A DNA stretch of 64,000 nt from Rhodospirillales bacterium. Lineage in GTDB: Bacteria; Pseudomonadota; Alphaproteobacteria; Bin95. Shown piece by piece: positions 1 to 64,000 of the stretch. The notes below the pieces were generated by a model that was not told the origin of the DNA, made no database searches, and saw only the letters and a program-made list of their open reading frames with translations. Numbering within the stretch: the stretch's first letter is position 1; each line of letters begins with the position of its first letter. Location: assembly GCA_038143065.1 (NCBI GenBank), contig JAYQLI010000035.1, positions 2,432,894 through 2,496,893 on the forward strand. The letters are read 5' to 3'. The position numbers were made by a program, and so were the translations under genes.

Positions 1-344
1 TGGAGCCTTTGAAGCGGGGTGGTGGCCGACGTTATTATAAACCTGAAGATGTTGAGGCACTACGTCGTATTCGAGCCTTGCTATACCGCGATGGATTTAC
101 AATCAGAGGTGTTCAGCAGCTTTTAAAAAGTCACGGCGGCAAGCCCCCTTCAGGTGTTGCGGCGGCTGGGGACAAAGTTGAGGTAGTTGAAGCGCCTGCT
201 GTTAGCCTGAAATCGGATATTCCGCCGGAAATTGGGCAGCGTCAGTTAGATTTTGGTTTGTCGTCACGGCAAATCGATCGATTGAAGTCTGTTTTGTTGG
301 AGCTTAAGTCCATGCGTTCAGACCTTATGAAAGAGCTCCAATAA
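1..344 (+). CDS. MerR-family transcriptional regulator, 5' truncated by the window edge
   Basis: KRGGGRRYYKPEDVEALRRIRALLYRDGFTIRGVQ is the C-terminal half of the MerR HTH that usually lies between ihfA and tRNA-Pro in Proteobacteria; tRNA-Pro follows here. Confidence 0.85.
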   Translation, partial: EPLKRGGGRRYYKPEDVEALRRIRALLYRDGFTIRGVQQLLKSHGGKPPSGVAAAGDKVEVVEAPAVSLKSDIPPEIGQRQLDFGLSSRQIDRLKSVLLELKSMRSDLMKELQ

Positions 345-369
345 CTTATTTTTGATAAGCCTGAAGTGA

Positions 370-398
370 TTGACGAAAGCTTAATCACACAGCATATT
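370..398 (+). promoter_or_regulatory. Putative sigma70 promoter of tRNA-Pro
   Basis: TTGACG (370-375), 17-nt spacer, CATATT (393-398), about 30 nt upstream of the tRNA. Confidence 0.55.
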
Positions 399-429
399 CG
401 CCGAAGTTTTGTTGATGATTTAATTATGT

Positions 430-506
430 CGGAGCGTAGCGCAGTCTGGTAGCGCATCACACTGGGGGTGTGGGGGTCGTAGGTTCAAATCCTGCCGCTC
501 CGACCA
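430..506 (+). tRNA. tRNA-Pro (anticodon GGG)
   Basis: Cloverleaf: acceptor CGGAGCG/CGCTCCG, D-arm GCGCAGTCTGGTAGCGC, anticodon stem TCACA/TGTGG with loop CTGGGGG, T-loop GGTTCAAATCC, encoded 3' CCA. Confidence 0.97.
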
Positions 507-530
507 ATTTTAAAACCACAATTTTCTTAA

Positions 531-1708
531 TCAGCCTTTGATACTCAAAAGACTTTCTAAGTTGAGCTCGGTTTTTTGCAAACCTTGTCTTGGGATATAC
601 TGTTTAGTGTCGGTCAATCGGGCGCTGTTCAAAAATTTTAGCTGATTACGAATAATAATTTCTTGAATAGCTGAAACATAAATTTCCCGGGATGTTGAAT
701 AATTAGTTAGGGTCTCTGCAAGTTTGTAGCCTGAGATTGGTTTTCCAGCCTTGCGTAGATTAAATCGAATGTTACGAAAGCCCTCATAAGCATGAGAGGT
801 ATTCAGGTTTTTTGCGTATGATCGTGAAGCATCAAGCACATTATTGAACGCGCGTACTCTGTATTTTTTACCTTCAGGTCGTTCGAGTGGAACCATTCCC
901 TTGTCTTTTGGATTCCAAGTCCATTGACCGTAAATTGCATTACCCATTTGCGCAAAGCGTGATACTCCCCACCCACTTTCCTTTGCTGCTTGGGCAATTG
1001 CTAGGGCTGGAGGGATCACATCGACACGCTTTAAAAGCTGGTCAAAATCCATCGAAGTTAATTCATAATCATCAAAAATCTTTGCTAACCATTTCAAATC
1101 GGATTCACTTATTTTTGTTACTTTTGATAAATCCAACCGAAGTTTTAGTATGCGACTACGGTCTCGAAGGATCTCTTCGTTCGCTGCCAAAATATGAGGT
1201 AGCATCGACGAAATAAATGCCTGCTTTCTGCGTTGCACATCACGTATTTCGGGTAAATCACTGGGTAACCGTGAGAGAAAGAGCCGGGGTGCATCTGCAC
1301 CCTTTTTACAGCCTCTAATGAGCGGTCGCGGTCTCTCCAAAATGCCTCTAATGCAGGAACAGTAGGCTGTTTAGATAGTTGCTTGATGTAAGAAGTCTTG
1401 GCTGCAAAATTAAGAGAAACAGGGAGTTCACTTAAAAGGGTGAAAACTGGAAGATTTGTTCTTGTTAGTGTGATGTAATTAAGAGGTAATTCTGCAGTAA
1501 AGTTTTGATTTTCGAGTTTAGACCATGCATCGATGTTGATTGATGAATGCGGATCTTTCGCAGAGTTCGGGGACATCTTTTCAGAAGGAGCTGCTGTATC
1601 CGCTTCAGCGGCAACATATGTAGCGCTTACCGCTATCAGTAGTCATAGGGCCAAGAACTGCTTAAAAAGCCCTGGTCCGGTATAAGTTCTCATATGTTTG
1701 CTGGTCAT
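531..1708 (-). CDS. Bax/FlgJ-like glucosaminidase-domain protein (peptidoglycan hydrolase), frameshifted
   Basis: RVDVIPPALAIAQAAKESGWGVSRFAQMGNAIYGQW and YAKNLNTSHAY motifs in 531..1340. The N-terminal part lies in other frames (1145..1576 and upstream); start at ATG 1708 is inferred. Confidence 0.75.
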
Positions 1709-1752
1709 TTCAAATATAAGTCGCATTTGCCAAGAATACTTACTGACGTCCA

Positions 1753-2313
1753 TCAGTAAGGGGCTGGGCGAACTTCTTGAACCTCAGGAATGAAATGCCG
1801 AAGCATATTTTCGATCCCCATTTTCAGAGTAGCGGTTGAACTAGGGCAGCCTGCACATGCGCCCTGCATCGACAAATAAACAATACCTTCCTCAAACCCT
1901 CGGAAAACTATATCGCCACCGTCTCCCGCCACTGCTGGACGAACTCGAGTATCTAAAAGCTCCTGGATCTGCTGAACCACGGGGTCACTGAAGTCTGGCC
2001 CATCCTCTTCGCCATCGAGTTCCGCTTCATTGTTTATTACAGGAAGCCCACGGGTAAAGTGCTCCATAATTGCACCCAAGACAGCAGGCTTTAAAATTTG
2101 CCACTCAATCATTTCAGATTTTGAAACCGAGATGAAATCTTTTCCCAGAAAAACAGCGGTGACACCTTCAATGTCAAACAGGGCAAGGGCAAGAGGTGAA
2201 TCTTGAGCAGCCCCTATGTTTTGAAAATCAGCGGAGCCAGCAGCAAGTACTTCCACACCTGGAATGAATTTCAGTGTCGCCGGGTTTGGTGTTGTTTCAG
2301 ATTGGATGAACAT
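1753..2313 (-). CDS. NifU/Nfu-family Fe-S cluster carrier
   Basis: MFIQSETTPNPATLKF N-terminus and C-terminal VRPAVAGDGGDI...QGACAGCPSS (CxxC). Start moved to ATG 2313. Confidence 0.93.
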   Translation of the reverse strand: MFIQSETTPNPATLKFIPGVEVLAAGSADFQNIGAAQDSPLALALFDIEGVTAVFLGKDFISVSKSEMIEWQILKPAVLGAIMEHFTRGLPVINNEAELDGEEDGPDFSDPVVQQIQELLDTRVRPAVAGDGGDIVFRGFEEGIVYLSMQGACAGCPSSTATLKMGIENMLRHFIPEVQEVRPAPY

Positions 2314-2433
2314 ATTTTTACCCTCAAAGCCAGCAGCGTATTGTTTTATGAAATGGATGCTCAACTAGAGCTATAATCCCAGCTCTTATTATCCCTTATT
2401 TTGATTGGAAAGTTAATATATCAAGTAATAATG

Positions 2434-2479
2434 ATTTCTAGCGGCTAGAAATGCATGGAATGCCAATGCATTCCATGCA
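2434..2479. repeat. Two abutting perfect inverted repeats between soeC and nfu
   Basis: ATTTCTAGC-G-GCTAGAAAT (2434-2452) and TGCATGGAATGC-CAAT-GCATTCCATGCA (2452-2479). Confidence 0.8.
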
Positions 2480-2549
2480 GTATCCTGACTTTAGTGGGCA
2501 ATCTTAACTGGAACGGCTGTGAGTTAAAATTGCACTTACGAACTTTCTG

Positions 2550-3476
2550 CTAGCTGCTGTAAAAGGCCGAGACTGCATGCTTGGCTTCGGCAAAAAATAA
2601 CCATCTTTCAACTGCAGCTCCACCGATTGATAAAAGGGCAGCGATGCTCCACGTCATCTGAGATAAGCCATCATTTAAAATGCCAATTAACCCAAGGATG
2701 ACTGGTGCCAGAAAACCCATGCCTAGAACAATTTTCCTTAATTTTTCTGAATGTTTCCGTGCTAACCTAAACCCCATTTCTTTGTTTATATAGTTTGCTG
2801 TTGCGTGTGGAGCCTCGAGTTGTCGAACTTTTCCGAGTTTACCTAAGCCGGTTGCGCTCTCTGAGGTTAGGGAAATTACTCGTGATGCGCGCTTCCAATA
2901 GGAAATTTTCATGCCTGCCAGTGTGATAGCAGCTATCACTGATAAGACGGCGGGCAATTGGCCTTCACCATCGAAAAAGCTTATCAGCGCAGCCGAGGCA
3001 AATCCGCCAGTCAAAATTGCATAGGTGAGGTAAACTGGCGTCGTGAGTCTTGATTGCCACGCTGCGATAGGTTTCAAAGATTGATAGATCATGCCGGTGC
3101 ACAATACTGTTGTGAGGGCAGTTAGAATCCCTAGCCAGGATGAGATAACCCAAAAGTTTCCTTGCACATCAGTGACCATTCCAAGCCAAGCGAGGCTTAT
3201 AAAGACAAGGCTTAAGACAGCTACAATACCTTCTCGGGAAAGCCACGATGACCGCCATTGGCTGAACGCACGCCAAGCGCGGCGAGGGTTACCTAAGTGC
3301 ATTGTTGAGGCCAGAAGGCCAAAGGTGATAGCTGCCAAAGCTATCATTAGGCCTATGCCTCCAAGCCATTGATCATCCACAACTTTGGTTAGGTTTAGGA
3401 TAAGAATCCAAAACGCCAAACCGTATCCAAAACCGGAAGAAGTTGTGAAGAAGATAACGGAGTATGCCGGATGCAT
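2550..3476 (-). CDS. soeC: Sulfite dehydrogenase membrane anchor (DmsC/NrfD family)
   Basis: MHPAYSVIFFTTSSGFGYG, STMHLGNPRRAWRAFSQWRSSWLSREG, ERWLFFAEAKH; multiple TM segments; follows soeAB. Confidence 0.88.
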   Translation of the reverse strand: MHPAYSVIFFTTSSGFGYGLAFWILILNLTKVVDDQWLGGIGLMIALAAITFGLLASTMHLGNPRRAWRAFSQWRSSWLSREGIVAVLSLVFISLAWLGMVTDVQGNFWVISSWLGILTALTTVLCTGMIYQSLKPIAAWQSRLTTPVYLTYAILTGGFASAALISFFDGEGQLPAVLSVIAAITLAGMKISYWKRASRVISLTSESATGLGKLGKVRQLEAPHATANYINKEMGFRLARKHSEKLRKIVLGMGFLAPVILGLIGILNDGLSQMTWSIAALLSIGGAAVERWLFFAEAKHAVSAFYSS

Positions 3477-3488
3477 TTTTTTTCCAAA

Positions 3489-4211
3489 CTAGTTTGAAAG
3501 TAATCGATCGACCCATTGCAAAAGACCATTTTGTGGATCATCATTTATCGATCGTTCCTGAGCTTTTTTTGAAGTTCGAGGTGGAAGATACTTATTTGTT
3601 GGCTTATAGCCGAGCTCTTGTCCAAGATCATAGCCGCCGCGGCTAGCAACTAACTTCGAGACTTCAGAATTTGGATCTCCAAGATCCCCAAAGTGACGAG
3701 CGGAAGCTGGGCAAGTAGCAACGCAGGCTGGCACTCGCTCATTTTCAGGAAGCGTTTCGTTATAAATTCGGTCAATGCAGAGGGTGCATTTTTTCATGAC
3801 ACCCGCATGTGGATCATATTCTCTAGCTCCATACGGGCATGCCCAGGAACATAGCTTACAGCCGATACATTTATCTTCATCAACAAGGACAATTCCATCT
3901 TCCGTTCTTTTGTACGATGCCCCGGTTGGACAAACGGATACGCATTGAGGTTCGGCACAATGAAGACATGAGCGCGGAAAGTGCACAGTGCGGCCTGTTT
4001 CACGATCCCCTGCTTCATAGGTATGGACTCTGTTAAACCAAACGCCATCTGGATTTGAATCATAAGGATTCAGGTCGGTCAGAGGTGCCATGTGGCCCCC
4101 GGTGTTCCATTCCTTACAATTTACGGCGCAGGCATGACAGCCAACACAGGTATCTAGGTCTATAACAAGACCAAGGCTCTTGGCTGGATTACTTTTGGGT
4201 AAGCTAGTCAT
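3489..4211 (-). CDS. soeB: Sulfite dehydrogenase 4Fe-4S subunit
   Basis: Four Cys clusters: CVGCHACAVNC, CLHCAEPQCVSVCP, CIGCKLCSWACP, CTLC...CVATCP. ATGA overlap with soeA. Confidence 0.9.
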   Translation of the reverse strand: MTSLPKSNPAKSLGLVIDLDTCVGCHACAVNCKEWNTGGHMAPLTDLNPYDSNPDGVWFNRVHTYEAGDRETGRTVHFPRSCLHCAEPQCVSVCPTGASYKRTEDGIVLVDEDKCIGCKLCSWACPYGAREYDPHAGVMKKCTLCIDRIYNETLPENERVPACVATCPASARHFGDLGDPNSEVSKLVASRGGYDLGQELGYKPTNKYLPPRTSKKAQERSINDDPQNGLLQWVDRLLSN

Positions 4212-7075
4212 TGCACTTGGCCCTTTGTCTTAAAAGCAGCACCGTATTGTAGGAGGTTTGGTCGCTTGCCACTGGAAGGGTTTTGCGGAAGAGATGGTGC
4301 CAGAGGTTCGGTCTTATCAGCGCCAGCTGGTGCTGGTTCTAGTTGAACCCGTAGGTCAAACCAAGCCGCTTGGCCGGTCACAGGGTCGGCATTTGGCCAC
4401 TGAATTCCATTAGATTTTGGCAAGAGTTCAGAGATCAGATGGTTGAGCAGAAACCCTTCGTTGCTCTCTGGAGCATCATCTGACAAGCCCCAAGCACCTC
4501 GTCGTTTTCCGATGGCGTTCCAGGTCCAGACAGTCCTTGGATTAACACCTTCCATAGTCTTGATGCGGGCCTTGATTTTACCTGTTGGGCTTTTTACGTA
4601 CACCCAACCATTGTCCTCTAACCCCAGACTCTCTGCGAGTTCTCTGGCCACAAAGAGACGATTGGACGTATGAATTTGTCGAAGCCAAGCGTTTTGTGAA
4701 CCCCAAGAATGGTACATTGCCATAGGGCGCTGAGTTATAGCGTGAAGTGGATAATCGCCACTGGGATCTTCCAATCCGTTGAGGGGCGGGCGCCAACGAG
4801 GTATAGGATCAAAATTTTCCAGGATACGTTGCCTGGCTTCAGCTGTTGGTGGTTGAATGTCTCCATGCCCGGCAGCTGCTTGATGGAATGCCTGCATTGG
4901 TTCTGAATAAATGCGTAAAACGATGGGATCTGCAGAGGGTATGAAACCCATTCCTTTTGCCCATTCCAAGTAATTTTTATTGGAATGTTTAAAGTAACGC
5001 TGATCTGGCTCAAGATGGTGCTTCCAAAAGGCGCCGTTTTTAATATACCGATCGAGTTGGTTTGGATTAGGTGGCCCTACGCCACTTCTTTCACCGTCAT
5101 CACCACGCCAACCCGCTAGAGGGCCAACGCCGGGAGCTCGCTCATGATTAACGATATAGTCTGCATATCCCCCTGGATACCGTGCTGATCCGTTGTCTGT
5201 AGTGAATGCGGGAAGGCCAAGTCTGTAGCCTAGGTCTATAACTACGTCTTGGAATGCTCGAACGTCTCGATCTGGTTCAACAACGGGCTGGCGAATTGCA
5301 TCCGCAGGCCCTTCTGCATCAGAAATAGGTCGGTCCAGGATAGATATAGCATCCCATCTTTCTAGGTAGGTCGTATCTGGTAACACCAGATCTGCATATG
5401 CGACTGTCTCGGACCAGAAAGCGTCACTATATATGAAATGTTTAATTTTATACTCACCAGTACTTTCATCAATCGCCGTTAAATTTTTCAATGCATTGGC
5501 GACATTCATGGACGAGTTCCAACCCATATTCGCCATGTACATGAAAAGGACATCTACTGGGGTTGGGTTTGCTTTGCCCGCGTTCTCAATAACCATATGC
5601 ATTAGCCCATGTGCTGAGAGAGGGGCCTCCCAGCTGTAAGCATGGTCAATACGAATAGGTCCCCCGGTCTCATCTAGGAGAAGATCCTCTGGTCCTCCCA
5701 CAAATCCCAGCGGCATTCCAGGAATAGGTTCACCTGCTTTGATTTGGGAGAGTTTGCCAGGTGGTTTTGGGCCCGGAGGAATGGGCTTTGGGAAAGGGGC
5801 TTTGTAGCGAAAGGACCCTGGTGCATCCACCGCACCTAAAAGCATTTGCAAAACATGCAGTAATCTGCACGTGTCAAACCCATTAGAATGGGCTGAGATT
5901 CCGCGCATCGCATGAATTGAAACTGGGCGGCCCTTCATGCTTTCGTGTCGAACCCCGCGCCAGTCAGTCCACGGTTGTTGAATTTCCATGGGGTCATCAA
6001 ATGCAGACGAGGCTATTTCTTGAGCGAGATGTCGAATGCGCTCGGCGGGAACATCCGTTAATTTTGATACAGATTCTGGAGAATGCTCAGGCTCGAGATA
6101 TCGTTCAGCTAAAAGTTGAAAAACACTTTTTGCCTTTTGGCCCCCAGGAAGATCGCGCTCTCCTATGAGGGCTAGTTTTGCTTCTACGGTACGCGCTGGA
6201 ATCAATTTGTTATTGATTCCATCCCAGCTTAGAGGTTGTCCTTCATCATCTCGCACCACCTGTCCATGATTAGCATGGCCGGGATTCTGTATGACCAACC
6301 AGCTAGCGTCCGTTGTTTGGGCCAAGAACTCAAGATCGATGCGATCTGTTCGGAGGAGTTCATGGATGAGAGCACCAATTAAAGCGCCATCCGTACCAGG
6401 ACGCACTCCAATCCATTCATCAGCGATGGCTGAGTAGCCGGTTCTAACAGGGTTAACTGAGACAACTTTAGCTCCTCTAGCTTTCATCTTGCCGAGGCCG
6501 ATTTTTATTGGATTTGAATCATGGTCCTCTGCAACCCCAAACAAGAGAAGTATCCGGGCATTTTCCCAATCAGGTTCGCCAAATTCCCAAAAAGACCCGC
6601 CTATAGAATACAGTCCACCAGCTGCCATGTTGACTGAACAAAAACCGCCATGTGCTGCAAAATTAGGTGTGCCGAATTGTGCCGCCCAGAAACCAGTGAG
6701 GGCCTGCGATTGATCGCGTCCAGTGAAAAAGGCAAGGCGACGAGGGTCGTTATTCCTAACTTCCGATAGCCAACCAGTTGCCAATCGCAGTGCTTCTTCC
6801 CATTCAATCTCTTCAAATTTACCTTCGCCGCGTGCTCCAACTCGTTTGAGAGGCTTAGACAGTCGGGCAGGGGAATAATGGTGCATAATACCTGCAGAGC
6901 CTTTGCCGCAGAGGACACCTTTATTGACTGGATGGTCGGGGTTACCGTCGATATAGCGGATTTTGCCATCACGTAAGTGAACACGGATACCGCACCGACA
7001 GGCGCACATGTAGCAAGTGGTGGTCTTTACGGTATCAGCGACAGGTCTGGAGGTTTCTATTTTTTCTTGTTTCAT
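4208..7075 (-). CDS. soeA: Sulfite dehydrogenase molybdopterin catalytic subunit (DMSO reductase family)
   Basis: TTCYMCACRCG Fe-S motif, no Tat signal, AFFTGRDQSQ, HGGFCSVNMAAG, AMRGISAHSNGF, MYHSWGSQN; 955 aa; matches my recollection of SoeA of Ruegeria/Allochromatium. Confidence 0.9.
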   Translation of the reverse strand: MKQEKIETSRPVADTVKTTTCYMCACRCGIRVHLRDGKIRYIDGNPDHPVNKGVLCGKGSAGIMHHYSPARLSKPLKRVGARGEGKFEEIEWEEALRLATGWLSEVRNNDPRRLAFFTGRDQSQALTGFWAAQFGTPNFAAHGGFCSVNMAAGGLYSIGGSFWEFGEPDWENARILLLFGVAEDHDSNPIKIGLGKMKARGAKVVSVNPVRTGYSAIADEWIGVRPGTDGALIGALIHELLRTDRIDLEFLAQTTDASWLVIQNPGHANHGQVVRDDEGQPLSWDGINNKLIPARTVEAKLALIGERDLPGGQKAKSVFQLLAERYLEPEHSPESVSKLTDVPAERIRHLAQEIASSAFDDPMEIQQPWTDWRGVRHESMKGRPVSIHAMRGISAHSNGFDTCRLLHVLQMLLGAVDAPGSFRYKAPFPKPIPPGPKPPGKLSQIKAGEPIPGMPLGFVGGPEDLLLDETGGPIRIDHAYSWEAPLSAHGLMHMVIENAGKANPTPVDVLFMYMANMGWNSSMNVANALKNLTAIDESTGEYKIKHFIYSDAFWSETVAYADLVLPDTTYLERWDAISILDRPISDAEGPADAIRQPVVEPDRDVRAFQDVVIDLGYRLGLPAFTTDNGSARYPGGYADYIVNHERAPGVGPLAGWRGDDGERSGVGPPNPNQLDRYIKNGAFWKHHLEPDQRYFKHSNKNYLEWAKGMGFIPSADPIVLRIYSEPMQAFHQAAAGHGDIQPPTAEARQRILENFDPIPRWRPPLNGLEDPSGDYPLHAITQRPMAMYHSWGSQNAWLRQIHTSNRLFVARELAESLGLEDNGWVYVKSPTGKIKARIKTMEGVNPRTVWTWNAIGKRRGAWGLSDDAPESNEGFLLNHLISELLPKSNGIQWPNADPVTGQAAWFDLRVQLEPAPAGADKTEPLAPSLPQNPSSGKRPNLLQYGAAFKTKGQVQ

Positions 7076-7569
7076 GCGAATGACTGCACTTCCTCTTCGG
7101 ACATGTTGCCGGGCACTATGACAAGCGGGATATGTAGTCGGCCAATCGCCTTACCCGTTATTTCTGTGATGAGAGGGCCAGGCCCCTCCTTTCCAGTGTT
7201 AGCAGCTAGAATGAGAAACGCAATGCCGCTGTCTTCTTCAATCTGTTGAACGACTTCTTCACCGCATTGACCTTCTCGTATATATAAAAGAGGTGTCAGA
7301 CCTGATAGGCGTTTAACTCTATCCGCTGCTTGGAGGAGACGGCGCTCTGCGTCTGCGCGAGCCTCTTCACGCATTAGATCGCCAACTGATGCCCAATGCT
7401 GAAATGCATCCGCTTGCTCCATTACAAAGAGTAACCCTACCCGCGCCCCTGTTCGTTTGGAGCGCATCGACGCGTAATCAAGAGCAATATGCAGCTCATC
7501 GGTGTCGTCTAAAACACATAAGAGCACACGATTGGTTCTACTAGAACTAGGAGAGACGTCGTTATTCAT
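7072..7569 (-). CDS. Universal stress protein (UspA family)
   Basis: LLCVLDDTDELHIALDYA...LYIREG...GPGPLI...IPLVIVPG. Start moved to ATG 7569; stop overlaps the soeA ATG. Confidence 0.85.
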   Translation of the reverse strand: MNNDVSPSSSRTNRVLLCVLDDTDELHIALDYASMRSKRTGARVGLLFVMEQADAFQHWASVGDLMREEARADAERRLLQAADRVKRLSGLTPLLYIREGQCGEEVVQQIEEDSGIAFLILAANTGKEGPGPLITEITGKAIGRLHIPLVIVPGNMSEEEVQSFA

Positions 7570-7592
7570 GATGCATCCTTCGCTGGCAAAGC

Positions 7593-8324
7593 CTAACTGC
7601 GTCTGAAGACTAGGCCGCCAAGCCATCCTGCGCTGAGGGCAATAGCGATTGCAATTATACCGTAGGTTAGAGGCTGGTTATGGGCGAGGTCGAATACGTA
7701 GGCGCTGAAACCAACTTTGCGGACTGCAAGTGGAGTACTTGCTCCTGCCACCGGCCATCCATCTACAACTTGGTAAACGGTCACAGAGTAAGTGCCAACA
7801 GGTGTTGATGCTGGAAATGGAATTTTTACTCGAAACAAACCATCTGGACGAATTTGCACTGTTCCGGGTGAGTCAGAATATAATTTGGCACGTGTTTTGA
7901 GCTCAATGAGAGCTTCTCTGAAAGTTTCACTACGTTTTGTTTCGGTTTTGGCATTCAGGCCGAGGTACTTGGCACCAAGACCAGTCTCTGCAAGAATGGT
8001 TTCAATTCGCCCATCGGCATTAAGGTTTGGCGTTGCAGCAACAAAATAGAACCCGGGGGCAGAGTCAAATAAGACTTCGGTTTTGTTCACCCATATGCCA
8101 CCCACTCGCTCTTTTCGCCGGACTGTTGTGCTAAACTCTGGACCTTTAACAATTACCAGTATGTCTTCTGTGTTACCTTTGTGGCCGAATAAAAGGAGCT
8201 CAGTGCCATCAAACCCCGCGTTGATCTCTATTTCGTGGCTCGAAAGATCAGTTGCAATCTGTTGAGCCTTCGCAAATGTGAGTGGTATCAATGCGCTAAG
8301 GATTAGCGCTAGCATTTGCATCAC
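7593..8324 (-). CDS. TIGR02186-family membrane-anchored protein
   Basis: Signal peptide, GFDGTELLLFG, VRRKERVGGIWVN, LFRVKIPFPASTPVGTY, C-terminal TM helix; directly downstream of tauE, as is usual for this family. Confidence 0.85.
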   Translation of the reverse strand: MMQMLALILSALIPLTFAKAQQIATDLSSHEIEINAGFDGTELLLFGHKGNTEDILVIVKGPEFSTTVRRKERVGGIWVNKTEVLFDSAPGFYFVAATPNLNADGRIETILAETGLGAKYLGLNAKTETKRSETFREALIELKTRAKLYSDSPGTVQIRPDGLFRVKIPFPASTPVGTYSVTVYQVVDGWPVAGASTPLAVRKVGFSAYVFDLAHNQPLTYGIIAIAIALSAGWLGGLVFRRS

Positions 8325-9244
8325 TTCATTCCTGTTTGGATAGTGACCGAATATGGAAAGCTTGGTGTGGCAACCAATTCAAAGAGGATGCCACCACAGG
8401 TCGCGAGAACCAAGACGGCAAGCAAAACACGAAATTGTTCCCCGGGTAATTTATTGCCTAACCGTGTTCCAAGTTGAACTCCTGCGATGGATCCAACTAG
8501 CATTAAAACGGCCAGAATAATATCTACGGTTTGATTCAGCCATGCCTGCATTAAGGTGACATTCATCACGACAAACAAAATTTGAAATAGCGATGTCCCA
8601 GCGACTACGGATGTTGGCATTCCTATGAGATAAATCATTGCGGGCACCATTATAAAACCTCCACCAACGCCCATAAGGGCTGCTAGAAGGCCTACAAAAG
8701 CACCGACAGCCAAAGGTAAGAGTGCTGAAACATATAAACGGGATTTATGAAAACGCATTTTAAAGGGTAGACCGTGTACCCATATATGAGTGTGCAGTTT
8801 GCCGCGTTGTGCAGTTCCGCGTCGTTTTCTTGCAATTGACCGAACTGACTCAAAGAACATTAAGCTTCCAATTACGCCCAAGAAAACGACATAAGAAAGT
8901 CCAATTACAACGTCTACTTGACCGACTGATTGTAATTCTCGAAAGAGAAAGACGCCTAGGGTAGACCCTATGACGCCACCCACTAGCAGTACTCCGCCCA
9001 TCTTGAAATCAACGCTCCGGCGTCGCCAGTGCGCCAATACCCCAGTTATTGAGGTTGCAACTAGTAAATTTGCTCCGGATCCAACTGCTACTGCTGGGGA
9101 TACTCCTATAAACATGAGCAATGGTGTCATGAGAAACCCGCCACCAACGCCAAATACGCCAGACAATATTCCCACAGCAGCGCCAAGCCCTATCAACAAG
9201 AAGACGTCGACTGAAATTTCTGCAATAGGGAGGTAAACGTGCAT
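8321..9244 (-). CDS. TauE/SafE (sulfite exporter) family permease
   Basis: MHVYLPIAEISV start; duplicated GVFGVGGGF / ALMGVGGGF motifs; multiple TM segments. Confidence 0.9.
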   Translation of the reverse strand: MHVYLPIAEISVDVFLLIGLGAAVGILSGVFGVGGGFLMTPLLMFIGVSPAVAVGSGANLLVATSITGVLAHWRRRSVDFKMGGVLLVGGVIGSTLGVFLFRELQSVGQVDVVIGLSYVVFLGVIGSLMFFESVRSIARKRRGTAQRGKLHTHIWVHGLPFKMRFHKSRLYVSALLPLAVGAFVGLLAALMGVGGGFIMVPAMIYLIGMPTSVVAGTSLFQILFVVMNVTLMQAWLNQTVDIILAVLMLVGSIAGVQLGTRLGNKLPGEQFRVLLAVLVLATCGGILFELVATPSFPYSVTIQTGMK

Positions 9245-9373
9245 ATGGCCCTTGCCCAATCAGCGAACTAAGCTGTTGTTTCCCGGTACTTTTTTGTTTT
9301 TAAAAAAGATAGATGGGTTCGCTTAAATTTAATAGACCTTCCCCCAACGCATTCTTTCAAGGGTGCAGCCAGC

Positions 9374-9721
9374 TCACTCCCCATCTTCCCTCTGCTTAAA
9401 AAGTGGGTTTTCTAAGGCATCGTCTAGTACTTCAACGACCCAAATATCGCGGTCAATTTTGAATTCCTTTGCAATACGTTCATCCGCTGCAACTTCTGTC
9501 TGGGAATTCTCTGGAAGAAGGTTTCGCCAGTTCCACCTTCCATCATCAGTGAGCGACTGGCCATACAAATATGCACACCCGCTTCGGCTGTAGACTTTTA
9601 TAAAAACGGATCCTGCATCAGGGTCGCCTCGGCGAAGAACAGCAGCCGGGTATCCCGATATTTCTGCTGATCTTAAGCAGGAGTCCACAACCACTCGTGA
9701 CCTTAGGCGTTCCGAAGTCAA
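9374..9721 (-). CDS. DUF1491-family protein
   Basis: AAVLRRGDPDAGSVFIKV...D(R)DIWVVEV. Start probably TTG 9721, preceded by GGAAGGAA. Confidence 0.75.
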   Translation of the reverse strand: MTSERLRSRVVVDSCLRSAEISGYPAAVLRRGDPDAGSVFIKVYSRSGCAYLYGQSLTDDGRWNWRNLLPENSQTEVAADERIAKEFKIDRDIWVVEVLDDALENPLFKQREDGE

Positions 9722-9755
9722 AGTGCTTTCCTTCCGCTCCAAAGAAGCTGCGACC

Positions 9756-9792
9756 ATGTAGCAGATTCACAGGCGAACCCATTCTGCTACAT
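9756..9792. repeat. 10-bp inverted repeat with 17-nt spacer in a divergent intergenic region
   Basis: ATGTAGCAGA (9756-9765) / TCTGCTACAT (9783-9792), followed on + by TGGTTTTT. Confidence 0.7.
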
Positions 9793-10017
9793 TGGTTTTT
9801 ATGCGTAACCCCTAGTTTTGCTGGGTGCCGTATGTGAGGGGAAGATCATAGCACGTGTTCTTGTCCTTCAATAGAGAGTGTTGCAGCAGTTGGAAATTTG
9901 GGTCCAAGTTAGATTGTTCGAATGGCCCTAGATTCTGTTTGTTGGAGCGTAAACAGCGATGAAGTCGTTTAGAAGTCTCGATGTAGGCTAATTTTAATCC
10001 GGGGTAACTCGAAAGCT

Positions 10018-11804
10018 ATGATAGCTTCCTTGCCAAATAAGAACAGAAATTTGCCGTTCAAAACGGATGGTTTTAGGACTGTGTTGGAAGCCCTGGACTA
10101 TGCAGCGGCGGGAGAAACAGGCTTCAGCTACTACACTCCACGTGGTGACTTATCAGACACCCTGACTTTTAGTCAGCTGCGTGAACGCTCCTTGGATTTA
10201 GCCCAACGTCTGGTCGGTGCAGGGTTAAAGAAGGGTGACCGGGTGGCAATGATAGCCGAGTCCACTCCAGATTTTTTCACCTTTTTTTATGGTTGTCAGT
10301 ATGCAGGACTAGTTCCGGTGCCGCTTCCCTTTCCAATGCATCTTGGCGGCAAAGAAGCTTATATTGCTCAGCTATCGCGGATGATGCAGAGCGCTCGAGC
10401 AGCTGCAGCAGTATCATCTGAAGAGTTAGTTGATTACTTGCGGCAAGCTACAGCTGGGTTACAGACCCCTATGGTTGGCACTCACGTAGACTTTTACCGA
10501 TTACCTGAAAGCAAAACGCCTCTTCCTCGAATAACTGAAGATGATATCTGTTACATTCAGTATTCCTCAGGAAGTACTCGTTTTCCTCACGGAATAGCCG
10601 CATCTCACAAATCAGTGACGGCCAATTGCTCTGGAATTCTCAATCATGGCGTCAAGGCGCGTCATGGGGATCGTTGCGTGTCATGGCTCCCACTTTACCA
10701 TGATATGGGACTGGTGGGTTGCTGTCTGAGCCCAACGTATGCGCAGATGTCCACTGACTTTATCGCTACACCTGATTTTGCTCGCCGCCCTTTGATTTGG
10801 CTGAAGGTCTTATCAGAAAATAAAGGCACAATTTCATTTAGTCCTACTTTTGGATATGACATTTGCCTCCGGCGTGCGGCTCGAGCTCGTTCGGATGAAT
10901 TTGATTTATCTGCTTGGCGGGTTGCGGGGATAGGCGCAGAAATGGTTCGCGCTGACATTTTGGCCCGATTTGCTGAAACCTTCGAACCCAGCGGATTTAA
11001 TTCAAAGGCATTTCTTGCAAGTTATGGGCTAGCAGAGTCGACCCTGGCAGTCACTTTTCGGAAATCGACACAGGTATTGAAGTCGATGCCATTGTGAAGC
11101 GCGATTACTCTCTGACTGGGCGTGCAAGGCCAGGGCAGCCTGCAAATGACGCATTGGAAGTTAGACCTTTTACGTTTTGTGGGAAGATATTGCCGAACCA
11201 TGAGCTGGCAATCCGAGATAATGAGGGTAACGACTTAGCCGATCGGTTGATTGGTAGAGTGTACGTGCGCGGTCCGAGTGTTATGAATGGTTATTTTGGG
11301 GACCCTGCTGCTACAAAAAGAGTGCTTTCCAAGACAGGTTGGTTAGATACGGGGGACATGGGTTACACCGTAAATGGTAACCTCGTGATAACTGGTAGAG
11401 GCAAGGACTTAATAATTTACAATGGCCGTAATATATGGCCGCAAGATATCGAGTGGGCGGTTGAAGGCCTCGAGGGCTTGAGGCGAGGGGACGCAGCAGC
11501 GTTTTCCGTAGAAGACCAAGATGGCGCTGAGGAAGTGGTTGTTGTCGTGCAATGTCGTGCGATTGACACAGACACTCGTGAACAACTTGAGCGTGAAATT
11601 GCTGCTCAGACGCGTTTAATAGCGGGCGCTGATTGTAAAGTTGTTCTTGCACAACCTAGAAGTTTACCGATGACTTCTTCAGGAAAGCTCAGCCGCACAG
11701 CAGCAAAAGCTAATTATCTTGCAGGACATTATTCACCTCAAAGCACAAGTGCTGCGCTCCGAACTGCCTCGTCCGCTACAATGTTAGCAGTGGCCAGAGA
11801 TTAA
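10018..11804 (+). CDS. Fatty acyl-AMP ligase / acyl-ACP synthetase of the sphingolipid cluster (AasR-like), one frameshift
   Basis: YIQYSSGSTRFPHG, SWLPLYHDMGLVG, SYGLAESTLAV, DTGDMG, TSSGKLSR. Adding one T to the run at 11055-11058 joins ORFs 10018..11097 and 11094..11804. Confidence 0.88.
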
Positions 11805-11809
11805 AAAAA

Positions 11810-12754
11810 CTGGCTAGTAAGCTATCAAAATCCCCTCTTTTAGCCCTGACAGGCGCTACGGGTTTTCTTGGGGGGCAAATAGCAAGTGAAGCAAAGATCC
11901 ATGGTTGGCGTGTGCGAGCTCTTGTCCGTGACTCTGGACGATCCCTTTCCCCTAACTTCGATGAATTTATAGTTGGAAATCTTTCCGACCAAGATGCGCT
12001 TATGCGGCTTGCTGATGGAGCAGATGCGTTCGTTCATAACGCAGGTGTAGTTCGTGCGAAAAATAGATCTACTTTTCTTTCTGTAAACAGAGATGGCTCA
12101 ACCAAAGCTGCTCGGGCCTGGCGAGCACTGGCAAGCCCAAATTTACCATTTGTACTGATTTCGTCGCTTGCTGCTAACCTTCCTCAAATTTCACCTTATG
12201 CTGAGAGTAAAGCAGGAGCAGAAGCGGAAATTGCGAAAATGCTTGCTGGTCGGTCTTTTGCTATTTTGCGCCCACCAGCGATTTATGGTCCCGCAGACTT
12301 AGCAACAAGACCATTCTTCCGCGCTCTAGCTAAGGGAATAGTTCCTTGCATTGGCCCAAGCGATGCAAAATTTTCTATGATCTATGTACAGGATGCCGCT
12401 TCTGCTGCATTAGCTGCTCTAGATGCTGCCAGTTCCATTGGTCCAGTGTTCGAAATAGATGACGGTTCTGGCGGGTATACTTGGAATGATGTAGTCCGCG
12501 CGGCGGAAGGCATATCAACAGGGCGAGTACGTCGGTTGTCCATACCAAACGCTATTTTGACCATAGCAGGGACTTTAGGATCCTTTGCTGCTGTGACTGG
12601 TTTATCAACGCCTTTTCTAACCCGTAACAAAGCTCGCGAAATTATGTTTGGTGATTGGCGCGTCAATCCGGCGCGGCGTTTGCCCAACTGGAAGCCCCAT
12701 ACTTCATTAGAAACGGGTTTCAGAAAAACGCTTGAGTGGTATAGAGCTCATTAG
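11810..12754 (+). CDS. NAD-dependent epimerase/reductase (extended SDR), CerR-like ceramide reductase candidate
   Basis: In-frame Rossmann motif LTGATGFLGG upstream of the ORF-track start; HNAG, ISSLAA, YAESK, RPPAIYGP. Lies between the acyl-ACP synthetase and the ACP, as cerR does in Caulobacter. Confidence 0.75.
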   Translation: MASKLSKSPLLALTGATGFLGGQIASEAKIHGWRVRALVRDSGRSLSPNFDEFIVGNLSDQDALMRLADGADAFVHNAGVVRAKNRSTFLSVNRDGSTKAARAWRALASPNLPFVLISSLAANLPQISPYAESKAGAEAEIAKMLAGRSFAILRPPAIYGPADLATRPFFRALAKGIVPCIGPSDAKFSMIYVQDAASAALAALDAASSIGPVFEIDDGSGGYTWNDVVRAAEGISTGRVRRLSIPNAILTIAGTLGSFAAVTGLSTPFLTRNKAREIMFGDWRVNPARRLPNWKPHTSLETGFRKTLEWYRAH

Positions 12755-12810
12755 TGACGATGTTAGCGGTTTGTGTTTGGGCAACAGACTAAGTTTTGGG
12801 AGTGTAGTTT

Positions 12811-13059
12811 ATGAGTGATGTTGATCAGAAACTAATTTCTGAAATAGGCGAGATGCTCTCTGGACTTAATAAAGCTGGCATTGAAATTTCGGCAGATACT
12901 GATTTTAACGCTGATCTCAATGTTGATTCAGTAGCGGTTATGGATTTTGTCTTAATGGTAGAAGACAAGTACGATATTTCAATTCCTATTAATCTACTCA
13001 GCGAAGTCAGTACCGTAGGACAATTCGCCCAAGTTGTAGCAAAAGCCCGCGCAGATTGA
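12811..13059 (+). CDS. Acyl carrier protein (AcpR-like, SPT-dedicated)
   Basis: 82 aa, acidic, DLNVDSVAVMDFV phosphopantetheine site; 6 nt upstream of spt. Confidence 0.92.
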   Translation: MSDVDQKLISEIGEMLSGLNKAGIEISADTDFNADLNVDSVAVMDFVLMVEDKYDISIPINLLSEVSTVGQFAQVVAKARAD

Positions 13060-13065
13060 ACCGGA

Positions 13066-14247
13066 ATGGATCTATTCGACAAATTTCAGCCTCTAAAAGA
13101 GGCGTACGTTGCTTTAACAGCTGGTGGTGGTGATCCATTTGGCGTTGCTTTTGACAATATCTTATCACCTACGATTGGTCTTATAGGTGATCGAGAAATC
13201 GTGCTGGCGGGTACAAATAATTATCTTGGTTTAACTTTTGACGAGGCCGTGATTTCAGCGGCAAAGCATGCTTTAGAAAGATTTGGCACCGGAACAACTG
13301 GTTCCCGCATAGCTAATGGGACTTTTGGTCCCCATCGTTTGCTCGAGCAAGAAATGGCAGCCCACTACGGCATGTCATCTGCGCTTGTGTTCACTACTGG
13401 CTACCAAGCAAATTTATCTGTCGTGGCCGGCCTTGCCCAAAAGGGTGATCAAGTATTCATTGATGCTGATTGTCACGCTAGTATTTATGACGCCTGTCAG
13501 CTTTCAGGCGCCGAAATTATCCGCTTTGCCCACAACGATCCATCTTCTCTTGATCGTCGTCTAAGCCGCTTAGATCCTAACCAGTCCAACAAACTCGTAA
13601 TTGTCGAAGGCCTGTACAGCATGTTTGGCGATATAGCCCCGATTGACGAATTCGTTGAAGTTAAGAATCGACATAAAGCATATCTTATGGTTGACGAAGC
13701 TCATTCGTTTGGTGGATTTGGAGAGCAGGGACTCGGTGTAGCAGAAGAGCGTGGTGTCCTGAAGAAATCCGATTTTTTAGTTGGGACTTTTTCAAAAAGC
13801 CTTGCAGGGATAGGTGGGTTTGCCGTTTCCGATCATCCTGATTTTGATCTACTTAGAGTGGCCGCGCGTGCTTATATGTTCACAGCATCTTCTTCCGCAG
13901 CAAGTATTGAGGTGACAAGAGCTGCTTTGAAGATAATCTCCGACAGACCTAGCTTGCGCAAAAATTTATGGGACAATGCTCACCAACTACATGCTGGCCT
14001 CAAATCGGTAGGTTTTGAACTGATGGCTGATCCAAGCCCTATTGTTGCAGCTGATCTCGGAAACCCAATGCGCGCTGCCAAGGCTTGGAATGTCCTACTG
14101 CAATCTGGTGTGTACGTGAATCTTGCTATTCCTCCTGGGACTCCAAACAGTAAGAGTTTGCTAAGGTGCTCGGTATCTGCAGCGCATACTTCAGAACAGA
14201 TTGACTTCATCGTCGATTGCTTTGCAAAAGTGGCCCAACTGGACTAG
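13066..14247 (+). CDS. spt: Serine palmitoyltransferase (alpha-oxoamine synthase, PLP)
   Basis: GTNNYLGL, GSRIANGT, TTGYQANL, DADCHASIYD, DEAHS, GTFSKSL (PLP Lys), YMFTAS, VNLAIPPGTP, LLRCS closely follow recalled Sphingomonas SPT; acp immediately upstream. Confidence 0.88.
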   Translation: MDLFDKFQPLKEAYVALTAGGGDPFGVAFDNILSPTIGLIGDREIVLAGTNNYLGLTFDEAVISAAKHALERFGTGTTGSRIANGTFGPHRLLEQEMAAHYGMSSALVFTTGYQANLSVVAGLAQKGDQVFIDADCHASIYDACQLSGAEIIRFAHNDPSSLDRRLSRLDPNQSNKLVIVEGLYSMFGDIAPIDEFVEVKNRHKAYLMVDEAHSFGGFGEQGLGVAEERGVLKKSDFLVGTFSKSLAGIGGFAVSDHPDFDLLRVAARAYMFTASSSAASIEVTRAALKIISDRPSLRKNLWDNAHQLHAGLKSVGFELMADPSPIVAADLGNPMRAAKAWNVLLQSGVYVNLAIPPGTPNSKSLLRCSVSAAHTSEQIDFIVDCFAKVAQLD

Positions 14248-14301
14248 CCCAGACTGATAAAAATTCATAAATGGTTTACGATCACTCGTGTTTCCGCATT
14301 A

Positions 14302-14336
14302 TTTTGTTTTGTTTGTGTCACAAACTCAAAGCAAAA
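14302..14336. repeat. Imperfect inverted repeat between spt and the MFS gene
   Basis: Core GTTTGTG-T-CACAAAC (14311-14325) flanked by TTTTG.../...CAAAA. Confidence 0.5.
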
Positions 14337-14401
14337 GTAATTTTAGTTTGACGCAATAATAATTCAGTCAGCATCAAATTTCATACTAATAGAATTAGTG
14401 C

Positions 14402-15633
14402 ATGCCGATCTTAAAATTTTTGACTGCAAACAGTTCCTGGCTTGGCGCCGGAGTTTTGATGACCTTAAGTTCATCTTTTGGTCAAACATTTTTATTTCCG
14501 TATTTGCGGGTGAAATTCGTGCGGAATTTAATCTTTCCCACAGTGATTGGGGTAATGCGTACACAATTGGCACGTTGGCTTCTGCCGCCATAATGATAAT
14601 GGTTGGACCATTAGCGGATCGTATAAAAGTTCGGAAACTCGCAGCTTTCGTGATAGTTGGACTGGCTGGAATGTGCTGCGCTATGGCGGTTTCTAGTGCT
14701 GCTTGGCTTCTGCCGGTTATCATTTGTGGTCTTCGCTTTTTTGGGCAGGGGATGCTGACGCATATCCCAGCAGTAGCTGTCGGGAGATGGTTTCGTGCAA
14801 ATAGAGGTCGTGCAATTTCCGTAGTATTTCTTGGGCACTCACTCGGCCAGGCTTTATTCCCTGCGGTTTTTGTTGTGGTGATGTCTATTAGTAGTTGGCG
14901 TTCAGCATGGTTATTAGCATCTCTCTTTCCGTTAATAGCTTTGCTGCCTTTGTTACTCTTGTTGAAACATGAGCGTCAGCCGCAACAAATTGCTTTGGAA
15001 CAAGGCAGCGCCGGCATCCTAAATATGCACTGGAACCGGAAACAGGTACTTCGACATTGGCTTTTTTGGGCAACGTTTCCAGGATTTCTTGCCCAGCCAA
15101 TTTTTTCGACTGCTTTGGCCTTTCAGCAGGTCCACTTATCAGAAATCAAAGGTTGGAGCCACGCGGGTTTTGCTAGTCTTTTCGCCGTAATGACTATGGC
15201 AAATATTTTTGGCTTGTGGGTGGCTGGTGGCGCGATAGATCGTTTTGGGGTGGCACGTATTTTGCCTGTTATGCTGCTTCCAGCTGCTGCTGGTTATGCT
15301 TTGATCGCAAATGTAAGTGGACTTGATGGGGCAGCAGTAGGTATGGCACTTGTTGGGCTCTCTACAGGCGTGATTGCCGCAGTAGGTGGCGCATACTGGC
15401 CTGAGATATATGGGACCAAATATCTTGGTTCAATTAGGTCAATGGCGACGGCTATAATGGTTTTTGCAACCGCTTTGGGTCCTCTTGTAACGGGTTATTT
15501 AATAGATGCCGGAGTTGATTTACGTGACCAATTATTTGGTATTTCGATCTTATCGATTTTAGCATCATTCAGCCTTGGCCTGGCTATATGGCACGCATGG
15601 CCATTGCTTCGGCCTTTAGCGTTCCAAAAATAA
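14402..15633 (+). CDS. MFS transporter, frameshift near the N-terminus
   Basis: ATG 14402 frame (MPILKFL...SSSFGQTF) joins the 14398 frame (FISVFAGEIRAEF) at a T-run near 14490; GPLADRIKVR, RFFGQG; about 12 TM segments. Confidence 0.85.
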
Positions 15634-16478
15634 ACAACACTGTGCATTAGATACAGCGTGTCGTGTTACACCTCCAAGGATCATTTGCCTGATTCTACTT
15701 TGTGTGTAGGCGCCCATCACAATAAGGTCAGCTCCGAAATTATCCGCCGCATTTAGTAGGTTTTGTCCAATCTCGATTGGGGAATCTCCTGGCAGCTCTT
15801 TACATTCTGACGATATATTGCGCCAAGCTAAACGCTCCTCAACTTTTTTAGGCTCGCTACTCCGTCAAGCCAGCCTGGCATAGATACTATTTCGACAGCT
15901 GAGGCAGTTTCTAAAAAGGGCATTGCGGAAGCAATGGCGCGGGCACATTCCGCGCCGCCATTCCATCCAATTAAAATTCGTTCTCCTACCGAGGTTGGAG
16001 TTTGAGGTGGAGCGAGAACAACGGGTAGGCCACCTTCAAAAACTAATGCCTCAAACATGGCAGTTGTTGAGGCCTCAGCGTTAGCTTGAGGTCTTGGTGC
16101 GACTGCTAAATCAGCAGTACGCGCCCAAACTGCAGCTCGTTCATCATCGCGTCCATTGTCTTCCCGCCATGCTACGCTTAAGCCAGCGGAAGGAATTTCA
16201 ACAATAGAAACACCACTAGATTTAGTTTTGGAGTCGAAAAGTTCTTGTGCCGCTAATTGCCGTTTACCACTATCTGTAGCGGCGGCTGAAACTACCTCAT
16301 CAACTAGTGAGCCGGACAGGCCTTCTCCAACATAGGGAATGATCTGCCTAGGGTCAGTTGTTACATGTAAAACATCAAGGTGGGCTGAGAACTTTTTTGC
16401 AATCAGCAGAGCCGCATCCATTGCGGAACTTCCAACTTTTGCATCACTCAACGGTGCTAGGATAGACGCATACGTCAT
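15616..16478 (-). CDS. Tandem-domain universal stress protein, frameshifted
   Basis: MTYASILAPL start at 16478, ILIGWNGGAECARA; C-terminus in another frame: ADLIVMGAYTQSRIRQMILGGVT. Confidence 0.8.
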
Positions 16479-16566
16479 TTTCACCTCTGCCAAAAAGCAT
16501 AGATTTGAAAGAGATATTGGAGGATTTTTATTTAAATTGACAGAGTGGTTATTAGAGGCACTGGCA

Positions 16567-17158
16567 TCAGGGAAACAGTCTCTGTGTGCGCCAGAGGCCA
16601 TCCTCGAAAAAGTATACAATACGATCGTGTAGCCTAAAGGCACCATCCTGCCAAAATTCTATACGCCTTGGCTGTACACGGAAGCCAGACCAATCCTTTG
16701 GGCGGGGGGGGGTCTTGTCCTTCGAAACGTTTTTCTAGCTCAGCCACTCTAGCTTCCAAAACAGCACGACTTTCCAAAGGTTGCGATTGGTCAGATGCCC
16801 AAGCTCCAATTCGGCTTAGACGTGCTCTAGAAGCGAAATATGCATCAGCCTCGGCATCGGTTACTTGGCTGAGTGGCCCCTCTACCCGAACCTGCCGACG
16901 AAGAGATTTCCAATGAAAAAGGAGGGCAACATTTGGGTTTTCAGTTATCTCTGATGATTTTCTACTGCCCAGATTGGTATAGAAAACAAAGCCGCGCTCA
17001 TCATGACCTTTCAAGAGAACCATGCGAACAGACGGTTGACCTTCCGAGTCAGCCGTTGCAAGCGCCATGGCCGTAGGGTCATTTATTTCGTTTGCTTCTG
17101 CCTCCGATAACCATTCTTCGAATAAAGTGTGAGGATTTTCTTTGATCATGCCGTCCAT
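16567..17158 (-). CDS. pdxH: Pyridoxine/pyridoxamine 5'-phosphate oxidase, frameshifted
   Basis: [34 protein letters not shown]. After the G/C run near 16701-16712 the shifted frame gives [24 protein letters not shown]...RLFP*. Confidence 0.93.
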
Positions 17159-17215
17159 TTAATTTGGATCCTTGAAAGAGCCGGTGATCAAATATTTAGG
17201 ATTAAAATTATTGCC

Positions 17216-17984
17216 CTAGGATGCGACGAAACCGCCATCTACGTTGTAATTGGACCCAGTCACAAACGAAGCTCTATCTGATGCCAGCCAGCAAACCATC
17301 TCAGCAATTTCGCGGGGCTGTCCCATCCGTTTAGCTGGCACGCGAGATAATACTTGCTCGCCACGTTGCGCCATTGTTTCTCTTGTCATATCGGTCTCTA
17401 TGTAGCCCGGGCATACCGAATTCACTCTGATATTATCTGAAGCGTATTCAATGGCAGCCGTTTTTGTGAGGCCGACAACCCCATGTTTTGCAGCGACGTA
17501 CATGGATGTGAAAGCTAGTCCAGCTAGACCAGCAATTGAAGCCGTATTTATAATTGATCCGCCATTTCCTGCAGCTGACATGGCTCTCAATTCTGCTGCC
17601 ATGCAAGCCCAAACACCCTTCAGGTTAATGGCAAGCATCTTGTCGACGGAATTCAGGCCAATCTCCAGTGCGCTTACCCTGCGCACCAATTTGATAAGGG
17701 GCTATACCAGCATTATTGAACGCACAATCAATTTTGCCAAACGAGTTAATGGTAAAATCAACTAACGTATTTACTGCTTCAGTGTTAGTTACGTCACACC
17801 GCTTGCTGAGGGCTTGTCCGCCTTGTTTGTTGATAAGTGCAACGGTTTCCTCTGCACCTTCAATATTTAAATCGGAAACAACTATTTTGGCGCCTTCTTC
17901 TGCAAACAGCAGTGCCGTCTCTCGCCCAATACCTCGCGCTCCACCCGTAATGAGTGACACCTTTCCTTCAAGCATTCCTGTCAT
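17216..17984 (-). CDS. Short-chain dehydrogenase/reductase (classical SDR), frameshifted
   Basis: TGGARGIG, FNNAGI, YVAAKHG, RVNSVCPG, VDGG across ORFs 17625..17984 and 17216..17689. Confidence 0.88.
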
Positions 17985-18005
17985 AATAAAAACACCATAT
18001 TCCGC

Positions 18006-18890
18006 CTAGTTTTTTAGTCCAAGAATTGAAGTTGCCATTGCTCGAGGATCACGAGTTGGCCAGGTGCCAGCGTCCACTTCGGCAAGGAAACGGTCAACAA
18101 TTGAGTTAAAGGCTTGAGGATCTTCAATGTTTATTGTGTGGCCACAGTTTGGCATCACGGCTAATGCAGCTGTTGGAATAGACTGTTTCATCATGATGCC
18201 GGGCAAAAGGCATGGCCAATCTTCATCACCTGTTAAAATAAGAGTTGGTGTTGTTATCTCGGCCATTTGCTCTTGAAGCTCAAAAAGACTTGGTCTTTCT
18301 CTTTGAACCCCAAGCATCGTACGACCGGCCCCTTCCGTGGAGTGCTCGGCTAGCTGCTCCTTAAATTCCTGGAATCCCCTTGGGTTTTTGTTCAAGAACT
18401 GCACGCGGGTTGGACCCATGGAATAAGCTTCAGCAAAAGCTTGCGCCCCGTCTTCTTCAATAAGTTTAGCGGTTGCAGCAGTCTCTTCCCGGAACTGCTG
18501 GCGTTTTTCTGGCTCCGCGCCATAGCCGCAGCCAGCTACAGTGATCGAATGAGCTCGGTTACCATGCGCTATTCCAAAGTGCAGAGCTGCAAAGCCCCCC
18601 ATAGAGAGGCCCACTATGTGTGCCTTTTCTATTCCAGCAGCATCCATCACAGCTATAATATCATCTCGAGCAATTTCCTGGCTGTACTGGCCTGCAGGTG
18701 GAACATCTGAGGGGGTAGCCTCGGCTTTTGCATTATAGGAAACGCAATGATATCGCCTGCCGAAATGGCGCATTTGCGGTTCCCAGGCTCGCATATCACC
18801 TGCAAATTCGTGGACGAATATTATTGCCCGTCCCTCTCCAGTTTCTTCGTAATAAAGTTTGACATTATCAGAGGCGACGGCGCTGGGCAT
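18006..18890 (-). CDS. Alpha/beta-fold hydrolase
   Basis: FVHEFAGD, GLSMGG nucleophile elbow, GDED, CGHTINIE. Confidence 0.88.
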   Translation of the reverse strand: MPSAVASDNVKLYYEETGEGRAIIFVHEFAGDMRAWEPQMRHFGRRYHCVSYNAKAEATPSDVPPAGQYSQEIARDDIIAVMDAAGIEKAHIVGLSMGGFAALHFGIAHGNRAHSITVAGCGYGAEPEKRQQFREETAATAKLIEEDGAQAFAEAYSMGPTRVQFLNKNPRGFQEFKEQLAEHSTEGAGRTMLGVQRERPSLFELQEQMAEITTPTLILTGDEDWPCLLPGIMMKQSIPTAALAVMPNCGHTINIEDPQAFNSIVDRFLAEVDAGTWPTRDPRAMATSILGLKN

Positions 18891-18959
18891 ATTAATTCCC
18901 TTCTTTTAGAGCTAAACAACGTGAGAGTCTTTTTGTACAGACCTAAATATATTCGATCA

Positions 18960-19517
18960 TTATCCTGAAAGTTTTCCGCGCTGAGGAACTGTTTCTTTTA
19001 GCCTTGGCATAATTTCTACAAAGTTACATGGCCTGAAGCGATTATCGAGCTGGTATGCTAGGATTTCATCCCAGCCATCTTTGCAGGCGCCTGTAGATCC
19101 GGGTAAGGCAAAGAGATAAGTCCCTCCAGCAACACCAGCAGTTGCACGAGATTGCATCGCTGACGTGCCAATTTTTTGAAAACTAATCCAGCGGAATGCT
19201 TCACCAAAACCATCGATACGTTTTTCAAAGACTTTCTCAAAAGCTTCTGGTGTCACATCTCTCCCTGTGACACCAGTGCCGCCAGTTGAAATGACACAAT
19301 CTACTTCAGCATTAGCAATCCACTCTTGAAGCTGGCTTTCAATTAAGGCTGCATCGTCAATAATGATTTTCCGATCGATGATGAAATGTCCGGCAGCCTC
19401 AGCTCGTTCCACGAGAACCGTGCCTGAGGCATCAGTCTCTAAGGTGCGCGTATCTGAGATTGTCAGGATAGCAATATTTACCGGTACAAATGGGCGCTCT
19501 TGGTCTAAGCCAGGCAT
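18960..19517 (-). CDS. moaB: Molybdenum cofactor biosynthesis protein B
   Basis: AILTISDTR, STGGTGVTGRDVTPEA, GFGEAFR, QSRATAG, LPGSTGA. Confidence 0.93.
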   Translation of the reverse strand: MPGLDQERPFVPVNIAILTISDTRTLETDASGTVLVERAEAAGHFIIDRKIIIDDAALIESQLQEWIANAEVDCVISTGGTGVTGRDVTPEAFEKVFEKRIDGFGEAFRWISFQKIGTSAMQSRATAGVAGGTYLFALPGSTGACKDGWDEILAYQLDNRFRPCNFVEIMPRLKETVPQRGKLSG

Positions 19518-19680
19518 CGATTGCTTTCCTTAGTCAATTTGTAATTGTTATTTTCAATGTAAAAGGTGGGTCAGTTTATTGGTGTATGCAAGCCCCGATC
19601 AATAAAGATAGTACCGGCCTAAATTTAGCCGCTTAATATTAGAGGCTATGGCATTATGCGTGTTTTTGAAGGTGTTTTCT

Positions 19681-21370
19681 CTATTCTGCATATCTTGGCC
19701 AACGGTTATTGAGTACCTCATAACGGGTCATCATGTGTTTCCCCATTTGCTCTCGATAGATCCAATAATTAGCCATGACTTTTTCAACGAAAACTCGCGT
19801 TTCTCTTGATGGTATTGCCTCAATAAACAGCAGCGGATCGCCGTTCGACTTAACTGACCTTTGCCATCTCCTGAGATTGCCGATACCGGCATTATAAGCG
19901 ATTGCAAGTTCAAAAAGACCGCTATTTACAGCTTCCTTTTCCAGTAGATAGTGAATGTACTTTGATGCTATGGCGATGTTGCTACTTGGGTTAAAAAGTT
20001 GGTCGCGCCGAGCTCCAACAAACTTATTTTTTCCAACTGCATAGTTTGCTGTTGCTGGGAGAAGTTGCATAAGCCCACGAGCACCTGCTGGGCTTACAGC
20101 TCGAGGATTAAACAGAGATTCTTGACGCATAAAGGCATTCAATAGTGCTGGATCAAGGTGTTCAGCTATTGGTGGCTTCCATGATGCAATAGGGTACAGA
20201 CCAGCAGGAACAAATTTACCACCTAATAGTTTGATTTGATTAGCCGCCTTAATGGCAGTCCTGGGCGCCTGATAAGTAATAGCTACTGAGAGGATGATGC
20301 GCAGCAGGTTATCGTTTGCATTATCAACAATTTGATGCATTTCCTGGTCAGCACGCCAGATTTCACCAATCTGTAAAAGTGCGAGAGCTCTTTTGCCTGC
20401 CATAATTTTGGAAAGACTATCAATGTCCGAATCAGTGGCCTGCGAGATTTGCCAATCCAGAGTATTGGGTAAATCTAGCGCTTGTAGAGCTAATTGTCCG
20501 TAGAATGTAAGTTCATGTTGGGCTGCAATTTTCATCCATTGCTCTGCAGCTTTAGAATTATTGTTCGCTTGATGAACTCGCCCAGCCCAGAAGGCCCCAG
20601 CTGCTGCCGTCCAGGAAGTGGCGCCCTCTGCTAGAGCATTGGCTTCAAAATGTTTTAAAGAGTTCCTTATGTCGCCCAAACGAAAAGCTGCAAGTCCTGC
20701 AACCCAGTGAGATTGCCCAACCTTAAAGCCCGAACGCGCGGCTGCTGACGCCGCTAGCTTATAAGCGGTTTTATCTTTGCCGCTCACGAAATATCCCATT
20801 GCCACTCTGGTAGTGAGAATATCTTGCTGGATGTTTGATAGAATTGTTTTTGTTTTTTTACTCTTCAAGAACCGGGCGGCTTGGTCGTTTTTTCCTCTAC
20901 GAACTAACTTTCTAATCTTTTTTTGGATGCCATTCTGTCTACCTGTGAATAGAGCTGGATTTTCAGGACTATCAGTGACCAATGCCGAAATTTTGCGTGG
21001 GTCGAATACTGGTTTTTTGGGATCTTTTGCCTTTGTAGGCTTCCGTTTCATTGCAAGGCTAAATACCCGATAGGCTTCGGGGTGATCTCTGTAATTCTCC
21101 AGCCAATCCCTAAGTTCTGAATATCGAGACCTATAAGCTGTTGGGTGCATGAGCCGCTGAAACTTAGCGTGGCCTAGAAGAACCTTATCCCTAAGCTGAC
21201 GGATTTCTCGGTCGGCCTTTTTAAATTGCCCTTTATCTTGTGTTGAAAAAAATTTTTTTATAGCGAACGACATCTTCACCAGACAGAATATCGAGGATTG
21301 GGGTTGCCATTGAAGGCAATGCAAGCACGATATTAAAAATTAAAAGAACAGGGAAAATCTTAAAAAACAA
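19681..21370 (-). CDS. Soluble lytic transglycosylase (SLT domain), N-terminal frameshift
   Basis: AFMRQESLFNPRAVSPAGARGLMQLLP, AYNAGIG, FIEAIPSRETR. The signal-peptide frame from TTG 21370 joins at the A/T runs near 21246-21259. Confidence 0.88.
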
Positions 21371-21594
21371 TGAATTTCTTCCCGTTCTTACTTTAGCGGA
21401 ACACTATCTCGAATTCTAAAAACAACGCTATGGCTAAGTTTCAGATTCATAATTTTGATCAAGCTAGAAATAAAGTCAAAGCCGCTTTGATTGCCTTGCT
21501 AATGATATTTACAAAAACTAGCTCGTCGCATCATTTAGAGAGTATATAAAATCATTTCTAAAATATCCTTTTAATAGGTTTTGTGGAGACGATA

Positions 21595-22233
21595 ATGATC
21601 AAGGTTTGGGGACGCTCTGATGGTTCAAATGTGATCAAAGCAATGTGGTGTATAGGGGAACTAGCGATAGATTATGAAAGGATAGATTGGGGCGGAAAAT
21701 TTGGTGGAAATGATGACCCAGAGTATCGTCTAAAAAATCCAAACGGTCGTCTGCCTACTATTGAGGAAGAGGATGGTTGGTGTGTCTGGGAATCTGGGGC
21801 AGTAATTCGTTACTTGGCGGCAAAGCATGGGATGGGTGGCTTATACCCCTCTAACCCTCGTGACCGGGCAGATGCTGAGCGCTGGATGGATTGGAGTTCC
21901 CTAAACTTAGCGCCTTTCAACGTTATTTATTTAGATTATTTCTTTCGGTTACCTGCGGAAGAACGCGATATAAAAACCGTGGAAGCAGCAATTCAGAAGA
22001 CAACCCCTTGGTATGATATTTTAGATAAACATCTGGCAGGACGAGACTTTGTAGCTGGTAGCCAACTTACAATAGGTGATATTCCTGCTGGGGTTTTGAC
22101 CCATCGCTGGATAAATTGGACGCCTGGCCAGCGCCCTAATCACCCAAATGTTGAAGCTTGGTACGCCCGCCTTTGTGAACGACCAGCATTCATAGAACAC
22201 GTCATTGAGAAAACTAATAAAACGCCTTTTTGA
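21595..22233 (+). CDS. Glutathione S-transferase family protein
   Basis: MIKVWGRSDGSNVIK, NPNGRLPTI, WESGAVIRYLA, TIGDI. Confidence 0.9.
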   Translation: MIKVWGRSDGSNVIKAMWCIGELAIDYERIDWGGKFGGNDDPEYRLKNPNGRLPTIEEEDGWCVWESGAVIRYLAAKHGMGGLYPSNPRDRADAERWMDWSSLNLAPFNVIYLDYFFRLPAEERDIKTVEAAIQKTTPWYDILDKHLAGRDFVAGSQLTIGDIPAGVLTHRWINWTPGQRPNHPNVEAWYARLCERPAFIEHVIEKTNKTPF

Positions 22234-22277
22234 CTAAGGTACGATAAGGCTAATGCTGCTAGAGGTCAGTGAATTTT

Positions 22278-23159
22278 TTACGGTGCTAACGCCTCAAGAG
22301 CATGGATGATTGGTTCGATATTGCCCTTCTCAATTTCTGAATGATCCATAATAGGTTGTATGGCGACTTGATCGGCACCTGCATCTAAATGTTGCTGAAT
22401 TCTTGACTTAATCTGCTCTACTGACCCCCAAGCAACCATTCCGTCCATAAAACGGTCTGACCCGTTGCCGGATACATCGTCTTCATTATAACCGATGCGT
22501 AACCAGTTATTTCTATAATTGGGCAGCGTCATGTACCGGCTAAGTTCCATACGGGCGAGTCGCCTTCCTTCACTGGGTTCTGCGACCAACGCTACTTTTT
22601 GTTCGACAACAAGCCGCCTATCTGGGCCAATTTTTTGTCTGGCTAAAATGGTGTGATCAGGAGTGACGTTGTAAGGCAGTGCTCCCTGTGCGAGTTCGCC
22701 TGATAATTCAAGCATCTTTGGCCCAAGCGCACCAAGCATGATTGGTAAGCTTGTAGGCTTTTCTAGTTTATGTTGGATCGCATAAATAGCCTCTAGGTAC
22801 ATGCGCATGGCTGATAGAGGTTTTTCATAAACATGACCTCGCGTTCCCTGAACCATAGGAGCATGTGATACACCCAGGCCTAAAGTAAAACGTCCTCCAG
22901 AAATCTCATTAAGAGTTCTTACCCCATTTCCTGCGGAGGCTGGATCTCGGGCGTAAATGTTTGCAATGGAAGAACCTACGTTCATCCGCTCCAACCTATG
23001 GAGTAATGCTGCACCAATCACCATGGATTCAGAAACGGCTGACTCAGGATACCAAAATGTATCGTAATTTAGCTCTTCAGCTTTTTTTGCGATGGTGAAC
23101 CCATTCTCGTAACCTAGTCGATCTAGAGACTGCCAAATACCGAGCTGAGAGGAAAGCAT
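22278..23159 (-). CDS. LLM-class (luciferase-like) oxidoreductase, resembles the probable F420-dependent TIGR03620 family
   Basis: IANIYARDP, GRFTLGLGVSHAPMV, LGALGPKML, VEQKV, YMTLPNYRNNWLRIG, AGADQVAIQ. Confidence 0.8.
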   Translation of the reverse strand: MLSSQLGIWQSLDRLGYENGFTIAKKAEELNYDTFWYPESAVSESMVIGAALLHRLERMNVGSSIANIYARDPASAGNGVRTLNEISGGRFTLGLGVSHAPMVQGTRGHVYEKPLSAMRMYLEAIYAIQHKLEKPTSLPIMLGALGPKMLELSGELAQGALPYNVTPDHTILARQKIGPDRRLVVEQKVALVAEPSEGRRLARMELSRYMTLPNYRNNWLRIGYNEDDVSGNGSDRFMDGMVAWGSVEQIKSRIQQHLDAGADQVAIQPIMDHSEIEKGNIEPIIHALEALAP

Positions 23160-24264
23160 TAGGAAACTCCATTTAAAAACCAGTTGAGTGTGCTCGAGGC
23201 CTCATCTTGAGGGAAGACGTGAGAGCGATCTGTAAGTTCTACGAAAGTTATGTGAGCTCCGCTAGCACGAAAAGCTTCTTTTGCCTGATGGGCAAGTTCT
23301 ATAGGGAACATCCAGTCTCTGGTTCCGTGAACAAGTCTGATAGGTAAGCCGTCCAGCCGGTCACTTGATATAAATTCAAGAAGCATGGGGTGAAAACTGG
23401 CAGAAAACGGAGCAAGGTGGGTGGCGCAGCTATTATTGAAAAGCCCTGACACATAACAAAAAGTTCCACCATCGCTCATTCCTGTCATTAGAACTCTCTT
23501 GCGATCAAGATTTTGGTACTTCTCTACTTCCTCGAGTGCACGATCTAGGGTTGAGCTATCTAAGTCTTCCCCTGCTATTGCCCAAGTTTTGCCGCTTGAG
23601 TTTGGAGCTATCAATACAGTGCCGAATGCACGGGCAGCAGGAAGCCAGTTCCAAATAAAATCTTTACCGTTTCCTTTTCCTCCATGAAGAGCCAGCACCA
23701 CTGGGGCAGCAACAGTGGGGTCCAAATATTCAGGAATATAGACTGTACACTCTGTTTGATTTTTGCTGTTTTGTATCAAGTGTTTTGTGATGCCGCCAAG
23801 CGATGCGTCTTGGTCAGCTGCTGCCTCAATCTTTGCGATAAGATCTTTAGTTTCTCTATATTCTTGAGGAAGATAATATTGGCTGATTGGCGTTGAGATA
23901 TCGGCAACAGTGTAAAGGGTTCGCTCTGCTAATATATGTTCTTTGATGCTACGGTGTGCCCGCCAAAGAGCATCAAACCCATTTAATTCTGCCGCTTCTT
24001 CTAGCCCATTATAAGCATCTAAGGTAGCTGTTGCTGTTCGTTCAATTATGTCTCTAAAGGTTTTAAGTTCGCTTGGCCATTTGCCAGATCTAAGAGAGGC
24101 AAGAGCAGCTTCCAGAGTTTCTGAATTATCCCTGATTGCATTAACGATTAAGTCTATCCTGTAGGGCTCCAAACGCTGACGCGCCCACGTTAGCGTATCC
24201 ATCGCTTGAAGAAGTGGTATCAAGGATGCTGCTATGGTTTCCAGCAGCTCCCTTTTTTAGTCAT
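23159..24264 (-). CDS. Phospholipase/carboxylesterase-family alpha/beta hydrolase with an N-terminal helical extension
   Basis: ALHGGKG, GMSDGG, HGTRDWMF, SH. True start is probably ATG 24264 (TAATG overlap with the upstream gene), with an indel in the A/G run near 24250-24258. Confidence 0.8.
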
Positions 24265-25346
24265 TACGATAGGGCGCTATAAATGAGGCCAAGGAATTCA
24301 TCTGTCTTTTCTGGTTGAAGCCAACGCGAAACCACAACTAAATCGTGCTCCGGGTCTACCCAAATGGAATTGCCGCCCGCTCCAACAGCCTGAAACGGAC
24401 CCTCTGGTGCTCGTGGCATTCGAGCGCGATCAGTGTTCAACCACCATAGCCAGCCGTAAGCCGGATTGACTTCAGAAGGTTTTGGGGCACTTGTAATATA
24501 TCTTTCAGAGATAACTTGTTGGCCATTCCATCGACCGTTTCTTGCCATTAGAAGTCCAATGCGAGCTTGGTCGCGCGCGGAAATAAACATTCCGCCACCC
24601 CAGTGTGCTCCTCCTGAGACTGACTGCATCAGCCTATCGTCAATCTCAATCCAGCTATTGTAATACCCATGCCATTCCCATGTATTGCTCGCGCCAATAG
24701 GGTCCATTATTCGAGTTTTAAATATCTCAGGCAGGGGTTGTTTTATGACTTGAAGAGCGGCCAATGCGAGTCGGTTAACCCGAACATCATTATATTCCCA
24801 ATAACTTCCTGGAGTATTAAGTGGTCGTGCTTCACCCTTTTTAGTATTACGTCCCTTTGCTGCTAGATCACGGTTCCGGTCTACGACATCAGGCTTTCCC
24901 CAAAGCTCGCCTTCCCACTCACTTGCTAGCTGAAGCATATTTCTCCAGGTGATAGGAGCATTTTGAATGCTGTCGAAACCACCATCATTGACAAGCGCAC
25001 CTATAGGTTGGTCTGGATCACTTATAAGTCCGTCGTCCAGAGCAAGACCTATTGTCATCGATATACAGGATTTAGCGCATGAAAATGTCATATCTGGGCG
25101 GCTGGTATCACCCCATTCCGCTACAATTTTACCACCAAGGATGATCAATCCTGCTGGACCGCCGCGTGGACGAACGTGACCAATAATTTCATTCCAGGGA
25201 GGAGGTTCAAAATGTCCTTGGCCAATTACTTGACTGAGATCGCGGGACCAAGATACCTCGTTTGTTTTGGCAAACTGCGAGGCCTCGCCAAATCGTTCTT
25301 GTATTTCTGAGGGCCATTGTGATCCAGGAGGTGGAAATATATTCAT
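24264..25346 (-). CDS. Serine hydrolase, beta-lactamase/AmpC fold
   Basis: SCAK (SxxK), YND (YxN), WGGGMFISARDQARIG, YGWLWW. Confidence 0.88.
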   Translation of the reverse strand: MNIFPPPGSQWPSEIQERFGEASQFAKTNEVSWSRDLSQVIGQGHFEPPPWNEIIGHVRPRGGPAGLIILGGKIVAEWGDTSRPDMTFSCAKSCISMTIGLALDDGLISDPDQPIGALVNDGGFDSIQNAPITWRNMLQLASEWEGELWGKPDVVDRNRDLAAKGRNTKKGEARPLNTPGSYWEYNDVRVNRLALAALQVIKQPLPEIFKTRIMDPIGASNTWEWHGYYNSWIEIDDRLMQSVSGGAHWGGGMFISARDQARIGLLMARNGRWNGQQVISERYITSAPKPSEVNPAYGWLWWLNTDRARMPRAPEGPFQAVGAGGNSIWVDPEHDLVVVSRWLQPEKTDEFLGLIYSALS

Positions 25347-25714
25347 TTCCTATTCTCAAACATTTCAAAATTTAGCTTTGGCGCAGAGCCAAACCAGATG
25401 GGGTAATCTCGGTGATCTTTCAATTCGTTTTCTGTATTGGGGTGAAGGAGGACTGTAAGGCCCTGACGATTTATACAAAACCAAGAAACAATTTCTGCTA
25501 GTTTTTCGTTGGGGATTATGATCTGAAAGCTGCCAAATGGATGGGGGCCTACCGGCTTATCATGCATTCGACCGAGTTGGAGTTTTGGCATGATGCTTTC
25601 AATTTCGTGGTAGAGAGCTTCAGCAGTTTTTTTTGTATCTGCTTCAAAATAAACATGAATATGCCAATCTTGGATCGTCTCTGTAATAAGGGTATCCATA
25701 TCTAAATCTTTCAA
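25343..25714 (-). CDS. DOPA 4,5-dioxygenase family protein
   Basis: WHIHVYF, KPVGPHP, LTVLLHPNT...DH...W.G. Confidence 0.9.
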   Translation of the reverse strand: MKDLDMDTLITETIQDWHIHVYFEADTKKTAEALYHEIESIMPKLQLGRMHDKPVGPHPFGSFQIIIPNEKLAEIVSWFCINRQGLTVLLHPNTENELKDHRDYPIWFGSAPKLNFEMFENRK

Positions 25715-26766
25715 TCTCGGCCAGCTACCACATCACGGATCACAGACAGAGCTAAATCTATACCGCGGGCATCCACATCTAGGTGTGTCACTGCTCTCAT
25801 TAAATCTTTAGGACCATAGCCTGCACCAATCCGGATCCCTTTCTGGAGAAGTTTTTCAGACATTTCATAGTTATCCATACCGGTCGCGGTAGCATCAAAA
25901 AATACCATATTGGTCTCAGGCTCTTCTGGGTCTACTTCAATACCTGGAATTTGCATTAGGCCTTGCGCAAGACGTTTTGCATTGATGTGATCGTCGGCTA
26001 GGCGTTCAACATGATTTTGAAGAGCATAAACGCCGGCAGCAGCTATGATACCCGATTGTCTCATAGCGCCGCCAAATTGGTGTTTCCAGCGCCAACTCTC
26101 TTCAATAAAATCTTTTGATCCAACAAGCACTGCTCCAACAGGACATCCAAGACCCTTCGACAGGTCAATCCAAGTAGAATCACAATTGCTTGCAAATTTT
26201 TGCGCTGAAGTTCCTGTCGCCTCGACCGCATTTAGTAAACGTGCTCCATCCATATGCATTGCAAGCCCATGCCGTTTAGACGCTGCAGCAACATCTTTCA
26301 CTTCATCTAAGGTCCAGCAAGCGCCTCCACCAAAGTTACTTGTTTGTTCAATTGAAACTAATTTTGGTACCGGCCTGTTGTGCTTGTAGGGCTTCATGGC
26401 TTGGTCAACGGAAGTGCCAGAAAAAACTCCTCGGCGTCCGCCATCGAGTTGTGTGATCATACATCCGGAAAGCGCCGCAGGACCGCCAGCCTCTGCATGT
26501 ATGGGATGAGCTAGTTGGTCCATAATTACGCTGTCACCCTGTCGACAATACACGCGATAGGCGATTGCATTGCACATCGTGCCTGAGGGAAGAAACACAG
26601 CGCTCTCATGACCAGTAAGCTCCGCAACCATTTCAATTAGCTTATTAACTGTGGGGTCTTCGCCAGCCTGTTCATTACCCACTTCAGCATTTGCCATTGC
26701 TTGGCGCATGGCATTGGTTGGGCGCGTAATTGTGTCACTATAAAGGTCGACGGCTAGTGCGGTCAT
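25711..26766 (-). CDS. ltaE: Low-specificity L-threonine aldolase (PLP)
   Basis: DLYSDTITRPT, PSGTMCN, HMDGARLLNA, LSKGLGCPVG, GGAMRQSG. Confidence 0.88.
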   Translation of the reverse strand: MTALAVDLYSDTITRPTNAMRQAMANAEVGNEQAGEDPTVNKLIEMVAELTGHESAVFLPSGTMCNAIAYRVYCRQGDSVIMDQLAHPIHAEAGGPAALSGCMITQLDGGRRGVFSGTSVDQAMKPYKHNRPVPKLVSIEQTSNFGGGACWTLDEVKDVAAASKRHGLAMHMDGARLLNAVEATGTSAQKFASNCDSTWIDLSKGLGCPVGAVLVGSKDFIEESWRWKHQFGGAMRQSGIIAAAGVYALQNHVERLADDHINAKRLAQGLMQIPGIEVDPEEPETNMVFFDATATGMDNYEMSEKLLQKGIRIGAGYGPKDLMRAVTHLDVDARGIDLALSVIRDVVAGRD

Positions 26767-26812
26767 TCATGTTTCTCCTGACGGTAAGTCAAAAACAAAT
26801 AGATAGCAGGAC

Positions 26813-28297
26813 TTAACTCGTAGCAGTAATGATTGATTTTAGTTCTGGTGTTGGTCCAGATTTAAGTTGATCAAGATTAGGTATAGGCCTCTGCAATTCG
26901 GGAATGCTTGCTGCCGCTTGTTGTATGGCGTGGGCTGCACCGAGGACGAACGCATCATCTTTCGCAGGACCAATAACTTGCAGACCAAACGGCATGCCCT
27001 TTTCGTCTACGCCCAACGGTATGGAAGCGGCAGGACAGGTAGTTAGCGTTATTCCAAAAGTTGGAGCTAGCCAAGAAAAGTAGGATTTAAGTTTCTCTCC
27101 ATTCATCTCTTCTAGGTAAAGTTGCTCCCAGGGGAAGGGTGAGATCGGCGTTGTTGGTGCTATCAAAAGATCAAATTTATCGAAAAATGCCTCTGTTCGC
27201 CTGTAAAGATTGGTTTGTTCAATTTCTGCTGCGGCAACATCTGCCAAGCTCATACCTGCGCCTTGCTCGTAGTTCGCACGAACATTCGGGCCGAGTAGAT
27301 TAGGGTCTTTTAGATAGGTCTCGGTGTGCCCGGCGACGAAACTCAGTGCTCTTAGAACACTGAAGGTCTTCTCCGCATCACCAAGATCTGGTGTGTCTTC
27401 AATACACTCTCTGAAAAGGCCTTTGATTTTTTGGACTTTGCTGCGAAAAGTTTTCCCATAAGCTTCATCTATATCGGCAAAGCCTAAGTCCGTGGACCAC
27501 GCAACGCTTAAACTACCAAGGTCAACCGGAAGTGGTGTACTTAGATCTCGGGGATCGAGCGCTATGCTTAGTGGGTCACGGGCATCATCAGCAGTTTGCA
27601 TTGCAATTAGCATACAGATGTCTTCGATCGATCGTCCCATTGGGCCGTCAACACTTAAGGGCGACCAACCCTGCACTCGTTTTTGTGTTGGGACGAGGCC
27701 CGGTGTTGGCCGAAAACCTGACACACCACAATAGGCAGCTGGAATACGAAGGGATCCACCCATGTCTGAGCCTGTTGCGAGTGGCATCATCCCGCATGCT
27801 AGGGCTACTGCTGATCCACCTGATGACCCACCCGCGTTTAGAAGTGGATTGAAAGGGTTGCCCGTTGCTCCCCAAACCTGATTTCGTGTATTGGCGCCTG
27901 CGCCGAATTCAGGCGTGTTAGTTTTGCAAAAGACAATTCCACCAGCGCTTTTTATACGGGCTACCATTATATCGTCTTCATTGGGAACGTGGTCTTTGTA
28001 TTGAGTTGACCCGTAGGTTGTTCTTAGTCCAGCCGTATTTTGAAGATCTTTGATGCCAATAGGTAGGCCGTGTAGCGGAGGGAGGTCATCGCCCCGGAGC
28101 ACCATTCTTTCGGCCTCGACTGCCGCTACTCTTGCGCGATCAAAATCGCGAGCGCAGATGGCATTAACTGCTGGGTCAATTTGATCGATACGCTCAATAC
28201 AAGCTTCCAGTAATTCAACGGGCGAAATTTCTTTTGTTCCGATCCGACGCCGTGCTTCTTTAGCCGATAGTTCATTTAAGCTGTCATCAGTCATCAT
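26813..28297 (-). CDS. Amidase-signature family amidase
   Basis: PLHGLPIGIKD, KTNTPEFG, GGSSGGSA, GSDMGGSLRIPAAYCG. Confidence 0.92.
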   Translation of the reverse strand: MMTDDSLNELSAKEARRRIGTKEISPVELLEACIERIDQIDPAVNAICARDFDRARVAAVEAERMVLRGDDLPPLHGLPIGIKDLQNTAGLRTTYGSTQYKDHVPNEDDIMVARIKSAGGIVFCKTNTPEFGAGANTRNQVWGATGNPFNPLLNAGGSSGGSAVALACGMMPLATGSDMGGSLRIPAAYCGVSGFRPTPGLVPTQKRVQGWSPLSVDGPMGRSIEDICMLIAMQTADDARDPLSIALDPRDLSTPLPVDLGSLSVAWSTDLGFADIDEAYGKTFRSKVQKIKGLFRECIEDTPDLGDAEKTFSVLRALSFVAGHTETYLKDPNLLGPNVRANYEQGAGMSLADVAAAEIEQTNLYRRTEAFFDKFDLLIAPTTPISPFPWEQLYLEEMNGEKLKSYFSWLAPTFGITLTTCPAASIPLGVDEKGMPFGLQVIGPAKDDAFVLGAAHAIQQAAASIPELQRPIPNLDQLKSGPTPELKSIITATS

Positions 28298-28319
28298 GTA
28301 TCTCTCGTTTGTTTGCTTT

Positions 28320-30594
28320 TTATTTTTGGTCGTATGTTTGAGCTTCAACGGAAGCAATCGCTGTCATGTTCAAGACCGTGCGGGCTGTAGCGGATGGGGT
28401 CAACACGTGAGCTGGTTGTGCAACACCCAAGAGAATTGGTCCAATATGCAAACCATCAGCTGCGCGTTTAGCAAAATTAAAAGCAATGTTGGCAGCATCG
28501 AGTGTTGGCATAATTAAAAGGTTGGCAGCCCCCTCTAACTTCGCCGATGGTAAAATGCGCTTTCGAATTTCCTCATCGATTGCTGCGTCGGCGTGCATTT
28601 CGCCCTCGACCTCAAAGTCAAGTTTCATTTCGTTTAATACAGTCATTGCTTTCTGCATTTTTGAAGCAGACTCACTGTCACGACCACCAAAATTAGAATG
28701 TGAAACTAATGCTACCTTTGGAGTCATTCCAAAGCGCGCTAGCTCGCTGGCGGCAAGCAATGTCATCCGAACAATATCATCTGAAGAGGGGTCATTATTC
28801 ACATAGGTATCGCATATGAAATAAGCGCCTGATGGCATTATCAGACCGCTCATTGCTGCGAGCTGCTGCACGCCAGGTGCTTTACCTATTACCGCATCAA
28901 TCAGGTTTAGTTGTTGCGCATAGGCACCATTTAATCCGCAAATCATCGCATCGGCATCACCGCGTCTGACCGCAATAGCAGCTATAGCAGTTGGATCAGA
29001 TCTAATAGCAAGCCTAGCAGCGTCTGGTGTTACACCCCTTCTTCCCATTAAATTGTGGTATGTTTCCCAATAATCTCGATAACGATCATCGTGCTCTGGA
29101 TTGATTAATTCAAAGTCTTCTCCAGCACGAATACGAAGTCCTAATCGAGTTAACCTAGATTCTACTACGCGAGGCCTTCCAATCAGAATTGGTTTTGCAA
29201 CGCCTTCATCAATTGCAGCCTGTGCTGCGCGCAAAACGCGTTCATCCTCGCCTTCAGCAAATATTACTCGTTTAGGTACTTCTCTTGCTCTCTCAAATAC
29301 TGGTTTCATGATTAAGCCAGAGCGGAAGACAAATGAATTTAGCCTTGCCTCGTATGCCTCCCAATCCTCAATTGGGCGTCTGGCTACACCGGTCTCACAC
29401 GCAGCTTTAGCAACTGCTGGTGCTATTTTTAGAATTAAGCGCGGATCGAAAGGCTTTGGGATGATATAGTTTTGTCCGAAGGATAATTGCTCTCCCCATA
29501 GGCGGCCTGAACATCTTCAGACTGTTCTGCCATGGCTAGATCCGCAATTGCTCTGACGGCAGCCAGCTTCATTTCTTCGTTAATCTCTGTGGCGCCTACG
29601 TCCAAAGCCCCTCTGAAGATAAAGGGAAGCACAAAACATTGTTAACTTGGTTAGGGTAGTCGGAACGGCCCGTCGCAACCATGGCATCAGACCTTACTTG
29701 GCGGACTGTTGCAGGATCAATTTCTGGATTTGGATTGGCCAATGCGAGAATCAATGGATCAGCCGCCATCTCTTCAACCATTTCAGCCTTCAGAACGCCT
29801 TTTGCCGATAGGCCTAAGAAAACATCTGTGTTTGGTATTACTTCGGCTAATGTACGCTTGTTAGTAGGTTGCGCGTAAGCAGATTTCCATTCGTCCATTT
29901 CTTGCTGGCGACCTTCAAACACCACCCCAGCTATATCAGTTACCCAAATGTTTTCCTTCTTGATACCAAGTTTCACAAGTAAGTTAAGGCAAGCGATAGC
30001 TGCCGCACCGGCACCAGAAGCCACTAATTTAACCTGACCAGGATCTTTCCCAACGAGGCGCAGGCCGTTCAAAATTGCTGCTGCGACTATGATGGCGGTG
30101 CCGTGTTGATCATCATGGAATACAGGGATCGACATGCGGCGACGAAGTTCTTGTTCAATAATAAAGCACTCAGGGGCTTTAATGTCCTCTAAGTTAATAC
30201 CACCGAAGGTGGGCTCAAGTGCGGCTACAACATCACAAAATCGCTCTGGGTCGTTAGCATCCACCTCTATGTCAAATACGTCGATCCCCGCAAATTTCTT
30301 AAAAAGAACTGCTTTACCTTCCATAACGGGTTTGGATGCAAGCGGGCCAATTGCACCGAGCCCAAGTACAGCTGTACCGTTGGACACGACACCTACTAAA
30401 TTGCCCCTGCTAGTAAGGTTTGCTGCCTCTTCAGGATTATCCAAGATAGCTTCGCAAGCGGCGGCTACTCCTGGAGAATAGGCAAGAGCTAGATCGCGTT
30501 GTGTGCCAAGCGGCTTTGTTGCTTGGATAGATAGTTTTCCCGCTGGAGCGCGCCGGTGATATGCAAGTGCGGCAGCTTTCAATGCATCGACCAT
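28320..30594 (-). CDS. maeB: NADP-dependent malic enzyme with phosphotransacetylase-like domain, two frameshifts
   Basis: [54 protein letters not shown]; PTA domain [16 protein letters not shown]. Confidence 0.93.
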
Positions 30595-30675
30595 GCTGCT
30601 TAAAACTCCATTATCCCTGTTACTTAAGTGAAAAGATTCATTTGTTAAATCGAATTTAAGCTTTAATCCCGCTTA

Positions 30676-31437
30676 TTATTTATTTCTAGCGGCAAAGAAT
30701 GCATTGATGAACTCTTGTGGTTCTCCATTGGCGAAGGCAGCTTGTTGACCAAGTACGCCCGACCGAAAAGCCTCGTCAAAGCCTTTGAGAGCCACTTCTC
30801 GAAATCTTTGCTTGGTTTTCAGCCACGCCGTTGGCATCTTGTTTGAAAGATGAAGTGCAACTTCTGTAGCGGTTTCAATCACCTTTTCAGGCGCTACAAC
30901 CCGATTTAGGATGCCAAAGCGTTGAGCCTCTTCAGCATCCATCATCCTGCCAGTCATAGATAATTCTTGATTCAGCGACCAGGGTAGGTGGAGGCTCATC
31001 CAATAGGATCCCATTACACTCGGGATCCCTGCATTAATCTCTGGCTGCCCAAGTTTTACTCCATGGTGAGCAACGCGAAAATCTGAAACGAGTGCAATTT
31101 GAAAGCCGCCGCCAGTCGCAACACCATTTAACGCAGTGATGACAGGTTTATTCGTGAGCAGGATTTGTTTGTACACATTGCAGATCAGCCCAAACCAGAC
31201 CTCAATGTCTTCTACCTTAATTAGTTTTGCTTCCTCTAGGTCAACGCCTGCGCAAAATGCTCTGTCCCCGGCCCCCGTCAGCACTATGCCTTTTACTTCT
31301 GGGTCTGAGTCTAATTCGATCAGTGCTTCGGTGGTGATCTTGGCTAGACCACGGCTGATAGCGTTTAAGGAATTTGGGCGGTTTAAACGGAGAATTGCTA
31401 CTTCACCGTTTCTTTGGGTTTCTACAGGGCTCTGCAA
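30676..31437 (-). CDS. Enoyl-CoA hydratase/isomerase (crotonase) family
   Basis: LNRPNSLNA, AFCAGVDL, ALNGVATGGG, GQPEINAG; start probably TTG 31437. Confidence 0.88.
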   Translation of the reverse strand: MQSPVETQRNGEVAILRLNRPNSLNAISRGLAKITTEALIELDSDPEVKGIVLTGAGDRAFCAGVDLEEAKLIKVEDIEVWFGLICNVYKQILLTNKPVITALNGVATGGGFQIALVSDFRVAHHGVKLGQPEINAGIPSVMGSYWMSLHLPWSLNQELSMTGRMMDAEEAQRFGILNRVVAPEKVIETATEVALHLSNKMPTAWLKTKQRFREVALKGFDEAFRSGVLGQQAAFANGEPQEFINAFFAARNK

Positions 31438-31444
31438 TGTTAAT

Positions 31445-31997
31445 TTACTCGGGGAACGGCAGAGGTTCACCGTCCGGTAAAGGTACGGCAGCTACATTTA
31501 AAGTAAGGCCAACGAGCGTGTAGTAACCGCAAGCACCAACAATTTCGACAAGTCCCTCTTCGCCAAACATTTCAACTGCCTGGCTAAAGCTTTTGTCAGA
31601 AATACGCTTTGTATTTAGTAATTCAGTAGCAAATGCGTACGCCATGGCTTCATCTTCGGCAGCATTTTCAGGTTTTTTTCCCTGTGCGAATAGCTTCCAA
31701 AGTCTCGGTAGAAACCCCTGCTTCTAAAGCTATTCTTGCGTGAGCAAACCACTCATACTGGGCTCGAATACTCGCTGCAGTTGTGCAAATGACTATCTCG
31801 CGTACTCGGTCGTTAAGGCAGGAGCGAAATCTTATGTGTGCGCCAAGATCTTGAGCGATTGCAGCAAACTCAGGACTACGAATCCATGCTCCAAAGGGCC
31901 CCCGTACACCGCCACGAGGCCCATTTTTCACCATCTCTATAACTTCTTTCTGTCTTGGTGACAGCTCTGCATCAGATGGCAGGGGTAGACGGGTCAT
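31445..31997 (-). CDS. Carboxymuconolactone decarboxylase/AhpD-like protein, frameshifted
   Basis: GPRGGVRGPFGAWIRSP, REIVIC, YEWFAH...ALEAG; C-terminal GYYTLVGLTLN. Indel in the T-run near 31673-31679. Confidence 0.8.
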
Positions 31998-32117
31998 TTT
32001 AAAAGTTCTCCGTTAAAGTAAGGGCAAAGTCATTTGTTAGTTTTGCTTAAAAATCGATTTCATTCTACGGCTTTATGCTTCTGCTGATTTAAACTTTTTT
32101 TATTGGCTTTGCGCTAA

Positions 32118-32867
32118 TTAATGAGGGCCGTGGACAGGGAACATAAGGAGTTCGCCAATAGCTACATGTGGAGGTTGCTCCAGAGCGAAGATAATTGTTC
32201 TTGCTACATCATCTGCCTCAAGCACTGCTGGGAAACGCTCATAAAATAATGCTGCCTGTTTTGAATCATCATGATATCTCGCTTGGGCAAACCCAGTTCG
32301 AACTACCCCAGGGGATACTTCGATAACCCTTATGCCACACCCTTCATAATCAGCACGAAGTGCGCGCGTCAGTCCGTTAATGGCGAACTTGCTGGAGACG
32401 TAGGCGGCATCATTTGAAATAGCGAAGTGTCCGGAAGTGGAGCCAACGTTAACAATATCACCGCCTCCATGTTCCAGAAAATGTGCAGCAAAGGTTCTGG
32501 CAACTCTGATCATACCTATAACATTGACCTCTATAATGCGTGCCAGCTCATCTGGCTCACATTCATCCAGGCGCTCGCGTCCACCTGTGTCATGTCCGGC
32601 GTTATTTATAACTGCAGTGATATCCTGCCATGCTTCTGGCAGTGTGGCAGGAATATTTGCAACAGCAGCGCCATCCGTTACATCCATTGGCCAGGGTAAG
32701 AAGTTATTTCCAAGCGTATCTGCCATTGATTCTAACGTTTTAGAACTGCGAGCAGCACCTACGACCTTTGCTCCGCGGGCGACCAACATTTTCGAAACCG
32801 AAGCGCCGATACCACTTGAGGCACCAGTTACAAAAATAATTTTCTCTTTTAATTCTGTTCTAATCAT
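32118..32867 (-). CDS. SDR oxidoreductase (YdfG-like)
   Basis: TGASSGIG, INNAG, YVSSK, SPGVVRTGF, ALEQPPHV. Confidence 0.88.
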   Translation of the reverse strand: MIRTELKEKIIFVTGASSGIGASVSKMLVARGAKVVGAARSSKTLESMADTLGNNFLPWPMDVTDGAAVANIPATLPEAWQDITAVINNAGHDTGGRERLDECEPDELARIIEVNVIGMIRVARTFAAHFLEHGGGDIVNVGSTSGHFAISNDAAYVSSKFAINGLTRALRADYEGCGIRVIEVSPGVVRTGFAQARYHDDSKQAALFYERFPAVLEADDVARTIIFALEQPPHVAIGELLMFPVHGPH

Positions 32868-33631
32868 TAGATGAATACCGAGTATCCGCCATCAACTGGA
32901 ATCGATGCCCCGGTGACAAAATCTGAAGCTCGGCTTGCTAGGAATACTGCCGTGCCCGCATGGTCATCTGGAACACCCCAGCGTCCTGTTGGAGATCGGC
33001 TAAGCACCCTTTCATGCAGACCGGGCACTTGTTGTCTCGCTTGCTGAGTTAGTTCTGTATCGATCCACCCTGGGAGGACAGCGTTACATTGAATATTGTC
33101 CTTAGCCCAAGCGCAGGCGATGGATTTTGTGAGTTGAACAATTCCTCCCTTAGAAGATGCATATGGTGACGAGAAGGCAGCTCCAAATAACGACATCATT
33201 GAGCCTATGTTGATGATTTTTCCACCGCCGACCTTTAGCATCTCTGGGTATGCGGCTTGTGAAGTCACGAAAGCACTAGTCAGATTGGTCTCCATAACCA
33301 ATCGAAATTCTTCTAGGCTAATATCTTGAGGCTGCTTGCGTACCGCCGTACCAGCATTGTTAACCAGAATGTTCAAAGAATTGAACCGTTTGACGGTTTC
33401 CTGGACCATGCGGCGACAGGCTTCCGGATCAGTTATATCTACTTCTATGCTGTCTGCCTCAGCACCAAGACTTTGGATTTGTTCCACTGCCTCAGCATTT
33501 TTTTTTGTGTTTCTGCCAGCAACCATCACTCGTGCGCCTGCTTCTGCCATTGCCTTGCCAAAAGCCAGACCAATGCCACCATTGCCGCCCGTAATGAGAG
33601 CTACGCTGCCTGAAAGATCAAATAGGCGCAT
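32867..33631 (-). CDS. SDR oxidoreductase (KduD/gluconate 5-dehydrogenase-like)
   Basis: FDLSGSVALITGGNGGIG, VNNAG, YASSKGG, PGWIDT, VDGG; TAATG overlap with the next gene. Confidence 0.88.
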   Translation of the reverse strand: MRLFDLSGSVALITGGNGGIGLAFGKAMAEAGARVMVAGRNTKKNAEAVEQIQSLGAEADSIEVDITDPEACRRMVQETVKRFNSLNILVNNAGTAVRKQPQDISLEEFRLVMETNLTSAFVTSQAAYPEMLKVGGGKIINIGSMMSLFGAAFSSPYASSKGGIVQLTKSIACAWAKDNIQCNAVLPGWIDTELTQQARQQVPGLHERVLSRSPTGRWGVPDDHAGTAVFLASRASDFVTGASIPVDGGYSVFI

Positions 33632-33674
33632 ATGTATTCCCCACTAATGTAATTCTTTGAGTGCGGATTATACA

Positions 33675-34917
33675 CTAATTCGCTGCTGGAGGATTAGGTG
33701 CAGGTAAAAACAACGCGACAATTAACGCTACAGCAAGTGGTCCTAATGCTAGAATTTGAAGCATGCTGTCATAATTACCCCAATTGTCTATTGCCCAAGC
33801 AAGTGGCAAAGGGCCAATGCTTGCACCAACAATTAGGATCATCTGTCCTGTGCCCTGGATTTCTCCAAGATGCCGCCGACCAAAATATCGTGGCCATAGG
33901 TATCCAACATAGGTCATAGTGATGGCGTTATTGATCCCAAAGATTACTCCAAAAATGACGGCTGTGGCTGTATTGGAGGTCAGACTTACAGATAGCAGCG
34001 AAGCCGACTGAATAATTAACCCAAGAAAGAACATCCATTTTGTGGGAACCGTATCGAGTAGTCGGCCGATAACAGGCATCATTAATGCAGCTGTTACCCC
34101 TGTAACCGTGAACATTGCTGCTGCCACATCTTTTCGAAGACCCTGGGATTTCAGGATAGCTGTAAATTCCACATGAAGGGCGGTCATGAGTAAAGACATA
34201 CAAAACATGCCTGCTACAAGAATGTAAAAAGCAGGCATTTTAAGTGCCTCTGCTTTGGTAAATCCTCCAAGTTTTGGGCCGGATGTTTGGGCAGGTGCAT
34301 TGCTATCGCCATCAGGCTGAAGTCCAACATCTTCGGGACGGTTGTGTAAAAAAGGAGGGCAGGGGGCAAAAGAGTCAAAGTTGTGATTATCCCCAAAGCT
34401 ATCCACGCATCTCGCCAGCCAAGTTCTGCAATTAGCCATTGGGTGAGAGGGGGTGAATAGCGATAGATATAGGAAAGCCCAGAGCCATTATCCCGAGCGC
34501 AAAGCCTCTTTTTCTATCAAACCATTGGGATGTTATGTATGCACAGTTCATCATAAGGGAGCCTTGGCCAAGAAAGCGCAATGCTCCAAAGGCAAAAGCC
34601 AAATAAAGCCCTCCTGTTGCTAAACCTGTTGCCACAGCGGCAAGCCCAACTCCAGGTATTATAAACCAGATCATCTGAGCAGGGCCAAACTTGTCGATTA
34701 GCTTCCCCATGCGAGGTAATAGAAGAGCAGCTATTAATGTAGCCGACCCGTAAGCGGTCGAAATTTGCGTGCGACTAAGACCAAGCTCTGCCTGCATGGG
34801 ATCAAAGAAAAGCCCGATGAGATGAGATTGACCTGGGCCAGTCCCAAACATTGCTAGTGCTGCCACAGCTAGTATTGGCCAGCCGTAGAACATTCGGTCT
34901 GAGACCGCTCGAAACAC
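33675..34917 (-). CDS. MFS transporter, frameshifted
   Basis: GPGQSHLIGLFF, GKLIDKFG, RFLGQG, WFDRKRG, YFGRRHLG across ORFs 34432..34917 and 33675..34439. Confidence 0.82.
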
Positions 34918-34952
34918 AATACTGCGTAGGGAAGTAAAAATAGTGGATACCT

Positions 34953-35849
34953 TTAAGCTGGGCGAATTATTGTGCCGTCGCCGCGTTCAGTAAAGATTTC
35001 AAGAAGAATAGCGTGAGGCACTCTTCCGTCTAAAATGACTGATGCCTCTACTCCTTCTTGAACTGCGTCGAGGCAAGTTTCAATTTTTGGGATCATGCCA
35101 CCTTTAATAATGCCATCTTTAATCATAGAGCGTGCAAGGTCAGCAGAGATATCTTCCAGTCGATTGCCATTCGCATCTAGGACCCCCGCAACATCGGTGA
35201 GCATCAAAAGGCGTTTAGCTTTGACTGCTGCTGCGACTGCCCCGGCAGCGGTATCTGCATTAATGTTGTAGGTTGCACCTTCATCATCGAACCCTATTGG
35301 GGCAATCACAGGAACAACACCAGTTTTTGCAAGTTGGATTAGTACTTCACCATTTACTCGCTCCGGATCACCCACGTAACCTAGGTCAATTACCTTCTCG
35401 ACATTGCTATCAGTTTCTTTAGCAACATGACTAAGCTTTTTTGCGCGGATTAGGTCAGCATCTTTTCCGGACATCCCTATCGCACGGCCTCCGGCACGAT
35501 TTATAGCGGCAACAATACCCTTATTGATTGCGCCAGCTAACACCATTTCTACAACTTCAACCGTAGGCTTATCGGTCACCCGCAAGCCATCAATAAATTC
35601 ACTCTCTATAGCTAGACGCTTGAGCATAGCTCCAATTTGAGGGCCGCCTCCGTGCACAACGATTGGGAATGCACCTATTTGTTTCAGCAATACAATATCG
35701 CGCGCGAAGCCATCTGCCAGTGCCTGCTCGCCCATGGCATGGCCACCGTACTTGATTACTATTATTTCACCAGCGTATCGTCGCATAAATGGTAATGCCT
35801 CGGATAAGACATCGACGCGTAGATTTCGATCCTGATTTTCTTTTGACAT
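34953..35849 (-). CDS. argB: Acetylglutamate kinase
   Basis: VIKYGGHAM, VHGGGPQI, GLRVTD, NINAD, GGMIPK; start at ATG 35849. Confidence 0.96.
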   Translation of the reverse strand: MSKENQDRNLRVDVLSEALPFMRRYAGEIIVIKYGGHAMGEQALADGFARDIVLLKQIGAFPIVVHGGGPQIGAMLKRLAIESEFIDGLRVTDKPTVEVVEMVLAGAINKGIVAAINRAGGRAIGMSGKDADLIRAKKLSHVAKETDSNVEKVIDLGYVGDPERVNGEVLIQLAKTGVVPVIAPIGFDDEGATYNINADTAAGAVAAAVKAKRLLMLTDVAGVLDANGNRLEDISADLARSMIKDGIIKGGMIPKIETCLDAVQEGVEASVILDGRVPHAILLEIFTERGDGTIIRPA

Positions 35850-35857
35850 TGTTCTTC

Positions 35858-36511
35858 CTATTCTACGAACGCCGATAGGTGCGCTCGTAACTCTGGCAGG
35901 CCATCGCCTTTTTCGGAACTCGTAAATACAACCCATGGATGCGCTGCGCGATATTTAGAGGCAGCAGAGATGGTCGCCTTATGAGTAGCCTCGGCCGCCT
36001 CGGCTTTCACTTTATCGCGCTTTGTTAGTACTACTTGGAAAGATAGTGCTGCTTCATCCAAAAGTTTCATCATCTCATGGTCACTGGGTTTTAAGCCATG
36101 TCTTCCATCAACGAGGAGACAAAGCCTGGATAATTTGGAACGCCCTCTCAAAAAATCTCGGGTGAGATCGGTCCAGTCTTTGATTTTACTTTTAGATGCT
36201 CGTGCATATCCATAGCCTGGCAGATCAACAATCCGCAGTCGATTTGCAAGATCAAAGAAGATCAAGCTTTGGGTGCGACCCGGTGTATTCGACGCACGAG
36301 CAAGGCCTTTTCGACCTAAGAGAGCGTTGATAAGGCTCGATTTTCCAACATTTGATCTGCCAGCAAAAGCTATCTCAGGAAGATCTGCAGGCGGAAGGTT
36401 ATCAAGAGCTTTAGCCTCCCATAAGAATGTTGCTTCTCCCTGGAAGAGCTTTCTGCCTAGTTCCTTTGTCTCTGATGTTATGCCGAACATTATATCGGCA
36501 GGGGAGTCCAT
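35858..36511 (-). CDS. engB: Ribosome-biogenesis GTPase YihA/YsxC
   Basis: AFAGRSNVGKSS, PGRT, DLPGYG, TKRDK. Confidence 0.95.
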   Translation of the reverse strand: MDSPADIMFGITSETKELGRKLFQGEATFLWEAKALDNLPPADLPEIAFAGRSNVGKSSLINALLGRKGLARASNTPGRTQSLIFFDLANRLRIVDLPGYGYARASKSKIKDWTDLTRDFLRGRSKLSRLCLLVDGRHGLKPSDHEMMKLLDEAALSFQVVLTKRDKVKAEAAEATHKATISAASKYRAAHPWVVFTSSEKGDGLPELRAHLSAFVE

Positions 36512-36523
36512 CTTTCACGCCCT

Positions 36524-38324
36524 TCAGTCGCTGCTGCTTTTCTTGGCTGCTTCTGCCTTCGCATGGGCGCGTCGGCCTATTGGAACGCCCTGACGCTTCA
36601 TAATGAGTGCTTGCTGTGCGATGGAGAGCAGGTTGTTCCACGTCCAGTAGATTACTAGCCCAGCTGCAAAGCTGGCGAGCAGGAATGTGAAAATAATAGG
36701 CATAAATGCGAAAATTTTTGCCTGAACCGGATCGGTGGGCTGTGGATTGAGACGTTGCTGGAAGAACATAGTCAAACCCATAGCAAGCGCCCACGCACCA
36801 ATATTAAAGCCCCCTGGGATAAACACTGACGGATCATAGGGCAGAAGGCCAAATAGATTAAATACACTTGTTGGGTCTGGAGCCGATAGATCTTGGATCC
36901 AGCCAAAGAAAGGAGCATGCCTCATTTCAATTGTAACAATAAGCACCTTATAAAGGGCAAAGAATACTGGGATTTGAATCAGAATTGGTAGGCAGCCAGA
37001 AGCCGGATTGACCTTCTTTTCCTTGTACAAAGCCATCATTTCCTGATTGAGTTTTGTACGGTCTTCACCGAAGCGCTCACGCAGTTTGACCATCTCTGGT
37101 TGCAGCGCTTTCATCTGGCTCATCGATTTGTATGACTTATTCGCCAAGGGGAAGAATGCTAATTTAATCAACACGGTTAGGGCCATGATAGCTAGGCCAA
37201 AATTGCCTAGAATGCTGTATAGCCAATCAATGGCATAGAAGAATGGTTTGGTAAGGAAATAAAACCAGCCAAAATCGATCGCGAGATCAAAATTCTGAAC
37301 ACCAAGTTTAGCTTCGATATTATCAAGAAGACGCACCTCTTTTGCGCCTCCAAAAAAGCGGTGGGTAAAGGCGGCAGATCCACCTGGAGCCACACTCACA
37401 GCAGACTCGGCTACGTAATCAGTCTGGAAACGGTCCAGCCCGCCCTGACTATGGTGCATAAACCTCGCATTAATTGGAGTATTCTGATCTGGGATCACAG
37501 CTGCTAGCCAATAAACGTCTGTAATTCCAATCCATCCGCCGGTCGACTTTTCTTCAACCATGCCCTTGGCGCCATCATCCATTAGGTCGCTGTAGTCGAC
37601 TTCTTTTAAAGATCCATCTAGGACGCCCAAAGACCTTCATGAAGAACAAATAATTGAGTTACTTTCGGTTTTCCTGTTCGCGAAACAAGTGCATAAGGAG
37701 TCAGCGAGACGGGAGAGTTTCCTTGGTTCTGAACTGAATCCTCGATGGTGAACATATAGCCATCATCGAGACTGATTTTACGCTCAAAATTTAGTCCTGT
37801 GGTTCCTTTCCAGGTCAAAGTAACCGGATTTCCAGGTCGTAGCGGTCCGCCGCTTGCTTGCCACAAGCTTTCTGCTGAGGGGGTAACGCCTCCTCCACCG
37901 CCTATCCAACCAAATTCAGCGAAATACGATTTTGGGCTTCCGCTTGGGCTCAGCAGGGTGACTGGGGGCTGTTGTTATCTAGCGTTTCTTTATAGGTGGA
38001 CAGGGTAAGATCATCGATGCGGGCACCTTTTAAAGAGATTGATCCGTGTAGGCGGTTGCTATCTATCTCGAGCCTTGGGGTAGATTGTACTGCTTGTTCG
38101 CGGGATACGGAATTAATTAAGTCCTGACTGATTACTGCAGGCGCTTGACCACTGGGAGTACTTGCAGAGGGCAATGCCACATCTGATGGAGATTTAGCAG
38201 GAGTATCTGATGCAGATGTTTCTGTTGTCTGCACAGTTGGCGTTTTTGGTGGTGGAAAAAGTACGTTCCAGCCAAGCAAAATACCGATAGACAACGCCAT
38301 CGCTAACAACAGGTTGCGGTCCAT
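36524..38324 (-). CDS. yidC: Membrane protein insertase YidC, two frameshifts
   Basis: MDRNLLLAMALS, GSISLKGARIDDL, IDFGWFYFLTKP, GNFGLAI, NPASGCLP, YWTWNN across three ORF pieces. Confidence 0.95.
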
Positions 38325-38369
38325 CCCTATGTGATCCCAATCGTCAAAAAGTTAAAAGAAGAAAGCTTA

Positions 38370-38612
38370 TTAAAAAATAGATGTTTTAGAGGCGGGGACT
38401 GGGTCGTACCCGCTGCTGCCACCTGGTCGGCAGCGCACTAAACGCCGCAAAGCAAGAAGGCAACCTTTAAAGGCCCCGTGGGTATCTATAGCTTCCATCG
38501 CGTATGTGGAGCAAGTTGGGTGAAAGCGGCAGGACATCGGCGTAAACGGAGAGATCCCATATTTGTACAGGATAACTGGGATTTTAGCGATACAGATCAA
38601 CATTCGTTTCAT
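38370..38612 (-). CDS. yidD: Membrane protein insertion efficiency factor
   Basis: CRFHPTCSTYA...RC(R)P...GYDPVP. Confidence 0.93.
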   Translation of the reverse strand: MKRMLICIAKIPVILYKYGISPFTPMSCRFHPTCSTYAMEAIDTHGAFKGCLLALRRLVRCRPGGSSGYDPVPASKTSIF

Positions 38613-38983
38613 GATGTATTGTCCTCCAGCCGTTTCCCAACCTCTTTGAATGCCCTGCGCAGGTCATTTTTAATTCTATCAAAAGGTACGTTAACGGTCG
38701 CTGTCCGGCCAACCAACACATAGTCGCAACCCGGAATTGCTAAATCGGCCGCCAGTTCAGCAGCTGCGGCTTTCAGCCTTCGTCGTGCCCGGTTACGAGC
38801 AACGGCATTGCCTACTTTTTTTGAGCAGGTGAAGCCAATACGAACGGTTTGGTCTGGTGTTTCGCTAGGGCGCTGCTTTATGCCTTGCAACCCCACTATT
38901 GGACCTCCGGATTTTCTGCCACGGGCAGCCGCAAGAAATTCTCGACGGCGTTTTAGGCGGCCAATAGTAATCGTCCGCCTCAT
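38609..38983 (-). CDS. rnpA: Ribonuclease P protein component
   Basis: RLKRRREF, RIGFTCSKKVGNAVARNRARRRL. Confidence 0.93.
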   Translation of the reverse strand: MRRTITIGRLKRRREFLAAARGRKSGGPIVGLQGIKQRPSETPDQTVRIGFTCSKKVGNAVARNRARRRLKAAAAELAADLAIPGCDYVLVGRTATVNVPFDRIKNDLRRAFKEVGKRLEDNTS

Positions 38984-38988
38984 TGCAT

Positions 38989-39123
38989 TTATGCAGAGAG
39001 ACGCTTGCGACCCTTCGCTCTTCGAGTGGCTAGAACGCGGCGTCCGCCAACTGTAGCCATGCGCGAGCGAAAGCCGTGGCGGCGCTTGCGAACGAGCACG
39101 CTGGGCTGGTAAGTGCGCTTCAT
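38989..39123 (-). CDS. rpmH: 50S ribosomal protein L34 (missing from the ORF track)
   Basis: Manual translation [44 protein letters not shown]; GGAG RBS upstream. Confidence 0.97.
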
Positions 39124-39213
39124 GGGATCAAACTCCATTATTCTTGGCCGGCTGTATGCTCGAGGACCGGACGAATTTTCCTATTAAATAATAGCTTCGA
39201 ATGTGAAGCGAGG

Positions 39214-39243
39214 CTTATAATCGATAGCTGGGGCAGGGGTCAA
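39214..39243 (-). promoter_or_regulatory. Putative sigma70 promoter of the rpmH operon
   Basis: Minus strand TTGACC, 18-nt spacer, TATAAG. Confidence 0.45.
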
Positions 39244-39304
39244 CGTTGTATATAGCACCCAATGCCGCGGTAAAATGTATTTTCTTGTGTAAACGTAAGT
39301 TTTT

Positions 39305-40084
39305 TTGGTGAAGGTTATAAAGATTGTGAAAAATCACCGGAAAACATCAGAAGCAAATTCCTCTAGTGGCCAATATCTTCCAGCGCAAAGACCGAATTGG
39401 AAAAGACTTCTGCCAATTGCGGCTTTAATTATGGGTTTTCTGGCCTTTCTGTTCTTTGGCGCTTTGGAGTATTTGAGTCTCAGTGTTTTGGATGAAAAAG
39501 CTGCTGAGCTTCGCGAATTTGTAGAGATCAATTTCGGGCTTGCTGTTGCAATTTATTTTATTGGCTATGTGCTATCAACTGCGTTTTTCCTTCCTATAGG
39601 AACAATACTTACGCTTTCTGGAGGGCTGTTTTTTGGAACCCTTCATGGAGGGATGCTTGCTGTTTTTGGAGCAACGATTGGCTCTTCAATCTTATTTATT
39701 GCAGCAAGGTATGCTTTTTCAGGATTCTTCAATAGTCGATTAGGTCGGTATGCTCCTCCCTTTCGTCAGAAGTTAAATCAAAACGCTTTTTTTTACCTCC
39801 TTGCACTCCGACTTGTTCCAATTTTTCCATTTGTTGTTGTGAATGTCGTGCCGGCATTGGTTGGTATACCGATAAGAACCTATGTAATTGCTACCTTTAT
39901 TGGAATAATCCCAGGGACGTTTATCTATGCCGGTATTGGGGCTGGTCTTGCATCTATCTTTTCTGCGGACGGTAAGCCCAACTTGAATGTTTTAGTCCAA
40001 TGGGAATTCCTGTTGCCGCTCATACTTCTTGCGTGTTTGTCGCTCGTACCAACTCTTTGGAGACCAAGTCGACAAGAAGATTGA
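39305..40084 (+). CDS. TVP38/TMEM64 (DedA/SNARE-associated) membrane protein
   Basis: LTLSGGLFFG, GATIG, LRLVPIFPF, ATFIGIIPG. Confidence 0.88.
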   Translation: MVKVIKIVKNHRKTSEANSSSGQYLPAQRPNWKRLLPIAALIMGFLAFLFFGALEYLSLSVLDEKAAELREFVEINFGLAVAIYFIGYVLSTAFFLPIGTILTLSGGLFFGTLHGGMLAVFGATIGSSILFIAARYAFSGFFNSRLGRYAPPFRQKLNQNAFFYLLALRLVPIFPFVVVNVVPALVGIPIRTYVIATFIGIIPGTFIYAGIGAGLASIFSADGKPNLNVLVQWEFLLPLILLACLSLVPTLWRPSRQED

Positions 40085-40154
40085 TATGTATTCTTGACCA
40101 ACTGGAATATATGCGGATGGTGTTCAGTGCGTACTATGTGGAGATGGTTTCAAA

Positions 40155-40964
40155 ATGAGTAATGATAGGCCCGAAGGCAAATGGGACCCTGGTCAGTATC
40201 TTCGTTATGGTGGTCACCGTCTTCGGCCTGCGATTGAGCTCTTCCAGCGCATTGATTTAGATGAACCCAGCATCTGTTACGATATTGGTTGTGGTGCGGG
40301 CGAAATTGCAATTGCTATGACACAGCGCTGGCCCTCAGCGAAAGTGATAGGTCTCGACGCTTCTGCAGAAATGTTGGCCAAGAGTCGGTCTGCACCTGGC
40401 GGAAATAATGTTGAGTGGGTTGAAGCCGACATTGTTGGGTGGGCACCGGAAAAACCTGCTGATGTTATTTACTCCAACGCAGCTCTGCATTGGGTAGATG
40501 GTCACGACGCGCTGTTCCCTCATCTTATGCAACAGTTGGCTCCTGGGGGTGTCCTTGCGGTACAAATGCCACTTTCATGGGGTCAGGCATCCCATCGCCT
40601 GCTCAGAGAAGTTCTTGCAAATGGCAATAATGGAGAAGGGTATGGTTCGGATGAACTCCGACAAGGCGTTGGTCGTAAATGGGTAGATGATGGAGACTTC
40701 TATTTTGATCGCCTCCGACCTTATGCAAGCCATATAGACATATGGGAGTGTCATTATCTGCAAGAACTTTCCGGAGATGACCCGGTTCTTGAGTGGGTAA
40801 AAGGATCAGCCCTCCGCCCAGTCCTCACGGCATTAGGTGAGGCCGCAGCGTCTGCCTTCCTAGCTGAATACGGATCAGTTTTGCGCGACGCCTATCCCAA
40901 ACGGAGTGATGGCGCCACATTGTTTCCGTTCGGACGTCTCTTCATGATAGCTCAGCGGAGTTAA
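40155..40964 (+). CDS. tam: Trans-aconitate 2-methyltransferase-like SAM methyltransferase
   Basis: WDPGQYLRY...RLRPA, DIGCGAG, SNAALHW, LAVQMP, WVKGSALRP, FPFGRLF. Confidence 0.85.
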   Translation: MSNDRPEGKWDPGQYLRYGGHRLRPAIELFQRIDLDEPSICYDIGCGAGEIAIAMTQRWPSAKVIGLDASAEMLAKSRSAPGGNNVEWVEADIVGWAPEKPADVIYSNAALHWVDGHDALFPHLMQQLAPGGVLAVQMPLSWGQASHRLLREVLANGNNGEGYGSDELRQGVGRKWVDDGDFYFDRLRPYASHIDIWECHYLQELSGDDPVLEWVKGSALRPVLTALGEAAASAFLAEYGSVLRDAYPKRSDGATLFPFGRLFMIAQRS

Positions 40965-41006
40965 TGAAGTTTCTATCGATAAACGTCGCTCGTGCGCTTA
41001 GAACTC

Positions 41007-41899
41007 TTATCTCGTTTTAGGTATTTGTACGCCAGCCATCTTTTCAAGGGTTGTTGTTAAGGCGGTCAAATCTTGGTCGCGCCCAACTTCTGCCATGCAC
41101 TGCAGGAATAGCGTGCGGATATTTGTGCCTAGCCACATAGGAGTTTCGTAGGCCTCTGCCTCTCTACGCCAAAGCTCAAGGTCTTTTTCAATGATATATA
41201 AGGCGCCACCGTAGTCGAAGGTTCTTGAAAGAACGTGATTTGGAATTTTGGTGTCGGTTGCACTATTTCGGCCTGATGACGCATTAATGACTTCCAACAT
41301 TTGCTCAGGATCTAAGCCCGCCTTTGCCCCTAAAGTCATTGCTTCCAGAGCCACTGATAGGTTTCCGAATGAAATAATATTATTAACCAATTTCATGGTC
41401 TGAGCGGCGCCGGGGTTTTCGTTTAGATAAACCAGTTTTCCCGACAGGACTTCTAAGCTGGATTTTAGAGCCTCAAAGTTTCTTTGTCACCAGAGCACAT
41501 AATGCCGAGTGTCCCTGCTTCTGCACCTGGGGGTCCCCCAGAAATAGGTGCATCGAGGAAAACTTTTCCAGCCGCCTTCATTTTTTCAGCAACTGCGCGC
41601 GAATAGGCGCTACCAGTTGTTCCCATGTTTATGAATGCTTTGGCGCGATTGCCTTTATCAGCACCGTCAACGCCCAGAGCCACACCCTCTGCTGCAGCAA
41701 GGGATGGAAGACAAGCCAGTACGTAGTCTGATTTGTCGGCTGTTTCCCTCGGTGAAGCGGCAACCTCGGCCCCACGTTGTGCTAATACTGCAGTTCTGTT
41801 TTCATCCGTATCGCAAACAACCAAATCATGGCCAGCTTCTATAAGATTGATGGCCATGGGGCGCCCCATTGCTCCAAGGCCAATATATCCAATGCGCAT
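41007..41899 (-). CDS. 3-hydroxyisobutyrate/tartronate-semialdehyde dehydrogenase family oxidoreductase, frameshifted
   Basis: IGLGAMG, DAPISGG, catalytic MKLVNN, KDL. Confidence 0.88.
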
Positions 41900-41912
41900 A
41901 GGTCAGGCTCCT

Positions 41913-43132
41913 TTAGATAATTTTCTGATCGACAAAATTTTGAATTGCCTCTGCAGAATACCCAAGCTCTTCAAGAATGGCTTGGTTGTGTTCGCCCAAC
42001 TTAGGAGCTCGACCGAACGCAGGAGGTGTTTCTGAAAATTGCCATGGTGTACCGTGTACTTTTAGGGTTTCACCAATTTCTGGGTATTCCATTTCGGCAA
42101 TATAGCCATTGGCAATATTGTCTTCGTTGTTTGAAGCTTCCAGCAAGGTATTTACCGGTGCTGCGACGATATCTGCATTACGCAATGTTATTAGCATGTC
42201 GTCACGTCGGCCTTTCGAAAATAGGCCCCGTAAGGTTTCTAAAATCAGATCTTTCTTGTTTTCACCTACGAGGGCCAGTCCAAGATCACTTGCACCTCTT
42301 TGTTCAAGTGTGTCCCAGAAGCCAAGCGCATTCATGGCGGGCTGCCAGTCTTTTGCGTCTAGTTGCAAAACTAACGGCAGTCCATCGATATCATCAAATG
42401 TAGCCGCTATGCCTGGACGATTACGCGTGCCGTTAATTCTTGCGCCAGTTATAGGATTTTTGTTGCGCCACATAGTTGTGGTCAGTGTCCATCCCATCAA
42501 TCGGACAGCACTTCCTGCAAGTGATGTCTCCACTTTCTGACCAATGCCGGTTTCACGAGCATTGATGAGTGCAGCAAGTACACCCCAAAAGTGAGCATTG
42601 CGCAGGTTTCATCAGCTACTGACACAACGCCAGTCCGCATGGAACCACCTGGTTGGGAGTATGCTTCGGCAATCCCAGATAGGGCTTGTCCCACGGCGTC
42701 TGTCCCAGGAAGATTGGCGTGAGGACCGCGTGTGCCGTAAGCAGATACTGATGCATAAACAAGCTTAGGGTTAATCTTTTTTAAATCTTCATATCCAAAA
42801 CCGTTCCGTTCCGCTGCTCCAGGACGGAAATTCTGGCCGAAAATATCTGCTGTTTTGATAAGTCTATGAAGAATTTCCTGAGCCTCTGGTGTCTTCAGAT
42901 TTAGAGTTAGACTTTTCACGCCTCTATTATTGGTTTCAAAGAAAGATGAAATTTCACCATTCTCTCCTTTGATTTCACCGGCCTTTCTAGAGGGGTCCCC
43001 TCCATTGGGACTCTCAATTTTAATTACTTCCGCACCAAGGTCTGCCATCAGCATGTATGGGACTGTACCAGCCTGAGCAGTTGAGCAGGCAACTACACGG
43101 ATACCGTTTAAAGGGCCAAGTGATCCCGACAT
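41913..43132 (-). CDS. Family III CoA-transferase (CaiB/BaiF), frameshifted
   Basis: GPLNGIRV, ADLGAEVIKIE, NRGVKSLTLNLK, NFRPG, APKLGEH. Confidence 0.88.
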
Positions 43133-43223
43133 TCCAGGACAATCCTTTCAATGCATAGAAGGGCTAGTTTTATTCAATAATGCAAAAAATAAGCGTCTTG
43201 TTTAGTGTAGAGCTTAAGCTCGA

Positions 43224-43633
43224 TTAATGTCCGTCTGGTAATTCTGCCAATTCAATTAAGATATTTCCTGTTGCTTTTGGGTCTATAAAGGCGATGCGGC
43301 TTCCTCCATGTCCCGATCTTGGTTCTTTATCCAGCAACGCCACACCTTTTTCTTTTAATTCAGCAAGTGCGCCATCGATATCCTCTACTTCAAAGCAAAG
43401 ATGAAAAAGGCTTTGCCCTTTTCGTTGATCCAATCTTGCACTTTTGAGGAAGGGCCAACCGCTTCTAGAAGCTCGATGGATGTCTCGCCAACTGGATACA
43501 TTGCTAGCCGTGTTTCACCAATTTGCTCATCATAATCTTTTTTGAGACCAAAGATGTGTTCTAAGGCTTGCCCCTCTTTTTCCATATCATTGACTGCTAT
43601 CGCAATGTGTTCAACACGCTTTATCTTCACCAT
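43224..43633 (-). CDS. VOC-superfamily protein, methylmalonyl-CoA epimerase-like, frameshifted
   Basis: EHIAIAV, IELLE, LFHLCFEVEDI, IAFIDPKATGNILIEL. Confidence 0.8.
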
Positions 43634-43793
43634 ACCCTCCCTCTATTTGTAATGCTGAAGGAAAGCATGGAGTTGGTCGAGTAGCCATATCGTAGCTGAA
43701 ATAAAAAATATTTCTGTAACCTACATATTTTGCAAATCATCAAAATGTTTGCGTGGCGATCCATTTATTGAAGCAGTCTGTAACTTTAGCTTT

Positions 43794-44179
43794 TTAAATT
43801 TTAGTCTCCGGTCGCCACATCAAAACACTGGCAAATTTACCAAACTTTAGAGCCCCAAAAATTAGAGACAGATAAAGAATTAATTGTGAACTTTCTCCAC
43901 CTATTGAGATGCAAACTGCAACAAGACCGCCAATTAGTGTGAGAGCAATAGCCAGGGTGCGTGGGCTTTCCTTAGTTGCCTCAAGTGGATAAGCCCAGTT
44001 TCGCCATCCCTCTACAAGTGCAACAGCAACTAATACAATAGCAGTTCGCAAATCGAACTCAAAAGCTTCCTTCGCGGCTCCAATCAAGCTCTTATCTAAA
44101 CTGACTACGATGAACCCGACGATAGGCGGAAGAAGAGACCATTTCAGAGGGCTCTAACGTCTGGACCGTGACGCTTCAT
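43794..44179 (-). CDS. Small hypothetical membrane protein, probable N-terminal frameshift
   Basis: Hydrophobic 3-4 TM ORF 43794..44087; an ATG at 44179 overlaps the MaoC stop (TGATG) but is out of frame by one indel. Confidence 0.5.
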
Positions 44180-45309
44180 CAAGTATTTCGGCTTGGCAAT
44201 TCCACCAAACCCGTTCCAATCACTGAGAGCTCATTATCTTGTTGGCGAGCTTCTTGTGAAATTTCAATGAGATGACGTCCTTTCTCAATACGTTTGTCTT
44301 TTACAGTCCCACGTATGACCAGGAGGTCTCCCTCGGGGTTGTGACGGCGAATTTTGCAGGACGCTTTTCGTAAAAACCCATGGTCTCCCATCCAATCAGT
44401 AAGGTGATGAGTTAACCATGAGCAGCGCTCTGGTCCGTAGTCATAAGCCCCGGGTGTTCCGACTTGTCGAGCGAATTCCTCTTCCCAATGTACACGTTCA
44501 GGGCAATCTGGAATGTTGAATTTATTTACGATTCCAAGACCAGGATGGGCATCTATTTGTTTCCATGCAATGCGATTGGCGCGAATGTAAAGGCCGCCCC
44601 ATCCCTGAGCGTACGCAATAAAACCAGTAACGGTCATAGGGCCTTTGGGCATTGTAGGTAATTCATCACCAACATTTACATCTTCCCAATATCTGGGCTC
44701 TGACCCACGAGGCTTTTCTGCTGCATAAAGATTGTAGAATTCTTCCAGCTCCTCCTTGGTGTACTGACGAACGCCTTTTTCGCGAACTTCGGTGTATTTA
44801 ACCCCGCGTTCTCTGGCTGCGTCTCGTTCTGTCCTAAAACACCAACTGTCAGCTTCAGCCAGTAGCTCATTTCGCTGATTATAGAAATCGACATGATAGA
44901 TTTGTTGGATAGCACGACCGGCAAACTTGGTATCGTGTGAAATAAGATCCTTGAGATGGGCTTCTGTTCTAATCTCATCATTTCTGCGTATTGGAGCGTG
45001 CCATGACCAGTCAGCTCCCGCCCACATAGCATGAACACCAGGGAGCCCGCCTACGTACCCCGATATAATTCTGCTTGTTGAGAATAGGAAACTGGGAAGC
45101 GCTGTTATTCCGCCAAAACGGCTTTTTTCAGCGTATTCAGGATTGCACCAAAGTGGATTGTCATCGCCAATTCCGTGAGCGTAGTGACGGATATTGTCTC
45201 GGGTTGCCTCATGGCACCATGGCTCTAAGGAGCCAACAATGGGCACGCCAATTCGCCGCTTAAGATCGTTTAAGCCATCATCGGTGATAACAGGGAAAAG
45301 ATCACTCAT
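44179..45309 (-). CDS. Tandem hotdog-fold (MaoC/FAS1-like) dehydratase
   Basis: IRHYAHGIGDDNPLW in domain 1; YWEDVNVGDELP and ERVHWE in domain 2. Confidence 0.82.
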   Translation of the reverse strand: MSDLFPVITDDGLNDLKRRIGVPIVGSLEPWCHEATRDNIRHYAHGIGDDNPLWCNPEYAEKSRFGGITALPSFLFSTSRIISGYVGGLPGVHAMWAGADWSWHAPIRRNDEIRTEAHLKDLISHDTKFAGRAIQQIYHVDFYNQRNELLAEADSWCFRTERDAARERGVKYTEVREKGVRQYTKEELEEFYNLYAAEKPRGSEPRYWEDVNVGDELPTMPKGPMTVTGFIAYAQGWGGLYIRANRIAWKQIDAHPGLGIVNKFNIPDCPERVHWEEEFARQVGTPGAYDYGPERCSWLTHHLTDWMGDHGFLRKASCKIRRHNPEGDLLVIRGTVKDKRIEKGRHLIEISQEARQQDNELSVIGTGLVELPSRNT

Positions 45310-45312
45310 GTG

Positions 45313-46881
45313 TTATTTCTCTTCTGATTTCGAACGTTCTCGGTCTCTGAGAACCTTACGATTGACCTTGCCGGCCGGGGTTTTGGTAGCTCTTCAACAA
45401 ATTCAATGAGCCTCGGATATTCGTGCTGAGAGAGGCGCTCTCTGACCATATTTTGCACCTCATCCACAAGATCTAAGTTATTGCGTTTGGCAACCAGGAA
45501 AGCCTTTACTACATGCCCTCGTGTGGGATCGGGTACCCCAATACAAGCGGCTTCCAATACATCATCATGTCGAAGGATGGCATCTTCGATTTCAACAGCA
45601 CTCATAGTCCAGCCTGCTGAGATGATTACGTCGTCTGCTCGACCGCCATGGAAAAAATAACCATCATTATCCTTGCGACCAAGATCTTTAGTGGGAAACC
45701 ATTGGCCTCGCCTCTCCACAACTATCTCCCCAGTTTCGTTGGGGTTAGCTTCTGATCCATCTGGGCGATGAATACGGACATCCACACCTGGTGGTGGTTT
45801 GCCAAGAGAGCCAGGTTTCATCTCAAAATCAATTGCGCCAGGGTAGGAGACCAGTATCACTCCAACTTCCGTGGTGCCATACATGCTTCGAGGGCGTTGA
45901 TTAAGAGCAATCTCACAGAAATTTGCAGTCTCGCTATCGATAGGCTCGCCGGTGAAGGTGAGTTTTTCTAGCTTAAGGTTTTGAAGCTCCAGTTCCTCCG
46001 TATTCATCATTAGCCTGTAATGAGTTGCAGCGGCTGAGAGGTTTGTTGTGCCAAAGTCTTGCATGGCCTGAACAAGACGTTTCGGATCGAAACGGCCGGC
46101 GTAGGACATTGTCTCTACACCAAGAGCCAATGGCGCGAGAGTGCCATGCCATAATCCATGTCCCCAAGCGATGGACGAAGGGCAGCAAAAACGGTCACCA
46201 GGCCGAATGCCAGTGCCATATAATGCAGCAGACATTAAGGTTACTAAACTTCGATGCGTATGGCGGATTGCATCGGGTAGCTCACGAGTTGTGCCAGACG
46301 TATACTGAAAACAGGCAAGGTCATCTCCCTTAGTTTCCCATGAGAATTGACTTTGTTGAGCAGCCATTTGCTTTTCAAATTCAGGCCCGGTTACCCATAA
46401 CTTGAGATTTGAAAAGCCTTTCGCTATTGGCATTTTTTCAGAATTAGTGAGCAGAGCGGCTGGTTTGCAATCCTCAATCCGAAGCTTGAGGCCATCTTCC
46501 CCAAACAATGTGAATAGAGGGACTGCAATGCAGCCAGCTTTCATGCAACCAAAGAGGGCGACATAATAGGCTTCCTCTGGCTCTAACATGATAGCTACAC
46601 GCTCGCCCCGCCCGAATCCCTTCTGCTTTCAGAAGGTTTGCAAACTGATTAGAGCGCTCAGCCAATTGCTGAAATGTAAGGGTGTCATTGCGCCCATCAG
46701 CATGAACTATGCGAACGGCCACTCTTTCTGATGAAGTTGCATGTCTATCAACGCATTCATGAGCAATGTTGAAACAGTCTCTATTCCCGTCATACAGCTC
46801 CCATAGTCCTTCCGGTTTGAAATGCAGATGAGCATCGCTGTAGGTTGTGAAGTCCGTTAGCCTTACCAAGGACTGATCCAT
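45313..46881 (-). CDS. Acyl/aryl-CoA synthetase (AMP-forming), frameshifted
   Basis: FNIAHECVDRHA, QYTSGTT, MYGTTE, GRADDVIISAG; shifted C-terminus PKTPAGKVNR. Confidence 0.88.
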
Positions 46882-46925
46882 TCTGCCTGTTGTCGTGAGA
46901 TTAGTTTCTATCTTTGGGTTGTTTG

Positions 46926-47398
46926 TTAGACAGGGATTCAAGGAGTACGTCTATCCTGCGGCTTTCCAGAACAACTATGCGTTCCTTGAATTTTAGCTCG
47001 GTGCCATCTTCTACCAAGCGATCAAGATATTTCCCCGCAAGGAAGAGGCTCATTTCTCCGTCTTGCATTGTTCGGATTACCTGAAAATTAGTTCGTCCTT
47101 TGATTTCGCCATTCTCTTCAGTGTAACGGGCTCGCGACAGGATGTGACAGTAGGTATGGGGCTCGAAGATATTAGCAGTACGAAGAGCTAATACTCGATC
47201 TCTCATCATGCCTGCGGTGTTGCAATAAAATATACCCATAGGTAAGCCAGCTTCGTGGTTTTCACGGGTTACAATTTTATAAATTGCATCCTCGGTGAAA
47301 TAGCCAGGCCACGCCTCGAGGTCGCCGTCATCAAGTGTATGAGTGTAGTCAGCCTGGAAGTCATCCAACCGCTCACGAAGATCGTCATCTATCACCAT
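46926..47398 (-). CDS. Aromatic ring-hydroxylating oxygenase beta subunit (TphA3/AndAd/NagH-like)
   Basis: LDDGDLEAWPGYF, RENHEAGLP, MMRDRVLALRTANIFEPH, GKYLD; C-terminal indel. Confidence 0.88.
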
Positions 47399-48655
47399 TA
47401 GAAGCCCATAATTCTGCGGTAACCTGTCCAGAAACCTCGTATGGCGGCCTCAGTCGCGCGAGAATTTTCGGAGCTTTCCGCATCTCGGCCACCATTTCCA
47501 TAAAGGCGCGTTTATCTTCCGAACCTCGAGCGCCGCGCTGAACAAAATTGTTAATGCAACCGTCCTCCATTGAAACAAGGCCAGAAGACCCAGTCAGGTT
47601 CACTTGCATAACACGTTTTTCAGTCTCTTCAGGAGTGTCATCTTCATAGCCAAGGTAGATCCAGAAAAGCTCTGTTTTATCTTGGCCGCGTGGCAAATAA
47701 TGCCGCACGCATAGTGAATTCAAGGTAAAGTGTATGCAGAGGTTTGGAAAAAACGCTTGAATAGAATGAGTGATGCCATCATCAAACTCATCCCAAGTAT
47801 CTAAGAGCTGAGGGCCCTCTAACTTATTTTCATATTGAGCAGAGTGGACTCCAGCGTTTTTATATTCTTCGTCTTCGTTGAAGGTTTTGCGTTTTGCATA
47901 AGAAATGTGATGCCACTTGTCTGGAGCAATGATAATGCCGCCATCCATATCAAGGCGGTTTACCTTAAAGGTTGTGTAAAATGTGTGGAGCAGCGTTGCA
48001 TGATAGGCATCGCGAAGATTCTCGGCGTACAACATCCAATTATTGTGGATGATTTGGCTCTGTACACCGAGAGGTTTAAGCTTCCGTCCAAGGTTTCGGC
48101 GGACAAAGTCCGCCATTGTTTTTCCAAGAAAATCCTCGACTGGTGGAGTTTCGTCGGAAAAAGTTCGAAAACCATTCCGCAGAAAACTTCCACCCTTACA
48201 GGTTGCAACCGATGCTGGTTCATGTCGAAGTCATCAGGCATGCCGCCCTTGCCACCGACGCCGTTTTTGAAGGCAAGGCCAATAAGTTTGCCGTCTAATC
48301 CATAATTCCAGGAATGATATACGCAGGTTAGTGCTTTGGCGTTACCACGTTCTTTTAAGCAAACCAGAGCGCCTTTGTGAGCGCATCTATTGACCATAGC
48401 ATTTACGGTGCCCGTGCGATCGCGGGTAACAATCACAGGAGTTTCACCGACAAAAGTTGTCTTGAAGTCCCCCGGCTCAGCTACATCGAATTCCATGCAA
48501 AGGAAATTCCAGACGGGCCCTTTGAAAATTTTCTCTTGTTCTAGTTTGTAGATTTCAGGATCGAAAAATAATCGGTAAGGAATCCGCGAGATGCCTTCCT
48601 TTGGCCAAATGAAGGGTTCGGACAACTCTTCTTGGTTTTGCTTGTTTGCTAACAT
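47398..48655 (-). CDS. Rieske ring-hydroxylating oxygenase alpha subunit (terephthalate/anthranilate/salicylate-5-hydroxylase class), two frameshifts
   Basis: Rieske NRCAHKG...CVYHSW; mononuclear Fe site ENLRDAYHATLLH and SMEDG; shifted C-terminus SRATEAAIRGFWTGYR; TAATG overlap with the beta subunit. Confidence 0.9.
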
Positions 48656-48657
48656 TT

Positions 48658-49580
48658 TCAATCCTCTAAACCGTCTCGAGGGCCAAGTTTAACGCCCGCC
48701 ATTTTTTCGTAAAGCGTGATAACGCTCGAACTATCCAATTTGCCCAGGCCATTTGCCTTTGCCATCTGAAAGATCTAGAGGCTAACATTAGCTAAGAACA
48801 TTGGCACCCCCAAATGCTTGGCAAAGTCTGTTTGAAGTGTTTGGTCTTTAATGGTTATGTCTATGGTGCCCCCTGGCCGAAAGTCGCCTTTGATAAATTG
48901 TGGTGCGCGCATTTCGAGTGCGGTGGATGCGCCTGTTGATACCCGCATCACTTCAAACATGGCCTGAGGGTCCAGGCCGGCCTTAGCACCCATCACGAAT
49001 GCTTCAGCAAGAGCTGCGGTTGTTGTCTGGATCATCATGTTGTTTACATGTTTCATGGCCAATCCTTGGCCAATTTCACCCATATGGAATATTCGTGATG
49101 AATAGGCTTCGATGATTGGTCGAACTTTCTCGAGGGTTTCAGCTTTTCCTCCAATAATTGCCGATAGATCGCCCTCATCAGCCCTTTTCCAGCCGCCAGA
49201 TACAGGAGCGTCTAGTATACCAACTCCTTTGTCCGCTAAAATTTTATCCCAGCTTTTTACAGCTGTGGGATCATTGTGGCTGATGAGATCACCACGTCTC
49301 CCTGACGGAGAGCTGGAAGAAATCCATTCTCACCCATGATAACTTCTTCAGACTGAGCGGTTGTCTCCACCATACAGATCAGTATTGCGGCCTTATCAGC
49401 TACTTCACGCGCGGAAAAAGCACGCCCGGCACCTTTTGAGACAATGTCATCTAATGCGGTTTTGTCTAAATCAAAAGCAATGACTGGATGACCTTTTTTT
49501 ATGATGTTTCCGGCCATTCCTCCACCCATGACGCCGACGCCAACAATGCCTATCGTTGATCCTCTATTCCCCTCAGCCAT
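48658..49580 (-). CDS. 3-hydroxyisobutyrate dehydrogenase family oxidoreductase, two frameshifts
   Basis: VGVGVMGGGMA, LDAPVSGG (middle frame), MKHVNN, KDQ. Confidence 0.85.
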
Positions 49581-49796
49581 GCTTTTGTTCCTTTCAAGTC
49601 AGTCATCTGCATTTCAAAGAGAGAATGCCGAAATGCAAGCTTTGGTACTTTACGACGGGAATACTCCTGTCTAGGCTTTGAATCTTTCACACCCAACTGA
49701 CGTGTTTGGTTGGGTGGTTCGCTACAGGTACTGAAGAGAAAAGGGCGCGTCATAGACGCTACAGCCAGCAGCATAACAACTGAGGAGGAAACGCAT

Positions 49797-50954
49797 ATGC
49801 GTAAAGCAATGATCTCAATTGCAGTTTCTGCGGTTGCTGCTGCTGGAATAGCAGCAGGTGCTGTAGCTGCAGAAGTTAAACTGCCAAAAAATCTCTCGTG
49901 GACAGCCTATGGAACAACATCGTCCGGTTATGCCCAGTCAGTAGGACTGGGGAATATGTTGAAGGCAAAGTACGGCACTGAGGTTCGTATTATTCCTGGG
50001 AAAAACGATGTATCCCGTATGCTGCCTTTAAAGGCTGGTCAGGCTGAATTGTGCGCATGTGGTATTGCCGCTTACTTCAGTGGTGAAGGCGTTTTAATGT
50101 TTGCTGATGAAAAGTGGGGGCCGCAGCCATTGCGAAACCTTTTCAATAATAACGGTAGACATGGAACCGTTAGTGCGGCCATTGCTGATGACGTTGGTGT
50201 TAAGTCCTTACAAGACCTTAAAGGTAAGCGTGTCGCGTGGGTGAAAGGTTCGCCAGCTCTTCAAACAAACATGACTTCCATTCTCGCTTATGCGGGGCTT
50301 ACTTGGGACGAAGTCGTCAAAGTAGAGGTTCCAGGCTACGGCCAGTCCATGCAAGCCATTCTTGATGGCCAAGCTGATGTGGCCATGGGAAGCTCTATAT
50401 CTTCAATTTATAACCAGATTGCAGCTAGCCCCCGAGGCTTGTTTGTTCCTAACTTCCCGCACAGCGATAAGGAAGCGTGGGCAAGAATGAACAAAGTTGC
50501 ACCTTATGTCGCCAAAACTAAGGTGGAGCTTGCCATCAACGGTGAAAACAATCCTTCTGGAAAGCTTCCTTATGAAGGAGCTGGATATGCGTATCCAATT
50601 TTCGTTAGCTTGGCTCGAGTTAGTGATGATGTAGCCTATGGTTTAACCAAAGCCGTCATGGACAACTATGAGAGCTTTAAGGATGCTGGTCCTGGTATGG
50701 ACGGTTACAAGGTTGAAAATCAGAACTTCCAATGGGCTTTTCCATATCACACTGGCGCAATTCAGTACTACAAGGAGGCAGGAGTTTGGACTGCGGAAGA
50801 CCAAGCTCATACCGACATGTTGTTGAAGCGTGAATCAATCTTGGCTAATGCCTGGAAGAAAACTAAGAGCGAAGGTTTCAGTAGTGCTAAATGGCTTGCC
50901 AACCGTTCAGCTGCTCTGAAAGCAGCTGGAATGGATGCTCCATTCAGCGAATAA
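49797..50954 (+). CDS. TAXI-family TRAP transporter substrate-binding protein
   Basis: Signal peptide MRKAMISIAVSAVAAAG after RBS GAGGAGG; WTAYGTTSSGY, DLKGKRVAW, PYHTGAIQYYKEAG. Confidence 0.88.
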   Translation: MRKAMISIAVSAVAAAGIAAGAVAAEVKLPKNLSWTAYGTTSSGYAQSVGLGNMLKAKYGTEVRIIPGKNDVSRMLPLKAGQAELCACGIAAYFSGEGVLMFADEKWGPQPLRNLFNNNGRHGTVSAAIADDVGVKSLQDLKGKRVAWVKGSPALQTNMTSILAYAGLTWDEVVKVEVPGYGQSMQAILDGQADVAMGSSISSIYNQIAASPRGLFVPNFPHSDKEAWARMNKVAPYVAKTKVELAINGENNPSGKLPYEGAGYAYPIFVSLARVSDDVAYGLTKAVMDNYESFKDAGPGMDGYKVENQNFQWAFPYHTGAIQYYKEAGVWTAEDQAHTDMLLKRESILANAWKKTKSEGFSSAKWLANRSAALKAAGMDAPFSE

Positions 50955-50991
50955 ACATAATCTTTGGCCTCAAGGTCTTAGATGCAAGTGG

Positions 50992-51026
50992 ATCGGGCGC
51001 AGTTTTCTGCGCCCGATTTGCTTTGT
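50992..51026 (+). terminator. Hairpin after the TAXI binding-protein gene (terminator or mRNA stabiliser)
   Basis: Perfect 11-bp stem ATCGGGCGCAG/CTGCGCCCGAT, TTTT loop, followed by TTGCTTTGT. Confidence 0.7.
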
Positions 51027-51241
51027 AGGTTCATCATTGGTCCAAGCACTTTTCTAAAATCTGTCAAATTGATGTTTCTAAGCTTTACGGTGCTTAAGAA
51101 CACCAATACGATTTCTCAAATAAAAAATGTAGGACGAGGAGTTTTCCGGAGCAAATCGCCTGCGAATAAAAAAGCGTCGTCAAAGACTGGTGTTAAGCCG
51201 GCACATTTATTTAAAGCGCTATACACACGGGGAAGAGTCTT

Positions 51242-53283
51242 ATGAACGCGAATAATCAACCAGATCAAGCTATTACCGCCGAAGAAGCCGTAGAGCAGTC
51301 AGAGGTTAATGTTAGCCGCCATCGTCAGCTTTCAAAGTTTTGGTGGACCTGGCTTTTAATCGCATCCATTGGTTCAGTCCTTGTATCGATTTATGTGATT
51401 TTTGGTCTCGGAAATCGATTGGGAGCCTACGTTCCTCTAGAGACCGAGTATTTTTATGTAATGCTTGGCATGTTGTTGCCGCTTGTCTTTTGCTGTTTCC
51501 ATTCAAGTCGTTGGCGCCTGGGTCGGTAGAGTCAGGGAATGTGCCTTGGTATGATATTTTGTTGGCGGCTATTACAATTGCTTTGTCCGTCTATTTTGTT
51601 CTGCACGGCGAAGAAATTTTACAAGATGGTTGGGAGTATTTGCCTCCGGATACGGCAGAGTACTGCGCCTATGCGATGTGGTTGATCGTGTTGGAAGCAA
51701 CAAGGCGAACGGGTGGTACAGCTATCTTTGTCATCTGCCTGATATTTTCTGTTTATCCCGTATTCGCAGATGTAATGCCTGGTGTTTTGCAGGGCCAGCC
51801 AACAAGTTGGACTATCACGTCGGCTTTTTACATTTATGGCACAGAAGGCGTTCTTGGTATTCCTATGCGGGCTTTTGCCAATCTTGTGGTTGGTTTCCTC
51901 GTCTTTGGCGTTGCATTGCAATATACCGGTGGAGGGGCTTTTTTCCTCAATCTAGCATTTGCATTGTTGGGTAAATTTCGAGGCGGTCCTGCAAAAGTTG
52001 CAATCTTTTCTTCAGGTCTCATGGGTTCCATGTCGGGGTCCGTTATCACAAACGTCCTAACTACGGGTGTTATGACAATTCCGGCGATGAAAAGGGTTGG
52101 TTTTCGCTCGACCTATGCCGGAGGTGTCGAAGCCTGTGCATCAACAGGTGGTGTTCTCATGCCTCCAGTGATGGGTGCAACAGCATTCGTGATGGCGACG
52201 TTCTTAGAAGTCTCTTACGCAGAAATTGTGATCGCAGCGGTATTTCCTTCTCTGCTCTATTACTTCGGCCTTTTCATGCAGATTGATGCTTATTCGGCTC
52301 GCTACGGTCTTAAGGGTTTGCCTGTGGTTGAGCTTCCAAAAATTATGGATGTGCTTAAGACCGGATGGTACTTCATATTTGTTTTGGCAATGCTGGTGGT
52401 GATGCTTCTATACATGCTGCGTGAGGCGCAGGCACCTTATTACGCCACTGTGACGCTTTTAATTATTAATCAGCTATCACGGCACCATCGTTGGAACATA
52501 GCGCGTCTTATGGATTTCTTGATGGGTGTGGGCAAACTTTTTACAGAGCTGGCAGGCCTTTTGGCAGGTGTTGGACTCATTATTGGTGCTCTGATGCTCT
52601 CTGGAAAAATTGGCAGCCTAGCGTTCGACTTGGTTCAATTGGCGGGAGAAAATATATTCTTACTGCTCATAATGGGAGCAGTAACTAGCTTTATACTTGG
52701 CATAGGTATGACAGTGACAGCTGCTTATTTGTTCCTCGCAGTCACTGTCGGTCCTGCTCTCATCCAAGGTGGCTTGGATAAAATAGCCGTGCACCTTTTC
52801 CTTCTATACTGGGGAATGATTTCATTCATCACGCCGCCAGTTGCAATAGGCGCTTTCGCGGCGGCGACTGTGGCGCAGTCCAATCCAATGAAAACTGGTC
52901 TGGAGGCCATGCGGCTTGGCAGTATTATCTATTTTGTTCCCTTTTTCTTCGTTCTCAATCCTGCCTTGATAGGTAGAGGTGAACCAATGGAAGTTTTGGT
53001 GACATTTGGTGCGGCTGTTATTGGTGTCATTTTAGTGGCGGCCGCTCTCCAGGGCTACCTTGTTGGCGTGGGTCGGTTAGGAGCTGCTGATAATCCAGTG
53101 AGTTGGATTTGTCGCTTATTATTAATGGCGGCTGGAGTACTTATGATGATGCCTGGTGGCGATCTTGTGGGTGTTGAACATGCTACCCTTAACGTGATTG
53201 CTGCTGTTCTAGCTGTGGTCTCCGTGATCTTAGCTCGTCTTTTCCGTCGTCGACAATTGGCGGGTGGCATGCAAGAGGAGTAG
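51242..53283 (+). CDS. TRAP transporter fused 4TM/12TM permease, one frameshift
   Basis: LEATRRTGG, GGPAKVAIFSSGLMGSMSGS, EACASTGGVLMPPVMGA, SFITPPVA; N-terminus in frame 51242, joined near 51490. Confidence 0.9.
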
Positions 53284-53287
53284 CTAA

Positions 53288-54142
53288 GTGGTTGGCGAAG
53301 TTTGGCGCATCGGCGACATAAAAATTAGTCGGATCGTCGAGATTGAAGCGACGGGTGGAATGACGCGTATAATTCCAGATGCTACCCGTGAGCGAGTGAT
53401 GGGTATTCGTTGGCTTTATCCAAATTTTGCTGACGAAGATGGGCGGATGCGTGGTGCTATTCACGCTCTTCTGGTTGAAACACCAGACATGAGCATCCTT
53501 GTTGATACGTGTATTGGTAACGACAAAGATAGAACTGTCCCTGCTTGGAATCATCTGCAAACAGATTTTCTTGATGATTTGAAAACTGCTGGGAAGGCCC
53601 GTGAGGAGATTGATCGGGTTCTTTGCACGCACTTGCACACGGATCATGTTGGTTGGAATACGATGTGGACGGGGTCGGAATGGGTCCCAACATTTCCAAA
53701 CGCACGATATCTCTACGGCGCAAAAGAATTTAGGTTCTGGCAAGAATCTGCTGAGGATGGTCAGGCTCAGGTTATGCAGGATAGCGTGTTACCCGTTTGG
53801 AATGCCGGTTTAGTCGATCTTGTGGAACAAGACGAAAAAATCTGTCCAGAGATAACTCTGATCCCGTCTCCTGGCCATACTCCAGGGCACGTGAGTGTAT
53901 TAATTGAAAGTGAGGGGCAAAGCGCTCTTATCACAGGAGATTTTCTGCATCATCCTGTGCAGATGGCTCATCCAGAATGGTCTAGTTCACCGGATGTAGA
54001 TCGCCCTCAGGCCATTCAAACTAGGAAGATCATGTATAACCGCTTTGCAGATGGCCCGACCCTCATAATAGGGACCCATTTTGCTACCCCTACAGCGGGT
54101 TACATCAAGAAAGATGGTGATGCCTGGCGATTAGAGGTTTAA
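53288..54142 (+). CDS. Metallo-beta-lactamase-fold hydrolase
   Basis: LVDTCIG, THLHTDHVGWN, PGHTPGH, GDFLH, GTHF. Confidence 0.9.
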   Translation: MVGEVWRIGDIKISRIVEIEATGGMTRIIPDATRERVMGIRWLYPNFADEDGRMRGAIHALLVETPDMSILVDTCIGNDKDRTVPAWNHLQTDFLDDLKTAGKAREEIDRVLCTHLHTDHVGWNTMWTGSEWVPTFPNARYLYGAKEFRFWQESAEDGQAQVMQDSVLPVWNAGLVDLVEQDEKICPEITLIPSPGHTPGHVSVLIESEGQSALITGDFLHHPVQMAHPEWSSSPDVDRPQAIQTRKIMYNRFADGPTLIIGTHFATPTAGYIKKDGDAWRLEV

Positions 54143-55457
54143 ATTGTTATCCCTGATTTGATCCAGCACTGGTATCAAGTATTCACGAAATAAGTCTGGG
54201 TTCTCTGACATTGGGAAATGGCCCATGCCGCGCATTACTTCAAAATGTGCTGCTCCAATGAGGTCTGCAACTTCCTTTCCCATCTCTGGTGTAGCAGACG
54301 GATCATACTCACCAGAGAGTAGATAGATCGGGCAAGATGAGGTCGCGTAATGGTTCGGCAAGGCCGTTTCGAAGGTCGCCATCTCTGAAATAATACTGTA
54401 CGTCGCCGTGGAAGATGCCAGGTCCACTTTGCATATAGTGCCACATCGTTTCCCATCGTTCGGAGGCTGGCGATTGAGGCGCGATCATTCCTGCCATTGA
54501 TGCGCCTGATAGCATCCCTCCATGAATATCAGGACGGTGCAGAGCTCGTTCTGGTGGGGTAGGACCTAAGCTAATGTCCTCGGCATACAGTGCAGACTGT
54601 AGGCCTATTGCAGCTCTAAACTTTTCGCTGTGGCGTAAGGCAAGGTGAAGTACAACACGCCCGCCAATGGAACATCCCATAACAATTGGTTTGTCTAGCT
54701 TCATCGCTTTAACAAAAGCCATTATTACTGCCACATAGCTGTCCGTGGTGAGTTCGTATACCTCGTTCTGAAAACCAACCGGTGGGGAAGACTTTCCGTG
54801 CCATGGCAAGTCAAAAGCTATTACACGATGGCGACTAGTTATTACTGGATCGTTTAAAATATGGCGAAATTGCCGTCCATCACTACCAGCCGTATGCAAA
54901 CAAAGTAGAGGGTGCCCAGAACCGGCTTCTTCAAAGTACACGCGGTGAGGAATTCCTTGAATGTCCAAACGAAGATAACGTCCTGTTACGGGTTCTAGGC
55001 CTGCTTGTGCAGGTCTGGGTTCCTGTGCGCCTGCATCGAGCCGGGAAAATAACATCTCCAGCAGCAGCATTTGCTGAAAAAAAAGACCAACATCACCTCC
55101 GACGGTCATATGCTGTCTACGACGCATCGTTGATAGTGTTTGGAAACCTGGTCCAGGTTCATCAGATAGAAAGGCAGCCCAAGTGTCTCTGTCGGCGATC
55201 AGGGAAAAGTTTGTTTTTTCAAGTGGAGGTACCTGGGATAGCTGTAGCTGTCCATTTTTTACTTTGACATAGGTTGTGTCTTCATCAGCTAAGACTGAAA
55301 AGAGAAAGACGAAAGGGATAATAAAAGTTGGATGTGGGGATTTGCTCTTGCTTTTTCTTCTAAGTACGCAAACACGACTTCCAACCTCCTGCAGTGGAAG
55401 ACGAATAATAAACGTCTGTGCTTCTTCTGTCTCCGGTGATTTGAGGGAGGTGGGCAT
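54131..55457 (-). CDS. Alpha/beta hydrolase with an extra N-terminal domain, frameshifted; start uncertain
   Basis: CLHTAGSDGRQF, FDLPWHGKS, MGCSIGG; C-terminus SGEYD and MGHFPMSENP in a shifted frame. Confidence 0.8.
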
Positions 55458-55555
55458 ATAGCGCGATTTAGACCCAAGTTGTTTTTGGAGATCTAAATTT
55501 AAATTGGAACAAAGAATATCGAATAGGTGTCACTAAAAATAGCGGGTTATTTTAT

Positions 55556-56505
55556 TTAAAAACCCTGAGCGGCTGGAGCGTCTGGATTATGAATTGGCAC
55601 CAAAGACTTTAGGTATTCAACGACGGCAGCTACATCCTCATTATCCAGCTTGGAAGTTCCATGTTCGATAACTTCGTACATGATGGAGCCAACAACATCG
55701 CCATTGATTTTCAAGCCAGTGGTGAGAAGGAAGGAAATATCTTCGGAGCTCCATTCTCCTAAGCCCGTTTCGGATCCTGAGTTAAGTTAGGAGCGGTTTC
55801 ACCTTCGGGACCATTTTTAACTCCTGCCATCCACATAGACATGTCCAAGCCGCCCGAGAGAACACGAGGAGTATGGCATTCGCCACAATGAGCAACGGCC
55901 TCCGAGATGTAGGCCCCACGGTTCCACTGACTGCTGCGGTCGAATTTAGGCTCGTAACTGCCTGATGTGAAATGCAGTAACTTCCAAAAACCAATGCCCC
56001 ACCGCTGGTTAAATGGAAAATTTATAGAGTGTTTTTTGTTCGGCGTTTTATAAGGCGGCCGCGCCATTATTGCTTTTTGGATTGCTAACATGTCTGCATC
56101 TGTCATGCGCGTATATGCTGCGTATGGGAATGCAGGAAAATAGTGTTCGCCATCAGGGCTCTGTCCGTGCCTAAGGGCACGTATAAAGTCTTCATTCGAC
56201 CATGCACCGATACCATGTTCACGATCGCTTGAGATATTTGGCGCAATGAAGATACCAAAAGGTGTTTTGAGTTCACGACCTCCGGCGAGTTGTGCTTCTT
56301 TTGTTTTGGGATCGGTATGGCAATTTACACATCCAGCCAGACCCAAAAGAAATTCGCCATGCTCTTTTGAGACTAGAGATGTATCTGTGGGGTAGTTGAT
56401 TTTGACATTCTTGGGGAAATCTATGGCTACAAAGATAAAAATACCCAGCACACCGAGTATGATCGTCAAAAACCCTCTGCGCGCTATTCTCCCCATCTTT
56501 ATCAC
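55556..56505 (-). CDS. Membrane-anchored diheme cytochrome c, frameshifted
   Basis: N-terminal TM helix, GCVNCHT, YFPAFPY, HCGECHTPR, APNLT; shifted C-terminus GLGEWS...SIMYEVI...YLKSL. Confidence 0.85.
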
Positions 56506-56524
56506 CGTTGGAAGCTAATTGGCA

Positions 56525-57379
56525 TTAGGACTCCGTATCCTGGCCTAACCCCAGCATACGGCAAATGGCAGTGGTGAGTTCGGCACGGTTAAGAGTGTAA
56601 AAATGGAATGCATGCACTCCCTCTCGTTCTAACTCTTTGCATTGTTCCACAGCCATCGCAGCTGCGATTCCTGAGCGTGTTTCTACGTCTTCATCTAAGC
56701 CTTCAAAACGCTGAGAAACCCATTTTGGAACTGTTGCGCCGCAGCGGCTAGCGAAAGCCACCATAGATTTGAAGTTAGTTACTGGAAGAATTCCTGGAAT
56801 AATTGGCATCTCTAACTTAGCAGCAGCCATTTTGTCACGATAATGAAGAAAATCCTTGGTCTCGAAAAAGAACTGAGTGATCGCCCGTGTGGCGCCTGCA
56901 TCAAATTTCCGTTTTAGGTTGTCAATTTCAGTCGCTAGGTCGCGAGCTTCAGGATGAGTTTCGGGGTAGGCCGCTACTGAAATTTCAAAGTCATGAAGTT
57001 TTTTCAGTCCAGTGACCAAATCTGATGCGTAGGCGTAGCCGTTAGCCGTTGGTTGATACGCTTGTCCAGGTTCGGGCATATCACCTCTGAGTGCTACGAT
57101 ATGCCGGACGCCCATGGCCCAGTAATCATTTGCTATCTCGTCAACTTCCAAGCTAGTTGCGGACACGCAGGTTAAATGAGCTGCGGCGGTAAGAGACGTC
57201 TCCTGAGTGATTTTGCGCACCGTTTCATGCGTGCGCTCGCGAGTGGTTCCTCCAGCGCCATAAGTTACTGAAACAAACGAGGGTTTAAATGGAGTTAATC
57301 TCTGGACTGATTGCCAAAGCGTTGAGGCCATTCGTTCAGTTTTTGGGGGGAAGAATTCAAAGCTAACAGTTGGTAACAT
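56525..57379 (-). CDS. metF: 5,10-methylenetetrahydrofolate reductase
   Basis: SFEFFPPK, SVTYGAGG, AHLTC, ALRGD, AITQFFF, FHFYTLNR. Confidence 0.96.
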   Translation of the reverse strand: MLPTVSFEFFPPKTERMASTLWQSVQRLTPFKPSFVSVTYGAGGTTRERTHETVRKITQETSLTAAAHLTCVSATSLEVDEIANDYWAMGVRHIVALRGDMPEPGQAYQPTANGYAYASDLVTGLKKLHDFEISVAAYPETHPEARDLATEIDNLKRKFDAGATRAITQFFFETKDFLHYRDKMAAAKLEMPIIPGILPVTNFKSMVAFASRCGATVPKWVSQRFEGLDEDVETRSGIAAAMAVEQCKELEREGVHAFHFYTLNRAELTTAICRMLGLGQDTES

Positions 57380-57387
57380 TTCTTATC

Positions 57388-58338
57388 CTAAGACATCTGA
57401 ATGCCAGATAGGTCTGGTTTTCGAACAAGCCAGATACAGACGGTTAATGGTTCGCCGGGTAAACTTTCTTCGCCAAAAATTTCCAAGCCAGCATCATCAG
57501 TCCATCGTGTAACTTCAGAGGATGCAAAACCCAGGCGTCTATGGGCGTGGTTATGTCTTAAATGGTCGAGAGTATGTGGAGCAAAGTCTACTAGAATTGC
57601 TTCCCCTCCAGGTTTTAGTAGGCGTGCTACTTCCCCAATTGCTTTTGCCGGATTGTCTAAGAAGTGAAGAACTTGATGAGCCGTTATTAGATCGAAGTTT
57701 TCATCATCAAAAGGGGCTGAGTAGAGATCCCCATGTCTTACACTGCAATGTGTTAATCCTGCCGCAGCAATTCTATCGCGTGCTAGGGATAGCATGTCTC
57801 GACTAATATCTAGACCAGCAGCGCGAGAAGCATAAGGGGCAAAGAGTTCTAATATTCGTCCTGCTCCAACGCCAATATCAAGATAATCATCGACAGGCGT
57901 TTTGGGTGCAAGCCGCAGGAGACGTGCCTCCAGTTCTGCCTCGTCAACATGCAGAGAGCGAATGGCATCCCACATTTTGGCGTTTGCTTTAAAGTAGGCT
58001 TCAGCCTCCGTTGCTCTTTGGGAACGGATGTCGGCTAAACGTTCCGCATCACGCCTAAGCACATGTTCATCAGAGTTGGTTGAATTTATTAGCCACTTTG
58101 CCAAGCGCCCTGCTTCACCAGAGTCTGCCAGCCTGTGGAATACCCATGCGCCCTCTCTAAATCGAAATAGGAGACCAGACTCAGAGAGGATTTTGAGATG
58201 CCGAGACACCGCCGGCTGCGTCATGCCAAGAATTTCTGTGATTTCTGTTACGGTCAATTCGCCTTCTGCACAAAGAGCTAACATGCGTAATCGGGTAGCT
58301 TCTGCAGCGGCACGCAACATTGTGATGAGGTGGTTCAA
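57388..58338 (-). CDS. sahR: ArsR-HTH plus SAM-methyltransferase-domain regulator (SahR-like)
   Basis: TRLRML...ELTVTEI...QPAVSRHLKIL (ArsR) followed by LDIGVGAGR, HQVLHFL, VDFAPH; directly upstream of metF; start probably TTG 58338. Confidence 0.8.
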   Translation of the reverse strand: MNHLITMLRAAAEATRLRMLALCAEGELTVTEITEILGMTQPAVSRHLKILSESGLLFRFREGAWVFHRLADSGEAGRLAKWLINSTNSDEHVLRRDAERLADIRSQRATEAEAYFKANAKMWDAIRSLHVDEAELEARLLRLAPKTPVDDYLDIGVGAGRILELFAPYASRAAGLDISRDMLSLARDRIAAAGLTHCSVRHGDLYSAPFDDENFDLITAHQVLHFLDNPAKAIGEVARLLKPGGEAILVDFAPHTLDHLRHNHAHRRLGFASSEVTRWTDDAGLEIFGEESLPGEPLTVCIWLVRKPDLSGIQMS

Positions 58339-58365
58339 AAGAAACTCGCATGGGGATAAAATTAG

Positions 58366-58385
58366 ATATGCAGATATTTGCATAT
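58366..58385. promoter_or_regulatory. 20-bp palindromic operator, probable SahR site
   Basis: ATATGCA-GATATT-TGCATAT, 27 nt upstream of the inferred sahR start. Confidence 0.65.
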
Positions 58386-58544
58386 TGTTAAATGTATATA
58401 AATTCGCAACTTAGACATCAATGTTTGAATTAAAGGTGCGTCACCTTTGCGTTCGACAAGGTGTGTCAGCAAATCCGATACTATTGGCGATTGGGGTAGC
58501 ATTCGTTAAACAAGAACTGGTCACTAGTGAGGTAACCCGGACTA

Positions 58545-59321
58545 ATGAATTTGAAGGCTGCTGGAAGAGTAGGTAAGGCTTGCTTAGCTGCTTTGACAAT
58601 CTTCATGATGGCTGGATGCGCTTCGCTGTCTGAGGACCAAGCAGACCGTGCCGAGACCTTAACCGTAAATGATCCTTTTGAGCCTGCTAACCGGGTCATG
58701 TTCGCCGTTAACAATATTATAGACACAGTGTTGCTGCGACCTATTGCGATAGCGTATCGCGAAATCGTTCCAGGTCCTGCCAAAAAAATAGTGTTCAATT
58801 TTGTTCGCAACTTATCGTTGCCTCTCACAATTATTAATGATGCCTTACAAGGTAATTGGGACAGAGCCGATGTCGCGACTAGACGCTTTGTCGTTAACAC
58901 AACCGCAGGTATCGGTGGCTTGTTCGACATAGCGACAGATATAGATTTGCCTCACCATAAAGAGGATTTTGGACAGACTTTCGGTACTTACGATATCGTT
59001 CCAGGGCCTTATATCGTCCTCCCTATTTTGGGTCCTTCCTCTGCCCGACATACATTTGGGCGAGTTCTGGACTTCCTTCTCGATCCAGTATCATTTGCTT
59101 CTGCAAGTGCCCCCTTCGAAGCCAGGATGACGGTAAGGGGATTGACAATTGTCGACCAAAGGTACCAGTTATTGGGACCTTTGGACGACGTGAAGAGAAC
59201 TTCTCTTGATTATTATGCAGCTTTGCGATCGCTCTACCGTCAGCGGCGGACATACGAAATACGGAATCAGGACCAAAGACCACCAGGCGGCGGTCCGCCT
59301 TCTCGTCCGGCTGCGCAATAG
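58545..59321 (+). CDS. mlaA: MlaA/VacJ outer-membrane lipoprotein
   Basis: Lipobox MAGC, DPFEPANR, RFVVNTTAGIGG, EDFGQT, GPYIVLPILGPS, DYY. Confidence 0.92.
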   Translation: MNLKAAGRVGKACLAALTIFMMAGCASLSEDQADRAETLTVNDPFEPANRVMFAVNNIIDTVLLRPIAIAYREIVPGPAKKIVFNFVRNLSLPLTIINDALQGNWDRADVATRRFVVNTTAGIGGLFDIATDIDLPHHKEDFGQTFGTYDIVPGPYIVLPILGPSSARHTFGRVLDFLLDPVSFASASAPFEARMTVRGLTIVDQRYQLLGPLDDVKRTSLDYYAALRSLYRQRRTYEIRNQDQRPPGGGPPSRPAAQ

Positions 59322-59328
59322 GTTAGTA

Positions 59329-59919
59329 ATGGTTAAGCGGTTTTCTTTTATCGTTGCAATTGCATGCTGGGCGATCCTGCCGTCGCTTGCGAGTGCAGGC
59401 CCAGCTTATGATTTAGTTAATGCCCTCGCCAGCAACTCAACGCCAGTCTTAAACAGTCGTGAGCTATCAAAACCGGTTCGGACTGAGAGGTTGCAAGGAC
59501 TCATGGAAGGCTTGGTAGACCGCGAGCAAATGGCTGTCTCAATGATGGGCAGACATTGGCGCCGTGCTAACCAGAGTCAAAAATCTGAGTTACCAATTCT
59601 TCTCGAAGCCTACCTCATTGATGTTTACGTTAGCCGTATCGAATCGGTAAACGGCACAGTGAGTTTTTCAATCCAGGGTGAACGAGATTTAGGTAAGAGA
59701 ACCTTGGTTGATACACAGGTAGTTCGTCCAAACGCTCCCAACATTGATGTGTCCTGGCAAATTGAGGCCATCGGTGGGAAACCAGTTATCACTGATATAA
59801 TAATTGAGGGTGTGAGTTTAGTCGTGAGCCAACGAGCAGACTTTTCGAGCATCATTCGTCAGCAAGGCGGTTTAGACGGACTTATTGGACTTTTGCGTCA
59901 AAAGCTGGCCTCTAATTGA
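59329..59919 (+). CDS. mlaC: MlaC/Ttg2D phospholipid-binding periplasmic protein
   Basis: Signal peptide, MGRHWR, DIIIEGVSLVVSQRADF; follows mlaA. Confidence 0.85.
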   Translation: MVKRFSFIVAIACWAILPSLASAGPAYDLVNALASNSTPVLNSRELSKPVRTERLQGLMEGLVDREQMAVSMMGRHWRRANQSQKSELPILLEAYLIDVYVSRIESVNGTVSFSIQGERDLGKRTLVDTQVVRPNAPNIDVSWQIEAIGGKPVITDIIIEGVSLVVSQRADFSSIIRQQGGLDGLIGLLRQKLASN

Positions 59920-59991
59920 ATTATACCGTGAAGGGCTAAATATTTTATCTAGATGGCCTAACGGGATCTCCCAGATACGGATCATAAACTG

Positions 59992-61050
59992 ATGGTTGCC
60001 CCTATTAGCACAACCTCCGACTGGCTTACTCATGAAGGGATGATCATTGATGCTCGGAGCCCATCGGAGTTCAAGGATGATCATGTTACGGGCGCAGTAA
60101 ATCTACCTGTTCTCTATGATGATGAGCGAGCAGATGTTGGACGTATTTACAAGCAGGTCAGCCCGTTTGAGGCCCGTAAGCTTGGCGCTCGCCTGGCAGC
60201 TATAAATATTGCACGCCATATCGAAACAACACTCAGTCAGTATGATAAAAGCTGGCGTCCTCTGATCTATTGCTGGCGTGGCGGCCAGAGATCTGGCTCA
60301 ATGGCTAGAATTCTGGCTGAGATTGGATGGCTCGTAACAGTATTGGATGGAGGATATAAAAGATATCGACGGGATGTTGTGGATTCTATCGAGGAAATAT
60401 CATCAAAACTTGATGTGATTATACTTCAAGGACCTACTGGGACGGCAAAAACCCAAATTCTTCGTGAAGTTATGGCCTCAGGACATCAGGCTATCGACCT
60501 GGAGGGACTTTCGAGACATCGTGGTTCTCTCCTTGGCCATGAACCAGGACACCCTCAACCCAGCCAGCGATTGTTTGAAACTAGCCTTAACCAAGTCATG
60601 TTGAAGTTAGATCCCAGCAGACCCGTGCTTATTGAGGCCGAAAGTAGCCGTATTGGATCCTGCCACATCCCCTGGGTGCTCTGGCAAAGGATGCAAAAAG
60701 CCCCGCAAATCCGAATTAATGCGTCGCTTGACGCTAGAGTTGATTTCCTAATTCGTGATTATGCGCATCTAATAGAAAATCCCTCAACACTGAACCGTCT
60801 TTTCGACAGCATGATACAGAGACACGGTCATGAAATCTGTGAAAACTGGCGCCAACTTGCTCTTAACAGGGATTGGCAGCAGCTGACAGGATTGCTTATT
60901 GAGCAGCACTATGACCCGGCTTATGCAAGGACGAGTGCAAGACGCGAAAGGGCTGATCTTGGCTTTATAGATGCTGGTAACCTTAGCGATCCAGCCATTC
61001 CAGAATTGGCAAGGCAAGTGACGAAATTGATGGAAATACCCCAACAATAA
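59992..61050 (+). CDS. mnmH: tRNA 2-selenouridine(34) synthase
   Basis: Rhodanese IIDARSPSEF...YCWRGGQRS plus P-loop GPTGTAKT, DLEGLSRHRGS, QPSQRLFE, EAESSRIG, HYDPAY. Confidence 0.93.
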   Translation: MVAPISTTSDWLTHEGMIIDARSPSEFKDDHVTGAVNLPVLYDDERADVGRIYKQVSPFEARKLGARLAAINIARHIETTLSQYDKSWRPLIYCWRGGQRSGSMARILAEIGWLVTVLDGGYKRYRRDVVDSIEEISSKLDVIILQGPTGTAKTQILREVMASGHQAIDLEGLSRHRGSLLGHEPGHPQPSQRLFETSLNQVMLKLDPSRPVLIEAESSRIGSCHIPWVLWQRMQKAPQIRINASLDARVDFLIRDYAHLIENPSTLNRLFDSMIQRHGHEICENWRQLALNRDWQQLTGLLIEQHYDPAYARTSARRERADLGFIDAGNLSDPAIPELARQVTKLMEIPQQ

Positions 61051-61174
61051 AAAATACTTTTTTGTGTCATCTGCCCACCACTTGTCTGAGATAACATTCC
61101 TGCCTTCACCGGCAGCTAAGCGATAGAACACCCAATTTCTTCCAGCCTGGCCGTTCGTTGTCCAATTATAGATT

Positions 61175-62873
61175 TTACTGTGTCTTTAATTGTGTGACTT
61201 TTCCATTTTGTACTTCAAAAAGACAATCTGCTATTGCGGTCCAAGCTGGCCGGTGCGTGATTGCGATAATAGTGTATTTTCCCTGCAGCGTTTGGATGTT
61301 TTTCACGATCGCTGCCTCGGTTTGTGGGTCGAGCGCACTAGTCACTTCATCTAAAATTAAGACTTCCGGTTCAGTAGCCAATGCGCGGGCAATAGAGATA
61401 CGTTGCCTCTGACCCCCGGAGAGTTTTCCACCAGTTTCTCCAACTACAGAATTGAGTCCCTTAGATTGCCCTTCAACAAATGCCCGAGCGCTAACTTGGT
61501 CTAGGGCAGTCCATATCGCTTCATCTGAAATTTCTGGATCGCCTAGAGATATATTTTCTCTAATGCTGGTGTGTAAAAGAGTAAGTTCCTGCGGAACATA
61601 GCCAATTTTTTTTCGCCATTCCTGAATATCAATATTTTCTATTGATGTGTTACCAATCAGGACTTGACCGCTGTCAGCCTTATAAAGACCGATTAACAAA
61701 TCAAGAATTGTAGTTTTTCCTGCTCCAGAGGGGCCCATGAAAACTGTAATTTTTCCAGAAGGTATGGTGAGAGAAAGATCATTTACTACAAGATGGTCAC
61801 CATGGCTGAAGCGCACATTTTGAAATCTAAAATCGCGATTGGTCTGAGGTAAGGTTTTTCCAGCCCAGTCTTCGTGGTTTGCATCAGCTTCCGCAATCAA
61901 CTCTTCTGATCGCAAATATGCACTTTCTAATTGCACCGAATTCTGTAAAAAGCGCTGAAGTTTTTTGTAAGATTGAAATCAGTTGGAAAAATACGATGCC
62001 TGAAACTATCAGCTCTGGTAAGGGCACCGCCCAAATATTGTGAGCCATATAAATTGCCAAAGCGATGACAATAACAATTAAAACATCGCCTCCCTGAAGC
62101 ATTCCTTGCTTAGCAATTTCTCTTTTTACCAATGAGCGCTGCAGCCTGCTGAGTGCATGGGTCATGGCGTCAAGAGAAACCCGCCACCGGTCCATGGTTT
62201 TGAGCGGTTTAATATTGCTTAGCATGTCCACCGTATGGATAGTTAGGTCAGCCGTTCGTCCGGTTTGTCGGTCGCCGGCTTTACGGGACATAGTCACTAG
62301 GCCCCCAAGAGTGCACGTTACAATGGCACCGCACGCGATGCCTCCTAGAGCTAATTTCCAATCAACCATCAACGCTACAGTCATGTAGCCAAGTGCTTGA
62401 ACACTGTACGCAACGACGCGAGCTGCATGCACATATGCGTCACCAGCACGACCTGCATCATTTGCGACCGTATTTGCAAAACGACCACGACTTTGGTCGG
62501 AGTAAAATGTCCAGCGTGCGCTAAATATGGCAGCAATCAAACGCCGCCGAAGGTCAGTTGCTACTCGGGCGGCTGCTATCCCTGCATAGGTAAGGGCGAA
62601 GAAAGATAGGCAACCCTTCACAAGCATAAATATGCATACAAAACTGAGCATAACGCCCAGAGTTGGATTTAAGCCAACCCTTAAGATAAACTCTCTAACA
62701 ACTGCATTCAGGCCCGAAGAATTATCAGTTTCACCGCCGGACATGGAGGTAACGGCCGGCAGCAATGTTGAGATGCTGGCTATCTCAGCAATGCCCCCAA
62801 TAATTAGGCAGGCAAGAACCAGCCACGGATTGGTGTCGCGAGCAAAGAAAAAGATTTTGAAAACAGTGCGCAT
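61175..62873 (-). CDS. ABC exporter, fused permease/ATPase, frameshifted
   Basis: N-terminal TM domain (61884..62873) plus GPSGAGKT, LSGGQRQR, ILDEVTSALD (61175..61936). Confidence 0.88.
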
Positions 62874-62939
62874 ATGTGCTCCAGCCCACTGTATCGTAAG
62901 CTTACGTTATCTACTGCTAGGTTAGCTTGCCCGTCAAAT

Positions 62940-63644
62940 TTAAACCAACAATTCGGCTAATTCTTTTAGATCGGTCACTATCAGGTCGGGCTGCTGAGGC
63001 CAGTCCCCAAAGGGGCGCTTGCGCCTATCAATAAATGCTGAACGCATCCCAAAAGACTTCGCACCGACACAGTCAAAAGCATGGTTTGCAACAAAAAGTA
63101 TGCTTGAGCGGTCTACGCCTAAGATTTCTGTAGCGGTGCAGTAAGTTTTCCAATGCGGTTTAAAATAACCAGCCTCTTGGACGGAAATCACATTGTCAAA
63201 AGGAATGCCTATATGAGGTTTTGCTGCTTCCAGCATGTCTCTATCGCCATTCGAAAGAATAGCTAACTTATAGCACTTTTGTAGTCGAGACAGGGCGGAT
63301 TTTGCATCTGCAAATGGCTTTAATTTTTCTATGAGTCCCACAAGCCAACAAACTTCTTCTTGGGTATAAACAACACCAGCTCTATCCATGACGTGACTTA
63401 CTGCTCTATGGCCAATTTCTCGGTAAGGTGTGTGCCCACGATCACAAAGTGCGTCGATCATCGAGTTTTCGAAATGTGTCCTCCGCCACCAAGTTACGAA
63501 ACTATTAGGTTTTCCAGCCCAGCCTTTTGACTTCAGAAAAGGGGTAACAGCCTCTGTAAGGCCTGTTTGCATATCAACGACTGTTCCATAAAGGTCGAAA
63601 ACTAAATAATGGATTTCACGCTTAAGGATTGCGGCGTCTGTCAT
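62940..63644 (-). CDS. Haloacid dehalogenase, type II
   Basis: VFDLYGTVVD, WWRRTH, ILSNG, FKPHWKTY, FVANHAFDCVGA. Confidence 0.85.
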   Translation of the reverse strand: MTDAAILKREIHYLVFDLYGTVVDMQTGLTEAVTPFLKSKGWAGKPNSFVTWWRRTHFENSMIDALCDRGHTPYREIGHRAVSHVMDRAGVVYTQEEVCWLVGLIEKLKPFADAKSALSRLQKCYKLAILSNGDRDMLEAAKPHIGIPFDNVISVQEAGYFKPHWKTYCTATEILGVDRSSILFVANHAFDCVGAKSFGMRSAFIDRRKRPFGDWPQQPDLIVTDLKELAELLV

Positions 63645-63680
63645 AAATATTCCTGCTGTAAAAGTTGGCTGGCTAGCGTC

Positions 63681-64000
63681 TTAAGAAATGAATTCTAATA
63701 TCAGGCCGCAGGCATTGTTGCGATTAACCCTGAGAGCGGAGCCGATACTGGTATAGGAAATTTTAGCCTGTTTTAAATATTTTTCTGTTTCTCCCAGGTC
63801 ATTAACGCCAATAGAAAGAACATGCCAGATTGGTCTTTCCATTGCGGGGTGTGCATCCAAATCGTTATGCGCCATGTTAATATTTTCATCGGTAGCTAAG
63901 CGAATAAAACCCCTGCCAGTATCAAGCTCAGCTCCAAATTCGGTTTCCTTTATTGATGCTGTGCCAAAAAGCTTAGACAATGCTTGTGCTGTTGCTGCAG
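63681..64000 (-). CDS. C-terminal part of a protein, possibly VOC/glyoxalase-like; truncated by the window edge
   Basis: Open frame to the edge ending ...LSIGVNDL...ACGLILEFIS*, which resembles VOC-family C-termini. Confidence 0.45.
   Translation of the reverse strand, partial: AATAQALSKLFGTASIKETEFGAELDTGRGFIRLATDENINMAHNDLDAHPAMERPIWHVLSIGVNDLGETEKYLKQAKISYTSIGSALRVNRNNACGLILEFIS

Follow-up and report, generated by a model that had tools for sequence, protein, structure and literature searches.

Organisation of the locus

The window, by which we mean the whole 64,000-nucleotide stretch of DNA that was analysed, carries a compact minus-strand operon. ORF calls together with Pfam and NCBIfam searches give the order HIBADH-family dehydrogenase (HIBADH1), Rieske oxygenase alpha, beta, AMP-forming ligase, double-hotdog MaoC protein and small membrane ORF (Table 1). 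This gene order, the TAATG overlap of the alpha stop with the beta start and the motifs quoted in an earlier note on this DNA are all present. The genes are tightly packed, with gaps of 3–44 nt and overlapping starts, and the start of the small hydrophobic ORF overlaps the MaoC stop. In this species the operon continues past the small ORF with a VOC/epimerase-like gene, a family III CoA-transferase gene and a second HIBADH-family gene, as far as position 41007.

Table 1. Features of the operon and its surroundings (positions in the window)
Feature	Position	Strand	Basis and remarks
HIBADH-family (beta-hydroxyacid) dehydrogenase 1	48667..49580	-	Pfam NAD_binding_2 + NAD_binding_11; directly upstream of alpha
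Rieske oxygenase alpha, TPADO sister clade	47399..48655	-	Pfam Rieske + Ring_hydroxyl_A
Rieske oxygenase beta	46901..47400	-	Pfam Ring_hydroxyl_B + SnoaL_4
AMP-forming acyl-CoA synthetase	45306..46866	-	Pfam AMP-binding + AMP-binding_C
Double-hotdog MaoC-type (R)-hydratase/dehydratase, 376 aa	44179..45309	-	Pfam FAS1_DH_region 52.9 bits, MaoC_dehydratas 27.8 bits
Small hydrophobic protein, 129 aa in L023	43794..44182	-	No family match; membrane character judged by eye from sequence
VOC-fold, methylmalonyl-CoA epimerase-like	43224..43633	-	Pfam Glyoxalase_4; frameshifted in window
Family III (CaiB/BaiF) CoA-transferase	41913..43132	-	Pfam CoA_transf_3 on both pieces; frameshift-split in window
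Second HIBADH-family dehydrogenase	41007..41899	-	Pfam NAD_binding_2 + NAD_binding_11; frameshift-split in window
TAXI-family TRAP binding protein	49710-50954	+	NCBIfam TRAP_TAXI 167 bits vs cut-off 84
Fused TRAP permease, N-terminus frameshifted	about 50982-53283	+	NCBIfam TRAP_fused 571 bits vs cut-off 321
MBL-fold lactonase-like protein	53288-54142	+	NCBIfam AidB-like lactonase 87 bits vs 360

The divergent TRAP and lactonase genes (49710..54142) are context only and do not lie beside the cassette in the congeneric loci L018–L022. Labels of the sequencing runs that hold the stretch give estuarine and marine water as the habitat of the host. Contigs from one metatranscriptome run span nearly the whole cassette at 90–95% likeness; this is a weak hint of transcription, because DNA can occur in metatranscriptome libraries.

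Integrity of the reading frames

Within 6 kb, the window shows eight single-base indels and one in-frame stop. HIBADH1 has a 1-base deletion near 49272 and a stop at 48775–48777, both repaired by reads, and alpha has 1-base deletions near 48165 and 47491, which are corrected in reads and in L002. The C-terminus of beta is shifted by an indel near 46938, while the ligase contains an extra base near 46606 and lacks one near 45380, the latter lesion garbling its C-terminal motif. According to reads, the small hydrophobic ORF misses a base at 44153; the MaoC ORF is intact. The polishing proposed in the earlier note was achieved with contigs from four public runs of four studies, which add or remove one base at 44153, 45380, 46606, 46938, 47491, 48165, 49272 and 49615 and change A to G at 48777. 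These contigs are short-read assemblies, and some runs miss sites: 48165 is lacking in X5 and only partial in X6.

Every gene is open in the near-identical contig L023, intact orthologues are also found in L011, and congeners carry open frames. Since the read contigs carry the corrected bases and relatives have open frames, the breaks are assembly errors and the operon is intact. The density of lesions might instead be read as real decay, the cassette being a pseudogene array in this strain, but we regard this as highly improbable: the four runs with corrected bases are independent, L023 lacks the breaks, the indels fall in short homopolymers, and unrelated genes of the window (YidC, TRAP permease, CoA-transferase) are broken likewise.

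The oxygenase belongs to a sister clade of TPADO

The likeness of alpha to TphA2 claimed in the earlier note is real: over residues 13–415 it matches the alpha chains of terephthalate dioxygenase (TPADO), an enzyme that acts on a plastic monomer, 7vju and 7q04 with 431 and 427 bits, and it matches NagG (7c8z) with 277 bits. The motifs WNFLCME, AFKNGVGGKGGMP, NNWMLYAEN, LLHTFYTTFKVNRL, HHISY, DEFDDGIT, YLGYEDD, VRH, HFTLNS and CINN can be read in the window frames, and RATE sits behind the second alpha frameshift. Identity to TPADO alphas from canonical alpha-beta-PdxA-reductase operons of three phyla or classes is 46–51%. The NCBIfam models AndAc and AndAd score below their cut-offs on alpha (443.7 vs 750) and beta (163 vs 230). 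In the tree, TPADO clusters with the superclade of the window and with a third paralogue (support 100/99), and the AndAc, OhbB-like, AhdA1-like and NagG-like rows lie outside this group. The phylogeny suggested earlier thus came out as TPADO-like, and alpha is a member of a large uncharacterised sister clade of TPADO, outside every characterised clade.

Relatives at 65–72% identity span Alpha-, Beta- and Gammaproteobacteria, with about 500 species representatives. In the clade neighbourhoods examined, neither TphB nor TphA1/reductase was ever found beside a sister-clade alpha. The genome of the window (G000) has only one alpha/beta-type oxygenase, the one described here.

According to Kincannon et al. 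(2022, PMC9060491), terephthalate (TPA) is contacted in TPADO by R309, I290, N224, S243 and R390, of which I290 stacks on the substrate ring and N224, S243 and R390 are specific for the distal carboxylate. All five residues are kept in 8/8 loci of the window clade, and the alpha of the window also keeps the iron ligands. In the 65–72% clade the asparagine, the serine and both arginines are kept in 72/72 loci, and position 290 holds Ile (67 loci) or Val (5 loci). The four non-TPADO relatives compared keep none of the distal-carboxylate residues. The active-site comparison proposed in the earlier note also had another side, as five positions near the iron site are fixed otherwise than in TPADO in all 80 loci (Q301 to F/L/Y, I302 to T, Q303 to L, G360 to N, G361 to N/E/S). 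The substrate therefore need not be terephthalate, nor even contain a benzene ring.

The dehydrogenases

HIBADH1 is the tightest partner of alpha. Of the 8 loci with an alpha at least 84% identical to the L011 reference, 7 have HIBADH1 directly upstream of it and the eighth is on a contig that starts at alpha; the gap in L011 is 3 nt. In L025 the trio HIBADH, alpha and beta is on its own, flanked by an SDR and a glycosyltransferase gene. The 307-aa L011 orthologue reaches no NCBIfam equivalog cut-off (L-threonate dehydrogenase, 229.5 vs 350; tartronate semialdehyde reductase, 216 vs 397; HIBADH, 199 vs 291.6), and its best solved relative is 2-(hydroxymethyl)glutarate dehydrogenase 3cky (182 bits). 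HIBADH1 contains the motifs SGG and K-x-x-x-N and, behind strand beta2 of its Rossmann fold, an Asp; from what is known of the family, we take the first two to be catalytic and the Asp to favour NAD. We know of no HIBADH-family enzyme that acts as a dihydrodiol dehydrogenase, and none turned up in the literature searched. The nearest relatives elsewhere (49–58% identity, from 4 other genomes in a sample of 300) do not adjoin Rieske genes. The second HIBADH-family protein, intact as a 297-aa form in L023, is about 30% identical to HIBADH1 and scores 196.9 vs 397 for tartronate semialdehyde reductase.

The ligase–MaoC module

The ligase (intact 522-aa form in L023) stays below the NCBIfam cut-offs for acetate-CoA ligase PRK04319 (307.7 vs 729), MbcS (298 vs 850) and the benzoate-CoA ligase family (194.9 vs 375). 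In the PDB it best matches acetyl-CoA synthetase 9g79 (221 bits) and 4-hydroxybutyrate-CoA ligase 8biq (213 bits), with benzoate-CoA ligases at 114–124 bits. To judge by sequence, short-chain acyl-CoA synthetases are closer to it than aryl-CoA ligases are. The MaoC protein matches no NCBIfam family but has relatives at 67–75% identity in many Proteobacteria; its fold matches are double-hotdog hydratases, including mesaconyl-/itaconyl-CoA hydratases, obtained with a poor model (pLDDT 60, TM-scores <=0.5). The small hydrophobic ORF, without Pfam or NCBIfam match, is restricted to the operon version of this species and is 93% identical in L023.

In the same contig, the VOC protein (135 aa) reaches 112.9 bits vs the TIGR03081 cut-off of 114.95, and the 406-aa CoA-transferase is closest, among solved structures, to formyl-CoA transferase YfdW (150 bits), followed by succinate-hydroxymethylglutarate CoA-transferase (141 bits). 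The cassette includes no thiolase, ring hydrolase or aldolase.

Two modules joined within one genus

Alpha and MaoC lie 2–3 kb apart on one contig in 7/10 genomes of the genus, and of the 8 loci with alpha at least 84% identical to that of L011, 6 have beta followed by the ligase. Beyond the genus this linkage, whose conservation the earlier note proposed to test, stops: a ligase, MaoC or HIBADH partner occurs in 0/72 loci with alpha at 65–72% identity, which have no dehydrogenase of any kind beside alpha. Conversely, the ligase–MaoC pair occurs without any oxygenase in 8/9 other alphaproteobacterial loci, often with a divergent IclR gene. The alpha loci, the ligase–MaoC loci, L025 and the co-occurrence within the genus together document module INDEPENDENCE and fusion. 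The operon is a genus-level mosaic of a HIBADH-alpha-beta module and a separately widespread ligase–MaoC module, joined within one marine alphaproteobacterial genus. Two findings would, according to the earlier note, have spoken against a new system: an alpha inside a characterised clade, which is not what we see, and ligase/MaoC genes unlinked to it in other genomes, which holds outside this genus.

Electron donor and ring cleavage

Genome-wide family searches placed no Fer2, NAD_binding_1 or second Rieske domain inside the window, the best genome matches to TphB-like (PdxA) proteins lie outside it, and a scan of the ORFs from 36.5 to 58.9 kb revealed no TctC protein. This bears out the claim that none of TphB, a reductase or a TTT binding protein adjoins the operon. 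A search for orphan reductases, also proposed earlier, yielded a BenC-type Fer2-FAD-NAD reductase (G000:C35:1189714-1190778) as the best electron-donor candidate. It scores 206 bits on NCBIfam BenC, below the cut-off of 430, and three TphA1-type reductases find in it their best match in the genome (25–26% identity, full length). Present in 10/10 genomes of the genus beside 2-oxoglutarate dehydrogenase genes, it is a core gene not specifically tied to the cassette.

PF00775 is absent from G000 (97.6% complete) and from its closest congener, G008, and LigB-type PF02900 is absent from G000; a protocatechuate-type product would therefore meet no classical cleavage enzyme in these genomes. PcaGH-like pairs occur in 8/9 congeners. 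Searches did find a homogentisate dioxygenase and, as a weak match, a VOC protein of two domains (58.8 bits vs cut-off 320).

Proposed function and alternatives

The explanation we prefer, tentatively and at somewhat less than an even chance, is that of two joined modules, in which a terephthalate-like arene dioxygenation is followed by oxidation by HIBADH1, with an unlinked reductase, and the CoA module acts on a small acid. An alpha3beta3 dioxygenase would bind a planar aromatic or heteroaromatic carboxylate that bears another anionic group in the para position, the substrate lying between the pair of conserved arginines. It would add O2 at C1–C2 to give a cis-1,2-dihydrodiol-1-carboxylate. 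HIBADH1, probably NAD-preferring, could then oxidise the C2 hydroxyl, that of a beta-hydroxy acid, and the resulting beta-keto acid would lose CO2 and re-aromatise. What speaks against this step is that the 65–72% clade has no adjacent dehydrogenase, as might be the case if the oxygenase product re-aromatised spontaneously. Electrons may come from an unlinked partner, for which the BenC-type reductase is the best candidate. The ligase–MaoC pair would form the CoA ester of a small (di)carboxylic acid, probably one that is unsaturated or hydroxylated, and hydrate or dehydrate it; in this species the epimerase-like protein, the dicarboxylate-type CoA-transferase and the second beta-hydroxyacid dehydrogenase may extend this part. 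From the fusion we presume that both modules contribute to a single catabolic process, their adjacency being the one thing that ties them functionally.

The earlier note had proposed one pathway combining oxygenation with CoA-dependent steps. The dearomatised diol or its oxidised form would then pass through the ligase to a CoA thioester and on to MaoC (here also to the epimerase, CoA-transferase and second dehydrogenase), a logic similar to that of the box and paa pathways, and a classical ring-cleavage dioxygenase would be unnecessary. The tight operon, the linkage kept in most of the genus, the lack of PcaGH-type enzymes in G000 and G008 and of LigB-type enzymes in G000, and the dicarboxylate-type CoA enzymes of the extended cluster agree with it. 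We nevertheless consider it unlikely: each module also stands alone, the ligase is nearer to short-chain synthetases than to benzoate-CoA ligases, the cassette has no thiolase, ring hydrolase or aldolase, and most congeners possess PcaGH-like pairs. The fusion itself stands, and a single integrated pathway is something we only infer, because linkage stops at the genus and ligase–MaoC is independent. Distinctly unlikely is a divergent true TPADO that converts TPA through DCD to protocatechuate, with HIBADH1 replacing TphB and the CoA genes as unrelated passengers. Conserved TPA contacts and iron ligands, TPADO as nearest characterised relative and the estuarine/marine origin would suit it, but identity to TPADOs is low; the alpha of marine pDY25-B (reference L102), whose gene cluster has been linked to the use of terephthalate by a marine consortium, is reported to be 60% identical to Comamonas TphA2 (PMC7666164). 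Further against it are the five altered pocket positions, the missing TphB/TphA1 neighbours, the lack of protocatechuate cleavage families in G000 and the broad conservation at 65–72% identity, which suggests an old natural substrate. Lower still we place a non-aromatic role, in which the cluster is a pathway for a small aliphatic or alicyclic dicarboxylate. Hydroxylation or desaturation of a C5–C6 diacid would then fall to the Rieske enzyme and conversion between hydroxy acids and semialdehydes to the HIBADH enzymes, with the ligase, CoA-transferase, hydratase and epimerase leading into central metabolism. Every non-oxygenase gene is nearest to small (di)carboxylic-acid enzymes, mesaconyl-/itaconyl-CoA hydratases are among the MaoC fold matches, G000 has a single alpha/beta-type oxygenase and few ring-cleavage genes, and a TAXI-TRAP transporter adjoins the operon. 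Yet those fold matches come from a poor model, the ring-stacking I290 is conserved with the whole contact set, and all characterised members of the oxygenase subfamily act on aryl carboxylates (PMC9060491).

Comparison with known systems

In tph operons, the dihydrodiol dehydrogenase role is filled by the PdxA-type TphB, whereas under our preferred two-module explanation the unrelated HIBADH1 is proposed for the same chemical role. The window clade shares with TPADO the five TPA-contact residues but differs from it at five positions of the pocket.

Gene order and assembly quality

The gene cassette carrying the Rieske oxygenase starts with a beta-hydroxyacid dehydrogenase (HIBADH1). The beta ATG overlaps the alpha stop as TAATG, as read in the sequence, and the MaoC protein of the window is a double-hotdog protein of 376 aa. 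The peptide motifs quoted in the earlier note are present in the window reading frames. The source genome (G000) is an assembly of 4.63 Mb in 52 contigs, 97.6% complete and with 5.5% contamination, and the window corresponds to G000:C35:2432894-2496893.

Locations of the features discussed, in window positions unless a genome and contig or a relative's locus is named
Feature	Location	Strand	Basis
Cassette, six genes: HIBADH-family dehydrogenase (HIBADH1), alpha, beta, ligase, MaoC, small hydrophobic ORF	49580 to 43794	minus	ORFs, Pfam/NCBIfam
Downstream extension in this species: VOC/methylmalonyl-CoA-epimerase-like, family III CoA-transferase, second HIBADH-family gene	down to 41007	minus	
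Upstream divergent genes: TAXI-TRAP transporter, MBL-fold lactonase-like, alpha/beta hydrolase		plus	Pfam/NCBIfam
Stretches with split genes	36524-38324, 50982-51529, 41007-43642		
Methylenetetrahydrofolate reductase gene and ArsR-type HTH-SAM methyltransferase fusion	56525-58383		
BenC-type Fer2-FAD-NAD reductase	G000:C35:1189714-1190778 (L098:7715-8782)		
Rieske-type ferredoxin	G000:C42:80442-80714		
Region with the ferredoxin and the reductase-like frame beside it	G000:C42:79500-80950		GxGxxG motif (frame)
Homogentisate dioxygenase matches	G000:C44:2700-3155, C46:36324-36779		
PLP enzyme-NifU fusion, examples	L047:2333-4042, L066:5945-8312		
Second TPADO-like alpha/beta pair of a congener	L107 (G003:C6:47000-66000), 7619-10309		

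Searches with intact orthologues (tblastn) placed two frame changes in alpha and one each in HIBADH1 and the ligase, with an additional in-frame stop in HIBADH1. Set against a relative of 93% identity, each of the alpha indels is the loss of one base in a GG or GGG run. The earlier note had proposed polishing the indels, and contigs of four public sequencing runs from four studies, compared over 43700-49700, correct them: they insert or omit one base at 44153, 45380, 46606, 46938, 47491, 48165, 49272 and 49615 and read A>G at 48777. Most sites are corrected in all four runs; the change at 48165 is absent from one (X5) and partial in another (X6). Additionally, every gene is open in L023, a contig of a closely related MAG with 93-100% identity in the downstream genes. 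The broken frames in the cassette are not real, and we therefore used L023 and a second intact locus, L011, for the protein work and left the window fragments unjoined.

Frequent single-base indels also split unrelated genes of the window, namely those for YidC, the CoA-transferase, the VOC protein, the second HIBADH and, at its N-terminus, the TRAP permease. With about one indel per kb in this part of the assembly, apparent pseudogenes of the source genome are not to be trusted. Homogentisate dioxygenase matches with identical scores were observed on two of its contigs, and small Rieske matches are duplicated likewise; these contigs (C44 and C46) may stem from a duplication or from redundant assembly, which would fit the contamination figure of 5.5%. 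Elsewhere in the window, a methylenetetrahydrofolate reductase gene adjoins an ArsR-type HTH-SAM methyltransferase fusion.

Scanned for promoters and terminators, the stretch 40.5-50.2 kb showed no excess of sites over shuffled sequences (9 vs 12.9 and 13 vs 9.6), a result that is mute on the operon borders. In an RNA run, contig depth was higher over HIBADH1 and alpha, a measure that cannot rank expression.

Family placement of the oxygenase

Intact alpha carries the Pfam domains Rieske and Ring_hydroxyl_A, with the Rieske motif CAH...CVYH visible in its frames, and beta carries Ring_hydroxyl_B. Among solved structures, alpha matches the alpha chains of terephthalate 1,2-dioxygenase (TPADO) at 431 and 427 bits, NagG at 277 bits and other oxygenases at 122 bits or less. 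Both subunits score below the NCBIfam cut-offs for anthranilate-type families (alpha 443.7 bits against AndAc NF041684, cut-off 750; beta 163 bits against AndAd NF041685, cut-off 230). In a plasmid collection the best alpha matches reached 46-51% identity (92 records, all below 60%). Three of them lie in canonical IclR/alpha/beta/PdxA/reductase/transporter operons, from Burkholderia, Rhodococcus and the marine Pacificitalea plasmid pDY25-B; the pDY25-B cluster is the one tied to terephthalate use in a marine consortium (PMC7666164).

A maximum-likelihood tree was built from 31 alpha subunits. In it, the alphas of the three TPADO references formed a clade of their own (100/99), and the window alpha and its relatives formed a separate clade of 23 rows (100/99). 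These two and a third paralogue, from a congener, make up one group (100/99), and the AndAc, OhbB-like, AhdA1-like and NagG-like rows fall outside it. The tree gives no branching order among the three lineages of this superclade, and several outgroup branches are long. Thus, the phylogeny proposed in the earlier note puts the window alpha outside the TPADO, AndAc, OhbB-like and NagG-like rows.

Active site

According to Kincannon et al. 2022 (PMC9060491), the iron ligands of TPADO are H210, H215 and D356, R309 forms a salt bridge to the reactive carboxylate, I290 stacks on the ring, and the distal carboxylate is bound by N224, S243 and R390, the three residues proposed there as a recognition motif for terephthalate dioxygenases. 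We aligned 80 related loci with references at these positions. The equivalents of the iron ligands were conserved in 80/80 loci. All five substrate contacts (R309, I290, N224, S243 and R390) were kept in 8/8 loci of the window clade. The Asn, the Ser and both Arg were also kept in 72/72 loci whose alpha is 65-72% identical and in 3/3 TPADO references; at the I290 position, 67 of those 72 loci have Ile and 5 have Val. N224, S243 and R390 are absent in the 4/4 non-TPADO relatives.

Five pocket positions are altered throughout the clade relative to TPADO: Q301 to F/L/Y, I302 to T, Q303 to L, G360 to N and G361 to N/E/S. These fixed differences make HFTLNS and CINN, which the earlier note had picked out in a single sequence, real signatures of the whole clade in the alignment of 80 loci. 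Judged by sequence, the oxygenase would work like TPADO in fold, metal sites and substrate clamps and differs from it in clade placement and operon partners. We infer that its substrate would be a planar carboxylate bearing another anionic group on its opposite side, held in a pocket shaped unlike that for terephthalate. Sulfated or carboxylated cinnamates were considered as substrates and set aside as speculative.

The main wider point of this alignment is that the published motif is common to a large uncharacterised clade: the proposed signature residues (PMC9060491) are fully shared by a sister clade whose operon partners differ. Where 'TphA2' genes are counted in metagenomes to gauge the potential for plastic-monomer degradation, the totals may therefore take in many uncharacterised genes. 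Conversely, the sister clade may hide a pool of terephthalate-active enzymes.

Partner enzymes

The intact L011 orthologue of HIBADH1 matched NAD_binding_2 at 146 bits and NAD_binding_11 at 110 bits but stayed under the NCBIfam cut-offs for L-threonate dehydrogenase (229.5 vs 350), tartronate semialdehyde reductase (216 vs 397), 3-hydroxyisobutyrate dehydrogenase (199 vs 291.6) and sulfolactaldehyde reductase (152 vs 348). Among solved structures it is closest to 2-(hydroxymethyl)glutarate dehydrogenase. Similar proteins (49-58%) were observed in 4/300 other genomes, with varied neighbours and no Rieske protein among 29 scanned ORFs.

The ligase, with AMP-binding and AMP-binding_C domains, is an AMP-forming acyl-CoA synthetase of the ANL superfamily. 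It falls under the cut-offs of the benzoate-CoA ligase family TIGR02262 (194.9 vs 375.25) and acetate-CoA ligase PRK04319 (307.7 vs 729), and matches acetyl-CoA synthetase-like and 4-hydroxybutyrate-CoA ligases at 213-221 bits, as against 114-124 bits for benzoate-CoA ligases. For the CoA-transferase, the closest solved relatives are formyl-CoA and succinate-hydroxymethylglutarate CoA-transferases. The VOC protein, intact in L023, reached 112.9 bits against methylmalonyl-CoA epimerase TIGR03081 (cut-off 114.95). Solved relatives of the TAXI binding protein are distant (50 bits or less) and thus give no hint of a ligand.

MaoC matched FAS1_DH_region at 52.9 bits (cut-off 22) and MaoC_dehydratas at 27.8 bits (cut-off 27). 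No NCBIfam family was matched at E 1e-10, the best E in sequence and profile searches of the PDB was only 5e-5 (to 5i7n), and an Atlas look-up returned generic 'FAS1-like dehydratase' clusters only. An AlphaFold model from 15 sequences was poor (pLDDT 60, pTM 0.66); its top Foldseek matches were double-hotdog hydratases (E 1e-12 to 1e-8). Mesaconyl- and itaconyl-CoA hydratases (8hgn, 8huc, 8khg) were among the fold matches at 10-12% identity and a TM-score of 0.5 or less to this pLDDT-60 model. These matches support a double hotdog only and no particular substrate.

Distribution of the cassette

Relatives of the alpha fragment occur in 9/9 other genomes of the genus and in 22/24 of the family. 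A scan of one genome per species gave 501 stretches with a relative carrying clade-typical peptide patterns, and the best 80 of the 501 were analysed; this set may overlap with the set of 10 genus genomes. Beta follows alpha in 78 of these best 80 loci, and the other two contigs end at alpha. Where alpha is at least 84% identical to that of L011 (8 loci), a HIBADH1 orthologue (75-100%) lies directly upstream in seven, the eighth contig starting at alpha; the ligase (66-100%) follows beta in 6/8, and MaoC follows the ligase in five of those loci, one contig ending within the ligase. At one locus, L025, HIBADH, alpha and beta stand alone between SDR and glycosyltransferase genes.

The linkage of oxygenase, ligase and MaoC on which the earlier note had built holds within the genus, where 7/10 genomes have alpha and MaoC on the same contig at a distance of 2-3 kb, and does not extend beyond it: none of the 72 loci with a 65-72% alpha has the HIBADH1, ligase or MaoC of the cassette. 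In the remaining genus genomes, MaoC was on another contig at 69-73% identity in two and was not found in one.

MaoC relatives (67-75% identity) are common in Proteobacteria, and records from Variovorax name such relatives; with a threshold of E 1e-80, 11/300 sampled other alphaproteobacterial genomes contain one. At nine such MaoC loci (67-74%), an orthologous ligase (57-61%) lies directly upstream in eight, and no alpha or HIBADH1 was found within about 8 kb. A divergent gene belongs to one cluster in 5/9 and is IclR by Pfam in the 4 scanned; no further neighbour recurs at these nine loci. A compact module of divergent IclR, acyl-CoA synthetase and double-hotdog MaoC (57-74%) was observed across distant alphaproteobacterial families (L121-L128).

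By the distribution of the linkage and the independence of the module, the window operon joins HIBADH-alpha-beta to ligase-MaoC, a fusion formed within the genus. The locus is a testable case of pathway assembly, in which two self-contained catabolic modules were joined in one operon within a single genus.

Neighbours in the sister clade

Members of the 65-72% sister clade (L026-L097) come from Alpha-, Beta- and Gammaproteobacteria, among them Bradyrhizobium, Methylocella and Hydrogenophaga. No tph-type dehydrogenase or reductase was found at any of its loci. Recurring neighbours in the best 80 of the 501 loci were LysR (24/80), a TctC binding protein (24/80), rhodanese (11/80) and an alpha/beta hydrolase (8/80). 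In 15/80 loci, from marine Rhodospirillaceae MAGs (L028-L076), the gene directly upstream of alpha encodes a 569-aa protein in which a Cys/Met-metabolism PLP enzyme is fused to a NifU domain. Nitrile-hydratase alpha and split beta genes occur near this fusion in 6/80 loci, as do genes for a SAM methyltransferase, an MBL protein, hydantoinase A/B, a P450 and homocysteine S-methyltransferase. Going by gene content, the neighbours seem to have a sulfur flavour, and the surroundings of the fusion may be functional or may be inherited synteny.

Another TPADO-like alpha/beta pair, which shares 43-45% identity with the window fragment, is present in congeners and missing from the source genome. This pair keeps the TPA-contact residues and is followed by a two-domain rhodanese; its flanks hold another HIBADH-family gene, two alpha/beta hydrolases, a PEP-mutase/isocitrate-lyase-family gene and nitrile hydratase alpha.

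Electron supply and downstream routes

As the earlier note had claimed, the window encodes no electron-transfer reductase or ferredoxin: family searches found no Fer2, NAD_binding_1 or second Rieske domain in it. The search it proposed for orphan partners turned up candidates elsewhere in the source genome. The gene for a BenC-type reductase is flanked on one side by an aldo/keto reductase gene and on the other by the 2-oxoglutarate dehydrogenase genes lpdA-sucB-sucA-sucDC. This reductase scores 206 bits against BenC (cut-off 430), is the best match in the genome to three TphA1-type reductases (25-26% identity) and is present in 10/10 genus genomes. There is also a second, PDR-like reductase, and a Rieske-type ferredoxin on contig C42 is 38-43% identical to oxygenase ferredoxins. 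The frame beside this ferredoxin is reductase-like by its flavoprotein motif alone, on a heavily frameshifted contig that carries no oxygenase alpha. The BenC-like reductase and the C42 ferredoxin are both candidate electron donors, and we make no choice between them.

Genome-wide searches of G000 found no PF00775 and no PF02900 protein. PcaGH-like pairs are present in 8/9 congeners, the closest (G008) having none, and LigB-type genes in 1/10 genus genomes. Homogentisate dioxygenase is encoded in G000, along with a bicupin and a two-domain VOC protein that are both weak matches.

Interpretation of the operon

The best-supported reading is a TPADO-like enzyme for a related di-anionic arene carboxylate. 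HIBADH1 could then carry out a decarboxylating dihydrodiol oxidation, a chemically apt role because the C2 hydroxyl of a 1-carboxy-1,2-diol makes it a beta-hydroxy acid. If so, a beta-hydroxyacid dehydrogenase paired with a carboxylate-directed Rieske dioxygenase would be a new solution for this step. The openly searchable literature, outside of which lie subscription journals and supplements, yielded no description of a HIBADH-type dihydrodiol dehydrogenase or of this gene combination. The CoA module probably acts on a small acid.

The two halves may form one integrated pathway. The tight conservation of the cassette in the genus speaks for it, as does the lack of protocatechuate cleavage genes in the source genome; yet both modules are independent elsewhere, and the ligase is of short-chain character. 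Read jointly, the operon could encode a new aerobic route in which the TPADO-like enzyme dearomatises a natural para-dianionic arene carboxylate, and HIBADH-family enzymes perform the redox steps. In this route the ligase, together with the double-hotdog hydratase, the CoA-transferase and the epimerase-like protein, would take the ring apart as CoA thioesters, and a classical ring-cleavage dioxygenase would not be involved. As a corollary, the sister clade (about 500 species representatives) would act on an abundant natural di-anion. We regard this joint reading, corollary included, as unlikely when taken whole. The di-anion would possibly be sulfonated or sulfated, because rhodanese and Cys/Met-PLP neighbours recur. 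Were the joint reading true, the published 'TPA recognition motif' would not be terephthalate-specific.

Comparison with known systems

The closest characterised system to the TPADO-like enzyme of the window is TPADO itself (PDB 7q04-7q06, 7vju), likewise an alpha/beta Rieske oxygenase, with the same Rieske Cys/His ligands and iron ligands and in the same superclade; however, the alphas are only 46-51% identical and belong to sister clades. While tph operons encode TphB, TphA1, the IclR regulator TphR and a TctC or MFS transporter, the window operon has none of these, and its dehydrogenase is of the HIBADH family instead of the PdxA type of TphB. TphB and TphA1 were found in the reference operons but neither in the window nor in the congener cassette.

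The three-component AndAcAd and NagGH systems belong to the same subfamily, share R309 and can have unlinked or shared electron-transfer genes; unlike the window alpha, the AndAc, OhbB-like, AhdA1-like and NagG-like rows lack N224, S243 and R390. The stand-alone IclR/ligase/MaoC module of Alphaproteobacteria and Variovorax has the same gene order and spacing as the window pair, but it has a divergent IclR and no oxygenase or HIBADH, whereas the window pair lacks IclR and is joined behind beta.

In the ibuprofen (ipf) pathway, a CoA ligase is combined with a Rieske dioxygenase that acts on the CoA thioester. The ipf type resembles the window in encoding a Rieske alpha/beta oxygenase and an acyl-CoA ligase together. 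The ipf oxygenase, however, takes the CoA ester, while that of the window keeps both arginines by which a pair of anionic groups is clamped, a feature that speaks for a free di-anion as its substrate.
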